Source of the DNA: Takakia lepidozioides
Taxonomy: Eukaryota; Plantae; Bryophyta
Reading direction: 5' to 3'
Assembly (NCBI GenBank): GCA_030704615.1
Contig: CM060731.1
Span: 49,290,001 to 49,354,000, forward strand
Length of the DNA stretch: 64,000 nt
Positions 1 through 64,000 of the stretch are shown here, piece by piece (position 1 is the stretch's first letter; the number at the start of each line of letters is the position of its first letter). The notes under the pieces were generated by a model, which saw only the letters and a program-made list of their open reading frames with translations, was not told the origin of the DNA and made no database searches. The position numbers were made by a program, and so were the translations under genes.

Positions 1-180
1 TTGGGCTTAGATGGGCCTCGACAAAGGAGACACACAGATGACACTACACACGTGGGCCTCTACATGGGAGAAGCACTTGGATACATAGAAGATTGCACTT
101 GGGCTTAGATGGGCCTCCACATAGGAGACCCACTTGGATACATAGGGGATTGCACTTGGATTTAGATTACATTGGACACT
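1..180. repeat. Degenerate ~57-bp tandem repeat at the window edge
   Basis: GGGCCTCyACATrGGAGA..CACTTGGATACATAG..GATTGCACTTGG..TTAGAT occurs at ~54-110 and ~111-167, with a partial copy at 1-30. Confidence 0.6.
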
Positions 181-1068
181 TGGGCCAACGGCACGGGCTA
201 CCCTAGTGCACATTGCCAAAAGAGAGCAAACTCACGAACTAGTTAATCCCCATATATTTCTGTTAATCTAAGTTTTGGGATAGAGGGAACGGCCAAATCA
301 AGTAAGTCTAAAAATAGCCACAAATGGTGAAAACACAAGGAGTGGATCAAGGAGAGCTAAGAGCAAGGAGAAGAAGAAAAAAGCAAAAGGAATCACAAAG
401 TGGACACTTAGAACCGACACTTAAATCGAAAAAAATTAGGGTAAAAAATTAAGTTGTCTTAAGCTTTGAAACCCTAGAACGGGGTTGGGGCCAGTTGACT
501 TCCCCTTCTTCCCCATCAGCAGACTATCTCCCAAGGTGGGAGGAGAGTGTCCATTGAATGTGTGAGTCGGATAGACGGGTGTCCATGTTGCCCTTGCCTC
601 AAAGCCTTGGAGAACTTGTACACGCCATCGATCCAGAGCTCAGGGAAGAGCTGCATAGATAGTTAACCAACCCCACTCAATATGAAGTTCAAGGTTTTAG
701 GAGGAAAAATAAAAATTCGAACTCGTAGACTGAAACAAATTAACCCTCAAAAAGGTGGTGGGGGCTATGAGTATGGATCATAGAGATACAAGTTTCACAA
801 CTCTAGTAATAGCAGTTCTTTAGTCCTTTTCCAAAATAGAATGCACATCTCATATCCTTCAGATTCAGACCCATATCTGCACTATCTGTACTACTGCATC
901 TTTCAGTTTATTCCATGTAAAATGTAACCCGAGGAAACAAATATCCCTTGTGAACAGGGCCTCCTCTCCACCCCGTCTTTAAAATGACCTGATATTGCAT
1001 ATCGAGGTCTCTGTACATCAGTATGTTTCTTATTAGAGTAACCAAATCAAGCTGCAATATATAACAGC

Positions 1069-2871
1069 TCATGTGCCAATGATGGCATTGAAAACATCCA
1101 CCCCCTGAACAAACAAGAGAACAGAGAGCCATCCACCCCAGTTCCGAAGGAAAGGAAATAAAGCCACAAGCAATCTGAAAAACACTGGCTGGTCTCTCCT
1201 GACCGTCTTCCTACCTAATCTTGTATTTGATTTTACAGCCCTGCGCACAGGCATCCTCCGTCTTCTATCTACTTCCAATTCATCCCAACCCCCCATCTTC
1301 ACTACCCTTCTCACTTCACTGGCTTGTTGGGCAACGCTGCCTACAGCGGACCCAGACATCGGTGCATCGCGAGAGAACTTCTCAGTATCAGCATCTAGCT
1401 CTCTGTAAGGAGTGTCCTCTTGGCCCAAGGCCACACCATTCATGTCAGATCTTGGTCTTGAGTAGTCATAGGGTTGCCGGTTATCAAGTCCAGCACCCCA
1501 CCCGCCATAACTCTCTGCACTTCTCCCAGCGCCCTCAACAGTCGATCGTCCCTGCTCGTAATAGGGATCACGACGTTTCCTCTTTGGCTTTGATGAGGGA
1601 TACATCAAGAAATCCAGAAATGCCTGCCATATTTCAGATACAGAAGGGCCCAAAGCTTTCTGAACTGTGGGGAGGACAGCTAGACCTATCATGAAGAGTA
1701 TAGGGTTAACAAAAAACCACGGTAGTGACATCAAGACTAGTGGCCACGCCCATCGTAGTGATGAGAACACCTGCTCCTGCAGCACCTGATGTTGGAAGAG
1801 CGGATCAGCAAACTTCAAATTCAAAACTTGCGACCTTCAGGAAGCAAACTTGGAGCTTGCTTTACATCACAAGTTGCTAGCAGAGAGAGGTTCAGCAGAA
1901 GACCAAAATGAGGCTTATCCCTGCCAATGTTTTTTCACATGAGCCTAATGTTGGTCATATGTCAATCTTCTTAAGAGCCCGTGAAGACAAGCTCAACAAG
2001 AACAGAAATGGGAGCCAAATTAATGCTAACCTTACCTCCAAAACAATGTCAGCATCTGAAATACGTGCATTGACAACTGCCTCAGAGGCAGATGAGAGAA
2101 AGACAGACAAAGAGAGAGAGACCGAATTGATTTTGGCAATCCTCCACAATTGCTGACATCTTCACGATAGAGACCTCCCCACCAGAATCAGCCCCAACTC
2201 TCCACACCCTTGACCATTCAGCAGCCACCCGCAGGATGCTTGGAAGCAAGATGCTAATATCAACACTGCAACTTCCATACTTGTGACATGTGGATGTGGT
2301 GCACAGCCAGTCGCACAGAGGACATAAACACACTGACAGAGACAAAGATGGATCAACCAAATGAACAAAAGCAAGAGACAACTTTTAAACTTACGGATTT
2401 CAAGTCAAAATTCAGCCCAGCTGTGCTGAACCCAGTGTCCTCCTCTTCATCATATTCCTCATCATAGTCATCATCATCACTTGAAAAGCGCCACCATTGC
2501 CATCTATCAGCAGATGGCTTGCCTTCGGAGTCATAGTCCCACTCCTTGTTAGGCAGATCCCAAGCTCGAGAGTCTTCGGAAGTATAATCTCTAGCGCTCT
2601 TTGTACGATGTCTTCGGACACCTTCTGCATTTGAATCCCAAACATTGTTGTCTCGAAGTTCATCACTTTCACCTTCCGGCCAGTACTCAGGACTAGAACT
2701 TTGATATCGCCTAGGTCTTGTAGAGCTGCCCCTTTCTGCTCTTACACTAAAGTTACTCTTCGCTTTCGTTGTTCGTAACTCCTCCACATAAAGAGGCCTT
2801 AATTGTGCGACTTGGCATGCAGGTGCAGTATCGCAATTATGTCGCTTTCTTGAACTTCTCTGGATTACCAT
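1069..2871 (-). CDS. Plant hypothetical protein, probably plastid-targeted, with a hydrophobic segment; at least 2 exons (2871-2395, 1785-1069), possibly a further 5' exon near 3330-3245
   Basis: ORFs 2353..2871 and 1069..1824 join in frame through a GT-AG intron (DLKS|VLQEQ). Transit-peptide-like N-terminus (FSVRAE), acidic tract, hydrophobic stretch WAWPLVLMSLPWFF..., and C-terminal PVFFRLLVALFPFL. Confidence 0.7.
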
Positions 2872-3736
2872 TTCAGAAGAGTGTGGTTATAACTTGAGAA
2901 GGCCAATTCAACTTCGATATAGGTCCAAGCTTGCCATTAAGGTCAGAAAGAAGCTGGAATGTGGGGACAAACACCTTCCCACAACTCACAAGCAAGTACA
3001 AAACAACAAGCGCGACAAATCTGTAGACCTAGTTTTCTCCCGTCTCAGGACCAAGAGCAAATGCCTTACGGAACGATTTCAGTTCCCGCCCTGTATGTCA
3101 ACTCAAGCGGTACTTTCAGATGGGAGAACAAGATTGAAATTCTTGCAAAACGAAGTACCTGTAATTGTCTTACGCAAAGAATCCACTGAGAACTACACCC
3201 CGCAATGCAAAATCTTGCATCTCTGCGTGAGCCATAGGAGATACCTCCCCCGTATCCAATCACTCCGCTATATGAGCGTGAATCTGGACTCCTGCAGGTT
3301 CCGCCGACGGAAGCCACCCAGGTGCTCATTAAGGCCTCGGATTTCCACCGTCCCACACCACTCTCGTGCCCAGAGCATCACACACCAGCCAAGCCCCGGA
3401 TCTCCAAAACCCAATCAAAACTTTGATCCAACATTCTCATCTTTGAAAGACAAGTCGATTTCCGCACCTCAATTGCAGGTCTCTATCTCCGCAGTGGATC
3501 TCGAGAAAGAGTCTCGCGAGGACAGACCTCCATTCCGGGTTGGCCATGTGTCCCCATAGATAGCCTTGTGTTGGATGGACGATGCTCTGGTGAATGGAAA
3601 TTTGGGTTTATTCGTTCACTCCCGCCACAGTAAAAACATTCCAGTCAGACAAACCCTCCCGCCTTTGGGCATAGGGCTTCTTTGTCCTCCGAGGAAGAGT
3701 CTGCTTGCAAGCACACTGTGGAGATGTGTGTTCCGG

Positions 3737-5684
3737 ATGCCATGCACGGCTGAAGATGATACAGGTACTGGGTGTGATCGGGAACCCCAAGTGTTGTACT
3801 TGACCGTTTTTCTGAGATGCAATTGTGTTTGCACCGGTTGGTTTATTTATCCTTGCAGCTGGAAGACGAGTATTTTGTGAAGAGTGGAGCGGGAATCAGA
3901 TGGTTATTTGGGTATCCGTAAGTGTCTAATTTGTGTAGGTATTGTGCTTCGTCTGCAGTTCAATGCAGCTCGTGCATTTGTGAACAATGTCACAGAATTC
4001 TTTGGACGAGCAGATGGGGAGCGATCCAAGTGTCCACGCTGCAAGGGGACAGGCTTGCTTGCGGGCCGGCCTTTCTGGCATTGGGATCAGCCTCCTGCGA
4101 GTAATAAACCCTGCTGGTTTTGTGAAGGGTATGTGGCGCTTTCCTCCCATGTCTTTGCTGGTGTTGTTACCCCTCTCTTTCTGCATGGAGTATCGCTCAC
4201 TCCCGCTTTGACTGGAGCAAGCTGTGGTCCCATTCTGCTCTCTTGCTGTTCTCCTCGCCTTGTCCCTGCCCCCATTTTTCATTCTTCTGTGACAGGGCGG
4301 AGGGTCTATGAAAAAAGTGTCTGACGAGTAAACAACACACACACTATCTCTCAAAATCAGGCACACTTGAACTCAGTTATTCACGTTCTTTCACCCTAGT
4401 ATTGTAGCAATCTGCTCCCAATTTATTGTTGCAAGGGAGGCATCCAGTGGGAACTTTATTATGACTGGTAGACCTTTCTATGACGGTATTTGGACATCTC
4501 CTTCCGTTATAATCAAATGTAAGCAGGCGTATCACTGCAGGGTGGGCGTGATGCCAATTGTCGGATTGAGTGGGTTCATGTGTGGACGATCTACACCGGT
4601 TTTTCAGACCCGGGATATAAAACCGCGGCCTCGACCGCCCATCAAAGTGCAGCTCTGTCTTGGAAAGTATCCAGGGGCAAAGTGCAATCTAACTTCCTAT
4701 AAACCCTCCAATGAGCTATCTAACTTGCTTTACGATCCCTATCACTGCCCCAGTTGGCTGAATACCTTTGAGTCCATCACAATGTTGGACGGCGATTCAG
4801 AGGATGGAAGCAATGGAAGCATAGGCATGGAAACAGCTGATCCCATGACTATGCCTAGAGAGAAACCTGGAAAAATGCGAAATGCAGGCATGGAGGTTCC
4901 ATTTAGGACCCCGAAGACCCCTGAATATTCTCGAAGCCCTCGCCAGCATCGCACAAATGTCAAAATCAGGAACTTCATGAGATATCCTGCATCTCCTCAC
5001 TATTCCCATCGACCCTCTGTCACTCCCCAAAACATATATCTGCAGGCGTCACCTTACAGGAGCGCATACTCTCAGTCACCCTCATCCATGTATGCAAATC
5101 ACACAAGCAAGACAAACAAGAAGGGGGAAAGTCCTTCGTCTGCCAACAGATCCAATATTGCACGACGTCTGAATCCAAGGCGCACTCCCTTGTCACCTTC
5201 CTTGCATGTCCCTACAATGCAGGCGGCACAATCACCAACAGATCAGGGTACCTATCTTGACCCAAATGAGACAGAGTTAGGGAACCCTGCGAAGTCTGGA
5301 AGTCCTATTCTGCGTAGTCCTAGGGGTTCAAGGTCTCCAAGGCGGGAGAGGAACCGGATTCGAGAAGAGGCTGAGAAAGAAGCTGTGGAGAGAGCCCACA
5401 AGTCTCAGCTGCTCTTGGCTACCCTCTCTGAGGAGGCAACCACCGCTACTTCAGACTCTACCCTAGGTATGTGTATACTGCTTGGATGTCTATTTTACCA
5501 AGGCCGATACTCATGTCAACAAATGTTCCATCCCCAGTGGTAACAGCTGTTCCTGTTCACTTCCAAGTCACTTGCCTCATTTCCTTTATAGGTAGTTGTG
5601 CTTTTATTGTTGACAGGGTTTGCCGAAGATGTGAAGCAGTGCTTCACCAGCATGCTGTTCATAGAGAGAAGGATCGCTATATAA
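3737..5684 (+). CDS. Protein with a DnaJ-like CxxCxGxG zinc-finger pair followed by a Ser/Pro/Arg-rich disordered region; 3' end uncertain
   Basis: Predicted exons ~3737-3764, 3859-3911, 3959-4128, 4541-5466, 5617-5684 splice in frame via GT-AG introns, giving CPRCKGTG and CWFCEG|VG motifs, then the 360-aa ORF. Confidence 0.6.
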
Positions 5685-7997
5685 CTAAGCTGAATTAGCA
5701 GTCCTAGACCATTCTCTTGCACAGCTAGCTCTTCATACCTACAATTTTTGTCTTCCCTTTTCAGGCATAATTTGGAAGGGACAGTTGGAAATGTTGAAGC
5801 CGGTATTGGAAATAAGCCCACTCGTAAACATTCTCTGATGTGCACTTCTAATTTTCTTTTGGATATGAGTATGTTTGTAGTGGGTATTGGCATCAGAGTT
5901 ATCAGCCATTGCTGTTTCTAATTGGCTTATGTGATGCAAACAGATGGCACAGGGTCGGCAAGCAACACTCATAGTGAAGTATTTGGAAACAGCTTAGGAG
6001 TGGAGACAGCTACTCCGAGTCGCCAAATGCCATGGCCTCGTTTGGCTGCATCAAGCAGGCGGCTTTCTTCAGACCTTTCCTCAATGAACCAGTTCCTCTA
6101 TGGTAAGGTGAAAGAGGGGCTTCTACGTCCTCCTACATTCGGCAAAGCCTTTTAGTTTGTGGTTGGTGTTTCTTGTGTGATTTTGAAGGGATGGTGGAGG
6201 ACTAATGTGTACGTCGTGCCAAAATGAGTCATGGTACTGTAAACTAGTCTTTTTTAGCTGGGGGCTTAACAGCTTTCCTTAGCTTTCTGTACTCTTTATT
6301 CTTTCGGCTTAAGGCTTGATAGAAACTACTATTGAACATCATATTATATCAGAAGCCGCAATTTTTCGGATTCAGGGTTTCTGAGATTGTGTGTGTTAAT
6401 CCTATGAATTAGTCTTGGAGATGGGAGTGTAGGGAATGTAAATGGGGTTTGCCATGTTAGGGGCTAGGCCCCTCAACTTCAGGTTGACATGAAAGCTGTA
6501 CTTACATCTGACCCCCGCACCCTGTTTGGGTGGAATGAGTAGAACTAACCTTAATGAGGTTGATTCTGGCCTTCCTACGTTATACCATCAGGTTGATAAA
6601 TACTTTGGTACCTAGACCCCAAAGTATTCGGCTTCATTTCTAAAGCAGCGACTGCCTTTTGAGGTTCTTTCAAAGAGGGCCTAACAGTGTGATTACAACA
6701 AGCATCTACTCGTGCTGTGGAGAGGTCTCCACTTCATTGAACCATGATGAGAATCGCATGAGGTCAATCACAACCCTGGAAAACCATCAAGAAAAGGTCA
6801 AATTTAAATTTGTTGTACCAAACTTGACAATGAGAGGAAGAGCTATTGCCTAATTGCCTCGTCTGTTATTGTATTCCTAGCATTCATATTGTGTGTTGCG
6901 AGAGCAAAATGCAGTGACAATACAATTGGCCTATTTTCAACTTTCCTTTCAGTTAAAGAGCCAAGCAAAGCACAAGAAGGCCTGTAGGGGTTTGATTGCG
7001 TGGATAAAAGAGAGAGAGACACACACACACTCAAGTACTACAAGTTATCCCAGTGAAACCTGTAGAGCATAGCACATAGTGGCCCTTCCCTCAGCAACAT
7101 TAGCCTTTATGTGATCTACATCCACCCAAGAGTTGCAGCTTAAAAAACAAACAGTGAAGCCGCAGCTCGGGCTTCCGTGGCATCTCGGTTCCACCTGTCT
7201 CAGTTGATATTTTTGAAGTTGCTGTTCCATGTGTTCTCAACATCAAGGCCCTGCTCTTTAACATGTGTTGTGCGTGATTTGGGACGTCGACCGCCGCCCA
7301 TTTCGTTGATGGGTTGACGAAACCATGCGTTGCCCCCGACAACAATTTCTCCTCACTTGCTGCTACCTTCTTAGTAGGTCGAAATTATGTTAGGCCTGAA
7401 CTCCCAACTTAACACACCGCATGTTTGTCCTTGTTCAAAAATCAGGTCAAAGCTCTTGTTTGGGATAGCCCTCCCAACAACGGCAGGCCATGCCACTAGA
7501 GTACTGTTTTAAACTGACACTAACCACAACAACCAAACATTGTGAAATGTTCTCAGGTATTGGGATTTTCACTGCTAGAAATTAGCTTCCTAGGGTTTCA
7601 GGCTCCGTTGCTAACTCCTCTAACATACCGGCACCCCTGTTCCTGTCTACACCATGAGAACACTGATGGGTGAAGTTCATCATCTGAAACAAGTTCTGCA
7701 CATACGCTCATGGCCCAGCAAAAGGTGAAGATAATGGCAACCATCTTCCTCCCAAATTGCCATGTCTGGCTTCCATCTGCTTATCTGAAACCAGCTCCAG
7801 TGAGCCCTACAGAAATAACCGACCGTGTCGCCTAGATCCAAGCTCTGGATACCCTCTCGCTCGAACCAATGGATCAATTGCTGTGGAGCATGGCGGTATC
7901 TGGTAAAACGAACCATGCAAGACGTAAATAGCACCTTACGTGAAACACGATGTGTCACCGTCGCTTTCATGTCCAATTACTCCATCTACGTTGAGGA

Positions 7998-8393
7998 TCA
8001 AAGAGAAAGCAACGACAGCTGCTCGTCAAGCGAGCACTCAACACAGCACGAAGTGCGGCAGCGAGCTGGAATGAGCACAAGGCCCAGGCTGCGCTGCTCC
8101 ATGGGAGGGGGCTCCTTCATCACCGATGCAGAGGGACCAGGAATTTTCCTGAACTCCAGGGTGTCATACAAAATTATGTTCCCTTGTTTGTCCAGACAAT
8201 GAAATTTCCCCACAAACACCCGTCCGTCCTCTACTCCCACACGCAGCCTGCGATACAGAAGCTTCCGCGCCCGCTTCACAATGGGCTTCACCGTCTCCAC
8301 TCCCTGCTCTTCCTGCTTCTCTTCTCCACCTTCCCCACCTGCCTCCTCCCTCCCTTCCTGCGACACTCCCTCCATCTCTCTACCGGCCAACAT
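7998..8393 (-). CDS. NAA38: Sm-like (LSm) protein, NatC auxiliary subunit NAA38/LSMD1 (Mak31)
   Basis: Intronless ORF with Sm1 (LLYRRLRVGVEDGRVFVGKFHCLDKQGNIIL) and Sm2 (RSLGLVLIP) motifs and the plant C-terminus CSLDEQLSLLSL. Confidence 0.88.
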   Translation of the reverse strand: MLAGREMEGVSQEGREEAGGEGGEEKQEEQGVETVKPIVKRARKLLYRRLRVGVEDGRVFVGKFHCLDKQGNIILYDTLEFRKIPGPSASVMKEPPPMEQRSLGLVLIPARCRTSCCVECSLDEQLSLLSL

Positions 8394-10868
8394 CTCTCGC
8401 CTGCCTCGTCCTGGCAGCCACAACACCGACTGTCACTTTTTACCATGGTTAAACTCTGACCAGGGATCAGAAAGTAGACGTAATACACCTGTATTTGGTC
8501 ACCCACTATGTAGGTAGCTACGTCATCCCCATGGTGTTACATACATACATCGCATATTTCATTGTTTTTCGAAAGAAGAATGGCGGAGTGTTGCCAAAGC
8601 TCATCTCCGTAATTCATTGTATCTATCTATCTACGCCCAAGAAGTGAGGGGGAGTTGAACCCCCTTTTCTGCCCAGTATGCAGACACTTCTGCAAGCTGG
8701 ACCAGAGAGAGATATAAAGAGAAAACCCAGTAGATCCACAACAGCACAAAGAGGAAACGAGAATCCCAACCCTTTGCGCAACAATTGTACATTGCACCAC
8801 GGCTCGCTACAAATCCTTCTGATGACAGTGCCCTCACACCCAAAGGAGGAGCAGTAAGTATATTGTCCTCTCATTATTCACATAAGTTATCCCTTAGTTG
8901 GGTGTATTTTCATTTATATTAATTGAACCAACATACAACAATTGCTCGGCCAACAATCTTTGAGATGAATTTGGTGGAGGTGTGGCAGTCTCCAAACACT
9001 CAAAGATTCTTGTGAGTCGTGTTGATCGGAGCGCGTGTCAGGCACATACCCCACCTCTTCATCTGCCCAGACAATCTTCTCAACTCATCATGGATTTCCT
9101 TAATTCTGGGATGCAACTTGTCATCTACAACAAAGGTGTGCACCCTGTTGCCAACCTCAATGCAGTAGCGACCTGGCTCCCTTCTAACCCCTCTGACCTT
9201 CATCATTCTTCTCACCTTTGTAGTATCATCCCACCTATCAGCTGCAGCATAGATGTTTGACATAGCAACACATAAGTTGCGGCATCCTGTTCATCCCAGT
9301 TGAGAATAGATGTTGTCACACGTTCAGCCATCTCCACATTGCCATGGATTCTACAGGCACCAAGCAAGCCCTTCCACACCACAAACATCTGGATTGATTG
9401 GCATTTTATTAATCATGTCCACTGCCTCATCCAGTTGTCCCGCACGTCCAAGAAGGTCCATCATGCAGCCAAAGTGCTTTACTGGCAGGGTGACACCATG
9501 ATCTTGACTCACGGAATTGAAGTAGCGTCTTCCTTCATTCAGTAGGTCGGTGTGGCTGCATGCAAAGAGAACACACATAAAGGTGATCATGTCCCGGCTT
9601 CAAGCCGTTCTTTTGCATTCCTTCAAATAGTTGCAGGACCTCTCTATGACAACCATGCTGGGCATATCTTGCGATCATCGTATTCCACGACACCACATTT
9701 CATTCAGCCATATTGTCAAATACTCCCTTTGCATGCTCAATGCACCCACATTACTTAAGGACTGCCTCCACCTCGTACTCAGGTTCATTTTCATGATCCA
9801 ACAGCACAGGTGACGGACGCAACACTTTGCATACATATGCACCAGGGCAGTGTCTAGAATGACATTTGATACAATTCCAGCTTTGATGATGTCACCATGC
9901 ACCTCCTTGCCCTTTCCCAGGGCTGTCAGGCTTGCACAAGCATTGCAAACGCACACAAACTTGATGTGGTTGCACTTCACCCCTTTCCCCATCATTTGCT
10001 CATAGGTCTCCAAGGCCTCCATCCCGCGCCCCTGCTGTGCATATCCTGCAAGCATGGCGTTCCATGACACCAAATCTCGTTCAGTCATATTGTTGAACAC
10101 TCCCTCCGCATCGAGAGTATTGTTTAGAATCACATCTGGTACAATTCCAGCTTTGGCGATGCAACCATGCACCTCTTTGCCTTTTTCCAGGGCTGCCAGG
10201 ATTGCACACGCACACAAACATGATATGGTCGGGCTTCACCCCTTCCCCTATCATTTGCTCATAGGTCTCCAAAGCCTTCATCCCACGCCCCTGCTGTGCA
10301 TACCCCTGCAAGCATCGCGTTCCACGACACCACATCTCGTTCAGCCATAGTGTTGAAATTAACTCCTCTTTGCATCCTTAATGCACCCACATTTGGCATA
10401 CATGTCCACCAGGGCAGTGTTCATGATGACATCTGGTACAATTCCAGCTTTGACGATGTCACCATGGACCTCCAAAGTTCCCAGGTTTGCACACGCATTG
10501 CAAACACAAACAAATGTGATGTGGTTGGTTTTCCCCCCTTCGCACATCATTTGTTCATATGTCTCCAAAGCCTCCATCTCGCACCTTTCCTGTGCATATC
10601 CTGCAATTATCACACTCCACAAATACCACATCATGTTCAACCATATTGTCGAACACTCCATTTGCATCCTCGATGCACCCACATTTGACATACATGTCCA
10701 TCAGGGCAGTGTCCAGAGTGAAATCGGGTACAATTCCAGATTTGACGATGTCACCATGGACCTCTTTGCCCTTTTCCAGGGCTGTCAGGCTTGCACACGC
10801 ATTGCAAATGCAAACAAACGTCATGTGGTTGGGCTTCACTCCCTTCGCACATCATTTGCTTTTAGGTC

Positions 10869-11186
10869 TGATAACGACTATGCTACGATCATCTTAGAAT
10901 AGTTCTTGTTTTGTCTTGACTACCCTCTGTTGTATGAACCAAGAGACCTCAGTCCTTTTGACTAAAAGCTTTTATATTAAGACTGTAGATTAGGCCTAAT
11001 CAATAGGATTAAGCAATCTACAGGGATATGGTTTTATATGACGTTCATGGTTTAGCTATCTTTAAAACGATTACTTCGTAATCGTTTATGAAAGCATACC
11101 GTCGGACAACCTCTGTTGCATGTCTTAGGAAATGGGCAGTAGTGTCGATAGTCTGTTTTGTCTAAGTCATAGACCAGCGGTTAACA
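10869..11186. mobile_element. Solo LTR (318 bp) with a 5-bp target-site duplication
   Basis: Starts TGATAAC and ends GTTAACA (imperfect inverted termini), flanked by AGGTC at 10864-10868 and 11187-11191. Removing it restores PPR motif continuity. Confidence 0.85.
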
Positions 11187-12742
11187 AGGTCTCCAAAGCC
11201 TCCATCCCGCGCCTGTGCTGTGCACATCCTGCAATCATCGCACTCCACAACACCACATCACGTTCAGCCATACTGTCGAACACTCCATTTGCATCCTCGA
11301 TGCATCCACATTTGACATACATGTCCACTAGGGCAGTGTTCAGAGTGAAATTGGGTACAATTGCAGATTTGATGATGTCACCATGGACCTCTTTGCACTT
11401 TTCCAGGGCTTCCAGGCTTGCACACGCATTGCAAATGCAAACAAACGTTATGTGGTTGGGCTTCACCCCCTTCGCACATCATTTGCTCATAGGTCTCCAA
11501 AGCCTCCATCCCGCGCCCTCATTGCACATCCTGAAATCATCATACTCCATGACATCACATCACGTTCAGCCATATTGTCGAACACTCACTTCATACATGT
11601 CCACGAGGGTATTGTTCAAAATGACATTTGGTCAATTGCAGCTCTGACAATGTCGCCATGGACCTCTTTGCCCTTTTCCAGATTTGTCAGGCTTGCACAC
11701 GCACTGCAAATGCACAGAAACATGATGTGATTGGGCTTCACCCCTTCCCCCATCATTTGATCATAGGTCTCTAAAGCCTCCATACCACGTCCCTGTTGTG
11801 GATACCCTGTAAGCCTCGTGTTCCATGACACCACATCTTGTTCTGCCACGGTGTTGAAAACTCCCTTCGCATCTTTAATGCACCCACACTTGGCATACAT
11901 GTCCACCAGGGCAGTGTTCAGAATGACATCTGGTACAATTTCAGCTTTGACGATGTCACCATGGACCTCTTTCCCATTTTCCAGAGCTCCCAGGCTTGCT
12001 CACACATTGCAAACACAAACAAATGTGATGTGGTTGGGCTTCACCCCTTTGCGCAGCATTTGCTCATAGGTCTCCAAAGCATTTCTACCACACCCATGCT
12101 TGGTAAATCCTGCCAACATTATATTCCAAGTGACCAAAGATCGTTGAGGCATTTTGTTGAACACTTGGTGAGCATCCATGATGCTCCCGCACTTAACATA
12201 CATGTTGACAAGAGTGTTGAGGAGAAAAACATTTGGCGCGAATCCACTTTAGATAATTAATGTGAGTGTGCATCTGCTTTCCAGCTTCCAGACCTTCCAT
12301 CTTGATGCACTTAAGCAAGAGACAGACATACGTATCTGAAATGCCTTCTTGTTTAAAGTTTGTAGAGCCTCTGTCAGTCAGTCTGCCGCACAAAATATCT
12401 TTACATGCCCAGAAGTGCTAGAAGAGGCATTGTGGACTCCCTCTCTTTATCCTCTTTAAGAAGCTGCGGTGATGGTTGAGGTGCCTGATTTTATCAACCG
12501 TGCCACTGCAGCTGCTGCCTTTGGTTGACCATCTACCAATGCAGGTTTCTTGTAGCTATTGATCCACAGGGAATCTTAGGTAATCTGGAGCTTGAAGTCC
12601 GGCCCTCTTGGATGAATCTGGACTCACACTCTATCCCTGCTCCTTCAGCTACCTCTGCACAGATCATACATCCTTGCCTTGCTGCTACAAGCTGACAATG
12701 ACAGCCTAGATTTGTTCTAGGAAACACCCAACTCAACATATC

Positions 12743-13344
12743 TGTCACGGACATAGCCCAGAGGAACTTATCAGGAGTAAATACCAAAAGTTACCAAGTT
12801 ACCAAGTTACCGAGAGTTTATCAAATTACCAAGAGTAACTTAAGAAACTGCTCAGGAAGCTTCCTTTGGAGGAAAGTTCTCCATCAAGATACCTCATTTG
12901 TTTAAGGAAGCTTCTCCATCAAGAAATCTTTGTTTAATTTTGGAAACTGCTCGATCAAGAAACCTCTATAGGGGAAGCTTCTTAGGGAACTTTTTAGTAA
13001 CCAGTATATATAGGAGGCAAGACTGGACACTCTTCAGTCTCGCCAACACCAGTTCAAACTACTCTTGTTTCCAGTTCCCAGTACTCCAGTCCAGTTCCCA
13101 ATACTCTAGCCCAGTTTCTGGTACTCCAGTCCAGTTTCCAGTATCTGGTACTCCAGTCCAGTTTCCAGCATTCCAGTATTCAAGTCGTGTTCCAGTATCT
13201 TGTACTTTTGTTCATTGTTATAAAGATCGTCTTATTCATATTTACTCATCATGCATTCGGCCATGCCGACCTTGACTTCTTGTTTAGTCTTGTACCTCTA
13301 GTCTGATCTTTTGTTTGTGTTCAGTCATGTTCTCGTCCTTGACA
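12743..13344 (+). repeat. 5' LTR of the chromovirus (602 bp)
   Basis: TGTCACGGACATAGCCCAGA...CCTTGACA; TATA box at 13005-13012; internal ~20-bp CCAGT-rich repeats at 13071-13180. Confidence 0.92.
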
Positions 13345-13346
13345 GT

Positions 13347-13357
13347 TTGGCGAGACT
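13347..13357 (+). promoter_or_regulatory. Primer-binding site of Tf1 self-priming type
   Basis: TTGGCGAGACT, 2 nt after the 5' LTR, is the exact reverse complement of AGTCTCGCCAA at 13036-13046. Confidence 0.75.
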
Positions 13358-16300
13358 AAAGTTTGTTCCTTAGTTAGTTAAGATGGAAGGCACATTTGCG
13401 GAAATGGTCGCCACATTGCAGAGTCTTCAGCTCCAGATGCAAGAACAACGTTTGGAGAGAATGATAGAGAGAGAGTTACAGAGACAAAGATGCGAAATCT
13501 TCGACAAAGAGTACGTCCAGCTTCCGTTTATGCTGCCGAATTTCGACAACTTATGTGCAACCTCGACTGGAATGAGAAGAGCGTCATTAGTCAGTTTCGA
13601 TGTGGCCTAAAATATGATGTAAAAGATTTGTTGCTGACAATGCCAAACGTGAGTACACAGAGCGGATTTATCACCAAAGTCATTGCATGCGATAATCGTT
13701 TGTTCGAAAGACGTCAAGAAAAATGATCTGGATGGTCAACAACGCACCATACCGCTGCTACTACGACACCAAATACAACGATCCATCAGACATCCGGTAA
13801 TGATCCTATGCAGATTGATGCTGTCCGATTCAAGCCATTGATGCCACAAGAAAAACAAAGACGACGCTCAAATGGATTATGCCTTTATTGTGGAGAAGAT
13901 GATCACATAGCATTAAACTGCCCCAACAAGAGAAGATTCAAAACTCGGGGCACAACTCAAGTATTTGATATGAGGAGGTCGGAAACGAAGATGTCCAGTC
14001 ACAGTAGGAACCATGTGGCTGGAAACTCCAAATTCCTCACAAAAAAAATGTCTCTTTCTACCTCCAGACCCTGTACCTTGTTTCACAGTTCCAGTAAAGA
14101 TCAGGATGCAAAATCGAGACATCTCCCTATAAGCACTTTTGGACTCGGGCGCTTCAGCGTGTTTTATTGACAAAGACTTTGCGAAGCAACACAATTTAAC
14201 GCTCGTAAAAAAGAAATTTTCGGCCTCTGTTGAAGTCATCGATGGACGACCGTTAGCATCATGAAATATTGACCATCAAACTCGACCCCTTGAAGTGAAG
14301 CTTAAAAATCAAGCATCACAGATTGTTTTCAATGTCATCCAGTCTCCAACGAATCCTGTGATCCTTGGACTTCCCTGGTTTGTACTTCATAATCCTGACA
14401 TCGACTGACAATCACGAAAATTTTCGGCAAGACAAAAATGCAAAAGTACTAAAGGTATTCAACCCATGTTTCTTGGAGCTAGAGCCTTCATGAGAGTTAC
14501 GAAGAAAGACGCGACATTTGCGCTTTATGCGACTCCGATCAAAACCATAACAGACCAAGGTACTTCGACATTACCCACTCAATATCAAGATTTCAAGGAT
14601 GTCTTCGAGAAGAAAAATGCAGACTTGTTGCCAGAACATCGACCTTATGATTGTGCAATTGAGTTGCAAGAATGAGCTCAACCACCATTCGTCCCGATCT
14701 ACAATTTATCTCAGACGGAGCTGGCTATTTTACGCGAATACATTGATGAAAATTTGTCAAAGAATTTCATTCGACATTCGAAATCACCCGCGGGAGCACC
14801 TATTTTATTTGTGAAGAAGAAGGACGGATCATTACGCATGTGTGTGGATTATCGTGGGCTCAACAAAGTCACTATAAAAAATCGTTACCCACTACCGCTG
14901 ATTTTCGGACTTCTCGAACAGCTTGGACGAGCAAATTTTTTCACAAAGATCGACTTGAGAGGAGCTTCACAAGGTATGGACATTTCGAATACAGTGTTAT
15001 GCCTTTTGGTCTTACAAATGCTCCAGGAATTTATTCAACACATGTTGAATGACATCTTTCGAGAATTTTTAGATGACTTTATAGTCATCTATTTGGACGA
15101 CATTTTGATATTTTCACAGAATGAAAAAGAACATGGTCGCCATGTACGTATTGTCCTTGATAAATTGAGGGAAAAATGACTATATGCCAAGTTGGAAAAA
15201 TATCTATTCCACCAATCTGAAGTCGAATTTTTGGGCTACATTATTTCCGACAAATGAGTCTTTATGGATCAAAAGAAAATACAAACCATCATCAAGTGGA
15301 TTAAACCAACTTCGGTCTGAGATGTACAATGTTTTCTAGGATTTGCAAATTTCTATAGAATCTTCATCAAGGAAATTGCTGCACCAATGACACGAATCAC
15401 AGAGAAGGACAAATTTGTATAGGACGAGAAGGCTGACCAAACATTTGAAAGGCTGAAGCAGACATTTACAACGACTCCAATACTGGTACATGCAAACCCA
15501 TCTAAACCGTTCTTTTTGGAAGCAGATGCATCAGACTTTGCACTTGGCGCGGTACTCTCTCAATACGGTACAGATGGCCGACTTCACCCTGTTGGTTTTC
15601 GTGCTCGCAAATTTTCCGCTGCGGAGATCAATTATAAAATCCATGACAAAGAACTTTTAGCGATTATCGATGCTTTTGAGGAGTGACGTCATCTATTGGA
15701 GGGAGCTCAACATCAGGTCACTGTCTATACCGATCACAAAAACCTTGAGTATTTTATGAGTGCTCGTATTTTTGAATCGACGTCAAGCGAGATGGAGTAT
15801 GTCACTAGTATGTCATTAGCAAGGTTTGATTTTGTTGTTACCTACTGTCCCGGACATCTTCAAGGAAAACCAGATGCTCTTTATCGACGATCGTATCTTG
15901 CGCCAATGGAAGGGGATGCAGCTTTTAACCAACAGAAATCCATCATCTTGAAACCAACAAATCTCCAATTGAATATGCTATCCATGTCCACCTATGACGA
16001 TGTAGAGATCATAAGGAGATTCAGAAAGCACTGAAGAGCGACCAATTTGCTATAACACTACGAAGTCAACTAAATTGACCTCGAGACAACCCACATGTTA
16101 CAAACGACTTTGAATTCAAAGATGACTTACTTTATTTCAAGAGACTTCTTTATGTACCTCCAAGACCTACACGACTTCGAATTCTTCAAACTCCGACTGT
16201 AGGACATTTCGGCTTCAACAAAACAATGGAATTGATATCCAGAGACTATTGGTGGCCGCAGATGTGGAAACTCGTGAAAGAATTTATAAAATCTTGCGAC

Positions 16301-18027
16301 ACGTGTGCTAGAGCGAAGGGACCACGACAATGACCTTACGGCCTTCTTCAACCATTATCCATTCCCAAGGGTCTATGGTCGTCCGTGTCTATGGACAATA
16401 TTACGGACCTTCCAATTTCCAAGACCACCGATTCAATCCTTGTTATTGTAGATCGTTTTACGAAGATGACACATTTCATTCCATGTAGGAAGACGGTTAC
16501 CGGCGAGGAAACTGCAAGACTCTTCCTCAATAATATTTTCCGCTTTCATGGACTCCCGAAGGACATCGTATGTGATCGAGGACCACAGTTCATATCAAAT
16601 TTCTGGAGGGGATTATTTCACATATTGGATACTAAGATCAACATCTCTACAGCTAATCATCCACAGACTGATGGTCAAACCGAATGTGTAAATCAGATTT
16701 TGGAGCAGTATCTTCGCTGTACAATAAATTATCACCAATATAATTGGACGGACCTTCTGTCATTGGCTGAGTTTGCCTACAACAACACTATGCATTCTTC
16801 AACCAAGTAAACTCCATTTTTCTCTAATTATGGTTATCATCCTCGAGCAAATCCTTTCCACATGAAAACTGTTAGAAGCCCTGCTACAGAAAACATTGCT
16901 ATTCATCTTGCTACGATTCACAAGGAGCTTATATTCCACCTCGCAGAAGCTCAAAAACAATACAAGGAGTATGCAGATCAACGTCACCAATTTCAACCCC
17001 AGTTCAAGGTCGGAGATCGTGTGTGGCTTCTTTGACATGACATACAAACCTCGCGACCATAAAGGAAGTTGGATTATCAACGCTTGGGACCATTCAAAAT
17101 TATTCGACAAATAAATCCGGTCAGTTTTCGGTTTGGATTCCCACGAAGTATGCGCATCCATCCAGTCTTTCATGTTTCATTATTAGAGTGTATCATCCAT
17201 CGAATATTCTAGGGAGAGTTTCCGTACCACCTCCACCAATCGAAGTCAATCAGGAAATTGAGTATGAAGTCGACGAAATCCTAGACTCTCGTATCAAGTA
17301 TAAACGTCTTGAGTATTTCATATATTGGAAAGGCTACGACATCAGCGAACGAACGTGAGAACCTTCATCCAACCTCGCCATTGCATCTGATAAAGTCCAA
17401 GTTTCATCAACGATATCTAGCTAAGCCCCGAGCTACACGTCAATAAGACGTCACAACGATGATGTCAGCCAAGTTAGCTTCAAGGTGAAGACTCCACATT
17501 CAATGTACCTGATACAAGCTAAGGAGGGAGGAGCACCACACATCAGTATATATAGTACACTTCTAGCACTCGTGCATCTTGTATTGACAGCATGGAGTTA
17601 ATAGATACATTGGAGTTGTCGCTTACCCAATTACCAGATCACCGTTTCGACTCTCACGACCTTCAATATCACGCCGACGCTCTTGAGACGATGGGCCACC
17701 AATGCGACGCGTACTTCCTCGTCTGGACCCCGTACGACGACAAGTGGAGCCTACTCGAAGTCTGATAATTCTATTGGAGGTTGAGGCTTCGGACCCAGAG
17801 GGCAACGAAATCATGTTTGAAGGCAACTTCGAAAATCAGAATGCTCAAATCACTGCGTGGTTCCAAATTCAAGGTGTTGGACACTATCGATGGTTGCAGT
17901 GACTTATAAATCATTTAAGTCAAGAACGAAGAGCCGAATACTTGGCAAGTACCATTCGCCGGATTTTGGATTTTCTCCAACTCTAAGCAAGTTCAAGATT
18001 TTACCGCTCATCGAGGAACTCGGCGCT

Positions 18028-18040
18028 AGAGGAGGGGTGA
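18028..18040 (+). promoter_or_regulatory. Polypurine tract
   Basis: AGAGGAGGGGTGA immediately before the 3' LTR. Confidence 0.85.
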
Positions 18041-18577
18041 TGTCACGGACATAGCCCAGATGAACTTACAAGAAGTAAATACCAAAAATTACCAAGTTAT
18101 CAAGTTACTGAGAGTTTATAAAATTACCAAGAATAACTTGGGAAATTGCTTAGGAAGCTTCCTTTGGAGGAAACTTCTCCATCAAGAAACCTCTATAGAG
18201 GAAGCTTCTTAGGGATTTTCTTAGTAACCAGTATATATAGGAGGTGAGACTGTATACTCTTCAGTCTCGCCAACACCAGTTCAAACTACTATTGTTTCCA
18301 GTTCCCAGTACTCCAGTCCAGTATCGATTTTGTTTTTGGCTCAATTTTGTTCTGCGGCTTCCAGCATCCCACGGCTACTCCCCCGCCAAAATTTGGACTA
18401 GCATTCTAGTATTCAAGTTGTGTTCCAATATCTTGCATCTTGTTCATTATTATAAAGATCGTCTTGATTCCTATTTACTTATCATGCATTCGGCCATGCC
18501 GACCTTGACTTCTTGTCTAGTCTTGTACCTCCAGTCTGATCTCTTGTTTGTATTCAATCATGTTCTCGTCATTGACA
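18041..18577 (+). repeat. 3' LTR of the chromovirus (537 bp)
   Basis: TGTCACGGACATAGCCCAGA...CATTGACA; aligns to the 5' LTR with substitutions and indels. Confidence 0.92.
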
Positions 18578-19018
18578 ATATTCTTATGCTCAATTGCATC
18601 TGCCACTCTCTGTAATCCAACAGGCATTGACCTTTTCGCATCGTTGTCCCACCATTGACTGGGGTCAGAAAAATATTCATTCCATAGCTTCTCCTCGTCT
18701 CTGTTATTGACGGCGTGAAGCACTTCCAGCAAACACCCCAACCCTACTTATCACACTAGTTCCCACTTCTTGTGTGTGCTGCTTGTGTCTATAGTTAAGT
18801 AATGTCGGATTGGTCTGTGAGAACCACCACGGTGCAGCTGAGCAGGTAGAGATTGAAACACGAACTGCTAAGACCAACCTGATTCTCCCAAGAACCTTGT
18901 AAACATAGGGAGAATACCAAATCATGGTACTAAGAGCCCCCATTTGCAGGATGGACAAAGTTCTTCACATCGTACATTAAGAAAAGCCACATATTGCGAT
19001 TGCGGTTGTCATACCATC

Positions 19019-19748
19019 GTGAGAGCTCCTGCGCACTGTACTCATAATCTGCAAATGTCTCCATCTGCGATCGGCGTATGAAACCCCTCCTGCAGTTCAA
19101 AAAGATCATGAATCGAGTAAGTCCGGACAGTTCCGGAAAACTTGGCACGAGGAGTTCTATCGTTTTCCGGGCGGGCACTCCGGGCAAATTCCAAAAATTG
19201 TGGCGACGATGACGTGACGACGATGACGAGGCACAACGTTGGACAACCCGTTGTGAGAGCTTCTGCGCGCTGTACTCATAATCTGCAAATGTCTCCATCT
19301 GCGATCGGCGTGTGAAACCCCACCTGTAGTTAAAGAAGATCATGAACCGGATAGTCCAGGCAGTTCCGAAAAATTTGGCACGAAGAGTTCTATTGACGTT
19401 TTTTGGGCGGGCAGTCCGGGCAAATTCCAAAAAATTTGACAACGACGTTGCAATAAAACGTGGCGACGATGACGTGGCACTATGACACCCTATATCTGCT
19501 CTACGCTAAACTAGCTCCTACAGTTCAAGAAGATCAAGAAATGGGTAATCCGGGCAGTTTCGAAAAACTTGGCATGAGGAGTTCTATTGGCGTTTTCCAG
19601 GCGGGCAGTACAGGCAAATTCCAAAAAATTAGACGACGATGACGTGGCGACGAAACATGGCTACAAAACGTGGCAATGCTGACATGGCACTATGACACCC
19701 TATATCTTTTCTACGCTAAACTAGCTTCCGACCTTCGGTCGTCGCTAG
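19019..19748. repeat. Array of ~3 degenerate 210-235 bp units ending in a CTAG-bounded hairpin; possible non-autonomous element
   Basis: GTGAGAGCT.CTGCGC.CTGTACTCATAATCTGCAAATGTCTCC at ~19019 and ~19253; GGCAAATTCCAAAAA three times; TATGACACCCTATATCT twice; terminal CTAGC-TTC-CGACC-TTC-GGTCG-TC-GCTAG at 19721-19748. Confidence 0.7.
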
Positions 19749-19833
19749 AATATCTACAATTTTAACTTTCTAGTGTGGGACTTGTCAAAGGATTGGGAGA
19801 AAGAAACGATCGACATCTGCCTCTCAAAGTCAC

Positions 19834-21147
19834 TCAGGAAATTCTCCGGGACTTCTTTCCTAGCTTGATCATCTCCATGTCTCGAATCAAAGATATAGGA
19901 ATCTTGGTTGAAAACAACCCCTTGCTCTCCAACCTTGCCATTGTCCGCTGAACAAGTCCCCCAATCATTGCATTCCATGTGACCACATTTCGTTCAAGCA
20001 TTCTCAGGAACATTCGGCGTGCATCCACCACACTTCCACACTTGAAATACATGCTGACAAGGGCAGTCCCCACTTGTACATCTGACTCAACTCGAGCATT
20101 GATGATGCCCTCATGGAGCAGTTTGCCCTGTTCCAGAGATTCGGGGATGGCACATGCATTAAGGATGCTAATGAAAGTGACCTTGTTTGGCTTCACCCCT
20201 TCTTGTTGCATTTGAAGGAAAAGTTCAAATGCCTGACCATGATCATGCTGCGCAGAGCCTGTAATCATCGCAGTCCATGAGACCACATCTCGATTAGGCA
20301 TTCTGTCAAATACTCGTCGGGCATCCACCACACTCCTGCAATTGCAATACATGCTGACAATGTCGGTCGCCACTTGGACATCTGACGATAATCCAGCTTT
20401 GATTATGCCCAAATGGACGTGCTTGCCTTGTTCCAGATTTGCCTGGGTGGTGCATGCCTTGAGGATGCTTATGAAAGTGACTTTGTTGGGCTTCATGCCT
20501 TCTTTTTGCATTTGCTGGAAGAGTTCAAATGCCTCTTCACCATGACCATGCTGGACAGATCCTGCAATCATCACAGTCCATGAGACCACATCTCGAATCG
20601 GCAGTTTGTCAAATACTTGGCGAGCATCCACAAGACTCCCGCACTTGCAATACATGCTAACAAGGGCAGTCCCCACGTGGACATCCGACTCCAATCCAGC
20701 TTTGATGATGCCCGAATGGAGCCTTTTGCCCTGGATCAGGGTTACTGGGCTGGCACATGCATTCAGGATGCTCATGAAAGTGACCTTGTTTGGCTTGACG
20801 CCCTCCCGTTGCATTCGCCAGAAGAGTTCAAATGCCTCTTCACCATGTCCTTGCTGAACTAATCCAGCAATCATCGCAGTCCATGAAATCACATTGCGTT
20901 CAGGCATTATGTCGAACACTTGGCGCGCATCCACAACACTCCCGCACTTGCAGTACATACTGAGGAGGCTGTTTCCTAGGAAGATGTCTAGCTTAAAGCG
21001 ACTTTTGATGATATGGGAATGGACCCCCTTGCCATCTGCCAGAGCCTTCATCTTAGCAAACCCCAGCAAGAGACGAGCACAGACATCAGAGTATGCCCGA
21101 AAGCCTCGTTGCTCCATCAGATCCAGATTGTGGACTGCCTCCTTCAT
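19834..21147 (-). CDS. PLS-class PPR protein truncated at the C-terminus (about 11 motifs plus a partial P; no P2L2S2/E/DYW); may be a pseudogene
   Basis: 437-aa ORF of L-S-(P-L-S)3 motifs; PPR similarity stops abruptly at NVVTWNAMIGGLVQ (~19945) and is followed by unrelated sequence. Confidence 0.8.
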   Translation of the reverse strand: MKEAVHNLDLMEQRGFRAYSDVCARLLLGFAKMKALADGKGVHSHIIKSRFKLDIFLGNSLLSMYCKCGSVVDARQVFDIMPERNVISWTAMIAGLVQQGHGEEAFELFWRMQREGVKPNKVTFMSILNACASPVTLIQGKRLHSGIIKAGLESDVHVGTALVSMYCKCGSLVDARQVFDKLPIRDVVSWTVMIAGSVQHGHGEEAFELFQQMQKEGMKPNKVTFISILKACTTQANLEQGKHVHLGIIKAGLSSDVQVATDIVSMYCNCRSVVDARRVFDRMPNRDVVSWTAMITGSAQHDHGQAFELFLQMQQEGVKPNKVTFISILNACAIPESLEQGKLLHEGIINARVESDVQVGTALVSMYFKCGSVVDARRMFLRMLERNVVTWNAMIGGLVQRTMARLESKGLFSTKIPISLIRDMEMIKLGKKSRRIS

Positions 21148-22112
21148 TTGTCTCTCCGCGCTCGCATTCCAAATAAATCCGCAACTGTCGTTATCTTCAT
21201 TGCTTCCACCCCTCTCTCGTCTTCGGCCACATTACAAGTAGAGGTGATGGTGGCAATTCCGAGATTCCTATGCTTGCCCCGACATTGGGGCGCAACAAAC
21301 GACTGGGTCTGATGCCAGACTTGCAATCCCACCTCCATGCATAATGAAACTCCGACATATCAATACAAGCGTATCATTTTGTTTGACTCAAACAGCAGAA
21401 GAGAGATGGAAAAGAGCATACCCGAAACTCCAAATGTCTCTTTGCAAACCCATGCCAATGATAGACCTCGAGTGGCAGCTGATTGAGGGTCCCCTGCACC
21501 TTCCATCTTCTGCACTCGTCTCTGCACCCCGTTCCTGCTCTACACCAAAACTAGTCTCGGACCTTCACTGGAATATTGTAAAACACGTTCTCGTCATGAG
21601 TCGTGGTCAGTCGGTCAGGGACTCTGTCGCCATAGCCAGAGCTCCAAGAAGTCTGATGAGCACATCCCCTCTCTATGCCGGCTACTCTGTACACATATCT
21701 CTCCTCCTTGTCTCTATTCCAGCGCTTAAACTTGACGCCTCCGAAATTGAATATGAAGGTAAGCGGATCAGACATGAAGTTCTTTGAAAAATCCTGCATT
21801 GGCATGGGCGTCTTGTGTGCAGCGCGATGAGCCTCTGAAGATGAACTGAGGTTGCCACTGGGAAATCTCGAGGAAATCTCGAGTATTTGCTTGATCCAGG
21901 AACAGTATATTGTAAGCGGAGTGATCTCTGATTTTTTCTGATTAGGTCATATACTTATCACTAGTCAATTCATTCATTCACTCACCAAAGATTCCCCGAA
22001 CCCTAAAACAGAAAACCAGAGTCTTGTACGAGTTTTGTGTAAGATTTGTGGGTGCGGATCTCAAAGCAGCAGAGCAGAGAGGGATCGAATGTGGCGGATT
22101 GGGTGAAGTGCA

Positions 22113-25100
22113 ATGAATTTTTCATGGGGTAGATGGTGGGGCTTCCAGGGTCGGACGGGGAGGATCAACCTGGCGTATGTGGTGGTGCTGGTGGTGTCCC
22201 CCTGTCTACTAATGGCTGCTCACTTCGCCATCCTTAGGGCCACTCCAAGGCCGTCGAACAGCAAAACATGCGATTTGCAGCATGGTACATTCTCGTGTGG
22301 TTTGAAACAAGGTTGATCTTTAGAAAGTAAAGAATTGCAGGGAAGGGATGAAATTTCAGGTCAATTCTATTGTTGGCCGTACGCGCATTGCTATAAACTA
22401 CATGTTGTTTTGATGACAGTTTTAGTTCATTGATGTGTCCAGTTCACGTACAACTTGGGAGTGTTGTAGGCTCAGAAGTGCTTAAGCCTTACAACTAACT
22501 GGCATGTTACCTTGGCTGGCTCTGGATCATTTCAGGCCAATGAACTGTCACCGCCAATTTGCACTCGATGTTCTTAACGTCATTGTCAGTAACATGATAG
22601 ATGCATTCTGGGCACAGTGTGTGCTGGACATTGCCTGTGGCGAATGCAAACAGAGCTTGGCTGGAAATTCTTTGCATGGATAGTTTTGACCCTGCTAGTG
22701 ATGGTGACAGCTGTTTAGGTGCCATGTTCACACCTGATTACATGGTCTCGTGGCTATATCTAACAGTAAGCAGAATGAGTGTAGATGGGGAAACTTTTCA
22801 ACTGATTTCATTGCACCCAAGATAGCTGAGCCACATCTACTGAGCATTTTAGTATATATAGAATATTGTCTAGGATATGTTGCAACCTCTCTCTCAACTT
22901 TTGAATGCGGGGTTCTTGCAGAAGGTCTTATAGGCATCCATAACAGTCAACGCACTCAGTTGTACGAGAAGATGGCTATTGATCTAGAGATTCGTGGACC
23001 CTTGTTTGTTGGTGGTGGTGAGACTTCACAATCACTTATGGTAATCTGGCAATATGCTAAAACAAACTTCCAATGGATTGTGGAAAGATAGAGGTTGGCT
23101 AAGTAGCCAGAGCAATTCACCTACTGTCTCAGGGATTTTGATGTTACTTTAGTTGAGCTTGACATTTGGAGGCCTGCTCGTTAACACCAAACTCTAAGAC
23201 AGACTTGTGGAGGCTCCATGGCAATGTTCACATCACAATCTAAGATTGGTTGTTGGTCGAAAACATTAGGAACCCCTATTCTGAGTATTGTTGCAGCAGG
23301 GAGTGGCATACGGACTAGGAATGGTTTGTGGATAGAGGTCCCTCACTTGGTTTAGCCTGCCTAGAAGTGGACAAAAGCGTTTATATTGTATATGACCACC
23401 CAAATTCTGTCCCAGTTGCATCTGAATTCTAGGCTTGAAGTTGGAGTTGGAATAGGGGTCAAGTTGGGTCTATTCTTGGCATCTGATGTGATTGGGAGGA
23501 ACTGTGTCGTGCATGTAACAGCTTTCAGATCTTTTCACAGTGAAGGATGGGACAGTCATCCCTTTGCACAAGGTGTGACTCTCTGAGTAAGGCTACAAAT
23601 AAAAACTGATAGGGAACCCTTTGATAAGATCAAATCCTTTTTCTGGCTTGTATGATCTGTGCCCTTCATCCTCCTGGTGCTATGGTGGGCTGCTGCTGTA
23701 GCCTATGCTTCAAGTAGTTCTTGAAGCTTGCGTCTTCTTGTTTGTTGGGCCTCCTTTGTTACCTTTGTATGGTTGCTGAGGTGTTAAAATGGAGATCTTT
23801 TCTAATAAAGCTTGTGCAAGGGTCTCAACCCTTTCCTCTTCGCAGTTTATAAAGTGGGAAAGAGAAGGTGTCATAGGATGTCAAGTAATGCCGATGGATA
23901 GGAATGGATTGGAGGAAAGAGAATCAGCTCTGAATCCTATCTTCTTTTATATTTGTGGCTCTGTAAAATTGAGTGCATGCTGACAATCTATTGACTTTGA
24001 GGTCTCTGATTCTGCAGAAAGCAGACCCACCAGTGCGTGCCATTGTTCTATATCTTGACAACAATACAGCTCTTCAAATTTCGTAAGATACGATGTGTCA
24101 TTGTCAGGATTAGAGTCTATTATTTATTTGTTTTTCACTACTAAAAGGAAAGCCTCTGATCAGATGAGGTTGTGTTAGCCAGGGCTTTATCCATGTATTG
24201 GACGTGCTACTGCCTAGACGTCTTTGTGATTGAACTAGCATGAGAGACACAAATTCAAATGAACTGGGCTACAGCAGCAGAAATGGCAAACATAGCTGTG
24301 ATTCTCACATTCTCTCCTTTCTTCTTCCTCTTCCTCTTTCTATCTGTTGCTCGTGTAACTACCAACTATTCTACTATAGCTTTGTGCTTCTCAGACCTTA
24401 TCAAGCCCCCATTATCTCTGGGTTTTTGCATGAAACAAGTTTACTATTGGTTGTCACGAAAGGCTAACTTGTTGGGAGACGGTGCAGGATGACCGTGAAA
24501 AAAGTCCTCTCTCCTCATTTCCATAAAGAAGGTAAGTGAGAGTTATTCACCACAATTTACCTTTCCGCTTTCATACTTTGAACACAAAATTAATTTCTGT
24601 TCATACTCAAAATAGCGTTTCATACCTTTCCCCTTTCATTTTCTGTTCAAAATAGATTTTGCAATTTACCTTTCCCCTTTCATACTTTGAACACAAAATA
24701 GATCATCCTTCCATAACAGATTTGTTGTTTGAGCAGGGATATGGTATCAGGATCCAAGGCTCTATCATTTCAGTATGTACCATGCATCAAATCACGAGAA
24801 CCCTGTGCCTGCCACACGCAAAGAGGTAAGAACTGCTTCAAGTGTTTAGTTCTGACTATTGCAGGTGGACAGCTGTGATGATTCTCCAGTAGAATTGGCT
24901 ATATTACTATTGTATCTTTGTCCACATAGACCAGAGCTCAATGAGAGTGCTAATCTGATGTGTTGCCTTAGCGTACTATAATTAGTAAAGAGATTCATGG
25001 TTCTTTCTGTCACTTGTGAGATTTTGGGAGCATATGTGACTGCCTGTTCATTTAAGTTGTTGTCTCATAGGACAATGGCCCTTCCTTCACGACGATGTTC

Positions 25101-27449
25101 ATGTATAGACATTTGTATCATAATCAAATTGTGTTATCAGGATAAAGTGGGGACGTTGATGCAAAAGCTGCAACAGTCGAGCAGCCAAAACAGTTTAAAG
25201 AGTTGTTGCAATGTTGGGAGACTTTCTCCTGGTATCTAGATTCATGGTTCCATGCTATGGTGATTACCATTTAGTTCTGTGAATTTTAGGCTGCTATTCT
25301 CTTTTAAGCAAGGTTCCATCCACGCATGCAGGGACAGAGACGTCCACCTGTGCGACTAAATGTTATGGGTACAGTACTATTTGCATAGTACCACAATTAT
25401 AGTTGCTCTGGTAAGCTGAAAGTCATAGGGGATGACTTAGTATGTAGCCCACCAACTCGGCGTCCCCCAAAGCTGTGGTATTCGATCTCTAATAAGTACA
25501 GTCATCACCGTTTGTTATATTATATTGCTTGCTATATGGCATGCCTTGTCTGCCTGTTATGGATGTAGGTGGATGCAGAGGCAGCAGCAGTGAAAGGAGT
25601 GGCCGGGCGCTGTTGTCCTTTAGAGATTGAGTTGCAGCGTGTAGTGCTCACCCCTACAGGTGTGCTTCTAGGATGCTGGCAGGTGCATGTCTCTCTCACT
25701 CTCACTGCCATTCCATCATGCCAAAATGGGATTTAGAATTGCTTCATCTGCTAAGCAAACTAGATCTGAAGATACTGAGGTACCCGGACCAACCTTTTAA
25801 TGGCGTCTTATTCCAGACAGTCCTCTAGACCTTGAAAATTGATCAACTGATTGCTACAAATGCTAGGTGGTCATTCTTAATGGCCAATCCCTGTGAGCAC
25901 CTTGAATGTTTGGACTTTGGTTCTTCAAGTGGTGTTAGCACATGTGCTGAAAAATCTGTCACTTATGGTCTTGTCTGTATTTTCTCTCCATATTGCTCCA
26001 TGCAGTATGTAGACAATCTTCAGGAGTGACCTGTTGCAATGACGCAGGTAGTGAACGGCACAGATCCTGCAACAATTCGAGAAGAGCTGAGAAAGGCTCT
26101 CCCTCACTCTCCGGCGAAGCAATTTGTAAGCCCTTGCAAATCCACTCCACCGGACCATAATTTACTTTTAGTGTGCAATATGGAAATCATGTGCTTTTGG
26201 TGGTGTGGTTTTTGAATGTTTCTTGTGTGGTCTTATCTATTTTCCTGGTGGAAAGCGGAATACTTTTCCCCATTCCCTGCACTGAAATCACACTTCGACT
26301 TTGGGTAGAGAACTGCCTAATGTTATGGTAGCTTATGGGGGTGGTTGGGGTGTTTGCAGTATGATCCAGTGGTGTTGTACACTTCCTTTGCACGACTTCT
26401 GGACTTGCCAGTTATCTCTCCTCCTCAGGTATATTATAGGTGATAAATGCACATTGACTATTCCCCGTGCTTTTAGTAACAGATGAACATGAAGCAGGAA
26501 CAGGAATGCTCAAGGTAGCCAAAACTAGAAAATTGTCCACAAGATCAGATATTCAGATCTAGCAGCTCAACAAAATATTTCATGCACTTGCATTAAAGCA
26601 AATCAAATCATTTAGCCACTTGAAATTGAGCAGGAAGAAAGAAGGTTGTTTATGGGAGCCAAATAAAGGCACTGTGCTTATAGGAAATTAGATATATATG
26701 TGTCTGTGTGTGTATATATATATAGTGTGTGTGTGTGTGTACATGTACACACCTTGTACTTGAACATTCTCTCTGCTCTAAGTCTCTAATGTGTGGAGGA
26801 AGCAGTAACATGCAGCAGTCAATATAGAATGTACTCATACGATGTTGTTTGCGTAGCCTTGTGGCCATAGACCCCGTGCCTAGTTTGGGTGTAACAGTCA
26901 ATAGAGAATGAAAGCTCCCAAGTAAATTCAAACTTTATTCTTTTCCAGGAATCAGAGATGCTGTCTTTATATGACTTAATGACCAATCTGTTGTATGTAG
27001 GCCAATAGAACAGAAATGGCAATGGCAGTGTTTAAAAGACTTGTGCTGCAGTTGAATAACGACCTTTGTTCTAAGGTTACTATCATTCCATTGCCACGAT
27101 TGCGCTCCTGTTCTCTAGTCTTTCCAGTCTATGCGAGTTGCATGTGATAGTTGCTTTGCAGATGCACATTGGAGCCTCAGGTGTCAAACGTTTGTCTCAA
27201 CATTGTATGAAGCTTGTTGGTGCAGTCATAGAGGTTCTATTACACTTACTGTTTTGCTTGTTCAATTTCTTAAACTAACAAGCTGACTCATACCATATCT
27301 ATAAACTATTTATCACTTGTATGGGAGTGGGAAAGCAGGCAACAATCAGGGAGCTTTGGTACGTTGAAGAACTTGACATCTTAGCTTTGGCTTTGAAGGG
27401 AAGGATGCGGCTGCACCGATTCCCACTTCAATGCTCACAGAATGCCTAA
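22113..27449 (+). CDS. Conserved plant membrane-anchored protein (AT1G74530-like), putative 2H-phosphoesterase fold; about 9 exons
   Basis: Spliced exons give an N-terminal TM segment, VRAIVLYL, GIWYQDPRLYHFSMYHAS, CPLEIELQRVVLTPTGVLLGCWQ, GTDPATIREELRKALP, YDPVVLYTSFARLL and ELWYVEELDILALALKGRM; stop at 27447-27449. Family assignment is from memory. Confidence 0.8.
26692..26740. repeat. Compound (TA)n/(TG)n microsatellite (intronic)
   Basis: ATATATATGTGTCTGTGTGTGTATATATATATAGTGTGTGTGTGTGTGT. Confidence 0.9.
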
Positions 27450-29706
27450 GGTTTGCCTGTGAAAAATTCAGATAATGAGAACAGCTTGGACTGTCCACAA
27501 AATTAGTCTTTACCTCTCTATTTTCAAGCCTTCTATAGATTCACTATAATAAGATTTCCAAGCCAAGACTTGTTGGCTACATAATAGACCTTGAAATGAG
27601 TGGTGTCCTGGATTAATACAATCTGCACTCTGTGATCAATTGAAGGCTTTTCTTATTAAATAACAGGTCTTTTAGAAATAAGAGAGTGCCCAAAGGGTTT
27701 TGACTTCAAATACAGGTTGTGGTCGCTTGGATTTCAACCCAGATGCTGGTGGTTGCAAAATCAGGAGCAGCTTTATAGCCGCGTTTTGCTTGCGTCCCAT
27801 CCTCTATACTCGAAAACTACAACTCCGGCAATCATCCCAGTAAGGCAGTACTAGTAGATGTGAGCCCACTTACTCCAGAGTCCACATGAAGAAAAATCAG
27901 TTTACCAGAGATCTCTGTGACTATGATCAATCATATTGAAACCCTTTAAGGAATAGGACTGTCGGGTGTGTGTGTTGAAGCTGCCATTACCACTGAGATG
28001 CAAAGCTATCACGGACTTGCACTTCATGAGCTAAGATATATTGATTTACTACTCCATAATTCTTCCTGTGACTAAAACTGCTCTAGGCACTGCGACGGAA
28101 AACTACCAAAACAACTTACAAAACTTGAGGACTGCCACTATGTACAAGCTCAGTAAATTAAAGCAAGTATATCTCAGTTGGCTGGTAGATAACACGATCA
28201 TTCAGAGAACGCCTGTGGGTGGTCTTTAAGTGCATGCGAGACAATAAAGCAAAGAAAAATACATGGCATGTAGTCGCGGGAGTGGGGGAATCATCTCCCC
28301 CGTTTGATGAGAAGCCACTCTGGTGTGGATTAAAGGCTGCTTTTGAGCCAGCTCGGATTGCTTAAAGGCCCAGCATCCCTGTGACTTCGTTCATGACATG
28401 TTGCTCATAAGTTACTGTGCCTTGTGATGATACAAACTTCAGCATCGTCAACCGCAAGGTCATTTGCGGGGAAATCGCAAACAGATCAACACAACAATGG
28501 AGGAGAAGAAATGCATGATAGAAATAAACACAGCTCTCTTTCCCTGTAGTCCGAATCCCCCAGGACAATGAAGGCAGACATGGATTTTGCGAGCACTGCC
28601 AATTAAAAGAGCTATGGATAAATGTGGCTGTTTCTCGAGATCCTATTTCGCGCAACATTAGAAAATGGGAAGAAAATGGTGTGATGTTTATGAGTATACA
28701 GAACATTAAGAGGTCTCCGTGGCATATATGGTTGATTCGGCCATAACTGCAGAATGGCACGCCCCCAGATGTTTTGATACATTCTCTTGGTCTTCGAGAC
28801 AGAAATTGCAGACTCAATTTTTCCCAGGAAACTTGAGATGAGCATTGGGGCTTCTCCATTGTCTGCTGGTAGGTTCTCCATGGGACCCATTCATTGATTC
28901 CGAGTTCGATATGTTCTCAGACAACGTGTTGGTAGCTTAGGAGTGCACACTGCATATAAGTGTTGCGACTCGCGAGTTTCTGAGTCACAGTTCGGAATAT
29001 TTAGTTAATGGGAAGGTGGCCCTGCAGTCATCAACTTCTGGTCAGTCTTCTTGTTTGTGCAGACGATATTTTATAATGTATCACGTACCGTGCTGCCATT
29101 ATTTATGAGTCGGGTTCCACTGCTTTATCCTCCCCAGCTCTCTAGAGTCTTGTCTCTCCCTGCTACCCGGCGCTGTTCATTTTTCCTCCTTGCCCCTCTT
29201 CTCAGTCTAACAAGACCAGCAAAAGGCTTTCCCTAGGTAACTCCACTGATCTTGCCATTACGGACCTCTCTCTGGCTCTCTGTCTCTGTCTCTCTCTCTC
29301 GCATATACGCATTAGCAACAGGGTTCACAGAACTTACACTCACGGAACCAGGCTAGAAGCCTTACATGCCATGAACTCATCTTTTCCTTAATTACGATAC
29401 TTTCTGTTGCTTGTGTGTGTTATTGTCTATCTAGAGCAGGATAGAAGTGGTGCAAGTCCGGCACTCCACTCAACAGTATTCGTAGCGCTACTTATATCCT
29501 CTGCGTCTGTCTGTCATATTTCGAAGGGGAGAGAGAACCGTCCTTCTGCCTGGATGCACATTTGAACGCGTGCGATAGTCAGACAATTCTAGCAATTCTC
29601 TTGCTCCTAGCAACAACACAGTACCCATCAAGGAAGGACAAAGAAAGAGCAAAAAGAGGTACTATTCCTGTTTGGCTCAGGCTATATTGGCTTTCCAGAA
29701 GAGATC

Positions 29707-30222
29707 ATGGTGAGTGGCTTTCGTGAGCGCTTGGGCAGTCTTACACCCAGAAAGCGGTGGATATCAAATGATTCCCGGCATAAAAGAACCGCAAAACTCT
29801 TCTCTCCCACCCAAGACGTAACTGTGAACCAATACCCGTTCGAGAAACTCTTATCAACCGAAGAGTTCCTAAGCCTACCTGCCGAGGATGTCCCCAACTC
29901 TTCGAGGCTCGGTGCCAGTGAATCCTCGAGAAAAGCTCCCTCGAATTGTTCCCCGATGGCTACTGTAAGAATTCTCGGTTCTCCGACTACTGTCTTCTCT
30001 GTACTGAGGGAGTCCTGTGAGAAACTAGTTGATGCTGCTGCACGCCTCTCCAGCGTCAACACGAGCGAACTGTTTGTGGGTAACCAGATGCTACTGCATG
30101 TTACCGCCAGCCCCATTAGTCGGCGGGAAAAACTCGAGGCCATGCCGTCTCGTGGATTTCTGGAGGATTCGTCACGGATTGGAACGCCCCAGTGGCACAG
30201 GGCCTCGGAGCGTGAAAGATAG
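29707..30222 (+). CDS. Small intronless hypothetical protein (171 aa), possibly with a 5'-UTR intron
   Basis: ATG-initiated ORF just after a CAG acceptor-like site (~29681); Ser/Arg-rich, with a predicted helix SPTTVFSVLRESCEKLVDAAARL; no recognised domain. Confidence 0.45.
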   Translation: MVSGFRERLGSLTPRKRWISNDSRHKRTAKLFSPTQDVTVNQYPFEKLLSTEEFLSLPAEDVPNSSRLGASESSRKAPSNCSPMATVRILGSPTTVFSVLRESCEKLVDAAARLSSVNTSELFVGNQMLLHVTASPISRREKLEAMPSRGFLEDSSRIGTPQWHRASERER

Positions 30223-31394
30223 CGGCAGGGTGAATGCACTGTCGTCAACTCGGTGCAAGTGTCTCACTCAACGTTGTCCAATGTAATACAATCCGCCACG
30301 ATGAACATTGGAACATCTCAAGATGTCAGGAGTACTTTTATAATGACAAGCTCCTTCATTCGGAAAGAAACCAGCGTGTAGTAAACAGATGGAGCTGGTG
30401 GGCGAAGGTTGATGGTCTCGTGAAGTGTGTAGAAGAAGGTGAAATGTCAATGATCCTTGTTTTGAATCAATGGCCATCCGAACGAAGAGAGTACGTGCAA
30501 ATGTAGACAGGTGATAAATCATGCTGGTGAAGTGCAGCTTTGTGGAGAATTTTCTTCCCCTGAAGAATGCGGCGTTGGCCCTCCTGACTTTGTTTCGCGC
30601 TGGAAGTCATGGCCGAGATATGATCTTGGATGCGAATCCTACCGGACACTTCAATCTTGGATTTTGAACTGCATCCAGCGACGGACTGGATTTAAGCTCC
30701 ACTACGTAATGATGACCCCTTCTGGGATTGGGGCATATAAGATATGCTTCATTTTGAGCTAAGTCGCTGCACAGTTGTCAGGACCTGTAAAGTTGGTAAT
30801 TCGTTAGTTGAGAGCAAGTTGCTGATGCCTGCAAGACTACTGCGTGTGCTACTCACTCACTCATATCTGCATTTGTATTGGACATGTACACTTCTTATCT
30901 GATATCGTGTAAGACACTATATACTAATTCTGCTTTGTCTTAGCTCATAGGCCCTTGCAAGGTACACCGTGATTGCTCCTGGATCCTGATCTCTGACTTC
31001 TGCTTCCAACTAAATTCCTCCCTCCCCCTTGCAAAAGTCGGATGATGTTGTAAGCTTATATCGCCTTTCCTCTTCAACCTGCAAGCTGTTGTGGGTCTGA
31101 TTCTGAAGCTCTTGCCTCACAATCTACATTGCCCACTTCCTGTCCATGAGACTGCTGATGTAACTGACAGGCAAACTTGAGATGTTGCCACCTCTTAGTT
31201 GATTAGAAACGTTGAAGGTGCTCACTCTTCTTGAGCAATTTAGGCTGGTTGTACACCTGAGAATTCATGTAGCCATACTCAGAAATCTCCTACTTGGAAG
31301 TTCATGCAATGGGATCGTTACACTGAACATGGAACTGCTCTTCAGATGAGATTGGAAAAGCAGGTGCTGGGCTCGACAATGAGGAATTTCCAGC

Positions 31395-31555
31395 CTGCTT
31401 GCGCAACCTCCGGTGTACACAGGCAGAGGCCATAATAACCCTTCTTGTTGACGTTCCCAAGGCCTCCCCATGTGTCCACCTGACTTGGCAAACCCAAGCC
31501 CAACACTCTTGAAAGCCATTGCTATGATGCCTCCTCTGCCTGCAGGGAAACAGGA
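31395..31555 (+). pseudogene. Orphan remnant of the leader exon of the PDF-PPR family
   Basis: TTGGCAAACCC...GCCATTGCTATGATGCCTCCTCTGCCTGCAGG aligns to TTGGCAAGTCC...CCCATGGCTATGACGCCTCCCCAGCCTGCAAG (37452-37513); CAGGCAGAGGCCATA resembles CAGGGAGAGGTCATA (37318). Confidence 0.55.
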
Positions 31556-32222
31556 CAACTAGATTTTCACTTCATCGCATACCAAGCTTGAGTTGCACTA
31601 CAGCCCTTTCCCTGTCATCTCCTTCAGCATCAGTCTTAAGTGGTGATGAATGGAAAGGTTTGTCCTTCAGTTGGAGAGAGATTTCAGTGAGGACAAAAAT
31701 TTGAACGAAATTTAGTACTGCAATAAACTGTCATCCTTCCTTGTTTTGGGCTTTGGATGACACAGACACCAAGTATCATAGTATAGCACAACTGCTGTTT
31801 TGAACAAAGAGAAATACTTGATTTGCAGCATGGAATTCGAACAAAACGGTCCCAAAAGCAACCCATGCCACTGATCCATGCAGAAGGAGCGATGTGGTGG
31901 AATTATGTGTCCATGCTTTCCAGCCAGCACTAGCAATCACCCTCAAGAATTTGGGCATTCATTGGGATTCTGGGGATCCTTAGACAAAGCTTTTCATTCA
32001 TCACTTCTCTTATTCATGCCTACTGTTCCCTGCTCTCTCTAGAGAGCTCTGCAATATCGGGTTTTGTGACAGCTGCTGCTATTCAGTGATTCCCAACATG
32101 GGCAGCTCCCTGTGGTACAGACTGTTCACAATGATTGTTACAAACGAATGCTTTCATCTTTAGTATTTGCTTCCAAAAATAGTGATTCAATAAAAAAAAT
32201 CCAATCATGCATGTTGCTGCTT

Positions 32223-35200
32223 TCACCAATAATCCCCACATGAACACAACCCATCTTGGAAATGGTGAAAGCGGTTTGCATCCCGCACAACAACTACTCG
32301 TCCAACCATCTTGGAGATGAACTTGGTGGCGGTGTGGCAGTCACCACACACCCGAAGGTTCTTGATGACACGGATAGGTGTCCCAGGGGGAGTGCTGATC
32401 AGCCCAAAAGCAATTGCCAGCCTCTCACTGTGGTAATACAGAGAACCTTCCTTCCTCTCGCCCTCCACATCACCCCGCAATACAAAGCGCGTGTCAGGCA
32501 CATACCCAGCCTCCTTCATCCACCCAGACAACCTCTTCAGCTCAGCATGGATTTCCTCAATTCTTGGATGTGATTTGTCTTCTACAACAAATGTGTGCAC
32601 CCGCTTGTCCACCTCAATGCAGCTGCGCCCTGGTTCCTTTCTGATACCTCTGTCCTGCATCATTTTTCTGACCTTTGCTGTATCATCCCACCTGCCAGCA
32701 GCAGCATAAATATTCGATAGCAGCACATAAATTGCAGCATCCTGTGGATTCCCCTTGAGAAGGCATTTTGCAGCACGTTCTGCTACCTCGACATTACCAT
32801 GAATTTTGCAGGCACCAAGCAAGGCCCCCCACACAGTAGCACCTGGTTCAATTGGCATGTTGATAATCAAGTCCTCTGCCTCATCCACTTGGCCTGCACG
32901 GCCAAGGAGGTCCACTATGCAGCCAAAATGCTCCACTGTGGGAATGAGTCCATGATCTTGACTGATGGATTGAAAGTAGTGGCAGGCTTCATCCACTAGG
33001 CCCACATGGCTACATGCAGAGAGCAGAGATACAAAAGTGATACCATTCGGCTTCAAGCCTTCCTGTTGCATTTGTTCAAATAATTGGAGGGCCTCCTTAC
33101 CACACCCATGCTGACCATATCCCGATATCATTGCACTCCACGAGACTACATTTCGTTGAGCCATATTTTTGAATACTTGAAGTGCATCCTTCATACTTCC
33201 GCATTTGGCATACATGTAAGCAAGTGCAGTCTCCAGGATGATATCTGGTGCAATTTTAGCATTGCTTATGTCAGCATGGACTTCTTTGCCCTTCACTAGG
33301 GCTGCCAGGTGTGCACATGCATTTAAAACACAAATGAATGTGACCTTGTCAGGTGCCACTCCTTTTTGTATCATTTGCTCATATATTTCGAAAGCCTCCT
33401 TACCACCATGCTGAGCATATCCTCCGATCATGGCATTCCATGAGACCACATCCTGTTCAGTCATATTATCAAACACTCGACGCGCATCCTTCATGTTCCC
33501 GCATTTGGCATACATGTTGACAAGGGCAGTCTCCAGAATCATATCTGCAGCTATTCCAGCTTTGATGATATCAGTATGTACCTCTTTGCCCTTTTCCATG
33601 GATGCCAAGCTTGCACACGCATTAAGAAGGCAAATGAATGTCACCTTGTCTGGTATCACTGCTTCCTGTATCATTTGCTGATAGATTTCAAATGCCTCCC
33701 TACCACACCCAGGCTGAGCATATCCTGCAATCATTGCATTCCATGAGGGCACAGTTCGTTGAGCCATATTGTCAAACACTTGACGTGCATCCTTTAAGCT
33801 CCCACATTTGGCATACATGTCAACAATGGAATTCTCGAGAATAATGTCTGGCTCAATTCCAGCTTTCATGATATGGGTGTGGACCTGTTTACCCTTTTCC
33901 AGAGCTCTTAGGCTGCCACATGCATTGAGAACGCATATAAATGTGACCTTGTCAGGCATCACCCCTTCCCATATCATATCCTCATACATCTCAAAAGCCT
34001 CCCCACCATACCCATGCTGAGCATATCCTCCAATCAGGGCATTCCATGAGATCACATCTTGTTTAGACATATTATCAAACACCTCGCGTGCTTTTTTTAT
34101 GTTCCTACATTTGGCATACATGTCGACAAGGGTATTCTCAAGAATGATATCTGGCTCAATTCCAGCTCTTACAAAGTCAGCATGCACCTCTTCACCCTTT
34201 TCCAGGACACCTTGGCTGCCACACGCATTGAGAATGCAAATGAACGTGACCCTGTCAGGTGCCACTCCTTCCTTTTTCATAAGCTCATACATCTTGATCG
34301 CCTCCTGACCACAACCCTGCTGAGCATATCCAGCGATCATTGCGTTCCATGAGACCACACTACGTTGAGACATGTTGTCAAACACTTCACGTGCATCCTT
34401 TATGCTTCTACATTTGGCATACATGTCGATGAGGGTATTCTGCAAATTTATGTATGATATAATTCCAGCTTCCATAATGTCAGCATGGACCTGCTTGCCT
34501 TTCTCTAGCACTCCTAGGCTGGCACATGCATTAAGGACACAGATGAATGTAACCTTGTCGGGCGTCACCCCTTCCCGTATCATTTGCTGATAGATCTCGA
34601 AAGCCTCTCCACCACACCCATGCTGAGCATATCCTGTGATCATCGCATTCCATGAGACCACATCACGTTGAGCCATTTTGTTAAATACCATCCGTGCATC
34701 CTTTAAGCTCCCGCATTTGGCATACATGTCAATAAGGGCAGTCTCCAGAATGACATCTTGTGCAACTCCAGCTTTGATGATGTCAGCATGGACCTCTTTG
34801 CCATTTTTCAGGGTTCCTAGGCTGGCACAGGCCTTGATAAGAGAAATGAATGTGATCTTGCTGGGCGTGACCCGTTCCTGTCTCATTTGCTGATACATCT
34901 CAAAAGCCTCCCTACCACACCCGTGCCTTGCATATCCTGCCATCATTATAGACCACGCAAACACATCTCGTTCAGGCATTTTGTCAAATGCTTGGCGTGC
35001 ATCCACCACACTCCCGCACTTGGCATACATATTGACAATGGTATTGTGTAGAAAGGAATTTGGCTTGAAACCACTTATGATAATGTGAGCGTGCACCTGC
35101 TTTCCCATTTGAAGGTCTTTAATATTGGTGCACCCTTGCAGGAGACAGACATAGGTATCAGAGTCTGCTAGAATGTCTTGTTTCTTCAAAATATGCAGTG

Positions 35201-36427
35201 CCTCTTTCAGTTGTCCTGCCCTACAGAATGTCCTCACATTCTCACAAGTTCCAGAAGAGTTCTTGCTGACTCCCTCTCTTGCTCGTCTTTCAACAGCAGC
35301 GGTCATGGTCGAAGTGCCCAACAATTGTGCCTGATTCATCTTTGCCAGCCTGCATGACTCAAAACCCTTGGTTACAAACCTTTCCAGATGAGCTCACATG
35401 ATATATCTCAAAACTCCTAGGTACTTCAAGGAAGATCCTTTCCATTAAGATAGACTTGGTGAATGTCAAAAAGGCTACAAAGCTACAGCAGCTCCCTACT
35501 TTGAGAATAAATGGGGCAATTCTATCTGTTTGAGTTGAAGCCCTGAAGCCTCACAAAACCATACCCACTGGATTCTTGGCTTGGAGCTCCATGGTGTACA
35601 TCAAGATTAGAACCATCACAATATTGTTCTTGACCTCGTATAGTGGAAACTAGCTCTGCTTTCACCCAAGGAGGGTTCATCCAACTCTCAATCCAAAGGG
35701 CTTCATTTGAGGGCTTATGTCTGAAGTCTGCTGATCTTGGACTTCTCTGTAAAACAGCAGGGAACACCTTGAACAGCCTCCTTTAGACAGTGTAGACCAC
35801 TTTTGCTGCTTCCTTCCGTGAAGAGAAAATTGACATTAATTTAACCAACTCCAGATCCAACAGTATTGTGCCAGGTTCAGTCACAAGCCCTTGACGAACA
35901 ATTTCCTGTCCTTATGAAGCTAGCCTCACCTTATCAAACCTGTTGTCCCACCAGTGCGCAGGATCTGAAAAGAACTCCTGCCATAGTCGTTCTGTGTGTT
36001 CCTTGTCCATTGCTTGACCTGTGTGAATGCAGTGATAGACCCTGTGAACCCGCTTCGTCTCACCCTCTATTGAGAGGCTTTAGTGTCTAAACGTTTAAGC
36101 AGCCCCTAATTGGCCTGGGTCCTACCGAGGAAGGCTACGCTTTCCATAAAATCCACTTCAATGGCTGTAAAGGAAATCTGCCTCCTCTAGGTCTCTCTCA
36201 TACACTGGATGGAAAGAAATACGAGTATCAAGAAATTGCAGATATTTCCGGAGGTGATCGAAGGCGTAGAAGATGTTCATCACATTCCTGAAGTTAGAGG
36301 AAATGGGTGAAAGTACTTGTTGAGATGGGTCGAGGACAGATTTTCAGGGACCGAAATTTTCCGTCAAGAATTACGTACTTGTACCTTCCTGCAGTATCCC
36401 TGGAGGCTCGGGAGGGGCAATTGTCAT
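32223..36427 (-). CDS. Intact PLS-PPR-DYW C-to-U RNA editing factor (23 PPR motifs, E1, E2, DYW) with an N-terminal OSB-type PDF motif; exons (36427-36385), 36018-35930, 35746-35565, 35349-32223
   Basis: 1038-aa ORF L-S-(PLS)6-P2L2S2-E1E2-DYW with PG box, HSERLA, CGDCH and CSCGDYW. Upstream GT-AG exons splice in frame to add MDKEHTERLWQEFFSDPAHWWDNRFDK|RSPRSADFRHKPSNEALWIESWMNPPWVKAEL...SSG|LAK. The true start codon (36427 or 36010) is uncertain. Confidence 0.92.
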
Positions 36428-37307
36428 CACTCGCAAAGGTCTCGGGCACTGCATTGCCCAAGCTCGAGATCCCATTCCACTCCACAGCCTGGCCCGTTAA
36501 TGTGAGACAAGATGTGAGGCTTCCTGCTCTTTCACAACAAGGAGAAGACATGACCTTGGCTACGGTCTCTCCCTGCGAGTTGAGGAGCGGACCGCGCTGC
36601 CATTCATTTGCCTGCTTGATAGAGCTAAGACGAATCGGGAAGCAAGACCAACAAAGCAACTACAACGCACAATTAGGTGGTTGTGCTGGCTTGGTCCAAG
36701 CCAACTGCAGTCGTAACTGTGGACCTTGTAGACCACCAGATAGAAGTGCTAAACCCAAATTACGAGGAGAAGCCCAGAGGGATTCCATGACATAGAAGCA
36801 AGTGACGGGCACACATCTACAATAAATGGACAGAGGCTCAAGGCAAGAATTGGACTGGGCAAGAAATCCGACTGTAGCATGTACTTGGGCTACCTTTTTA
36901 TCCGATGCTAACTGCTCATCGGGGCTTTCTAGAGTTTCAGCTCCCACATTCACCGGGAATGCCTCTTCGGATAAAGCGTGGTTACTTTCGCTTGCGGCCC
37001 GCTTAGAAGACAGGTGAGAGAGAGATTAACATTTCCTCTTTCACTGTCGTCTCTGATCTCCTTAATGCAACACATCGGTGAGGGATTGACGTTTCTAAAT
37101 AGACATTAATAGCGGCTATGAAAATATATTACATGAGGCCGTCTTCCTTGGAGAATCTCTTCAAGTGAATCGTAGTTTTCGGGCTGTTGGTTGGGACCCC
37201 ACTTTCTTCCTCAATATTATATTCTGTTTTCTATTGTCAAGCTCTTGAGCTTTCCGTGGACGGTATAGAGTTTCTGCCTATCTCCTCTTGCCTCCGCGGG
37301 CACAGTG

Positions 37308-40300
37308 ATGGCAGTGTCCCATGCTTTCCTGAGCGGGCAGGGAGAGGTCATAGTCAAAGCACCGTGTCGGCCCTGCGATGAACGGGAGGGTGGCCTCACA
37401 TCTTTTGGCACATTAGAGGGACAGACTGTGGAGCTGAAATGGGCATCCCCTTTGGCAAGTCCGATTCTGAGATCCTTACATCCCATGGCTATGACGCCTC
37501 CCCAGCCTGCAAGAATATCAAAGGAAGGTACAAACACACATACATGCTCGTTTTTCTTGGTTCTGTAAATATTGTCCATCCAGGTTTTAAATTGTCCTTG
37601 ATCCATCTCTCAGCTTAAACCACACTCATCTTGGTTGAAGAAATTGAATTATGGTCATTACAAATTGAAGATTTGCAGTTCTTGGACACAGGTCAAGCAA
37701 TGAGCACAGAGGGGCTCTGGCAGGAGTTCTTCTCAGACCCTTCACAGTGGTGGGACAACGTGTTTGATAAGGTGAGCTATCTTCATGGAGGAAGCTAAAG
37801 AGTTTGTGAGCGACTGCCTGTGACTGCAGCTGGCATGATGATATTTTCTAAGCAGGACTAATATGAGGTCTTCATCGTGAAGAGCAATTTTGGTTGTGAC
37901 GTAACGCTTTGGTTGAGGTCATGGCTGCTTAGCTGCCTGGTGGTTTTCACAGAAAAATCTGAAGTCACCAGACCTCAGTGTTAAGCGAACAAAGGAGGTC
38001 CTTTGGATTGAGGGTTGCTCTGCATTTCCTTGGGTGGACGCAGAGCTAGCTGCCCTGATGCAAGGTCAAGAACATGCTGATACTGCCAAGATCAAGGGAC
38101 AGCAAAGAGCTCCAGGCCAAGAAAACAATGGGTATTGTCCTAATGAGGATTAAGGAGTTCAACTCAGATAGATAGAATTTGGTACAGATAATATCGACTC
38201 CAGTAGGTTTGTAAATCTGTCAATATGTTACAAGTTGCCAGTCTTTGTGACGAGCTGATCATTCCTAGTATCTAGTACCCTTGAGATTAATTATGAGAGT
38301 TTTCAGTATAACGGTTTGTAACTAAGAGTTCTCAGTCATGTAGGATGGCAAGGTTGAATCAGGCACAGTGGTTTGTTGGCCATCAGACTGGCGGCAGGGG
38401 TAGCACCCACACAATCCCCACTGCTTCTGAAAGGGGACCAAGAGAAGGAGTCAACAAAGACTCTTCTGGCACTTGTGGGGATTTAAGGACATTATGTAAG
38501 GCAGGACGACTGAAAGAAGCGCTGCATATTTTGAACCAACAAGACATTCAGGCAGACTCCGATACTTATGCCTGTCTATTTCAGGAATGTATCAACGTAA
38601 GAGGCTTAGCAGAAGGAAAGCAGGTGCACGCCAACTTAATACAGACTGGATTCAAGCCAAACATCTTTCTATTCAACACCCTGGTAAAAATGTATGCCAA
38701 TTGCGGGAGCGTGGTGGATGCACGCCAAGTTTTTGATAAAATGCTGGAGCGAGATATGTTTACATGGAACATAATGATAGCTGGGTATGCCAAGCATGGG
38801 GATCTCAGGGAGGCTTTTGAGATCTACAGGCGAATGCAACAGGAAGGGGTGACACCTGACAGGGTCACATTCATTTGTGTTCTCAATGCATGTGCCAGTG
38901 TAGGAGCCCTGGAAAAGGGCAAGGAGGTCCATGCTGAAATCATCAAAACTAATAATGCGCCATATATCAACTTGGAGAATACCCTTGTCAATATGTATGC
39001 CAAATGCGGGAGCATAAAGGATGCTCGGCAAGTGTTTGACAAAATGGTTGAACGAGATGTGGTCTCATGGAATGCCATTATTGGAGGATATGCTCAGTAT
39101 GGGTATGCTAGGGAGGCTTTTGAGATGTATGAACGAATGCAGGAGAAAGGGGTGATACCCGACCAAGTCACTTTCATTTGCATTCTCAGTGCTTGTGCCA
39201 GCATGGGATCCCTGGATAAGGTGAAAGAGGTCCATGCTGCAATCATCAAAACTGGAATTACTTCATATATGAATTTGGAGAATACCCTTGTGAACATGTA
39301 TGCCAAATGTGGTAGCATGAATGATGCCCGTCAATTGTTTGACAATATGGCTCAACGCGATTTGGTGTCATGGAGTGCAATGATTGCAGGATATGCTGAG
39401 CATGGCTGTGGTAGGGAGGCTTTCAATATCTACGAGCAAATGCGACAGGATGGAGTGAGACCTGACAGGATAACATTCACGTCTGTTCTCAGTGCATGCG
39501 CCAGCCTAGGAGCCCTGGAGAAGGGCAAAGAGGTGCATGATGACATCATCAAAACTGGAATTGTGCTAGACATCATTTTGGAGACTGCCCTTGCTGACAT
39601 GTATGCCAGATGCGGGAGTTTAAAGGATGCGCGTCGAGTGTTTAATGGTATGGCTAAACGGAATGTGGTCTCATGGAATGGCATGATTGCAGGATATTCT
39701 CAGCATGGGTGCAGCAGGGAAGCCCTCCAACTATTTGAAAAGATGCAACAGGAAGGCTTGAAGCCGAATGGTGTCACCTTCACGTCTGTTCTCTCTGCTT
39801 GCAGCCATGTGGGCCTAGTGGATGAAGGCTGTCATTACTTTGATTCCATGAGTTTTTATCATGGCCTCACCCCTACAGCAGAGCATTTTGGCTGCATGGT
39901 GGACCTTTTGGGCCGTGCAGGGCAATTAGACGAGGCACAGGATTTCATCGAGAAAATGCCAGTTGAACCAGATGCTTCAGTCTGGGGGGCCTTGCTCGGT
40001 GCCTGCAGAATTCGTGGCAATGTGGAGCTAGCAGAACATGCATCAAAATGCCTTCTCAAGTGTGATCCACAGCATGCTGCAACTTACGTGCCTCTATCAA
40101 ACATCTATGCCGTGGCTGGGAGGTGGGACGATAGAGCGATAGAGCGAAGGTGCGAAAATGATGGAGGAGGATAGAGGTGTCAAAAAGGAGCCAGGGCACA
40201 GCTGCATCGAAGTTGAGAATCAGGTCCATACATTCTTTGTAGAAGACAAATTGCATCCACAAGTCAAGGAAATCCATGCTGAGCTGAAGAGATTGTCTGA

Positions 40301-40590
40301 GCAGATGAAGTGGGCTGGGTATGTGCCGGACACGCGTTTTGTATTGCATGAAGTGGAGGAGGAGCAAAAGGAATTTTCTCTTTGCCGTCACAGTGAGAAG
40401 CTGGCCATTGCTTTTGGGCTGATCAGCACACCCCCTGGAACGCCCATCCACATCATTCGGGTGTGTGGTGACTACCACACCGCCACCAAGTTCATCTCAA
40501 AGATTGTTGGGCGAGCTGTTGTTGTACGGGGAGGCCAACCCCTTTCACCACTTCCAAGCGGGGGTTTGTTCTTGTGGGGAGTACTGGTGA
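37308..40590 (+). CDS. PDF-motif / PLS-PPR (14 motifs) / E protein with a broken DYW domain; exons 37308-37527, 37692-37771, 37953-38131, 38344 onward (open frame ends 40174; ancestral DYW ends 40590)
   Basis: All exons join in frame (phases 1, 0, 2), giving LWQEFFSDPSQWWDNVFDK|KNLKSPDLSVKRTKEVLWIEGCSAFPWV. 609-aa PPR ORF; frameshift in E2 from a GATAGAGC duplication; DYW remnant with CGDYH and a further frameshift before CSCGEYW*. Confidence 0.88.
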
Positions 40591-41653
40591 CATAGGCACA
40601 ATGCATGCACAAACGAAAGCGCACTGCTTCAAACATGAGGCTGAAAGACCATAATCTGTCATTTAATCATTTATGCAAATTAATGAGATGATTCAATGAG
40701 GACAGTCAATACTGCACTTTCTGCAAGGTGCCCATGGTGATAATCACACTTCAAGTACAATCATGGAGAATATTAGCAGCCAAACTTACTGCAGAGGATT
40801 TGCTGGCAGAATGGAAGGGACAGTGGTATGACAAACCAGAATGAACTTGGTAATTGTTGTTGCAAGGGCAGCGATTGGTTATAGTAGACGAGAGTGCTCT
40901 CGTTCTGGCACAGGAGCAACAAGTCTGGCCGAAGAGGCTTAGTGATTACTGGCCTTGCATATCTGCCTACCATGGTTTTCATGGCATAACTGCAAACTTC
41001 AGGGGACTCTTTTGTTGTAGAGTCAAGCAGTCAACAAGGCTTACCACAAGTCTTTGGTGGTCATCCCTCACCTTGTGAGAAATGCAATGGTTTCAGGCAA
41101 ATATGGAAAGTGGCCAATGATCTCCCTCCTTTAGAAAGGGCCTGAATTGCAAGCTATGGCTTCCAGGTTTCCCTTTATGAAGGAAATAAAGAAACCTAGA
41201 CCCAAACATTGGGGTATGGAACCTGTTCTTCGTACAGACCGAGCTCGGTCAAAACTTGCAATCGTAGCAGTAGAGAGTTCGGCTGCCTACCACCTCTGTA
41301 CTCGTCCATCCACGAGTGCTTTTGCTTCAAATTCTACGAGTTCTTCTCTCCTTTGAAATATACTCCAGTTCATCAGGTCTGTTTTGAATCATAGGAACAG
41401 TTTTTTAACTGTCCTTCCATTCTTCAGAAGATCCCTCACTCTTAGACCTAGAATTTCTGCCAAGATACTGTAGTGGGTTTCAAAGATTTGGACAATGTCA
41501 ACTCTTCCATGCGCGAAGCACACGCGACCAGCGCTACTTCGAAATTTTCAAACCAAAAACTCATACTCGAAGTTTATCTCGATTAATAACTCCTGAAAGA
41601 GATGAGAGGAGTCTCCGGAGAGGTGGGCTCCAAGTGGATGAACAAGCCGATGG

Positions 41654-41785
41654 ATGAGACCACGCAGAGTGGAAAGGAAGTGGGCAGACAGACGACGCGA
41701 GAGGGGGTCCGATGCGGCTTGCAAGGATTTTGTATGGGCGGCATTTGAATTGGCACAGAGAGGTTTGTGCACTCGCTTCCCTACC
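41654..41785 (+). pseudogene. Degenerate tandem duplicate of APEM9 exon 1 and its splice donor
   Basis: GAGAGGGGGTCCGATGCGGCTTGCAAGGATTTTGTATGGGCG...GAGGTTTGTGCACTCGCTTCCC aligns to 42148-42230; 2 extra nt before the GT change the phase. Confidence 0.75.
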
Positions 41786-42099
41786 TCCTGAGCTTATTAG
41801 AAGGATGCTAACAAGTATATCTCTGGATTGAGGACCTGGGCATTAGCCAGAAAACCCTAAGAAGCCAGTGTCTCAGTTTGTGAATGAGAATTTGGGTAAC
41901 CATGAAGATGTGGAGGTGCTCTGCTGGAGGTGAGAATTCACCAGAGCAGTGAGGATCGCACTGAGAAGTGGGTTGTGTTGGAGGGAAACGAGGAAGAAGG
42001 GAGAGGCAAGCAGTGTTGGCAATTGAATCAATTTAGTGCGGTATGCAGTGTTGGTCACAAAATCTGGAAAAGCAATCCGGAGCTGCTGAGGACAGAGGG

Positions 42100-44783
42100 A
42101 TGGGGGAGAGTGTGGAGAATGGAATTGGGCAGTCAGACGCTGTGAAGGAGAGGGGATCCAATGTGGCTTCCAAGGATTTTCTATGGGCGGAAATTGAAGT
42201 GGCGGAGAGGTTTGTGCTCTCGCTTCCCCCCTCTTTTCTTGCTCTTCCTTGAGCATCACTACTTGGTGTCAACGTGGTTTCTGTTTCTTAGAACATGGTT
42301 GGGTTTGACACAATTTTCTCATCTTGAATTTCATTCTGTTTTTTCCAGTTTCAAGCGAGTGCTTATTTGGCAGGAATTATCACGGGAATTGAAGAATTAT
42401 GGCATGATAACCACATCATTTGACGCTGTGCGCAGATATTTAGTAAGTGCTATGTTCGAGAGGGCAGCCATAGCGGCATCGACAATGATGCAGACACTCT
42501 GCAGTAATGTTGCCTTAAGAAATGGAATCGTTTCAGGTTACACATTAGGTCTTGTCGCTACCATGGGCGATGAGAGTGACGACCCAGAGGAGAGGAAAGC
42601 TGACGGTGAAGTGGGAACATCAGAGCATGAACATATGGTAGAAGCTGCCGGCATGGTGTTGCTGCAGGCGTACTATGCAACGGGCAAGTAAGGTTCAATA
42701 AAGGAAGCTCTGGTCATTATGAAACTGGACCATTCTGCAAGCACCAAACAATCTGGGATTAACCTCAATATAGATGTCTTATATGGTCAGGGTTAGTGGT
42801 TGGATGGCCTGGCACACCTCCTAGCAATGGTGACCCTTAGTTGAATTGCAGTGTTGCATGGCAATGAATGGCCCGGGATGGGTGGATCCCTGCAGCATTG
42901 TGTGGAAGTGCATTCCCATGGATCTGATTAAATGCAATTCAAAATACTAGATCATCTGTGTGGAATTTGGGGTTGATGCAATCATTTGTTGGCACGAATT
43001 TTGATGTGCAAAGAAAGTGCATTTGTTCTCCGTTTGCTGTACATCTGAATAGATGAAGTTGTTTGAAGCTTAACAATGGGGCTTAGGTGAGAGATATTGT
43101 GGTTATCTCATATTCTGCTACGTTCCTTGGTTTGTCTCTCTGCTATCCTAACCTGTTCCTCCTTGTGGCTTGATTTGTTTGTCTTGTGTGGCAGGGTTGG
43201 TGAGTTCTTTGAGTGTCTGAGATCATTCAATGCTGGGGTTGCTACTTTGCCACCAACCCTCGTTATTGCCGGGTAATTGTCCATTCAGTGTAGAGGCTAG
43301 TTGTTTTTGCTTCCTTTTGCATTGGCTGTTGTAAGGTTGCATAAAAGAAAGATGTGAACACAAAGTTTGAATCAGCTTGCTTTTGTTTCTGTGAACAGGG
43401 TTTGTTTGCAAATTTCAGAGGGTGTTTTTTCATCAGCCCGGACAGCTCTTGAGGAATTTTTGCCTACCACAGGCAAGAAAGGCACTATGTGGGGTGTCTG
43501 TTCTTGCTCCAATGGCCAGTCAAGCAGCAGGAAGCTGGTGGCAGAAAATTACACTGACATTGCAGAACTCTATGCGGTACAGGTGCTTGCAAAGGGTTTC
43601 AGGGATCCGAAATCAGCCATGGAGTGGGTAAAAGTTGCAAATTTGACGGAAGAGAGACAGGCGGTAAGATTTTCTTTTTTCTTGAGGCACTTGCTATGGA
43701 GTTGCATTGTCACATTTGCAATCCTTCAACAGTTGAGTTTTGAAATGCCTAGAAAGGTCATGTGTGAGAGCTCCATATAGACATTGAGTAGGGCAGACTT
43801 ACAGAGATGAAGAAAGAAATAAACTCATAGAGAAACTCAGAAGAAACAGTAATAAATGACAGGAACCAGGCTGAGTGAGACAGGCTGACCAAGAGGAGAG
43901 AGCCTGAAAATCACATGAAAAGGGTGTAAATGTCTGAGATGCTTCCATGCAGGGAATTATCAGAAAAATTCAGGTGCAGATGGCAACCAGTGGAAATGGG
44001 CCTGCAGATCATTCAGATTTGCAATCTTACTCAGCACCAACCAGTGTGTCCCTGCTGGAAGGTTTTGTGTCCGAGAAGACCCAGGAAGCTCCTGAGAAAA
44101 AGGATCAGATTTATGAAGGGGCAGATGAGCATGGTACAAATAGACCATCAATAAAAGCTCGATCTCTAGCGATTTTCAAAGGATTCAGGCTTTCTGAAGG
44201 ATTTTTTTCAATCAGGATGTTGTTGGAACTGGCTATGGTGCGGCTGAATGCTGCTGGTTCGTCAAGGTGGCCAACACTGTACAGGGCACTGCCTGAGGGG
44301 AGGGCACTTGCCCTTGGTGCACTGTCATCTCTGTTGTTATTCATTCTTGTTAGACAACGGCGCTACTTGAGAAGGTGAGAATCTCTGCTGCTTTCTTTTG
44401 GCAGCTATAGCAGGGTGTCTGTGTCCATGAGTTACATCAGAAACTGTGGGTTGAGGGTTTCTGATTCCCATAGGCCCCTGAAGTTTGAGCTTGAGAGATT
44501 ACCGAGCATTGACTTTGCTCTAGTGTATTTGGGTATGGGCTTTGGCTCAGCAAGAAAGGAAAAACACAGCTAGATAAGTACTCAATACTTCTGCAGTGTA
44601 TTCTCAAGCTATGGAGTTGGGTGCTTATGTTCTTATGACAGGCTTACTGGATATGGTGGCAGGGTTACAAGGAAATCAGTAAGTGCGCTTGGAGTGGGAC
44701 TTCGTGACTTGTGGCAACTGGCCTTTAATGTACAGATCAACCCCTTGGCAGCCATGCAACCTCTCTCTTCATCACAGTTTTAA
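42100..44783 (+). CDS. APEM9: Peroxisomal tail-anchored protein APEM9 (PEX26/DAYU-like); exons 42100-42209, 42436-42687, 43195-43272, 43399-43663, 43953-44374, 44642-44783
   Basis: LWAEIEVAER|YLVSAMFERA, MVEAAGMVLLQ, G|VCLQISEG, ELYAVQVL...AMEWV...EERQA|GII, a C-terminal TM segment and DLWQLAFNVQINPLAAMQ match plant APEM9; all introns GT-AG and in frame. Confidence 0.88.
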
Positions 44784-46854
44784 GCCACAATGGTATTTGC
44801 AACTTCCCCACGTTTTCCACTTCTTCAGGGATTGTAACCAGATATTGTGTGACATGATGACTACAACTTCTGGCTTTGAGCACTGATCGTGCAGACAAGC
44901 ATTGATCAGTCGTTGTGACAAAGTTCAAACTGCTTTCATATTGAACCAAGATCTGTGGCTGTCAAAGACACATTTTTCTATTTCTTACCCTTTGTGAGCT
45001 ATCGATCAGGTTGTTGTTATGTCTGTGAGGCTGGTCTTCTTAGGCCTCTGCATGGTAGGAACGCACTGTGAGTGGAACACTGAAAACAAGACTTGGACAT
45101 CAATGCTGCCTCTGCATGAAATCAGGGTCATGTTTCCTGTGCTCCACTCGTAGCTGTGGTCCCAGAAGTGAGAGTGGTGGACACATGTTTTGGTGTCCTT
45201 CTGGTGTTATGCTGGCAACTACATATTTGTCAAACGAAGTCTCAAGGTTTCATGAAGAGAGCCCCTTGTTACTTGTGGACACGCCCTATGGCAAGGTTAA
45301 ATATTTCCTTGCCACTTTTAATACCTTGCAGAGCTTCTTCCCCTTTAAAAAAAATATTAAGGTCCCATAGCTAGCTGGATGCACAAACATACAGTGGAAT
45401 GTAGAATGTACCAGGCTGAGGGCTTTGCTTGGTTTAAGGGCCAGCCAGAGAAGAATATTATGCCAGAGAGGAACATTATGATGTAATTTCCAATGGCATT
45501 TTCAAGTGTGTCCAACGGTTATATATCACAAGAAAGGCATGCCAGCGGTTACACATGATAGGCTGTCACATAGGCCCTCTGCTACAGAAATAAACTGACC
45601 TAAAATTAACAAAGAAATTTTCTGTCCAGGCTTTTTTGTACATTGTGGTGGCATCTCTGATGTTCATGAAGCATCCAGAGATGAGAGATCAGAGGGAAAA
45701 AATAGTGCGCACCAAGTTGTTCCCAAGCTATGTCTTTTCCCAATCCCTCCATGTAAACCGCATCGAGAGACATGAAGCCTCCAGGTGCAAAAATCTGAGT
45801 CAGCCCAACTTCGGTTCCCTCTTCATATGGAGCCACAAGTCAGAAAGCCCTTCATTCAATCAAGATTCAAAGTCCCGACAACTTGGATCTGGCATCACCC
45901 CTTCCCTCCGCAATTCTTTTGAACTTCCGTCTTACCCTTTCGATGTGAACTCACTGGGGTGATTCCTCCATCGATGAGAGCGCTGGACGTTAACCAAACT
46001 TGATTTGATATAGGATTTTCAGTGTCTTTTACACGGGTAAGTTGACTGTGAACTGGAAATGACGAGCCCGGTGGGCCCAGCGTCCCCAAGACAGTGTTTT
46101 AAAAAATGTATGTACAGTTTCCACCTGGAAAGGAGCCACCCTGGTTAACTAATTTGAACTCTGATTGTAAAATGTGTCGGGCGGGAATCGGCACAGAGTA
46201 AATTGAATATGAATTCGAAATTGAAAACTACTGGAGCTGTCAGGGACACGAACATGTTTGATGTGTGTTTATAGCTTCCATGGCCCGGTCAATGCTGTGC
46301 CGTCAACTCATCTCCCTCCACTTTACTGCCTGGAATCATTCCTTCAATAAACTATCATCCTACTAACTAAGCACCCATTAATCAGGGTTTCTGTGCGAGA
46401 ATATAATCTCCTAGTTGCTAAATTATACCGCCATCCTGCCCAGTGTCCACCTACACAGATCGGTCTGCGGAGCCAACGTCCTTGGATGCAAAATGAGGAG
46501 AAGCACATTGCTGCCAGATATGAGTGCACGGACACAGCGTTTATGTTGTTCTGTTGGAATCCTATGCCAACATTGCGGGTGATCAAAGGCACACACTCAT
46601 GAGTACGTCGGCAACAAATGTGCTCGCTCAATATAAAAATAGCTCAACACTTTAGTACCTACTGCTTTCATTCTTGAGCTTCTCTCTGCCACATCATGGT
46701 TGGGTTGGATTGAAACTTGGGTTTTCATTTTTGTGTGCAGAGTGCAGAGAATCTTGTGTAGGTATGTGACATGGCGACAACATAGAGTTCTCTGACGGCT
46801 GACTCTCTGACATGTTTGCACTGTTGTGGGCATTTTAGAGTATCAAATACAGTA

Positions 46855-46876
46855 GGGGGGGGGGGGGGGGGGGGGG
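46855..46876 (+). repeat. Poly-G tract (22 G)
   Basis: Direct read; followed by a purine-rich stretch. Confidence 0.9.
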
Positions 46877-48130
46877 TAGTAAAGAGAGAAGCGGAGGTAG
46901 AGGAAGGGTAGAGTTAAGAGTAGAGGGAGGCAGTAAAGATACAAGATAAAGTGAATACGAAGCAGGGTTCCCGCGCAGAGGTGGACACTGTGCACTTCCT
47001 CGTGTGAGGGGGAGGAGGGTCGGGGCAATGCACACTCCATCTCCATTTTTAAAAGAGCTTGTGTCAGGGCAAGGAATGAGCTGCTCGCCAATCTTTCTCC
47101 AGTTTTGTAAAGGTGATTGTCAGTTGTGCAGGTGAGCTTGTCAACGATTCGGCCCTAGTCCGTCTCGGCTTGCACTAAGCTCTCTCTGTCTCTCCCTCTC
47201 TTCTCAAACGGTGTTTGTTTCTCTCCTTGGACCGGTTTTGTGGGTGATTTCTTCCTAGCACTGTCTCGTACAAGCTCCTTTCTTGCAGTCTGTATCCCTC
47301 GTTTTTGTCCCCCCCCTCTGTTGGTGTTCAAGTTTCCGGTTCCGTAGCAATCCAGGCTTATGTCAATTCACTTCTATCTCTCTCCCACACGGGCGCACAT
47401 GCACCCCGACACCCAGACTCTTGCTTGCTTCACTGGCATATAGACCGTGTATCGATCTCTTTGGCCCGTGAAGTGTCGAGGTGTTTGCTTGAGGTCGAAT
47501 AGTCGCTGTTTGTCAGCTCGCGGAATTCATTCATGTTCGCATTCAGCTTCTCCGCCCATTTTCTCTTGTGGACACTGGGGGAAGGTGGAGTGATTGCTAG
47601 ACCTGAGTGCGAATTGAGAAAGAGACAAGGTCTGTAACCAGACTGAGCCAATGCATTAAAGAGAAATGCAGACGAGGCCGAATTTTTCACCAGAGTTTGA
47701 TTTGTATTCGATCCTAACCTCGATGTACGCCGTTCTCTGAATCAGTCCTACTTACTTCCCCCATGTGCATTTTTTGTTTTTGTTGCTTTGACTCACCCGG
47801 AGATGTATTCCCAACACTTCGATTCTCTTGGAGGAATATGATTGAAGAACAAATCTTCCGTGCTCCGGAGAGTGTGTAGGAGATTTTCTGAAATGCATAT
47901 GCTAAATGTGCAGTCTATTTCTTCTTTTATTAAGCCTCTGGTGCACTGGGCACAACACGATAGTATTTGTCTGGGATATGGGCAGCTATTGACGAAGGAA
48001 TAGTAACCGAATGGAAAGGGACACCGAATGCGCAGGTATGGATTCGAAAGGCGGCCGGCATCATGAGCGCTCTTAGGAGGGAGGCCAGAAAGCTGCAGTC
48101 ATAGTACACACGGTCATCGAGAAGCGGCAA

Positions 48131-51100
48131 ATGGCTGCGGTCCGCAAGAAGGGCCGAGGGGGTGGAAGTGGGAAGACGGAGGCGCTACCCCCGGGAGAGA
48201 CGCCTTCCATTTCACCCCCCCTGGTAAACCCCGTAAAGGAAGGTGACAAGAGACCAGCTCCTCAAAGTTTGACAGCCCTCGTCTCTCAAAGCTTCCAGAG
48301 AGATAGAGGGGAGAGGCCGCTTCCAGAGAGCATCCGCAACCCACTCAGCGACTCTGGACCTCGAATCTCTGTAAGACTCAGCAGGCACAAGAAATCAGAG
48401 CCAAACAGTTCTGAAAACACTCCAAGGTATTCAATTGCTCTGCTCTGGATTGTGGCACATTCATTTCCAAGTTCTTGCTTGTTACAAACCAGACAGCTGA
48501 AATGTAGGTACTGAGGCATACGATATCATAATGTTGATGTGCATGCCATTAGAGCCATAGAGCCACTGTGTGCCAACAGCACGAATTTCATAAGTGAGAG
48601 TATGTGTCTTCTTTGGCTAAGGAATGGGGACCTCTATTAATTCTATTCTGGTGTGGAACTCGCTCGGGTTTGGTGGAAGAGTTCCTCTTGATGGCCTAGT
48701 TTGAGGACTCACTGTGACTCAAGTTGTTCTGGCACAACAGAGCATTTTTGGGGTTGAGGATCGAAACTCCCTAATTGGACACAGATGGCTGTTATTAATA
48801 AATCTGAGCCCAATTCTGAGTATTCGTTGAAGATATGTTTGTATCGGGCAGTTTGATCAGGCACCAAGTGTCTAAAAATCTCCTTGACATGACAAGAATT
48901 TTTGTGACTATATTGCTGTCCACTACATAATTGTATCTTGTCAGATGATGTTGTATCGCACCTGAATGTGCAAGATGTATGATTGCTTCTGTTTGGACCT
49001 CTGGTCCTTTCAGCCCCTTCTGTGGCTGCAGTAAAGTTTTCTTCCCCATAAAGTTTTCCTTTTGTACCATAAGCTCTTTAAGCTTTCTGCGGACATTTAG
49101 AATGTTTCATTTCATCTCATTTCTTCTGTCTGTCTCGAGATGGATGAAGAGAGGTGAAAAGAAATCTTAGAATTGGCCTCTGGGGTTGTGTGCATCTTTG
49201 CATGTGAGGTGCAATACTACATTCCATGCCTGCTCTTAATGAATTTTTTCTACCGTTCTTTTGTGCAGGCTGAAGGATCTGATCAGGTCTGGAGCAAAGA
49301 ATGAGGAGAAAGAAAAGAAGTTTTATGAAGCGGTTCAGAAAACTGCATCCTCAAAGTGTAGGAGTTCATGCAAAGGGAATGAAGGTCAAACCATCAGCAA
49401 CTTCTCATGCAAAGCGGTGGGGGACGAGAAGTTGGCTCACAAAAGTTTGAGATGGGGTTTTGTGGAAGAAAAATTGATGCATTGCACTGCCTTGAAAGAG
49501 GAGGATAGAGGCCATGAACACTCTAGAAGGTCAACCCCAAGGGCTTCTTCCGTAAATGTACTGAGAGAAGGTAGGCTAAGTGCAGGTGGACTTGCTCGCA
49601 GTTCCAAGGGGGAGGATAGGTGCCAATCATCAAAGACTTCCCCGACATCTGTGGATTTGGCTTCACAGTTAAGGGGAGGGCGCAGCGTGTCACCATTTGA
49701 GCTTTTTCGTAATGAGGCTCTTCAATCAAATTTTCCTGTAAAGTCTATGTGCAGTTGTGGTTCAGGCCGGAGTTCAGTGGTTACCTCCCCCTTGCATGAG
49801 GCACTTGGTTGTATCGACGAGGAAGATAAAAACCACTTCAAAGTCTTCCCTTTCTCCGCAGGAGACAGAAGCCATCCAATAGTTTCCCCACCAACAGAAA
49901 TTGCAGGATTGGAGCATTCCAATCTTAGGTTCACAGACAGAATGGCTCATGATGGTTCACAAAACTTGTATCCAAGGCCTTCCTTCACCCAGTGCATGAG
50001 TAATGATGATAGGAACCGTGGACCTGAACTTCTTGGGAGTTATCAAAATAATCTTCAGGGAAGACTAGCCCTTCTTGAAGGGAGGGTAAGCCAGATGGCA
50101 GCTGAGCTAAGAGAAACGAAGAACATGTTGGATGCAAACAACCCGATTTGCTCCAAGGCCCTCCTCACTGATATTCAATCAAAAATTTCCAACATTGAAA
50201 AAGTCATGACAGGTTCTAGAGTGGGTGCCACGGCTTTTCCACCCCCCCATGAGGGCAGAAGCTTACAAGATCGTGTCTTGAGTGGTCGTGAAAGCTCAAG
50301 AGGGAGCAATGACCTAGATTACAGTGGGTATCACATTGGCAGCCCACGCCTGGCAGCATGTGATGTTTTTGATGGGCAAGATGGAAATGAGAGGCCTTAC
50401 CCGCATCACAAGCTCACTAAACAAGGACCGTCACTTCATCAAAAACTCATAGAGAACCGGGCTGCACTGCATGAGAAGCTGAAGCAAAATCGAGAGCTTC
50501 TCAGGACAAAGCTTGCGGCGCTTGGAGGGAAAAGGCTGGAGAGCAGCACTTGTGATGAGGGGGCAATGGTTGCTGCTGAGTTTTTTACTTCTCTTGATGA
50601 CGGCCACAAGCAGGGGATCCAAAGAGCAAAGGACTTTGCACAGGATATGATGGAAAAGAACATTTGCCCTGGTATGAAGGAGAGAACTCCTGAAGCTTAT
50701 GGTACTTGCAGACTGCTTGGAGGTTGCGCTATGGTTTTCCTGAAGTTTGGAGATATTTGAGGCACATTAGCTGCTGCTTGTTGCTTAATTGTATAGCTAT
50801 CTTATTTGCTCCATATTGTAAACCTCTTTATGTCAAGCTGGCAGCTTTTAGCTCATGAGTTCTCTCTCGAAGTCGGTATCATGGAAACCCCAGGTAGCCC
50901 ACCTTGAATATTGCATCTTGTTAGTTGGGCCACAAAAGTGGGCCTGTTGTAGCTTTTTGTATTCCTTGCAGCTGACAATCTGTTCGGCCTGTTGCATATG
51001 ATTGGAGCTATAATAACTGATTTAGTTTTTGTTGATCCTCAGGGAAACTCTCTTCAGCAGTGTCCTCCAATGGGACTGGCATTATGCAGGGCTTCACAGA

Positions 51101-53566
51101 ACACAGCTCAGCAGGGGGGAGTGAGTCTTCTTCAAGAGACCTTTTCTCTGAGGGAAGTTTTTACCTCAAAGGAATACAAGAACACAGTCAGAACCAAGAT
51201 CCAAGAAACAGCACCCACTTACACTGTGAGACAGGAGGACAGAGAAGTTTGGAGGACTTGAAACAAGTCAATGATTCTGGAAATGGACAGACCAGAGCTC
51301 CCGATGAAGTTGACCGAGCAGAAAGGGCACCTGTCTCAAGTATCTACTTTTCAGACAGCCTCACATGTGGAGAAAGCCCTCTCTCAGATTATCGAACTGA
51401 CGAAGATTATTGCCTCCCTATAGGTCCTCAAGAAACTCTAATTGAGGGAGGAGAGGAGACAATTGATGATACACCTGGGAAGAGACTTTGCCCAGTTGGA
51501 CAGAAGACTGCAACAGCTGGGTGGTTTGTCTGTGAGGGAGAAGGGCTTCTGCTAGCACATGATGATGGTTGCTGCTCATTCTACGATGTGGCCAATATGG
51601 AGGTAGAAATGTATACTGGTTACAGTGTCTGCCAAGTGTCTGCTTATGTTGTGTTAATACTCAAATAGCTCTCACATAGTCTCAATGAAATGGTTCCTAA
51701 AGTCTGCTGTCAGCATTTAGTATTAATTTACAAAGGGTAATCTTCTTCACCAAGGTTCTGTTGATCGATTGCAGGAGAAGGCAGAGTACAAAGGCCCCAA
51801 GGACCTGGCTGCAGGGATTTGGGAAGACTGTTGGGTGATACGTGCTGCAGGGATTGATGGACGCTCCAACAAATACGTAGTTGCTGCATCTGCAGGTGGG
51901 GCTGTGAACTCAGCATTTTGTTCATGGGACTTCCACAATCGCAGCATTACTGCCTATCACTGTGACGTGCCACCTTCACCAGCTCCCTTGGGAGGTTTGA
52001 CCTTACAGAGCCCAGACTCTAGCATCCCTGGTTACGCAGGCATTTCATCTTCCAGGGACCCAGGCCCTAATCACAGCTCAAAGCGATGGTTTGACAGATC
52101 AAACACCTTCAATCTTGGAAGACTCGGTGTTCTTTCGAACAAAAAGACCTTGAGAAGGACGATGTCCTTAGATACTCCATCACTTAATCGAAGTCCTGTT
52201 AGGGAGGCAAAAGAAGCTCCACTCTGGTGGTACAGACCATGTGGGGCACTCTTAGCATCTGTTGGCAGCAGCCTGACAACTGTATCTCTCTATGATATAC
52301 GGGATGGGGAAGCAGTAATGAGGTGGGAAACAAAGAAGGCTGTCACAGCTATGGAATCCTGCAGCCCTTTGCAGTGGCGTACCAGAGGCAAGCATGCTAC
52401 ACGCAACTTGGAGAAGAATGTATCAACGTTGGTTGAAGAAATAACATGTTTCCTCGGTTATTCAAATGGATCTTTCTTTCAGACTCCCCAGATTCCTAGA
52501 AGCTGGGAGAAATACTCACTCATAGTTGTGGTGGTGTAGGGTCTGGATGTCTAGACCATGCTATAGTATACTGGGACTTGTAGAGAAGTGTACTTCAAGA
52601 CAGTGCCTGTGCTTGAATTGTGTAATTCATTGGTCAAACGTGGTTTGTAGAAATTTCTTAGTCTTTGATTAGACCTCTTCATCCTAATAAAATGGTTTAT
52701 CTGTTCTAACCATTCCAGGTAAGATGGTGGTGGCGGAAGATGAAGGATTAAGTTTTTGGGACGTTAATGGCATGAACGGTCACCGTCTCCACCATGCTAA
52801 TCTGGTGGGAAAGCAGCTGCGTGCATTGCATGTGCACAATGTGGATGCTGAATGCAGTGGTGGTGTCAGACAAAAGTATGTACTCAGTTGCCCTCATCAA
52901 TTCTCCCATCCATGCCTACAGGCATCTAACTTTCCTCCATATCTCCATTGATCACCAACTTCTGTGGTTCAGCCGTCCCTGCTTCTGACTCCAACAAACT
53001 GTGATTTCAACTGCAGGTTAAGTTCATCCGAGCATCACACTGATGGAGTGCTTTGCACTCATGAGGCAGTCAACATCTTGGACTTCCGTGTTCCAACAGG
53101 AATTGCAATGAAGATACCCACATTTGGGGAGGAAATCCACTCGGTGTTTGCCAATGGAGATAGCGTCTTTGCTGGGGTCACCAGCTTCAAAAGTAAACAG
53201 CAATCAGAGGATTCCAACAGCAGTGTAGAGAACGCATATTCAAAGGCATCAATTACTTCATGCAAAGTGAACCAGTGGTCAATCCGGCAAGGGAAGCCCA
53301 TGAATGTCTACACTCTCCCAGATTCCAACCAGCACCCCCAATCCTTCATAAGCCAGGTGTGGGGTTCCATTGGTACAGTGATTGCAGCAAATGAAAATGC
53401 ATTGTTTGTGTTTGATGAGGCCAAGGGGTACATTTCGGGGAAGGAGGGTACAGAGGTGCGCAGCGTTATTGCAGATGATTTGTATTATCCTACATTCGAT
53501 TATGCCAGCTCCCGGGTGTTACTCATCTCAAGGGACCAGCCAGCACAGTGGTGTCACTGGCCATGA
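48131..53566 (+). CDS. KIN14B/KCA-interacting protein At4g14310-like (coiled coil plus WD40-like C-terminus); exons 48131-48426, 49269-50701, 51043-51602, 51775-52387, 52719-52875, 53017-53566
   Basis: GWFVCEGEGLLLAHDDGCCSFYDVAN, WEDCWVIRA, YVVAASAG, FCSWDF, WWYRPCG, YDIRDGE, SPLQWRTRG|K, LDFRVPTGI and FDYASSRVLLISRDQPAQW; coiled coil LQGRLALLEGRVSQMAAELRETK. Confidence 0.87.
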
Positions 53567-54993
53567 GAACCATTGGTATCCATATGCGATTAAATCTATT
53601 GGATCTACACTTCCTGTTATTACACAACTCCTGCATGCTGTGGGTTTCGAGGGATCAGCCACCATGTCCTGCATTTCGATCCAATGGTATGGGCAAGAAG
53701 TTACCTTCTCCCCAAATCCTTTGCAGGGGTGCGTAGAATCACTTCCATGCATGCATGGAGCCTTCATGCAAGCTGCTGGAGCATGCAACTTGGCTTCTGG
53801 CAATTTTTCCACTCCACTGAGGACTGTTTAGGAAGAATACCAGGACTCGAAAGAAACATTGCTTGATCTTTCAGAAGTTCCCCATCCTGCTGGTGGAGCA
53901 TTTCTCCAGATTTCAAAAGGTTGCAGACTGAACGACTGAACCTTTTCAGAGGCATGAACAAGATATTACCATCTGATAGTGGTTCTTTTCCAGTGGTTTA
54001 TCATCTGCAGACTAGTTATCAACTTAGTTACCTATCTGTTTCAATGCAATGTTGCATTTTAATGTAGGCACATTCCATAGTGCAACCAATCCTCGGTTGC
54101 CTATACCCATCTATAGTAATTTGTTTTTTTACATCATAACTCAGGCTTAACAACCTTTTGAAAATGGCCATCGACAGATTTGACCTGACAAATGTAACAA
54201 TGTGTTTGTGTGGCAAACAACATGATGGTTGTAATTGACACGCAGTATTGTTTGAGGTTCAAAGTTACTGAGAACTCTCTTCAAAATGATGTTCTGTGTT
54301 CTAGTCCCACCTGAGGTGCCCCTGGATCATCCAGATTTGGCCACTATTGCAGGTGATGATCAAGTACCAGGTGAAGACCCCAATGCTATCATGTTTGACT
54401 GACACTAACCTTTGCATGCATGTGGTTACTAGAAAGCCTATTGAAAATGCAATAACACAGAGCAAAGCCTTTGTAATAGATTTCCAACTTTTCAGCTTTC
54501 CAACAGTGCAAGTCTGTAAGCACCTGAAGTACATCCACTTCCAGAAGATTACCATTGGAATACTGGTCCATAACTGATAAAAACCTATTTCTATGAAGAC
54601 CCAGCCAGTATAGAATGTTCAAGAATATTTAAATACTGTGGCGCGGGCTGGTATCAAAAAAATATACCAGCCCAACACTGGATAGCTCTGCTAGTCTCAC
54701 ACTTTAATCCTTATTGTGATGAAACAGCTGACCGTAATTTTTAGTCCATTCTATTGATATTTCTACAAAACCTGCAGCAGATGTCATCAAAAGATCTGGA
54801 AGGGGATCTTCTACTTATTTCCTACAATGAGTTCAAGCTTTGTTTCACATGACATGAAATGAAATGGTACCTTATAACGTCCGTGGAAAGCTCAAAGAGC
54901 TTATGGGACAAAATGGAAAAAAAACACGAGAGAGGAAACAACCAGAGCCAAAATAAAAAATGATTTGGTCGCCAAAACCTGAGAGAACTTTTC

Positions 54994-56879
54994 TTATGCA
55001 GCGAAAGACTGGAGAACAGTCCTAAGAAGTGGTTCATAAGTGGCCCATTGTGCATCATTGGCACTCACAACAAATAGAAGAACGACATTGCCTTTTGCTG
55101 TTGCAGTTGCAAGGTTGTGCGCTCCTGTCAATGCAAATGGTGTCTCCAATCTGTAGCTGTAATACTGGCCACAGTACACCAAACCATTAATATTAGTCTT
55201 GTAAGAAACCAGCAGAGGCAGCTTTCTGTGCTGCTACACAGGCCGTGCTCCCAGAGACAATGTGAGCTGGAGGTGATACGATGTTGGTATAGTTACTCTA
55301 AACAAGCTTTTCTCATACAAGGGATGAAAATTGCTTTTTCTCTTCGCTTCACAACTAGAGCTTTGCTGAATTTCGTACGAGGTGACTCACTGTAGATCAG
55401 ATAACATGTATCTGGGTACTGTAACATATCAAACCTGCATCTAGGTACTGGAAATTACAGACATAACTGAGAGAGTACAGCCATTGAGAAGTCCTCATGC
55501 TCACTTACAGTTTGAGCTCCTCGTTGTTGAACAGTAGTTTCAAGGACCTCATCGGGATCGTAACTATTACCAGTAACAAAGGGACCCAATGCTGATATTA
55601 ATTTTTCGGGGCTCCCAATCTCCTCAATAGTGGCATTGGGTTTGTTGGTGAGGCGGATTATGGGTGACGCAACCACTTGCACAGTGCCTTGCTTTGTATT
55701 CTCAAATTTGACTTCCACCCAAGGCTCTGCACACTTGGGCTGGCAGTAATTGCCGGACAGAATGTTTGCAATTCGCAGTTGCTTCCATGTAGGAGGCAGA
55801 ATAAATTGGTAGGGTTGCACATTCCCTGCCAGGCATACACACATTACCCATATGACCCAGCAAAAGTGGCTCAAATTTTGTCTATGGAGGATCAAGATGT
55901 GGTCACAATGAGTATTACACTGGTGCCTATGTTAGTCAAAAGGACCATCTATCGGCAACCTTCCCCTAAGTAAGGCGATTACCGCTAGATCAACATCTCT
56001 TGATTGCAATAGAGAGTTCCGTACTAAGGAAAGTCATTGCCACAATTTCCTTACTCTTACCACTGTTGGTAGATAGTCCAGCACAATAGGACCAGCAACA
56101 CGTGACTCAACTTATGTGGAGGAAACACGGAAATGACTGTAATGCCGACATAAGCTATCTCTGAAGGGGGTGGTTTGCGAATTGTCAGCAATTAGATTAG
56201 AGAAGTCAATGTACCTAGCAATTGAGCTGAATATGGAAATGTATTCGCTCACTGTTGGGTACTTCTACAAAAACAGTTTTGAGGCTTCTCAAATGATGCT
56301 GTGGGGACAGGGACAACTGCCGTGCATTGTCATGGTGCTCTTCTCAAAGGCTCAAAGGGAGATATTTTCAAAGCATCAAAAACCCTGTCACTGCACCTCT
56401 TTTGGTACAGCTTGAAAGGCTTGCCAAAAACGGCCAAGTAGAGGCCGCCTTAAAATTTTGGATAATCCACTTCTGTTGATAAGTGATGAGGTAGCAATGG
56501 ACCCACCAGCTCGAAGAGCAGGGGTGTCCTTAGTGGAAGCACGGAACTGCACATACTGTGTGTTGCCCGCAGCCGGGGGAAGATAAGCGCCCACCTCAAC
56601 CTGTGTATACGCGCCTGCACTGCCTGCACTCCCCACCATCCATCCCGCTGCAGTCACCGCTAAACAAGCCTCCCGCCTTCCCATAGGAGCAGCCATTACC
56701 TTCATCTCTGTCCCCCCTGCCACATTCTCACCATCACTGCCACTGCACTGTGTAATCCCTCTTAAGTGATGCAGCCCACCCAAATCCTTCTTCCCTTGTG
56801 ATTGTGGCAGAAGCTGGTGGTAGCTCAAGCGCAGTGGGTGCGTGCACTGCCAGACCGAGCAGGACGCCATAGCTGCCAT
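54994..56879 (-). CDS. PPD6: PsbP-domain protein 6 (thylakoid lumen); exons 56879-56507, 55825-55509, 55164-54994
   Basis: Bipartite transit peptide with a twin-Arg motif (GRREACL...AGA); KDTPALRAG|NVQPYQFILPPTWKQ, ILSGNYCQPKCAEPWVEVKFE, LGPFVTGNSYDPDE and LETPFALTGAHNLA. Confidence 0.93.
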
Positions 56880-59194
56880 GCAGCTGCTGTCTTTCTTTCT
56901 TTCAACTGTCCATTCCTTGGAACCACTCTCACATAAGTTATGAGGATCAGAACTGCTTGGCAGCTCACCAGCGTGAAGCTTGGACCTTGGGCAATCGCTT
57001 GACTTGCTTTTCGGCTGATTCTGCCTCCTCTTTCTGTGTATTTTTTCTCGTTCTTTTCCTTTGTCCCAAAGCGAGTCTTTGAGCTTTTACTCTAAAGTTT
57101 ACTTTTACTCTAAAGTTTCATCTTTGATTTTCTTTTTAACGAATCGATTGCAACCGAAGGGGCCGGTCCAGTAGTTATACGCCGCTCCTCTGGACATACA
57201 TACAAAATACTGTTTTCATACACTCTCCGTATTTTAATATGATACTTTCGTGGTACACTTTCCATACGGTACTAAATACTTCAGTGATACGGTCGCTCAC
57301 GACTCACTGTGGCACTCATTAATGGCCCGGATCAAATCGCGTTATTAATATTGCGATCAATTTATTTATTTATTTTCGAATGTTTTATCCGATTCTCGCT
57401 TTGACACTTGGCAACAGGTTGCCGCGTGCCACTGAGTGGGCTTGGACAGAGTTCATCCACATGGTTCTATTTTTATCCATGGAAGCTGTCTATGGTTCAA
57501 ACAAGTATCTAACCCTCCATTGTTGGTAGCTCAGTTGGATGGAGCACTCAGTGGCACCCAGTTGATTCTGGGTTCAATCCTGCTACCTTGTCGGGTGTGG
57601 TATAATGTTCTTCTCCCTCCCTTGGGCAGCGTCCCCCTCCTTTTCTACCGGCCCTTCCCCTTCGTCATGCCATTTCTTACCGGCTGAACTTTTTTGAAGT
57701 GAAACTTGAGCTACATATTTAGTCTTTCATTTACCTTTGTTCGCAGGTAGACATGTGAGAGAGAGACACACTGATTCACTGTTGCTTTTGGAGAGGACAC
57801 ACGAAACTGACACTCCTTTGCCTATGTTGCACTAAATAATTTCTTGATGGTCTGCATGGACACAAAAACCCCAAAACCCATAAAACGCATAAATGCATGA
57901 GAATTGGCAAATACTGAGCGAGTGATCTAATTGTATCTACAAACTCTTGCATAGTCATGTTACTGAAATCCACATCTACAGCTTTATCTCTATCAACACA
58001 TGTATTGAAGTATCTGTTTTGTTCTCGCTCCAAAAAAATTTGTGACACATCGTTGAAACGCCGGGTATTGTCAAGTAGCACAATCGTGCGTCATAAAGCC
58101 TCGTACTTCTGTATCGGTAGTGGCTTTCACAAAAATGCAACAGAAACATAAAATTTCTCTGTTCTCAACATGGACAATAGACAGCCAACGAATGTTCCAA
58201 CTGTTTGTCAGGCTTATGATTAATTTGATACATAAACGCTCGAGTGAAGACATTTGTTGGCATTACGCATACCTGACTCTTGAGCTATGCAGAACTATAC
58301 ATAGCATACAATTTTTTGACTTCTTCTAGATCTGTAGCAATCACGTTTAGTGAAAAAATTGGATATGAGATTGCCCACAATCTTTCATGCAATATTCCCC
58401 TTTCCATGTGTGCAAACGATCTTGTCTTAATTTCTTACACATCACCATATGACCGACGGGTGGAGGAGAGTCCCATCTTATGTAGGCTTTGATCGATTTG
58501 ATCACCTGCATAAGGCTGGTTTGGTAACAAGTAATCGGACAATCAGACAATCACCTGAATTTAAGTGTAAGTGCCATAGTTCCTCTGTTTTCTACTGCTA
58601 CTAATCCAACAACACATCAATCTTCAATGAAGTTTTGCAGAAAGAGCAACACCTTCGGATCCACATCATAGCCTCTTATTTCCGCCGTATATGACACCTC
58701 AAAACATTTTATCTGTGCTTTGTTGTAACTTTGTATATCTATGTGAGTTTTAGGAGGACCTAGTGAACATTTTGGAAGCTTTGTAGCCTTCTCCCAACTG
58801 GTTGCTATCGTGCCTTATGGGACCTTTGTCACAGCTTGATGGCTCTGTCACAAGTCGTTTTGCTGCTTGCGCAACTTTCCTCCCCCTACATCATGTGCTC
58901 ATTTCTTCTGTTCTACCATTATTTATCCTTTCCTCACCAGCCCACACCACCTAAGCTAAACAACCCCCCTATTTGCACGTGTTCACTATTTGCAACCCCA
59001 CAAAGACTCTAATGCTAACCCAATGGTGCACCTACTTAACCTTATGTAATTGAACCATTCTCGTCCCCCCTCTTTCTAAGAGTCCCTCATCAACCCCCCT
59101 TTTCTCTCCCAACTGCATGTCCTTCCCCTCCCTTCCCACCTGGTCAGCACGTCCGGGCATGCACACCTGGCGCAAACCAGCCTTGCAGAAGGCC

Positions 59195-59258
59195 AGCCAA
59201 GGCCGCTTGACGGCTGCAGCCCGCCGTCCTGAGAGTGTGTAAGTTAAAAGGAGGGAGG
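59195..59258 (+). repeat. 64-bp dispersed direct repeat, copy 1
   Basis: 63/64 identical to 61807-61870. Confidence 0.9.
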
Positions 59259-59682
59259 CTTGCTCTCCGTGGCCTCTCCCACCTCCAACTTACTACCTGC
59301 TCTTAACTAATCTACACTGAGGCCCGGGGCCTCCACTCAAAAATATGGAACAGGTACCGTAAGAAAATTATATGCTAGGTAGGCTAGCAAATGCCAAGGT
59401 CAAAGTGAAAAACTATTGTCATAGATCCAAGAAAACAAGTGAAATGAACAGAGTATTTTCTGATGATTCGCGCTCAGTCATGTAAACGACCACACGGTAA
59501 CGGGACATGTAGATGGAGCAGTATTGCATATCTAGCTGGGGGAATGTGCTCTGCTGCCCATACATGCAAGGGCCTTGTGCCAGGGAACGACTTGCTTTTC
59601 GTTCTGGAGAGACGAGAACAGGATGTTTGAAAACTATGCTCTGCATCCAACAGCATTTAGACTCCAGAAACTGTGCTTGTGA

Positions 59683-62388
59683 TCAAAGCTTCAGTGAATG
59701 TATGGGTGTCAGCGTCCTAAGATGCTGGATATATACATCCAGATTCCTCTCTGAGGACCCACCAACTGCCAACGCATTGCGTACAGACATCTTCATTTCC
59801 GTCATCTTCCGTCGTACAACCTTCCCTTCCTCCTCATGCATCAAACGCTTAACATTCCTCTCAACTTCCGTCTTATCCACCACTCCATCTGGTCTCTTTC
59901 GCATCTCTATGGCCGCCTTCTGACCAACTAGCCATCTGCAACACAACCATGTTGGGTCTATAACTAAGAGACTCTTGACAAAGCTGACCTCTGACCAGTC
60001 GACCGGTTAGCGTCCGATCACAGAAGCAATGCACAATACGATAACTAAAAATGCAGACTTCCCAATACCCTCCCCTTCCACTTAATTAGTTGGGAAGAGT
60101 TACTGATAAGACTAACGCTGGGACAGGGATGACTTCCAACTAGCAGAATACTACAGGGCGATACCGGATGCTCCAGACTAAAATGAAGGACCACCTGCTG
60201 AAAATAATCTCTATAATATGTACCTTGTGTGACGCAGCCAGCTTTCCACCACCCACTTCTCTCCCATTTCTTCCACCGGGTGTACAACATCAGTGACAGC
60301 AAAGTCTACCTTCAAAAGAGTGTTGTCAAATGCTCATTAAATAGAAAATACTAAGAGGAGAATCCTGACCCGGCGTTTAGCATTTGGTCTCCATGCATTG
60401 GCAAAGTGAGGAGGGGCATGCCAACCCTGAGAGCCTCCTGTGTAGAGTTCCATCCACAATGGGTCAAGAAAGCACCAGTGGCTGCATGGGACAGAATACG
60501 CAACTGAGGAGCCCATCCAGAGAAACACAACCCACGTTCTTTTGTGCGCTCCTCAAAACCTGATCACAGGAAACAATGAAGTGGTAGATGTAAGCACAAC
60601 AGTTTCACTCCAGCCAATACTACTCGTGGAGCACGAAAGTAATTCACTCCAATGACTGTTAATCACTTGCCGACAACACTATCAAGGCTTGCTTAGCCCT
60701 CCCCTCTCTGTACAGAAAATTGTAATACGTCAGCACTAGTCCCACATCTAGTTTACGAATCTGCCTTCTGTTCTTCTCAGACAAGTCTAAGTGATATGTT
60801 TGCAGCAGACGTAGTGTGTCCCTGCACATGGAAACACGCACCGGTCAGCAGAATCAAACTGGAATTTCACTTTGCAAAGCATTTTTCCACCAACTTGCTT
60901 TTTGCGTAGGATACCTGAAGGAAGGAAGTCGGCGATAGACGATGGTTTCAAGGAAGGAGTTGCATTAGGACCGTTTGGAGCCCGCAATATCCATAAGAAA
61001 GGTTGCTTGCTGGCTTCCAGTCCCTGTGCCAGCTCCAGGATTTGTGGTGCTGAAAGGAAGGCAGAGCTTCCAAAACAGATGAAAACAACCGAAGAAGGGG
61101 CTTGTGTATTCAGCCATCGCACGCATGGATCTTGCTCTTCGGCTACTTTTGGTATGGTATAAGTGGGTGACTCAGAATTCAAAACTTCAGCCTGTCCGTG
61201 CAATGGACCAATCGCCAAGATGGCCTGTGTCTGCAAAATGTATCTAGGTCATAAGTTACGTGCATGGAATGGTGGCTATAGACAGAAGGCTGGATACCCA
61301 GAGGTCATCCAGAGTACTGAAAGGATACTGCCTGATGAGAGTACTGAAAAAATGTTACAGCACAAAAAATGGGTCTTCACTGTCCATGACCAAATCAAGG
61401 AACATGGAACCTTCAGTTAAACAACAGAAAACAGACCTTCACTCCCTCTCTGCCGATCACGTCGGTCCTCAGCGCATCCAAGACTGTTCCTTCCACCTCA
61501 TCAGCCGAGTTGGCCAGAACCACCGTGGCCTCGACAATGCGCCTTTGACTCGTGATAGCATCCTTGTAGTTGTCTGGATGTGAGAGGAAGGATGGGAGGT
61601 CCAACGGTCTCAGCGCTGGGATTCCTGGGAGGAATGTGATGAGCTTCGACTGGTTCATAGAGTTCACAGGTATACAATTCTCTGCAGCAAGCCTATCCAA
61701 CTGCCAACCAATGAACACATAGGCACACGTGTTAGTCAAACAACAGCTGTTGCACATGGACCACTCCGCAAAATTCAATATATGCTAGTGACAGTAGAGC
61801 GTTGGGAGCCAAGGCCGCTTGACGGCTGCAGCCCGCCGTCCTGAGAGTGTGTAAGTTGAAAGGAGGGAGGTTCGAATCAGAATGAACTGAACTTGACTGC
61901 TGTTCTGAGTTTCCGTAAATTGGTTGGAATATTACGTTGAAGCCAAACGACAGAGCCCTCGCGCTAGCAACGAATACAACATGAACTGGAATGCCGAACT
62001 TGTCGGCTACATCATGCACCCAGCCTGGAAAGACGTCTGCGAGAATGCAGCAGGGAGTATCGATGTGAGGAGAAGTCCACAGATCTACTACTACTGCCTC
62101 AAACAGTCCCGCCAGTTTTTCCTCCATCCCCGGTTGCGTATAGGCCCATTGGTAATTCAAACTTGATACCGACATCCCGTCTCCAAGCTTCACCATCCGC
62201 ATGCCCAGGGAGCTGAGCTCCTGTCCATCAGCGATTTTCTGTAGTTCAGCGATATGCAGGTCTGTACACACGTAAGTAATGGTGATTCCCTTGGCAATCA
62301 ACCGCTTAGCAGTCTCTAGCAGGCCCCTATAGTGTCCAGTGGCTGGACACGACAGCATTACGACATGGGGAGAAGAAGGTCGACCCAT
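59683..62388 (-). CDS. Family-1 UDP-glycosyltransferase; exons 62388-61936, 61700-61437, 61230-60915, 60559-60370, 59935-59683
   Basis: N-terminal [50 protein letters not shown] and PSPG box [44 protein letters not shown]; C-terminal GGSSERNL. Confidence 0.93.
61807..61870 (+). repeat. 64-bp dispersed direct repeat, copy 2 (UGT intron 1)
   Basis: 63/64 identical to 59195-59258. Confidence 0.9.
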
Positions 62389-64000
62389 GGGACCTCAGCA
62401 AACGGTGAGACAGAGGAAACGTTCTAGTTTACGCACAGAGATGTCAGTTATGAGCGCCCCCGTTCGCATATAGTAGTTCGCCCAGATTGATGGAGCAGGA
62501 CTGTCGTGTGAATGGGGTGTTGCAAAGTTTGGATTAAATTTCGGAAGATATCAGCTAATTTGTTGTTAAGAAGATAATCAGTCATTAGGCACACCCTAAA
62601 GTCGTGGGTCACGAGGATGGCGATTCTTTTGTCTACGCACCGACACAGCGGAGGATTCTTGAAGTAAAGAAAGGTTATGGACAACAGCAGACCAACTGAC
62701 CTAGTAGGTCTGTTGACGAGTGTCCGGATGTGGGTCTGTAAGTAAATATATATCTGCTCTGAGGAATCAGGGTGTGCATGTGCACAGAGAGATAGCATGA
62801 ATCCTCTCACAAGACTCTCAGTAAAAACATCTGAAATTTCACTCTCTACATCAATCACAGGGAGGGCCCGCATCAATGACCTAAAGCTTAGTTACAGTTG
62901 GAGGAGTATTACTACGGTAAACAACTCTCCATAGAAACTGCAGGTTGACCAACTTTACTGTACAAACTCTCAGTAAGCACATCTGAAATCTGAGTGTCTA
63001 CGGATGTCCCGCATCAATAACCTGAAACTCAATTCTAGTGAACATAGTATATCAGGATCATTCTCACTATCAATCAAGCAAGTTTCAGATGGACTATTGA
63101 TAGCAGTGATACTGGTATCAACGGATTGAGTTGGATAGCCAACGCATATTTTGCGTTTGCCAGAACGCCTTGGTTTCAGTGAAATTTGGAACGTCCGTGA
63201 AACTTTAGGAACCACTTCACGAGGTACCTATCAATTGAAAAGACTGCATGAGTGTCGATTAGGAATTCTTCGCAACATGACAAATCACGTTGTCTGCGAC
63301 CTTTCCACCATGTCGAACTAGAATTCCTCCTCGTCACAGAAAATTAGCGGACGAGACATGATAAACACAGATTAGAATGAGGTTAGTACTTGTGAATGGT
63401 CAGGAATATTGAAGCTAGAGTAATAAGCTTGGCGCCAAAAACAACATGAATGGCCCGGTACCCTACATTCTGGAGTCGTCAGTAATTTCTCTGCACTTTG
63501 TACAGGCTCATTATGGACTCAGAAATAGATATTAGATACATAAATCGCCATGGGTGCAGCCTTTGCCACGCACAAGACAGAGACCCAACGTTTGAGCTGA
63601 GGTCTACAGGCCAGCCTAACTTAACGCTGTAAAGGACCCAGCTGCCAGGGCATGGGCGTCTTATTACACGCTCTGTACAGCCTTGCATTCGCATGCACAT
63701 GACTCTCGCCTACTTACATGCACTTTAACAGTCACAATGAGCAGCAGGAGATGTACTCTTTCCGCGATGACGCACAAGTACACGTAGGCGGCGCGGCCTA
63801 GGGCAGAAACGGGGCAGCCAAGGACGTGGGGCCTCGCGAGGGCAGGCGAGCCGCTATGCGCCCCCACCAAGGCTGAAAAAAAATGAGCCTGTCAAAAGAA
63901 AGGCAATGAGAAAAAAATGCCTGTCACTGACAGTCAAAAACTGGTTCAAAACATGTAGTGCCTGTTTGACTTGATCTCCCTTACAGGGGTACTCGCAGCC

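Follow-up and report, generated by a model that had tools for sequence, protein, structure and literature searches.

Gene A, a locus on the minus strand of the window (the whole 64,000-nucleotide stretch of Takakia lepidozioides DNA that was analysed), is probably a nuclear gene with three coding exons, and likely one more upstream, whose product would be an organellar C-to-U editing factor carrying an N-terminal PDF module. In plant organelles C-to-U editing is carried out by PPR-DYW proteins, now under development as programmable base editors, and the OSB (organellar ssDNA-binding) proteins, in which the PDF module is known, protect organellar genomes from ectopic recombination.

The gene model of an earlier sequence-only reading, with two short exons upstream of a 1038-aa open reading frame (ORF) on the minus strand, was seen in the sequence, and the GT-AG borders with phases 0 and then 2 that it had assigned to these exons agreed with our reading (Table 1). 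Exon 1 is entered through the acceptor acacag/GT at 36018 (phase 1), contains an in-frame ATG at 36010, and is left through the donor AAG/GTGAGG after 35930 (phase 0). Exon 2 lies between the acceptor ttttacag/ and the phase-2 donor GG/GTATGG, past which read-through leads to a stop at 35522, and exon 3, preceded by tcatgcag/, opens at 35349 and shares its frame with the ATG at 35339. When gene A was compared with its head-to-head neighbour, paralog B, the exons were 82% and 70% identical and the introns 52% and 62%, intron 1 reaching only 52% against 82% for exon 1.

Table 1. Features of gene A and of the neighbouring PDF-PPR copies, in positions of the window.
Feature	Position	Strand	Description
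Candidate upstream exon	36385..36475	-	ATG-started open frame of 30 codons; phase-1 donor GGAAG/GTACAA; low confidence
Exon 1	35930..36018	-	First half of PDF motif, through W-W-D-N-R-F-D-K; positions 4-26 of PPR-borne profile, 41 bits
Intron 1	35747..35929	-	183 nt, GT..AG, phase 0; interrupts PDF motif
Exon 2	35565..35746	-	Second half of PDF motif (S-A-D-F-R-H-K ... A-L-W ... N-P-P-W-V) and linker of ~28 aa; positions 27-71 of PPR-borne profile, 51 bits
Intron 2 (predicted)	35350..35564	-	215 nt, GT..AG, phase 2
Exon 3	32223..35349	-	Linker, ~24 PLS-class PPR motifs (aa 26-846), E1, E2, DYW deaminase
1038-aa ORF	32223-35339	-	Intact PLS-PPR, E1, E2, DYW protein
E1	32613-32801	-	In exon 3
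E2	32529-32600	-	In exon 3
DYW deaminase	32226-32507	-	HxE at 32424-32432; CxxC at 32337-32348
Stop codon of gene A	32223-32225	-	End of exon 3
Paralog B	37692..40610	+	Head to head with gene A; same three-exon layout; pseudogene
Copy C	8880..18699	-	Fossil PDF-PPR gene; PPR, E and DYW pieces down to 8880
Copy C, PDF first half	18643-18699	-	Part of fossil gene
Copy C, PDF second half	12474-12620	-	Contains stop codon; continues without change of frame into PPR sequence from 12485

Gene A is a PLS-class PPR-DYW gene, with tandem P-L-S repeats, E1 and E2, and a C-terminal DYW domain with HxE and CxxC. In the Pfam search of the 1038-aa ORF the PPR_2 (E 5e-135) and PPR (E 1.5e-119) models were matched together with E_motif at aa 847-909 (E 1.5e-22), Eplus (E+) at aa 914-937 (E 3e-6), and DYW_deaminase at aa 945-1038 (E 1.2e-40). 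The intact DYW domain claimed earlier was confirmed, both zinc-ligand motifs being found in the ORF (HSERLA at aa 970 and CGDCH at aa 998), and the C-terminus is DYW itself. The repeats are arranged as seven PLS triplets at 101-aa spacing plus P2-L2-S2, so the PPR array that had been proposed stood, but not its count of 23 motifs, about 24 having been counted. By sequence, gene A is nearest to DYW-type PPR proteins from Diphasiastrum, Ginkgo, and Cryptomeria (46–56% identity).

The identity of the N-terminal module was assessed with an HMM built from OSB proteins only (17 PDF motifs of 7 angiosperm OSB-family proteins, 5 of which are named OSB1/2/3 by their sources). Exon 1 and exon 2 were treated as separate pieces throughout the analysis, apart from one pooled count of substitutions. 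Exon 1 matched positions 2-26 of this HMM with 28 bits (E 1.5e-7) and exon 2 positions 26-59 with 31 bits (E 2e-8); no other six-frame piece from the window scored as high, and the two matches abut at the splice junction, so that the PDF identity suggested earlier, including the OSB-profile check proposed for it, was borne out in both exons. A profile of the PPR-borne PDF motifs matched 1195 representative proteins, including source-named OSB1/2/3 proteins, and the best 110 of these 1195 comprised 28 with Pfam SSB and 10 with PPR. The OSB and PPR-borne PDF profiles detect each other at E 1e-20 to 1e-40. The assignment of the exon 1 and exon 2 peptide as a true OSB-type PDF motif, present as one unit, is supported by these profile comparisons, which go beyond a chance resemblance. 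The peptide retains 11 of the 12 residues that are invariant in PPR-borne motifs, and the near-invariant proline of the P-D-F signature is replaced by alanine (S-A-D-F-R-H-K), a proline which one natural OSB2-like motif likewise lacks. The two PDF exons had no Pfam match because Pfam contains no PDF-motif model. The AF2 model of the module reached pLDDT of ~90 over residues 1-45; Foldseek gave no match to it at E <= 0.001 and VIA-align a best Z of 2.8, and no known fold can be assigned to the predicted module, which by itself does not prove the fold to be novel.

Short PDF-only proteins (100–250 aa) were numerous among the profile matches, although many may be fragments, and together with the read-through ORF ending at 35522 they could suggest that intron 2 stays unspliced and the PDF exons form a separate small gene for a PDF-only protein of ~100 aa beside an independent PPR-DYW gene. 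This is very improbable: the tail gained by reading through shows homology to the beginning of the PPR region, which marks it as a decayed remnant and not as a conserved C-terminus, paralog B retains the same donor and acceptor, and a separate promoter or terminator is not in evidence.

Gene A and the OSB proteins (Arabidopsis OSB1-4, of which OSB2 is pTAC9) have in common the ~50-aa PDF module and its conserved residues, and the PDF motif of a liverwort OSB gene is interrupted by the same phase-0 intron. The PDF motif of OSB1 is sufficient for ssDNA binding (PMC6963530), and OSB1 and OSB2 prefer ssDNA to dsDNA or RNA (PMC4166229). In OSB proteins, however, an SSB-like OB fold stands in front and the PDF motif is C-terminal, whereas in gene A the PDF motif precedes a PPR array and a deaminase. 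The gene A ORF and exons gave no match to an SSB/OB fold, and the OB profile was matched by none of the 17 PPR-borne proteins versus 62 others; since the PDF module is shared without the OB fold, gene A is not a member of the OSB family. With the PLS-class PPR-E-DYW editors (Physcomitrium PPR56 and PPR65, Arabidopsis DYW-type proteins) gene A has in common the PLS triplets, E1/E2, and DYW with HxE and CxxC, and differs from them in a PDF module predicted to be spliced on from two extra 5′ exons; to our knowledge, and in the literature searched, none of the characterised PPR-DYW editors has such a module. PPR-SMR proteins (GUN1, pTAC2) and PRORP with its NYN nuclease also join a PPR array to a second nucleic-acid-related domain, and some are nucleoid-associated, but the module of gene A is small, N-terminal, and of an ssDNA-binding family, with no sequence relation to SMR or NYN.

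A PDF motif N-terminal to the repeats was present in 18 of the best 120 PPR matches, and annotated PDF-PPR proteins were found in Diphasiastrum, Sphagnum, Riccia, and Calypogeia. Judged from sequence, the true family of gene A is this set of unnamed proteins (Diphasiastrum complanatum O6H91 loci, Sphagnum spp., Riccia sorocarpa, and Calypogeia fissa), which have the same architecture and motif, are annotated merely as hypothetical or PPR, and in many cases begin with a presequence and contain one to three PDF units. Their PDF module keeps the OSB-invariant Trp, Asp, Arg, Lys, and Phe; gene A differs from these relatives in its one unit, in alanine for the signature proline, and in an extra linker intron. 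In the tree 16 of 17 PPR-borne motifs cluster together with no OB-fold protein among them. The intron positions of gene A are matched in the Sphagnum and Calypogeia PDF-PPR genes: phase-1 and phase-0 introns flank the first-half exon in both of these and in the Riccia OSB gene, and the phase-0 intron inside the PDF motif has the same position in one moss gene, two liverwort genes, and Takakia. Among the OSB genes compared this intron is common only to the liverwort OSB, and in Populus OSB1 both PDF motifs lie in one exon. By these comparisons the PDF-PPR(-DYW) architecture is supported as real and recurrent, and gene A belongs to an old family of liverworts, mosses, and lycophytes. The architecture, put forward earlier as a candidate new one, is consequently not new in the sense of being unseen, dozens of unnamed database proteins already carrying PDF-PPR; the accompanying statement that no characterised PDF-PPR-DYW protein is known agrees with the literature searched, in which no paper linking the PDF motif with PPR or DYW or describing the fusion was found.

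Because the acceptor at 36018 is in phase 1, another exon is expected upstream, and in the Sphagnum and Calypogeia relatives an upstream exon is joined at the phase-1 acceptor. Without such an exon the protein would start with the acidic M-D-K-E-H, unlike a transit peptide. The tblastn search with the N-termini of 24 relatives found nothing past the PDF exons and no presequence homology; a strict donor scan upstream gave two poor candidates, and a relaxed look gave the one listed in Table 1, the phase-1 donor of which fits the acceptor of exon 1. The same donor string within a homologous block occurs upstream of paralog B (37393-37533, blastn), though the frames of A and B diverge further upstream of the donor, and the region upstream of copy C has nothing in common with that upstream of gene A.

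Two of the three PDF-PPR copies in the window are dead. Paralog B has at least two frameshifts in E2/DYW, its zinc-binding CxxC is changed to C-G-D-Y-H, and its PDF motif lacks the invariant Arg and Phe. One further PPR fragment lies in the same cluster. The borders of intron 2 are common to gene A and the pseudogene paralog B, and the intron is absent from copy C, from the Calypogeia gene, and from Sphagnum; in copy C the second half of the PDF motif and the PPR array stand in a single frame with no intron between them. Judging from linker homology, intron 2 probably covers what is left of a second, decayed PDF unit. Gene A seems to be descended from a two-PDF ancestor, the second unit of which would have decayed and would now be removed by splicing as intron 2. 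The dN/dS of A against B was 0.14 for exon 1, about 1.4 for the second-half exon, and 0.26–0.36 for PPR and DYW; with a pseudogene as partner this comparison is not decisive, and most of the changes in the second-half exon look to be on the side of B.

Some of these observations are also compatible with the PDF exons being relics, the working gene then being the single-exon PPR-DYW ORF, with transcription starting downstream of these exons, translation starting at ATG 35339, and its own N-terminus serving for targeting. An ATG of its own opens the ORF, and the next ~30 residues are rich in Ser, Thr, Ala, and Arg; the decayed second unit that intron 2 appears to cross shows that degeneration has already affected part of the 5′ region; the signature proline is lost, the second-half exon is without visible constraint between A and B, and no convincing presequence exon was found upstream. 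Still, we consider the loss of the PDF exons from the product rather unlikely, since the two exons have open frames, canonical splice sites, and 11 of 12 invariant residues, exon 2 joins exon 3 in a compatible frame in A as well as in B, the dN/dS of exon 1 is low, and in the relatives the homologous region is internal to the protein and not at its start.

It can also be considered that the locus in its entirety, as a recent and silent duplicate, makes no product and is turning into a pseudogene like both its neighbours. Its clustering with two decayed copies and a PPR fragment would agree with this, as would the protein collection, where no near-identical entry was found for the full ORF (best 56% identity) or for its first 200 residues (best 47%), and hence no transcript-derived protein of this copy. 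Nevertheless, such silence is improbable given a 1038-codon frame free of stops with all E/DYW catalytic and zinc residues present, the dN/dS of PPR and DYW, which stays low even against a pseudogene partner, and the specificity positions of the S motifs, where (read by eye) the residues vary between repeats otherwise 50–70% identical.

For the favoured reading, in which the three exons together encode an editing factor, the PLS-class PPR array would read the RNA upstream of the target C, the DYW cytidine deaminase with its intact zinc ligands would perform the edit, and the PDF module may add sequence-independent single-stranded nucleic-acid binding. Along the lines of the tethering proposed earlier, this binding might keep the editor at the nucleoid or the transcriptionally active chromosome, with editing of nascent RNA as the result; alternatively, it might add affinity for the unfolded RNA substrate. 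An RNA-binding role is unsupported by data because published OSB work shows preference for ssDNA over RNA. That the PDF module holds a sequence-specific DYW deaminase on nucleoid ssDNA, transcription bubbles, or R-loops, coupling editing to transcription and at the extreme leading to deamination of the displaced DNA strand, seems a long shot.

An ancient conserved fusion of the OSB module with an editing factor in liverworts, mosses, and lycophytes is unreported as far as searched, and this family-level point is independent of the gene A copy. Should the module bind ssDNA, it would offer a direct and testable way to ask whether early land plants couple editing to the nucleoid and to transcription; as an RNA binder it would provide a small natural affinity tag with which designer PPR editors could be improved; and if the displaced DNA strand is deaminated, RNA editing would be linked to organellar C-to-T mutation. 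As no solved relative was found for the predicted fold of the module, a solved structure of it would be new as well. The locus itself adds to the family one intact-looking member and two fossils, which illustrate the gain and loss of PDF units.

The open reading frame (ORF) of gene A, the PPR-DYW gene on the minus strand, encodes a complete PLS-class PPR protein, in which the array consists of seven P-L-S triplets and a terminal P2-L2-S2, HxE and CxxC are found at aa 970 and aa 998, respectively, and the C-terminal residues are DYW. The S-type motifs recur with a 101-aa period from aa 104 to 709, and the 101-aa units (32802-35264, minus strand, aa 26-846) are unusually alike, with mutual identity up to 72%. 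The likeness of these triplets, taken with the lower number of PLS units in the head-to-head neighbour, paralog B, suggests that whole triplets were gained and lost recently. The amino acids at the S-motif specificity positions, compared by eye, still vary from unit to unit.

Features of gene A, its related copies and adjoining sequence (a slash marks the splice border)
Feature	Position	Strand	Remarks
Gene A ORF	32223-35339	minus	1038 aa
PPR repeats of gene A ORF	aa 26-846	minus	Pfam
E motif of gene A ORF	aa 847-909	minus	Pfam
E+ of gene A ORF	aa 914-937	minus	Pfam
DYW_deaminase of gene A ORF	aa 945-1038	minus	Pfam
Exon 1 3' end of gene A	35930	minus	donor AAG/GTGAGG
Exon 2 of gene A	35746-35565	minus	acceptor ttttacag/, donor GG/GTATGG
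Exon 3 acceptor of gene A	before 35349	minus	tcatgcag/
Candidate upstream exon of gene A	36475-36385	minus	30-codon frame, phase-1 donor GGAAG/GTACAA, counterpart upstream of paralog B
Paralog B	37692 to ~40610	plus	head to head with gene A; same PDF-exon, PDF-exon, PPR-exon layout and splice sites
Copy C	18699 down to 8880	minus	fossil PDF-PPR gene
Copy C PDF first half	18643-18699	minus	exon
Copy C PDF second half	12474-12620	minus	bears a stop
Isolated PPR fragment	19834-21147		437 aa

The sequence-only reading had placed two short exons with GT-AG borders and intron phases 0 and then 2 upstream of this ORF, and had taken their peptide for the PDF motif, the ssDNA-binding module of plant organellar OSB proteins. 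The exons, borders and phases are indeed present, and the frame enters the ORF four codons upstream of its ATG. Because Pfam contains no model of the PDF motif, own profiles were built. An HMM built solely on OSB sequences, with 17 motifs taken from seven OSB-family proteins of angiosperms, was run on all stop-to-stop pieces of the window. Its best match was gene A exon 2, with 31 bits (E 2e-8) over profile positions 26-59, and its second best was gene A exon 1, with 28 bits (E 1.5e-7) over positions 2-26; these matches bear out the proposed identity of the peptide. In a second profile, aligned from 20 motifs borne by PPR relatives of the gene A ORF, exon 1 covers positions 4-26 and exon 2 positions 27-71; searched against 1.84 billion representative proteins, this profile gave 1195 matches at E <= 0.001, including proteins named OSB1, OSB2 or OSB3 at source from Populus, Asparagus, Anthurium, Euphorbia, and Amborella. 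Among the best 110 of these matches Pfam SSB was present in 28 and PPR repeats in 10. Of the 12 residues that never vary among PPR-borne motifs, 11 are conserved in gene A; in place of the remaining one, the proline of the P-D-F signature, it has alanine.

Intron 1 is strongly supported at sequence level, since the matches to the two PDF half-motifs abut exactly at the proposed splice junction. The support for intron 2 consists of canonical sites, a fitting frame, and identical sites in paralog B, and no intron was found at this position in the relatives or in copy C, the third PDF-PPR copy. Comparison with two-PDF proteins of Diphasiastrum hints at its origin: exon 3 opens with sequence similar to the end of the second, repeat-proximal PDF unit, and what follows the exon 2 donor on read-through is similar to the beginning of the PPR region, so the ancestor of gene A probably had two PDF units, of which the second decayed. 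According to the favoured model this remnant would be spliced out as intron 2; less favoured is the alternative that the 5' part of gene A, including the PDF exons, is out of use and the ORF is translated from its own ATG at 35339. Between gene A and paralog B the exons are better conserved (82% and 70% identity) than the introns (52% and 62%), with dN/dS of 0.14 in exon 1, 0.36 in the first 200 PPR codons, and 0.26 in E2-DYW; the value of ~1.4 in the PDF half of exon 2 says little about gene A, since most replacements in this exon, judged against the family consensus, lie on the paralog B side.

The PDF motif stands N-terminal to the repeats in 18 of the 120 best relatives of the gene A ORF (17 from the lycophyte Diphasiastrum complanatum and one from the liverwort Calypogeia fissa), and more representatives occur in Sphagnum species and Riccia sorocarpa, all of them annotated as hypothetical or plain PPR proteins. 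The claimed PDF-PPR-DYW architecture is real and supported at family level, while its novelty holds only in part, as unnamed database proteins already have it. Gene A combines known kinds, a PPR-DYW editor and an OSB module, and its interpretation as such a fusion is considered probable, with moderate confidence. In the Calypogeia and Sphagnum compactum genes an intron in phase 1 separates the presequence exon from an exon of 27 codons, whose last residues are W-W-D-x-R-x-E-K; then come a phase-0 intron and an exon which opens with the P-D-F-K-H-K part and runs on into the PPR array. The gene A acceptor acacag/GT-CAA at 36018 is identical to theirs in phase and in the next Gln codon. The first-half PDF exon of a Riccia fluitans OSB gene (Pfam SSB) is flanked by the same two intron phases, and this common arrangement makes it most likely that the module was transferred as DNA between the OSB and PPR families at an early stage of land-plant evolution. 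In Populus OSB1, unlike this liverwort gene, the PDF motif is uninterrupted, so the intron seems to have been lost from OSB genes toward angiosperms. In a poorly resolved maximum likelihood tree (133 motifs, 68 columns) 16 of 17 PPR-borne motifs fell into one group with no OB-fold proteins inside, and two changes of the PPR versus OB label suffice, which is compatible with a single capture of the module. The same tree contains a separate protein class (P0121-P0125 and a clade of ~36 motifs) of 700-1160 aa with 9-13 tandem PDF motifs, which form their own group; in a local test most of these proteins had no OB-fold or PPR match.

The acceptor at 36018, being in phase 1, implies a further upstream exon, and a start at ATG 36010 would give an acidic N-terminus, unlike a transit peptide. 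A homology search with the N-termini of relatives revealed no presequence exon. Upstream of genes A and B lies an inverted pair of 144-nt blocks (36379-36520 and 37393-37533; 70% identical), each terminated by the donor-like GGAAG/GTACAA, whose phase would suit the acceptor of the first PDF exon, and they may represent an upstream exon common to both genes. Given a protein-level look-alike near 31265-31558 on the other strand, the blocks may instead be a dispersed repeat. No near-identical protein to the gene A product was present in the protein collection.

Three PDF-PPR copies are found in the window. Paralog B is a pseudogene, as indicated by two or more frameshifts in E2/DYW, the change of CxxC to C-G-D-Y-H with loss of a zinc cysteine, and a PDF motif without the invariant Arg and Phe. 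In copy C ~6 kb separate the two PDF halves, and the second half continues in the same frame directly into PPR sequence without an intron, making this fossil an independent demonstration of the PDF-PPR fusion in this genome. Just upstream of its PDF exon is a tandem repeat (19019-19726, minus strand, period ~210 nt, copies 73-84% identical), which the isolated PPR fragment adjoins.

The AF2 model of the PDF module, based on 133 aligned motifs (mean pLDDT 81, ~90 over residues 1-45), predicts a helix, three short strands, and a second helix, and no solved structure matched it significantly. Its invariant positions are occupied by aromatic and basic residues, which do not differ between OSB and PPR contexts. 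For ssDNA binding the PDF motif of OSB1 is reported to be sufficient (PMC6963530), and OSB1 and OSB2 reportedly prefer ssDNA over dsDNA or RNA (PMC4166229). The most economical inference is that the PDF module of gene A would act as an accessory single-strand-binding unit, which would either tether the editing factor to the nucleoid or raise its affinity for unfolded RNA. PPR proteins go unmentioned in a 2026 survey of 182 OSB genes (PMC13393729), and a full-text literature search, with most subscription journals outside its coverage, found no description of a PDF/OSB-PPR/DYW fusion. Downstream of the PPR cluster, at 51769-53566 (plus strand), lie two ORFs with matches to the At4g14310-type 8-bladed propeller (Pfam PF25465, E 4e-26 and 2e-51), probably two exons of a single ordinary gene.
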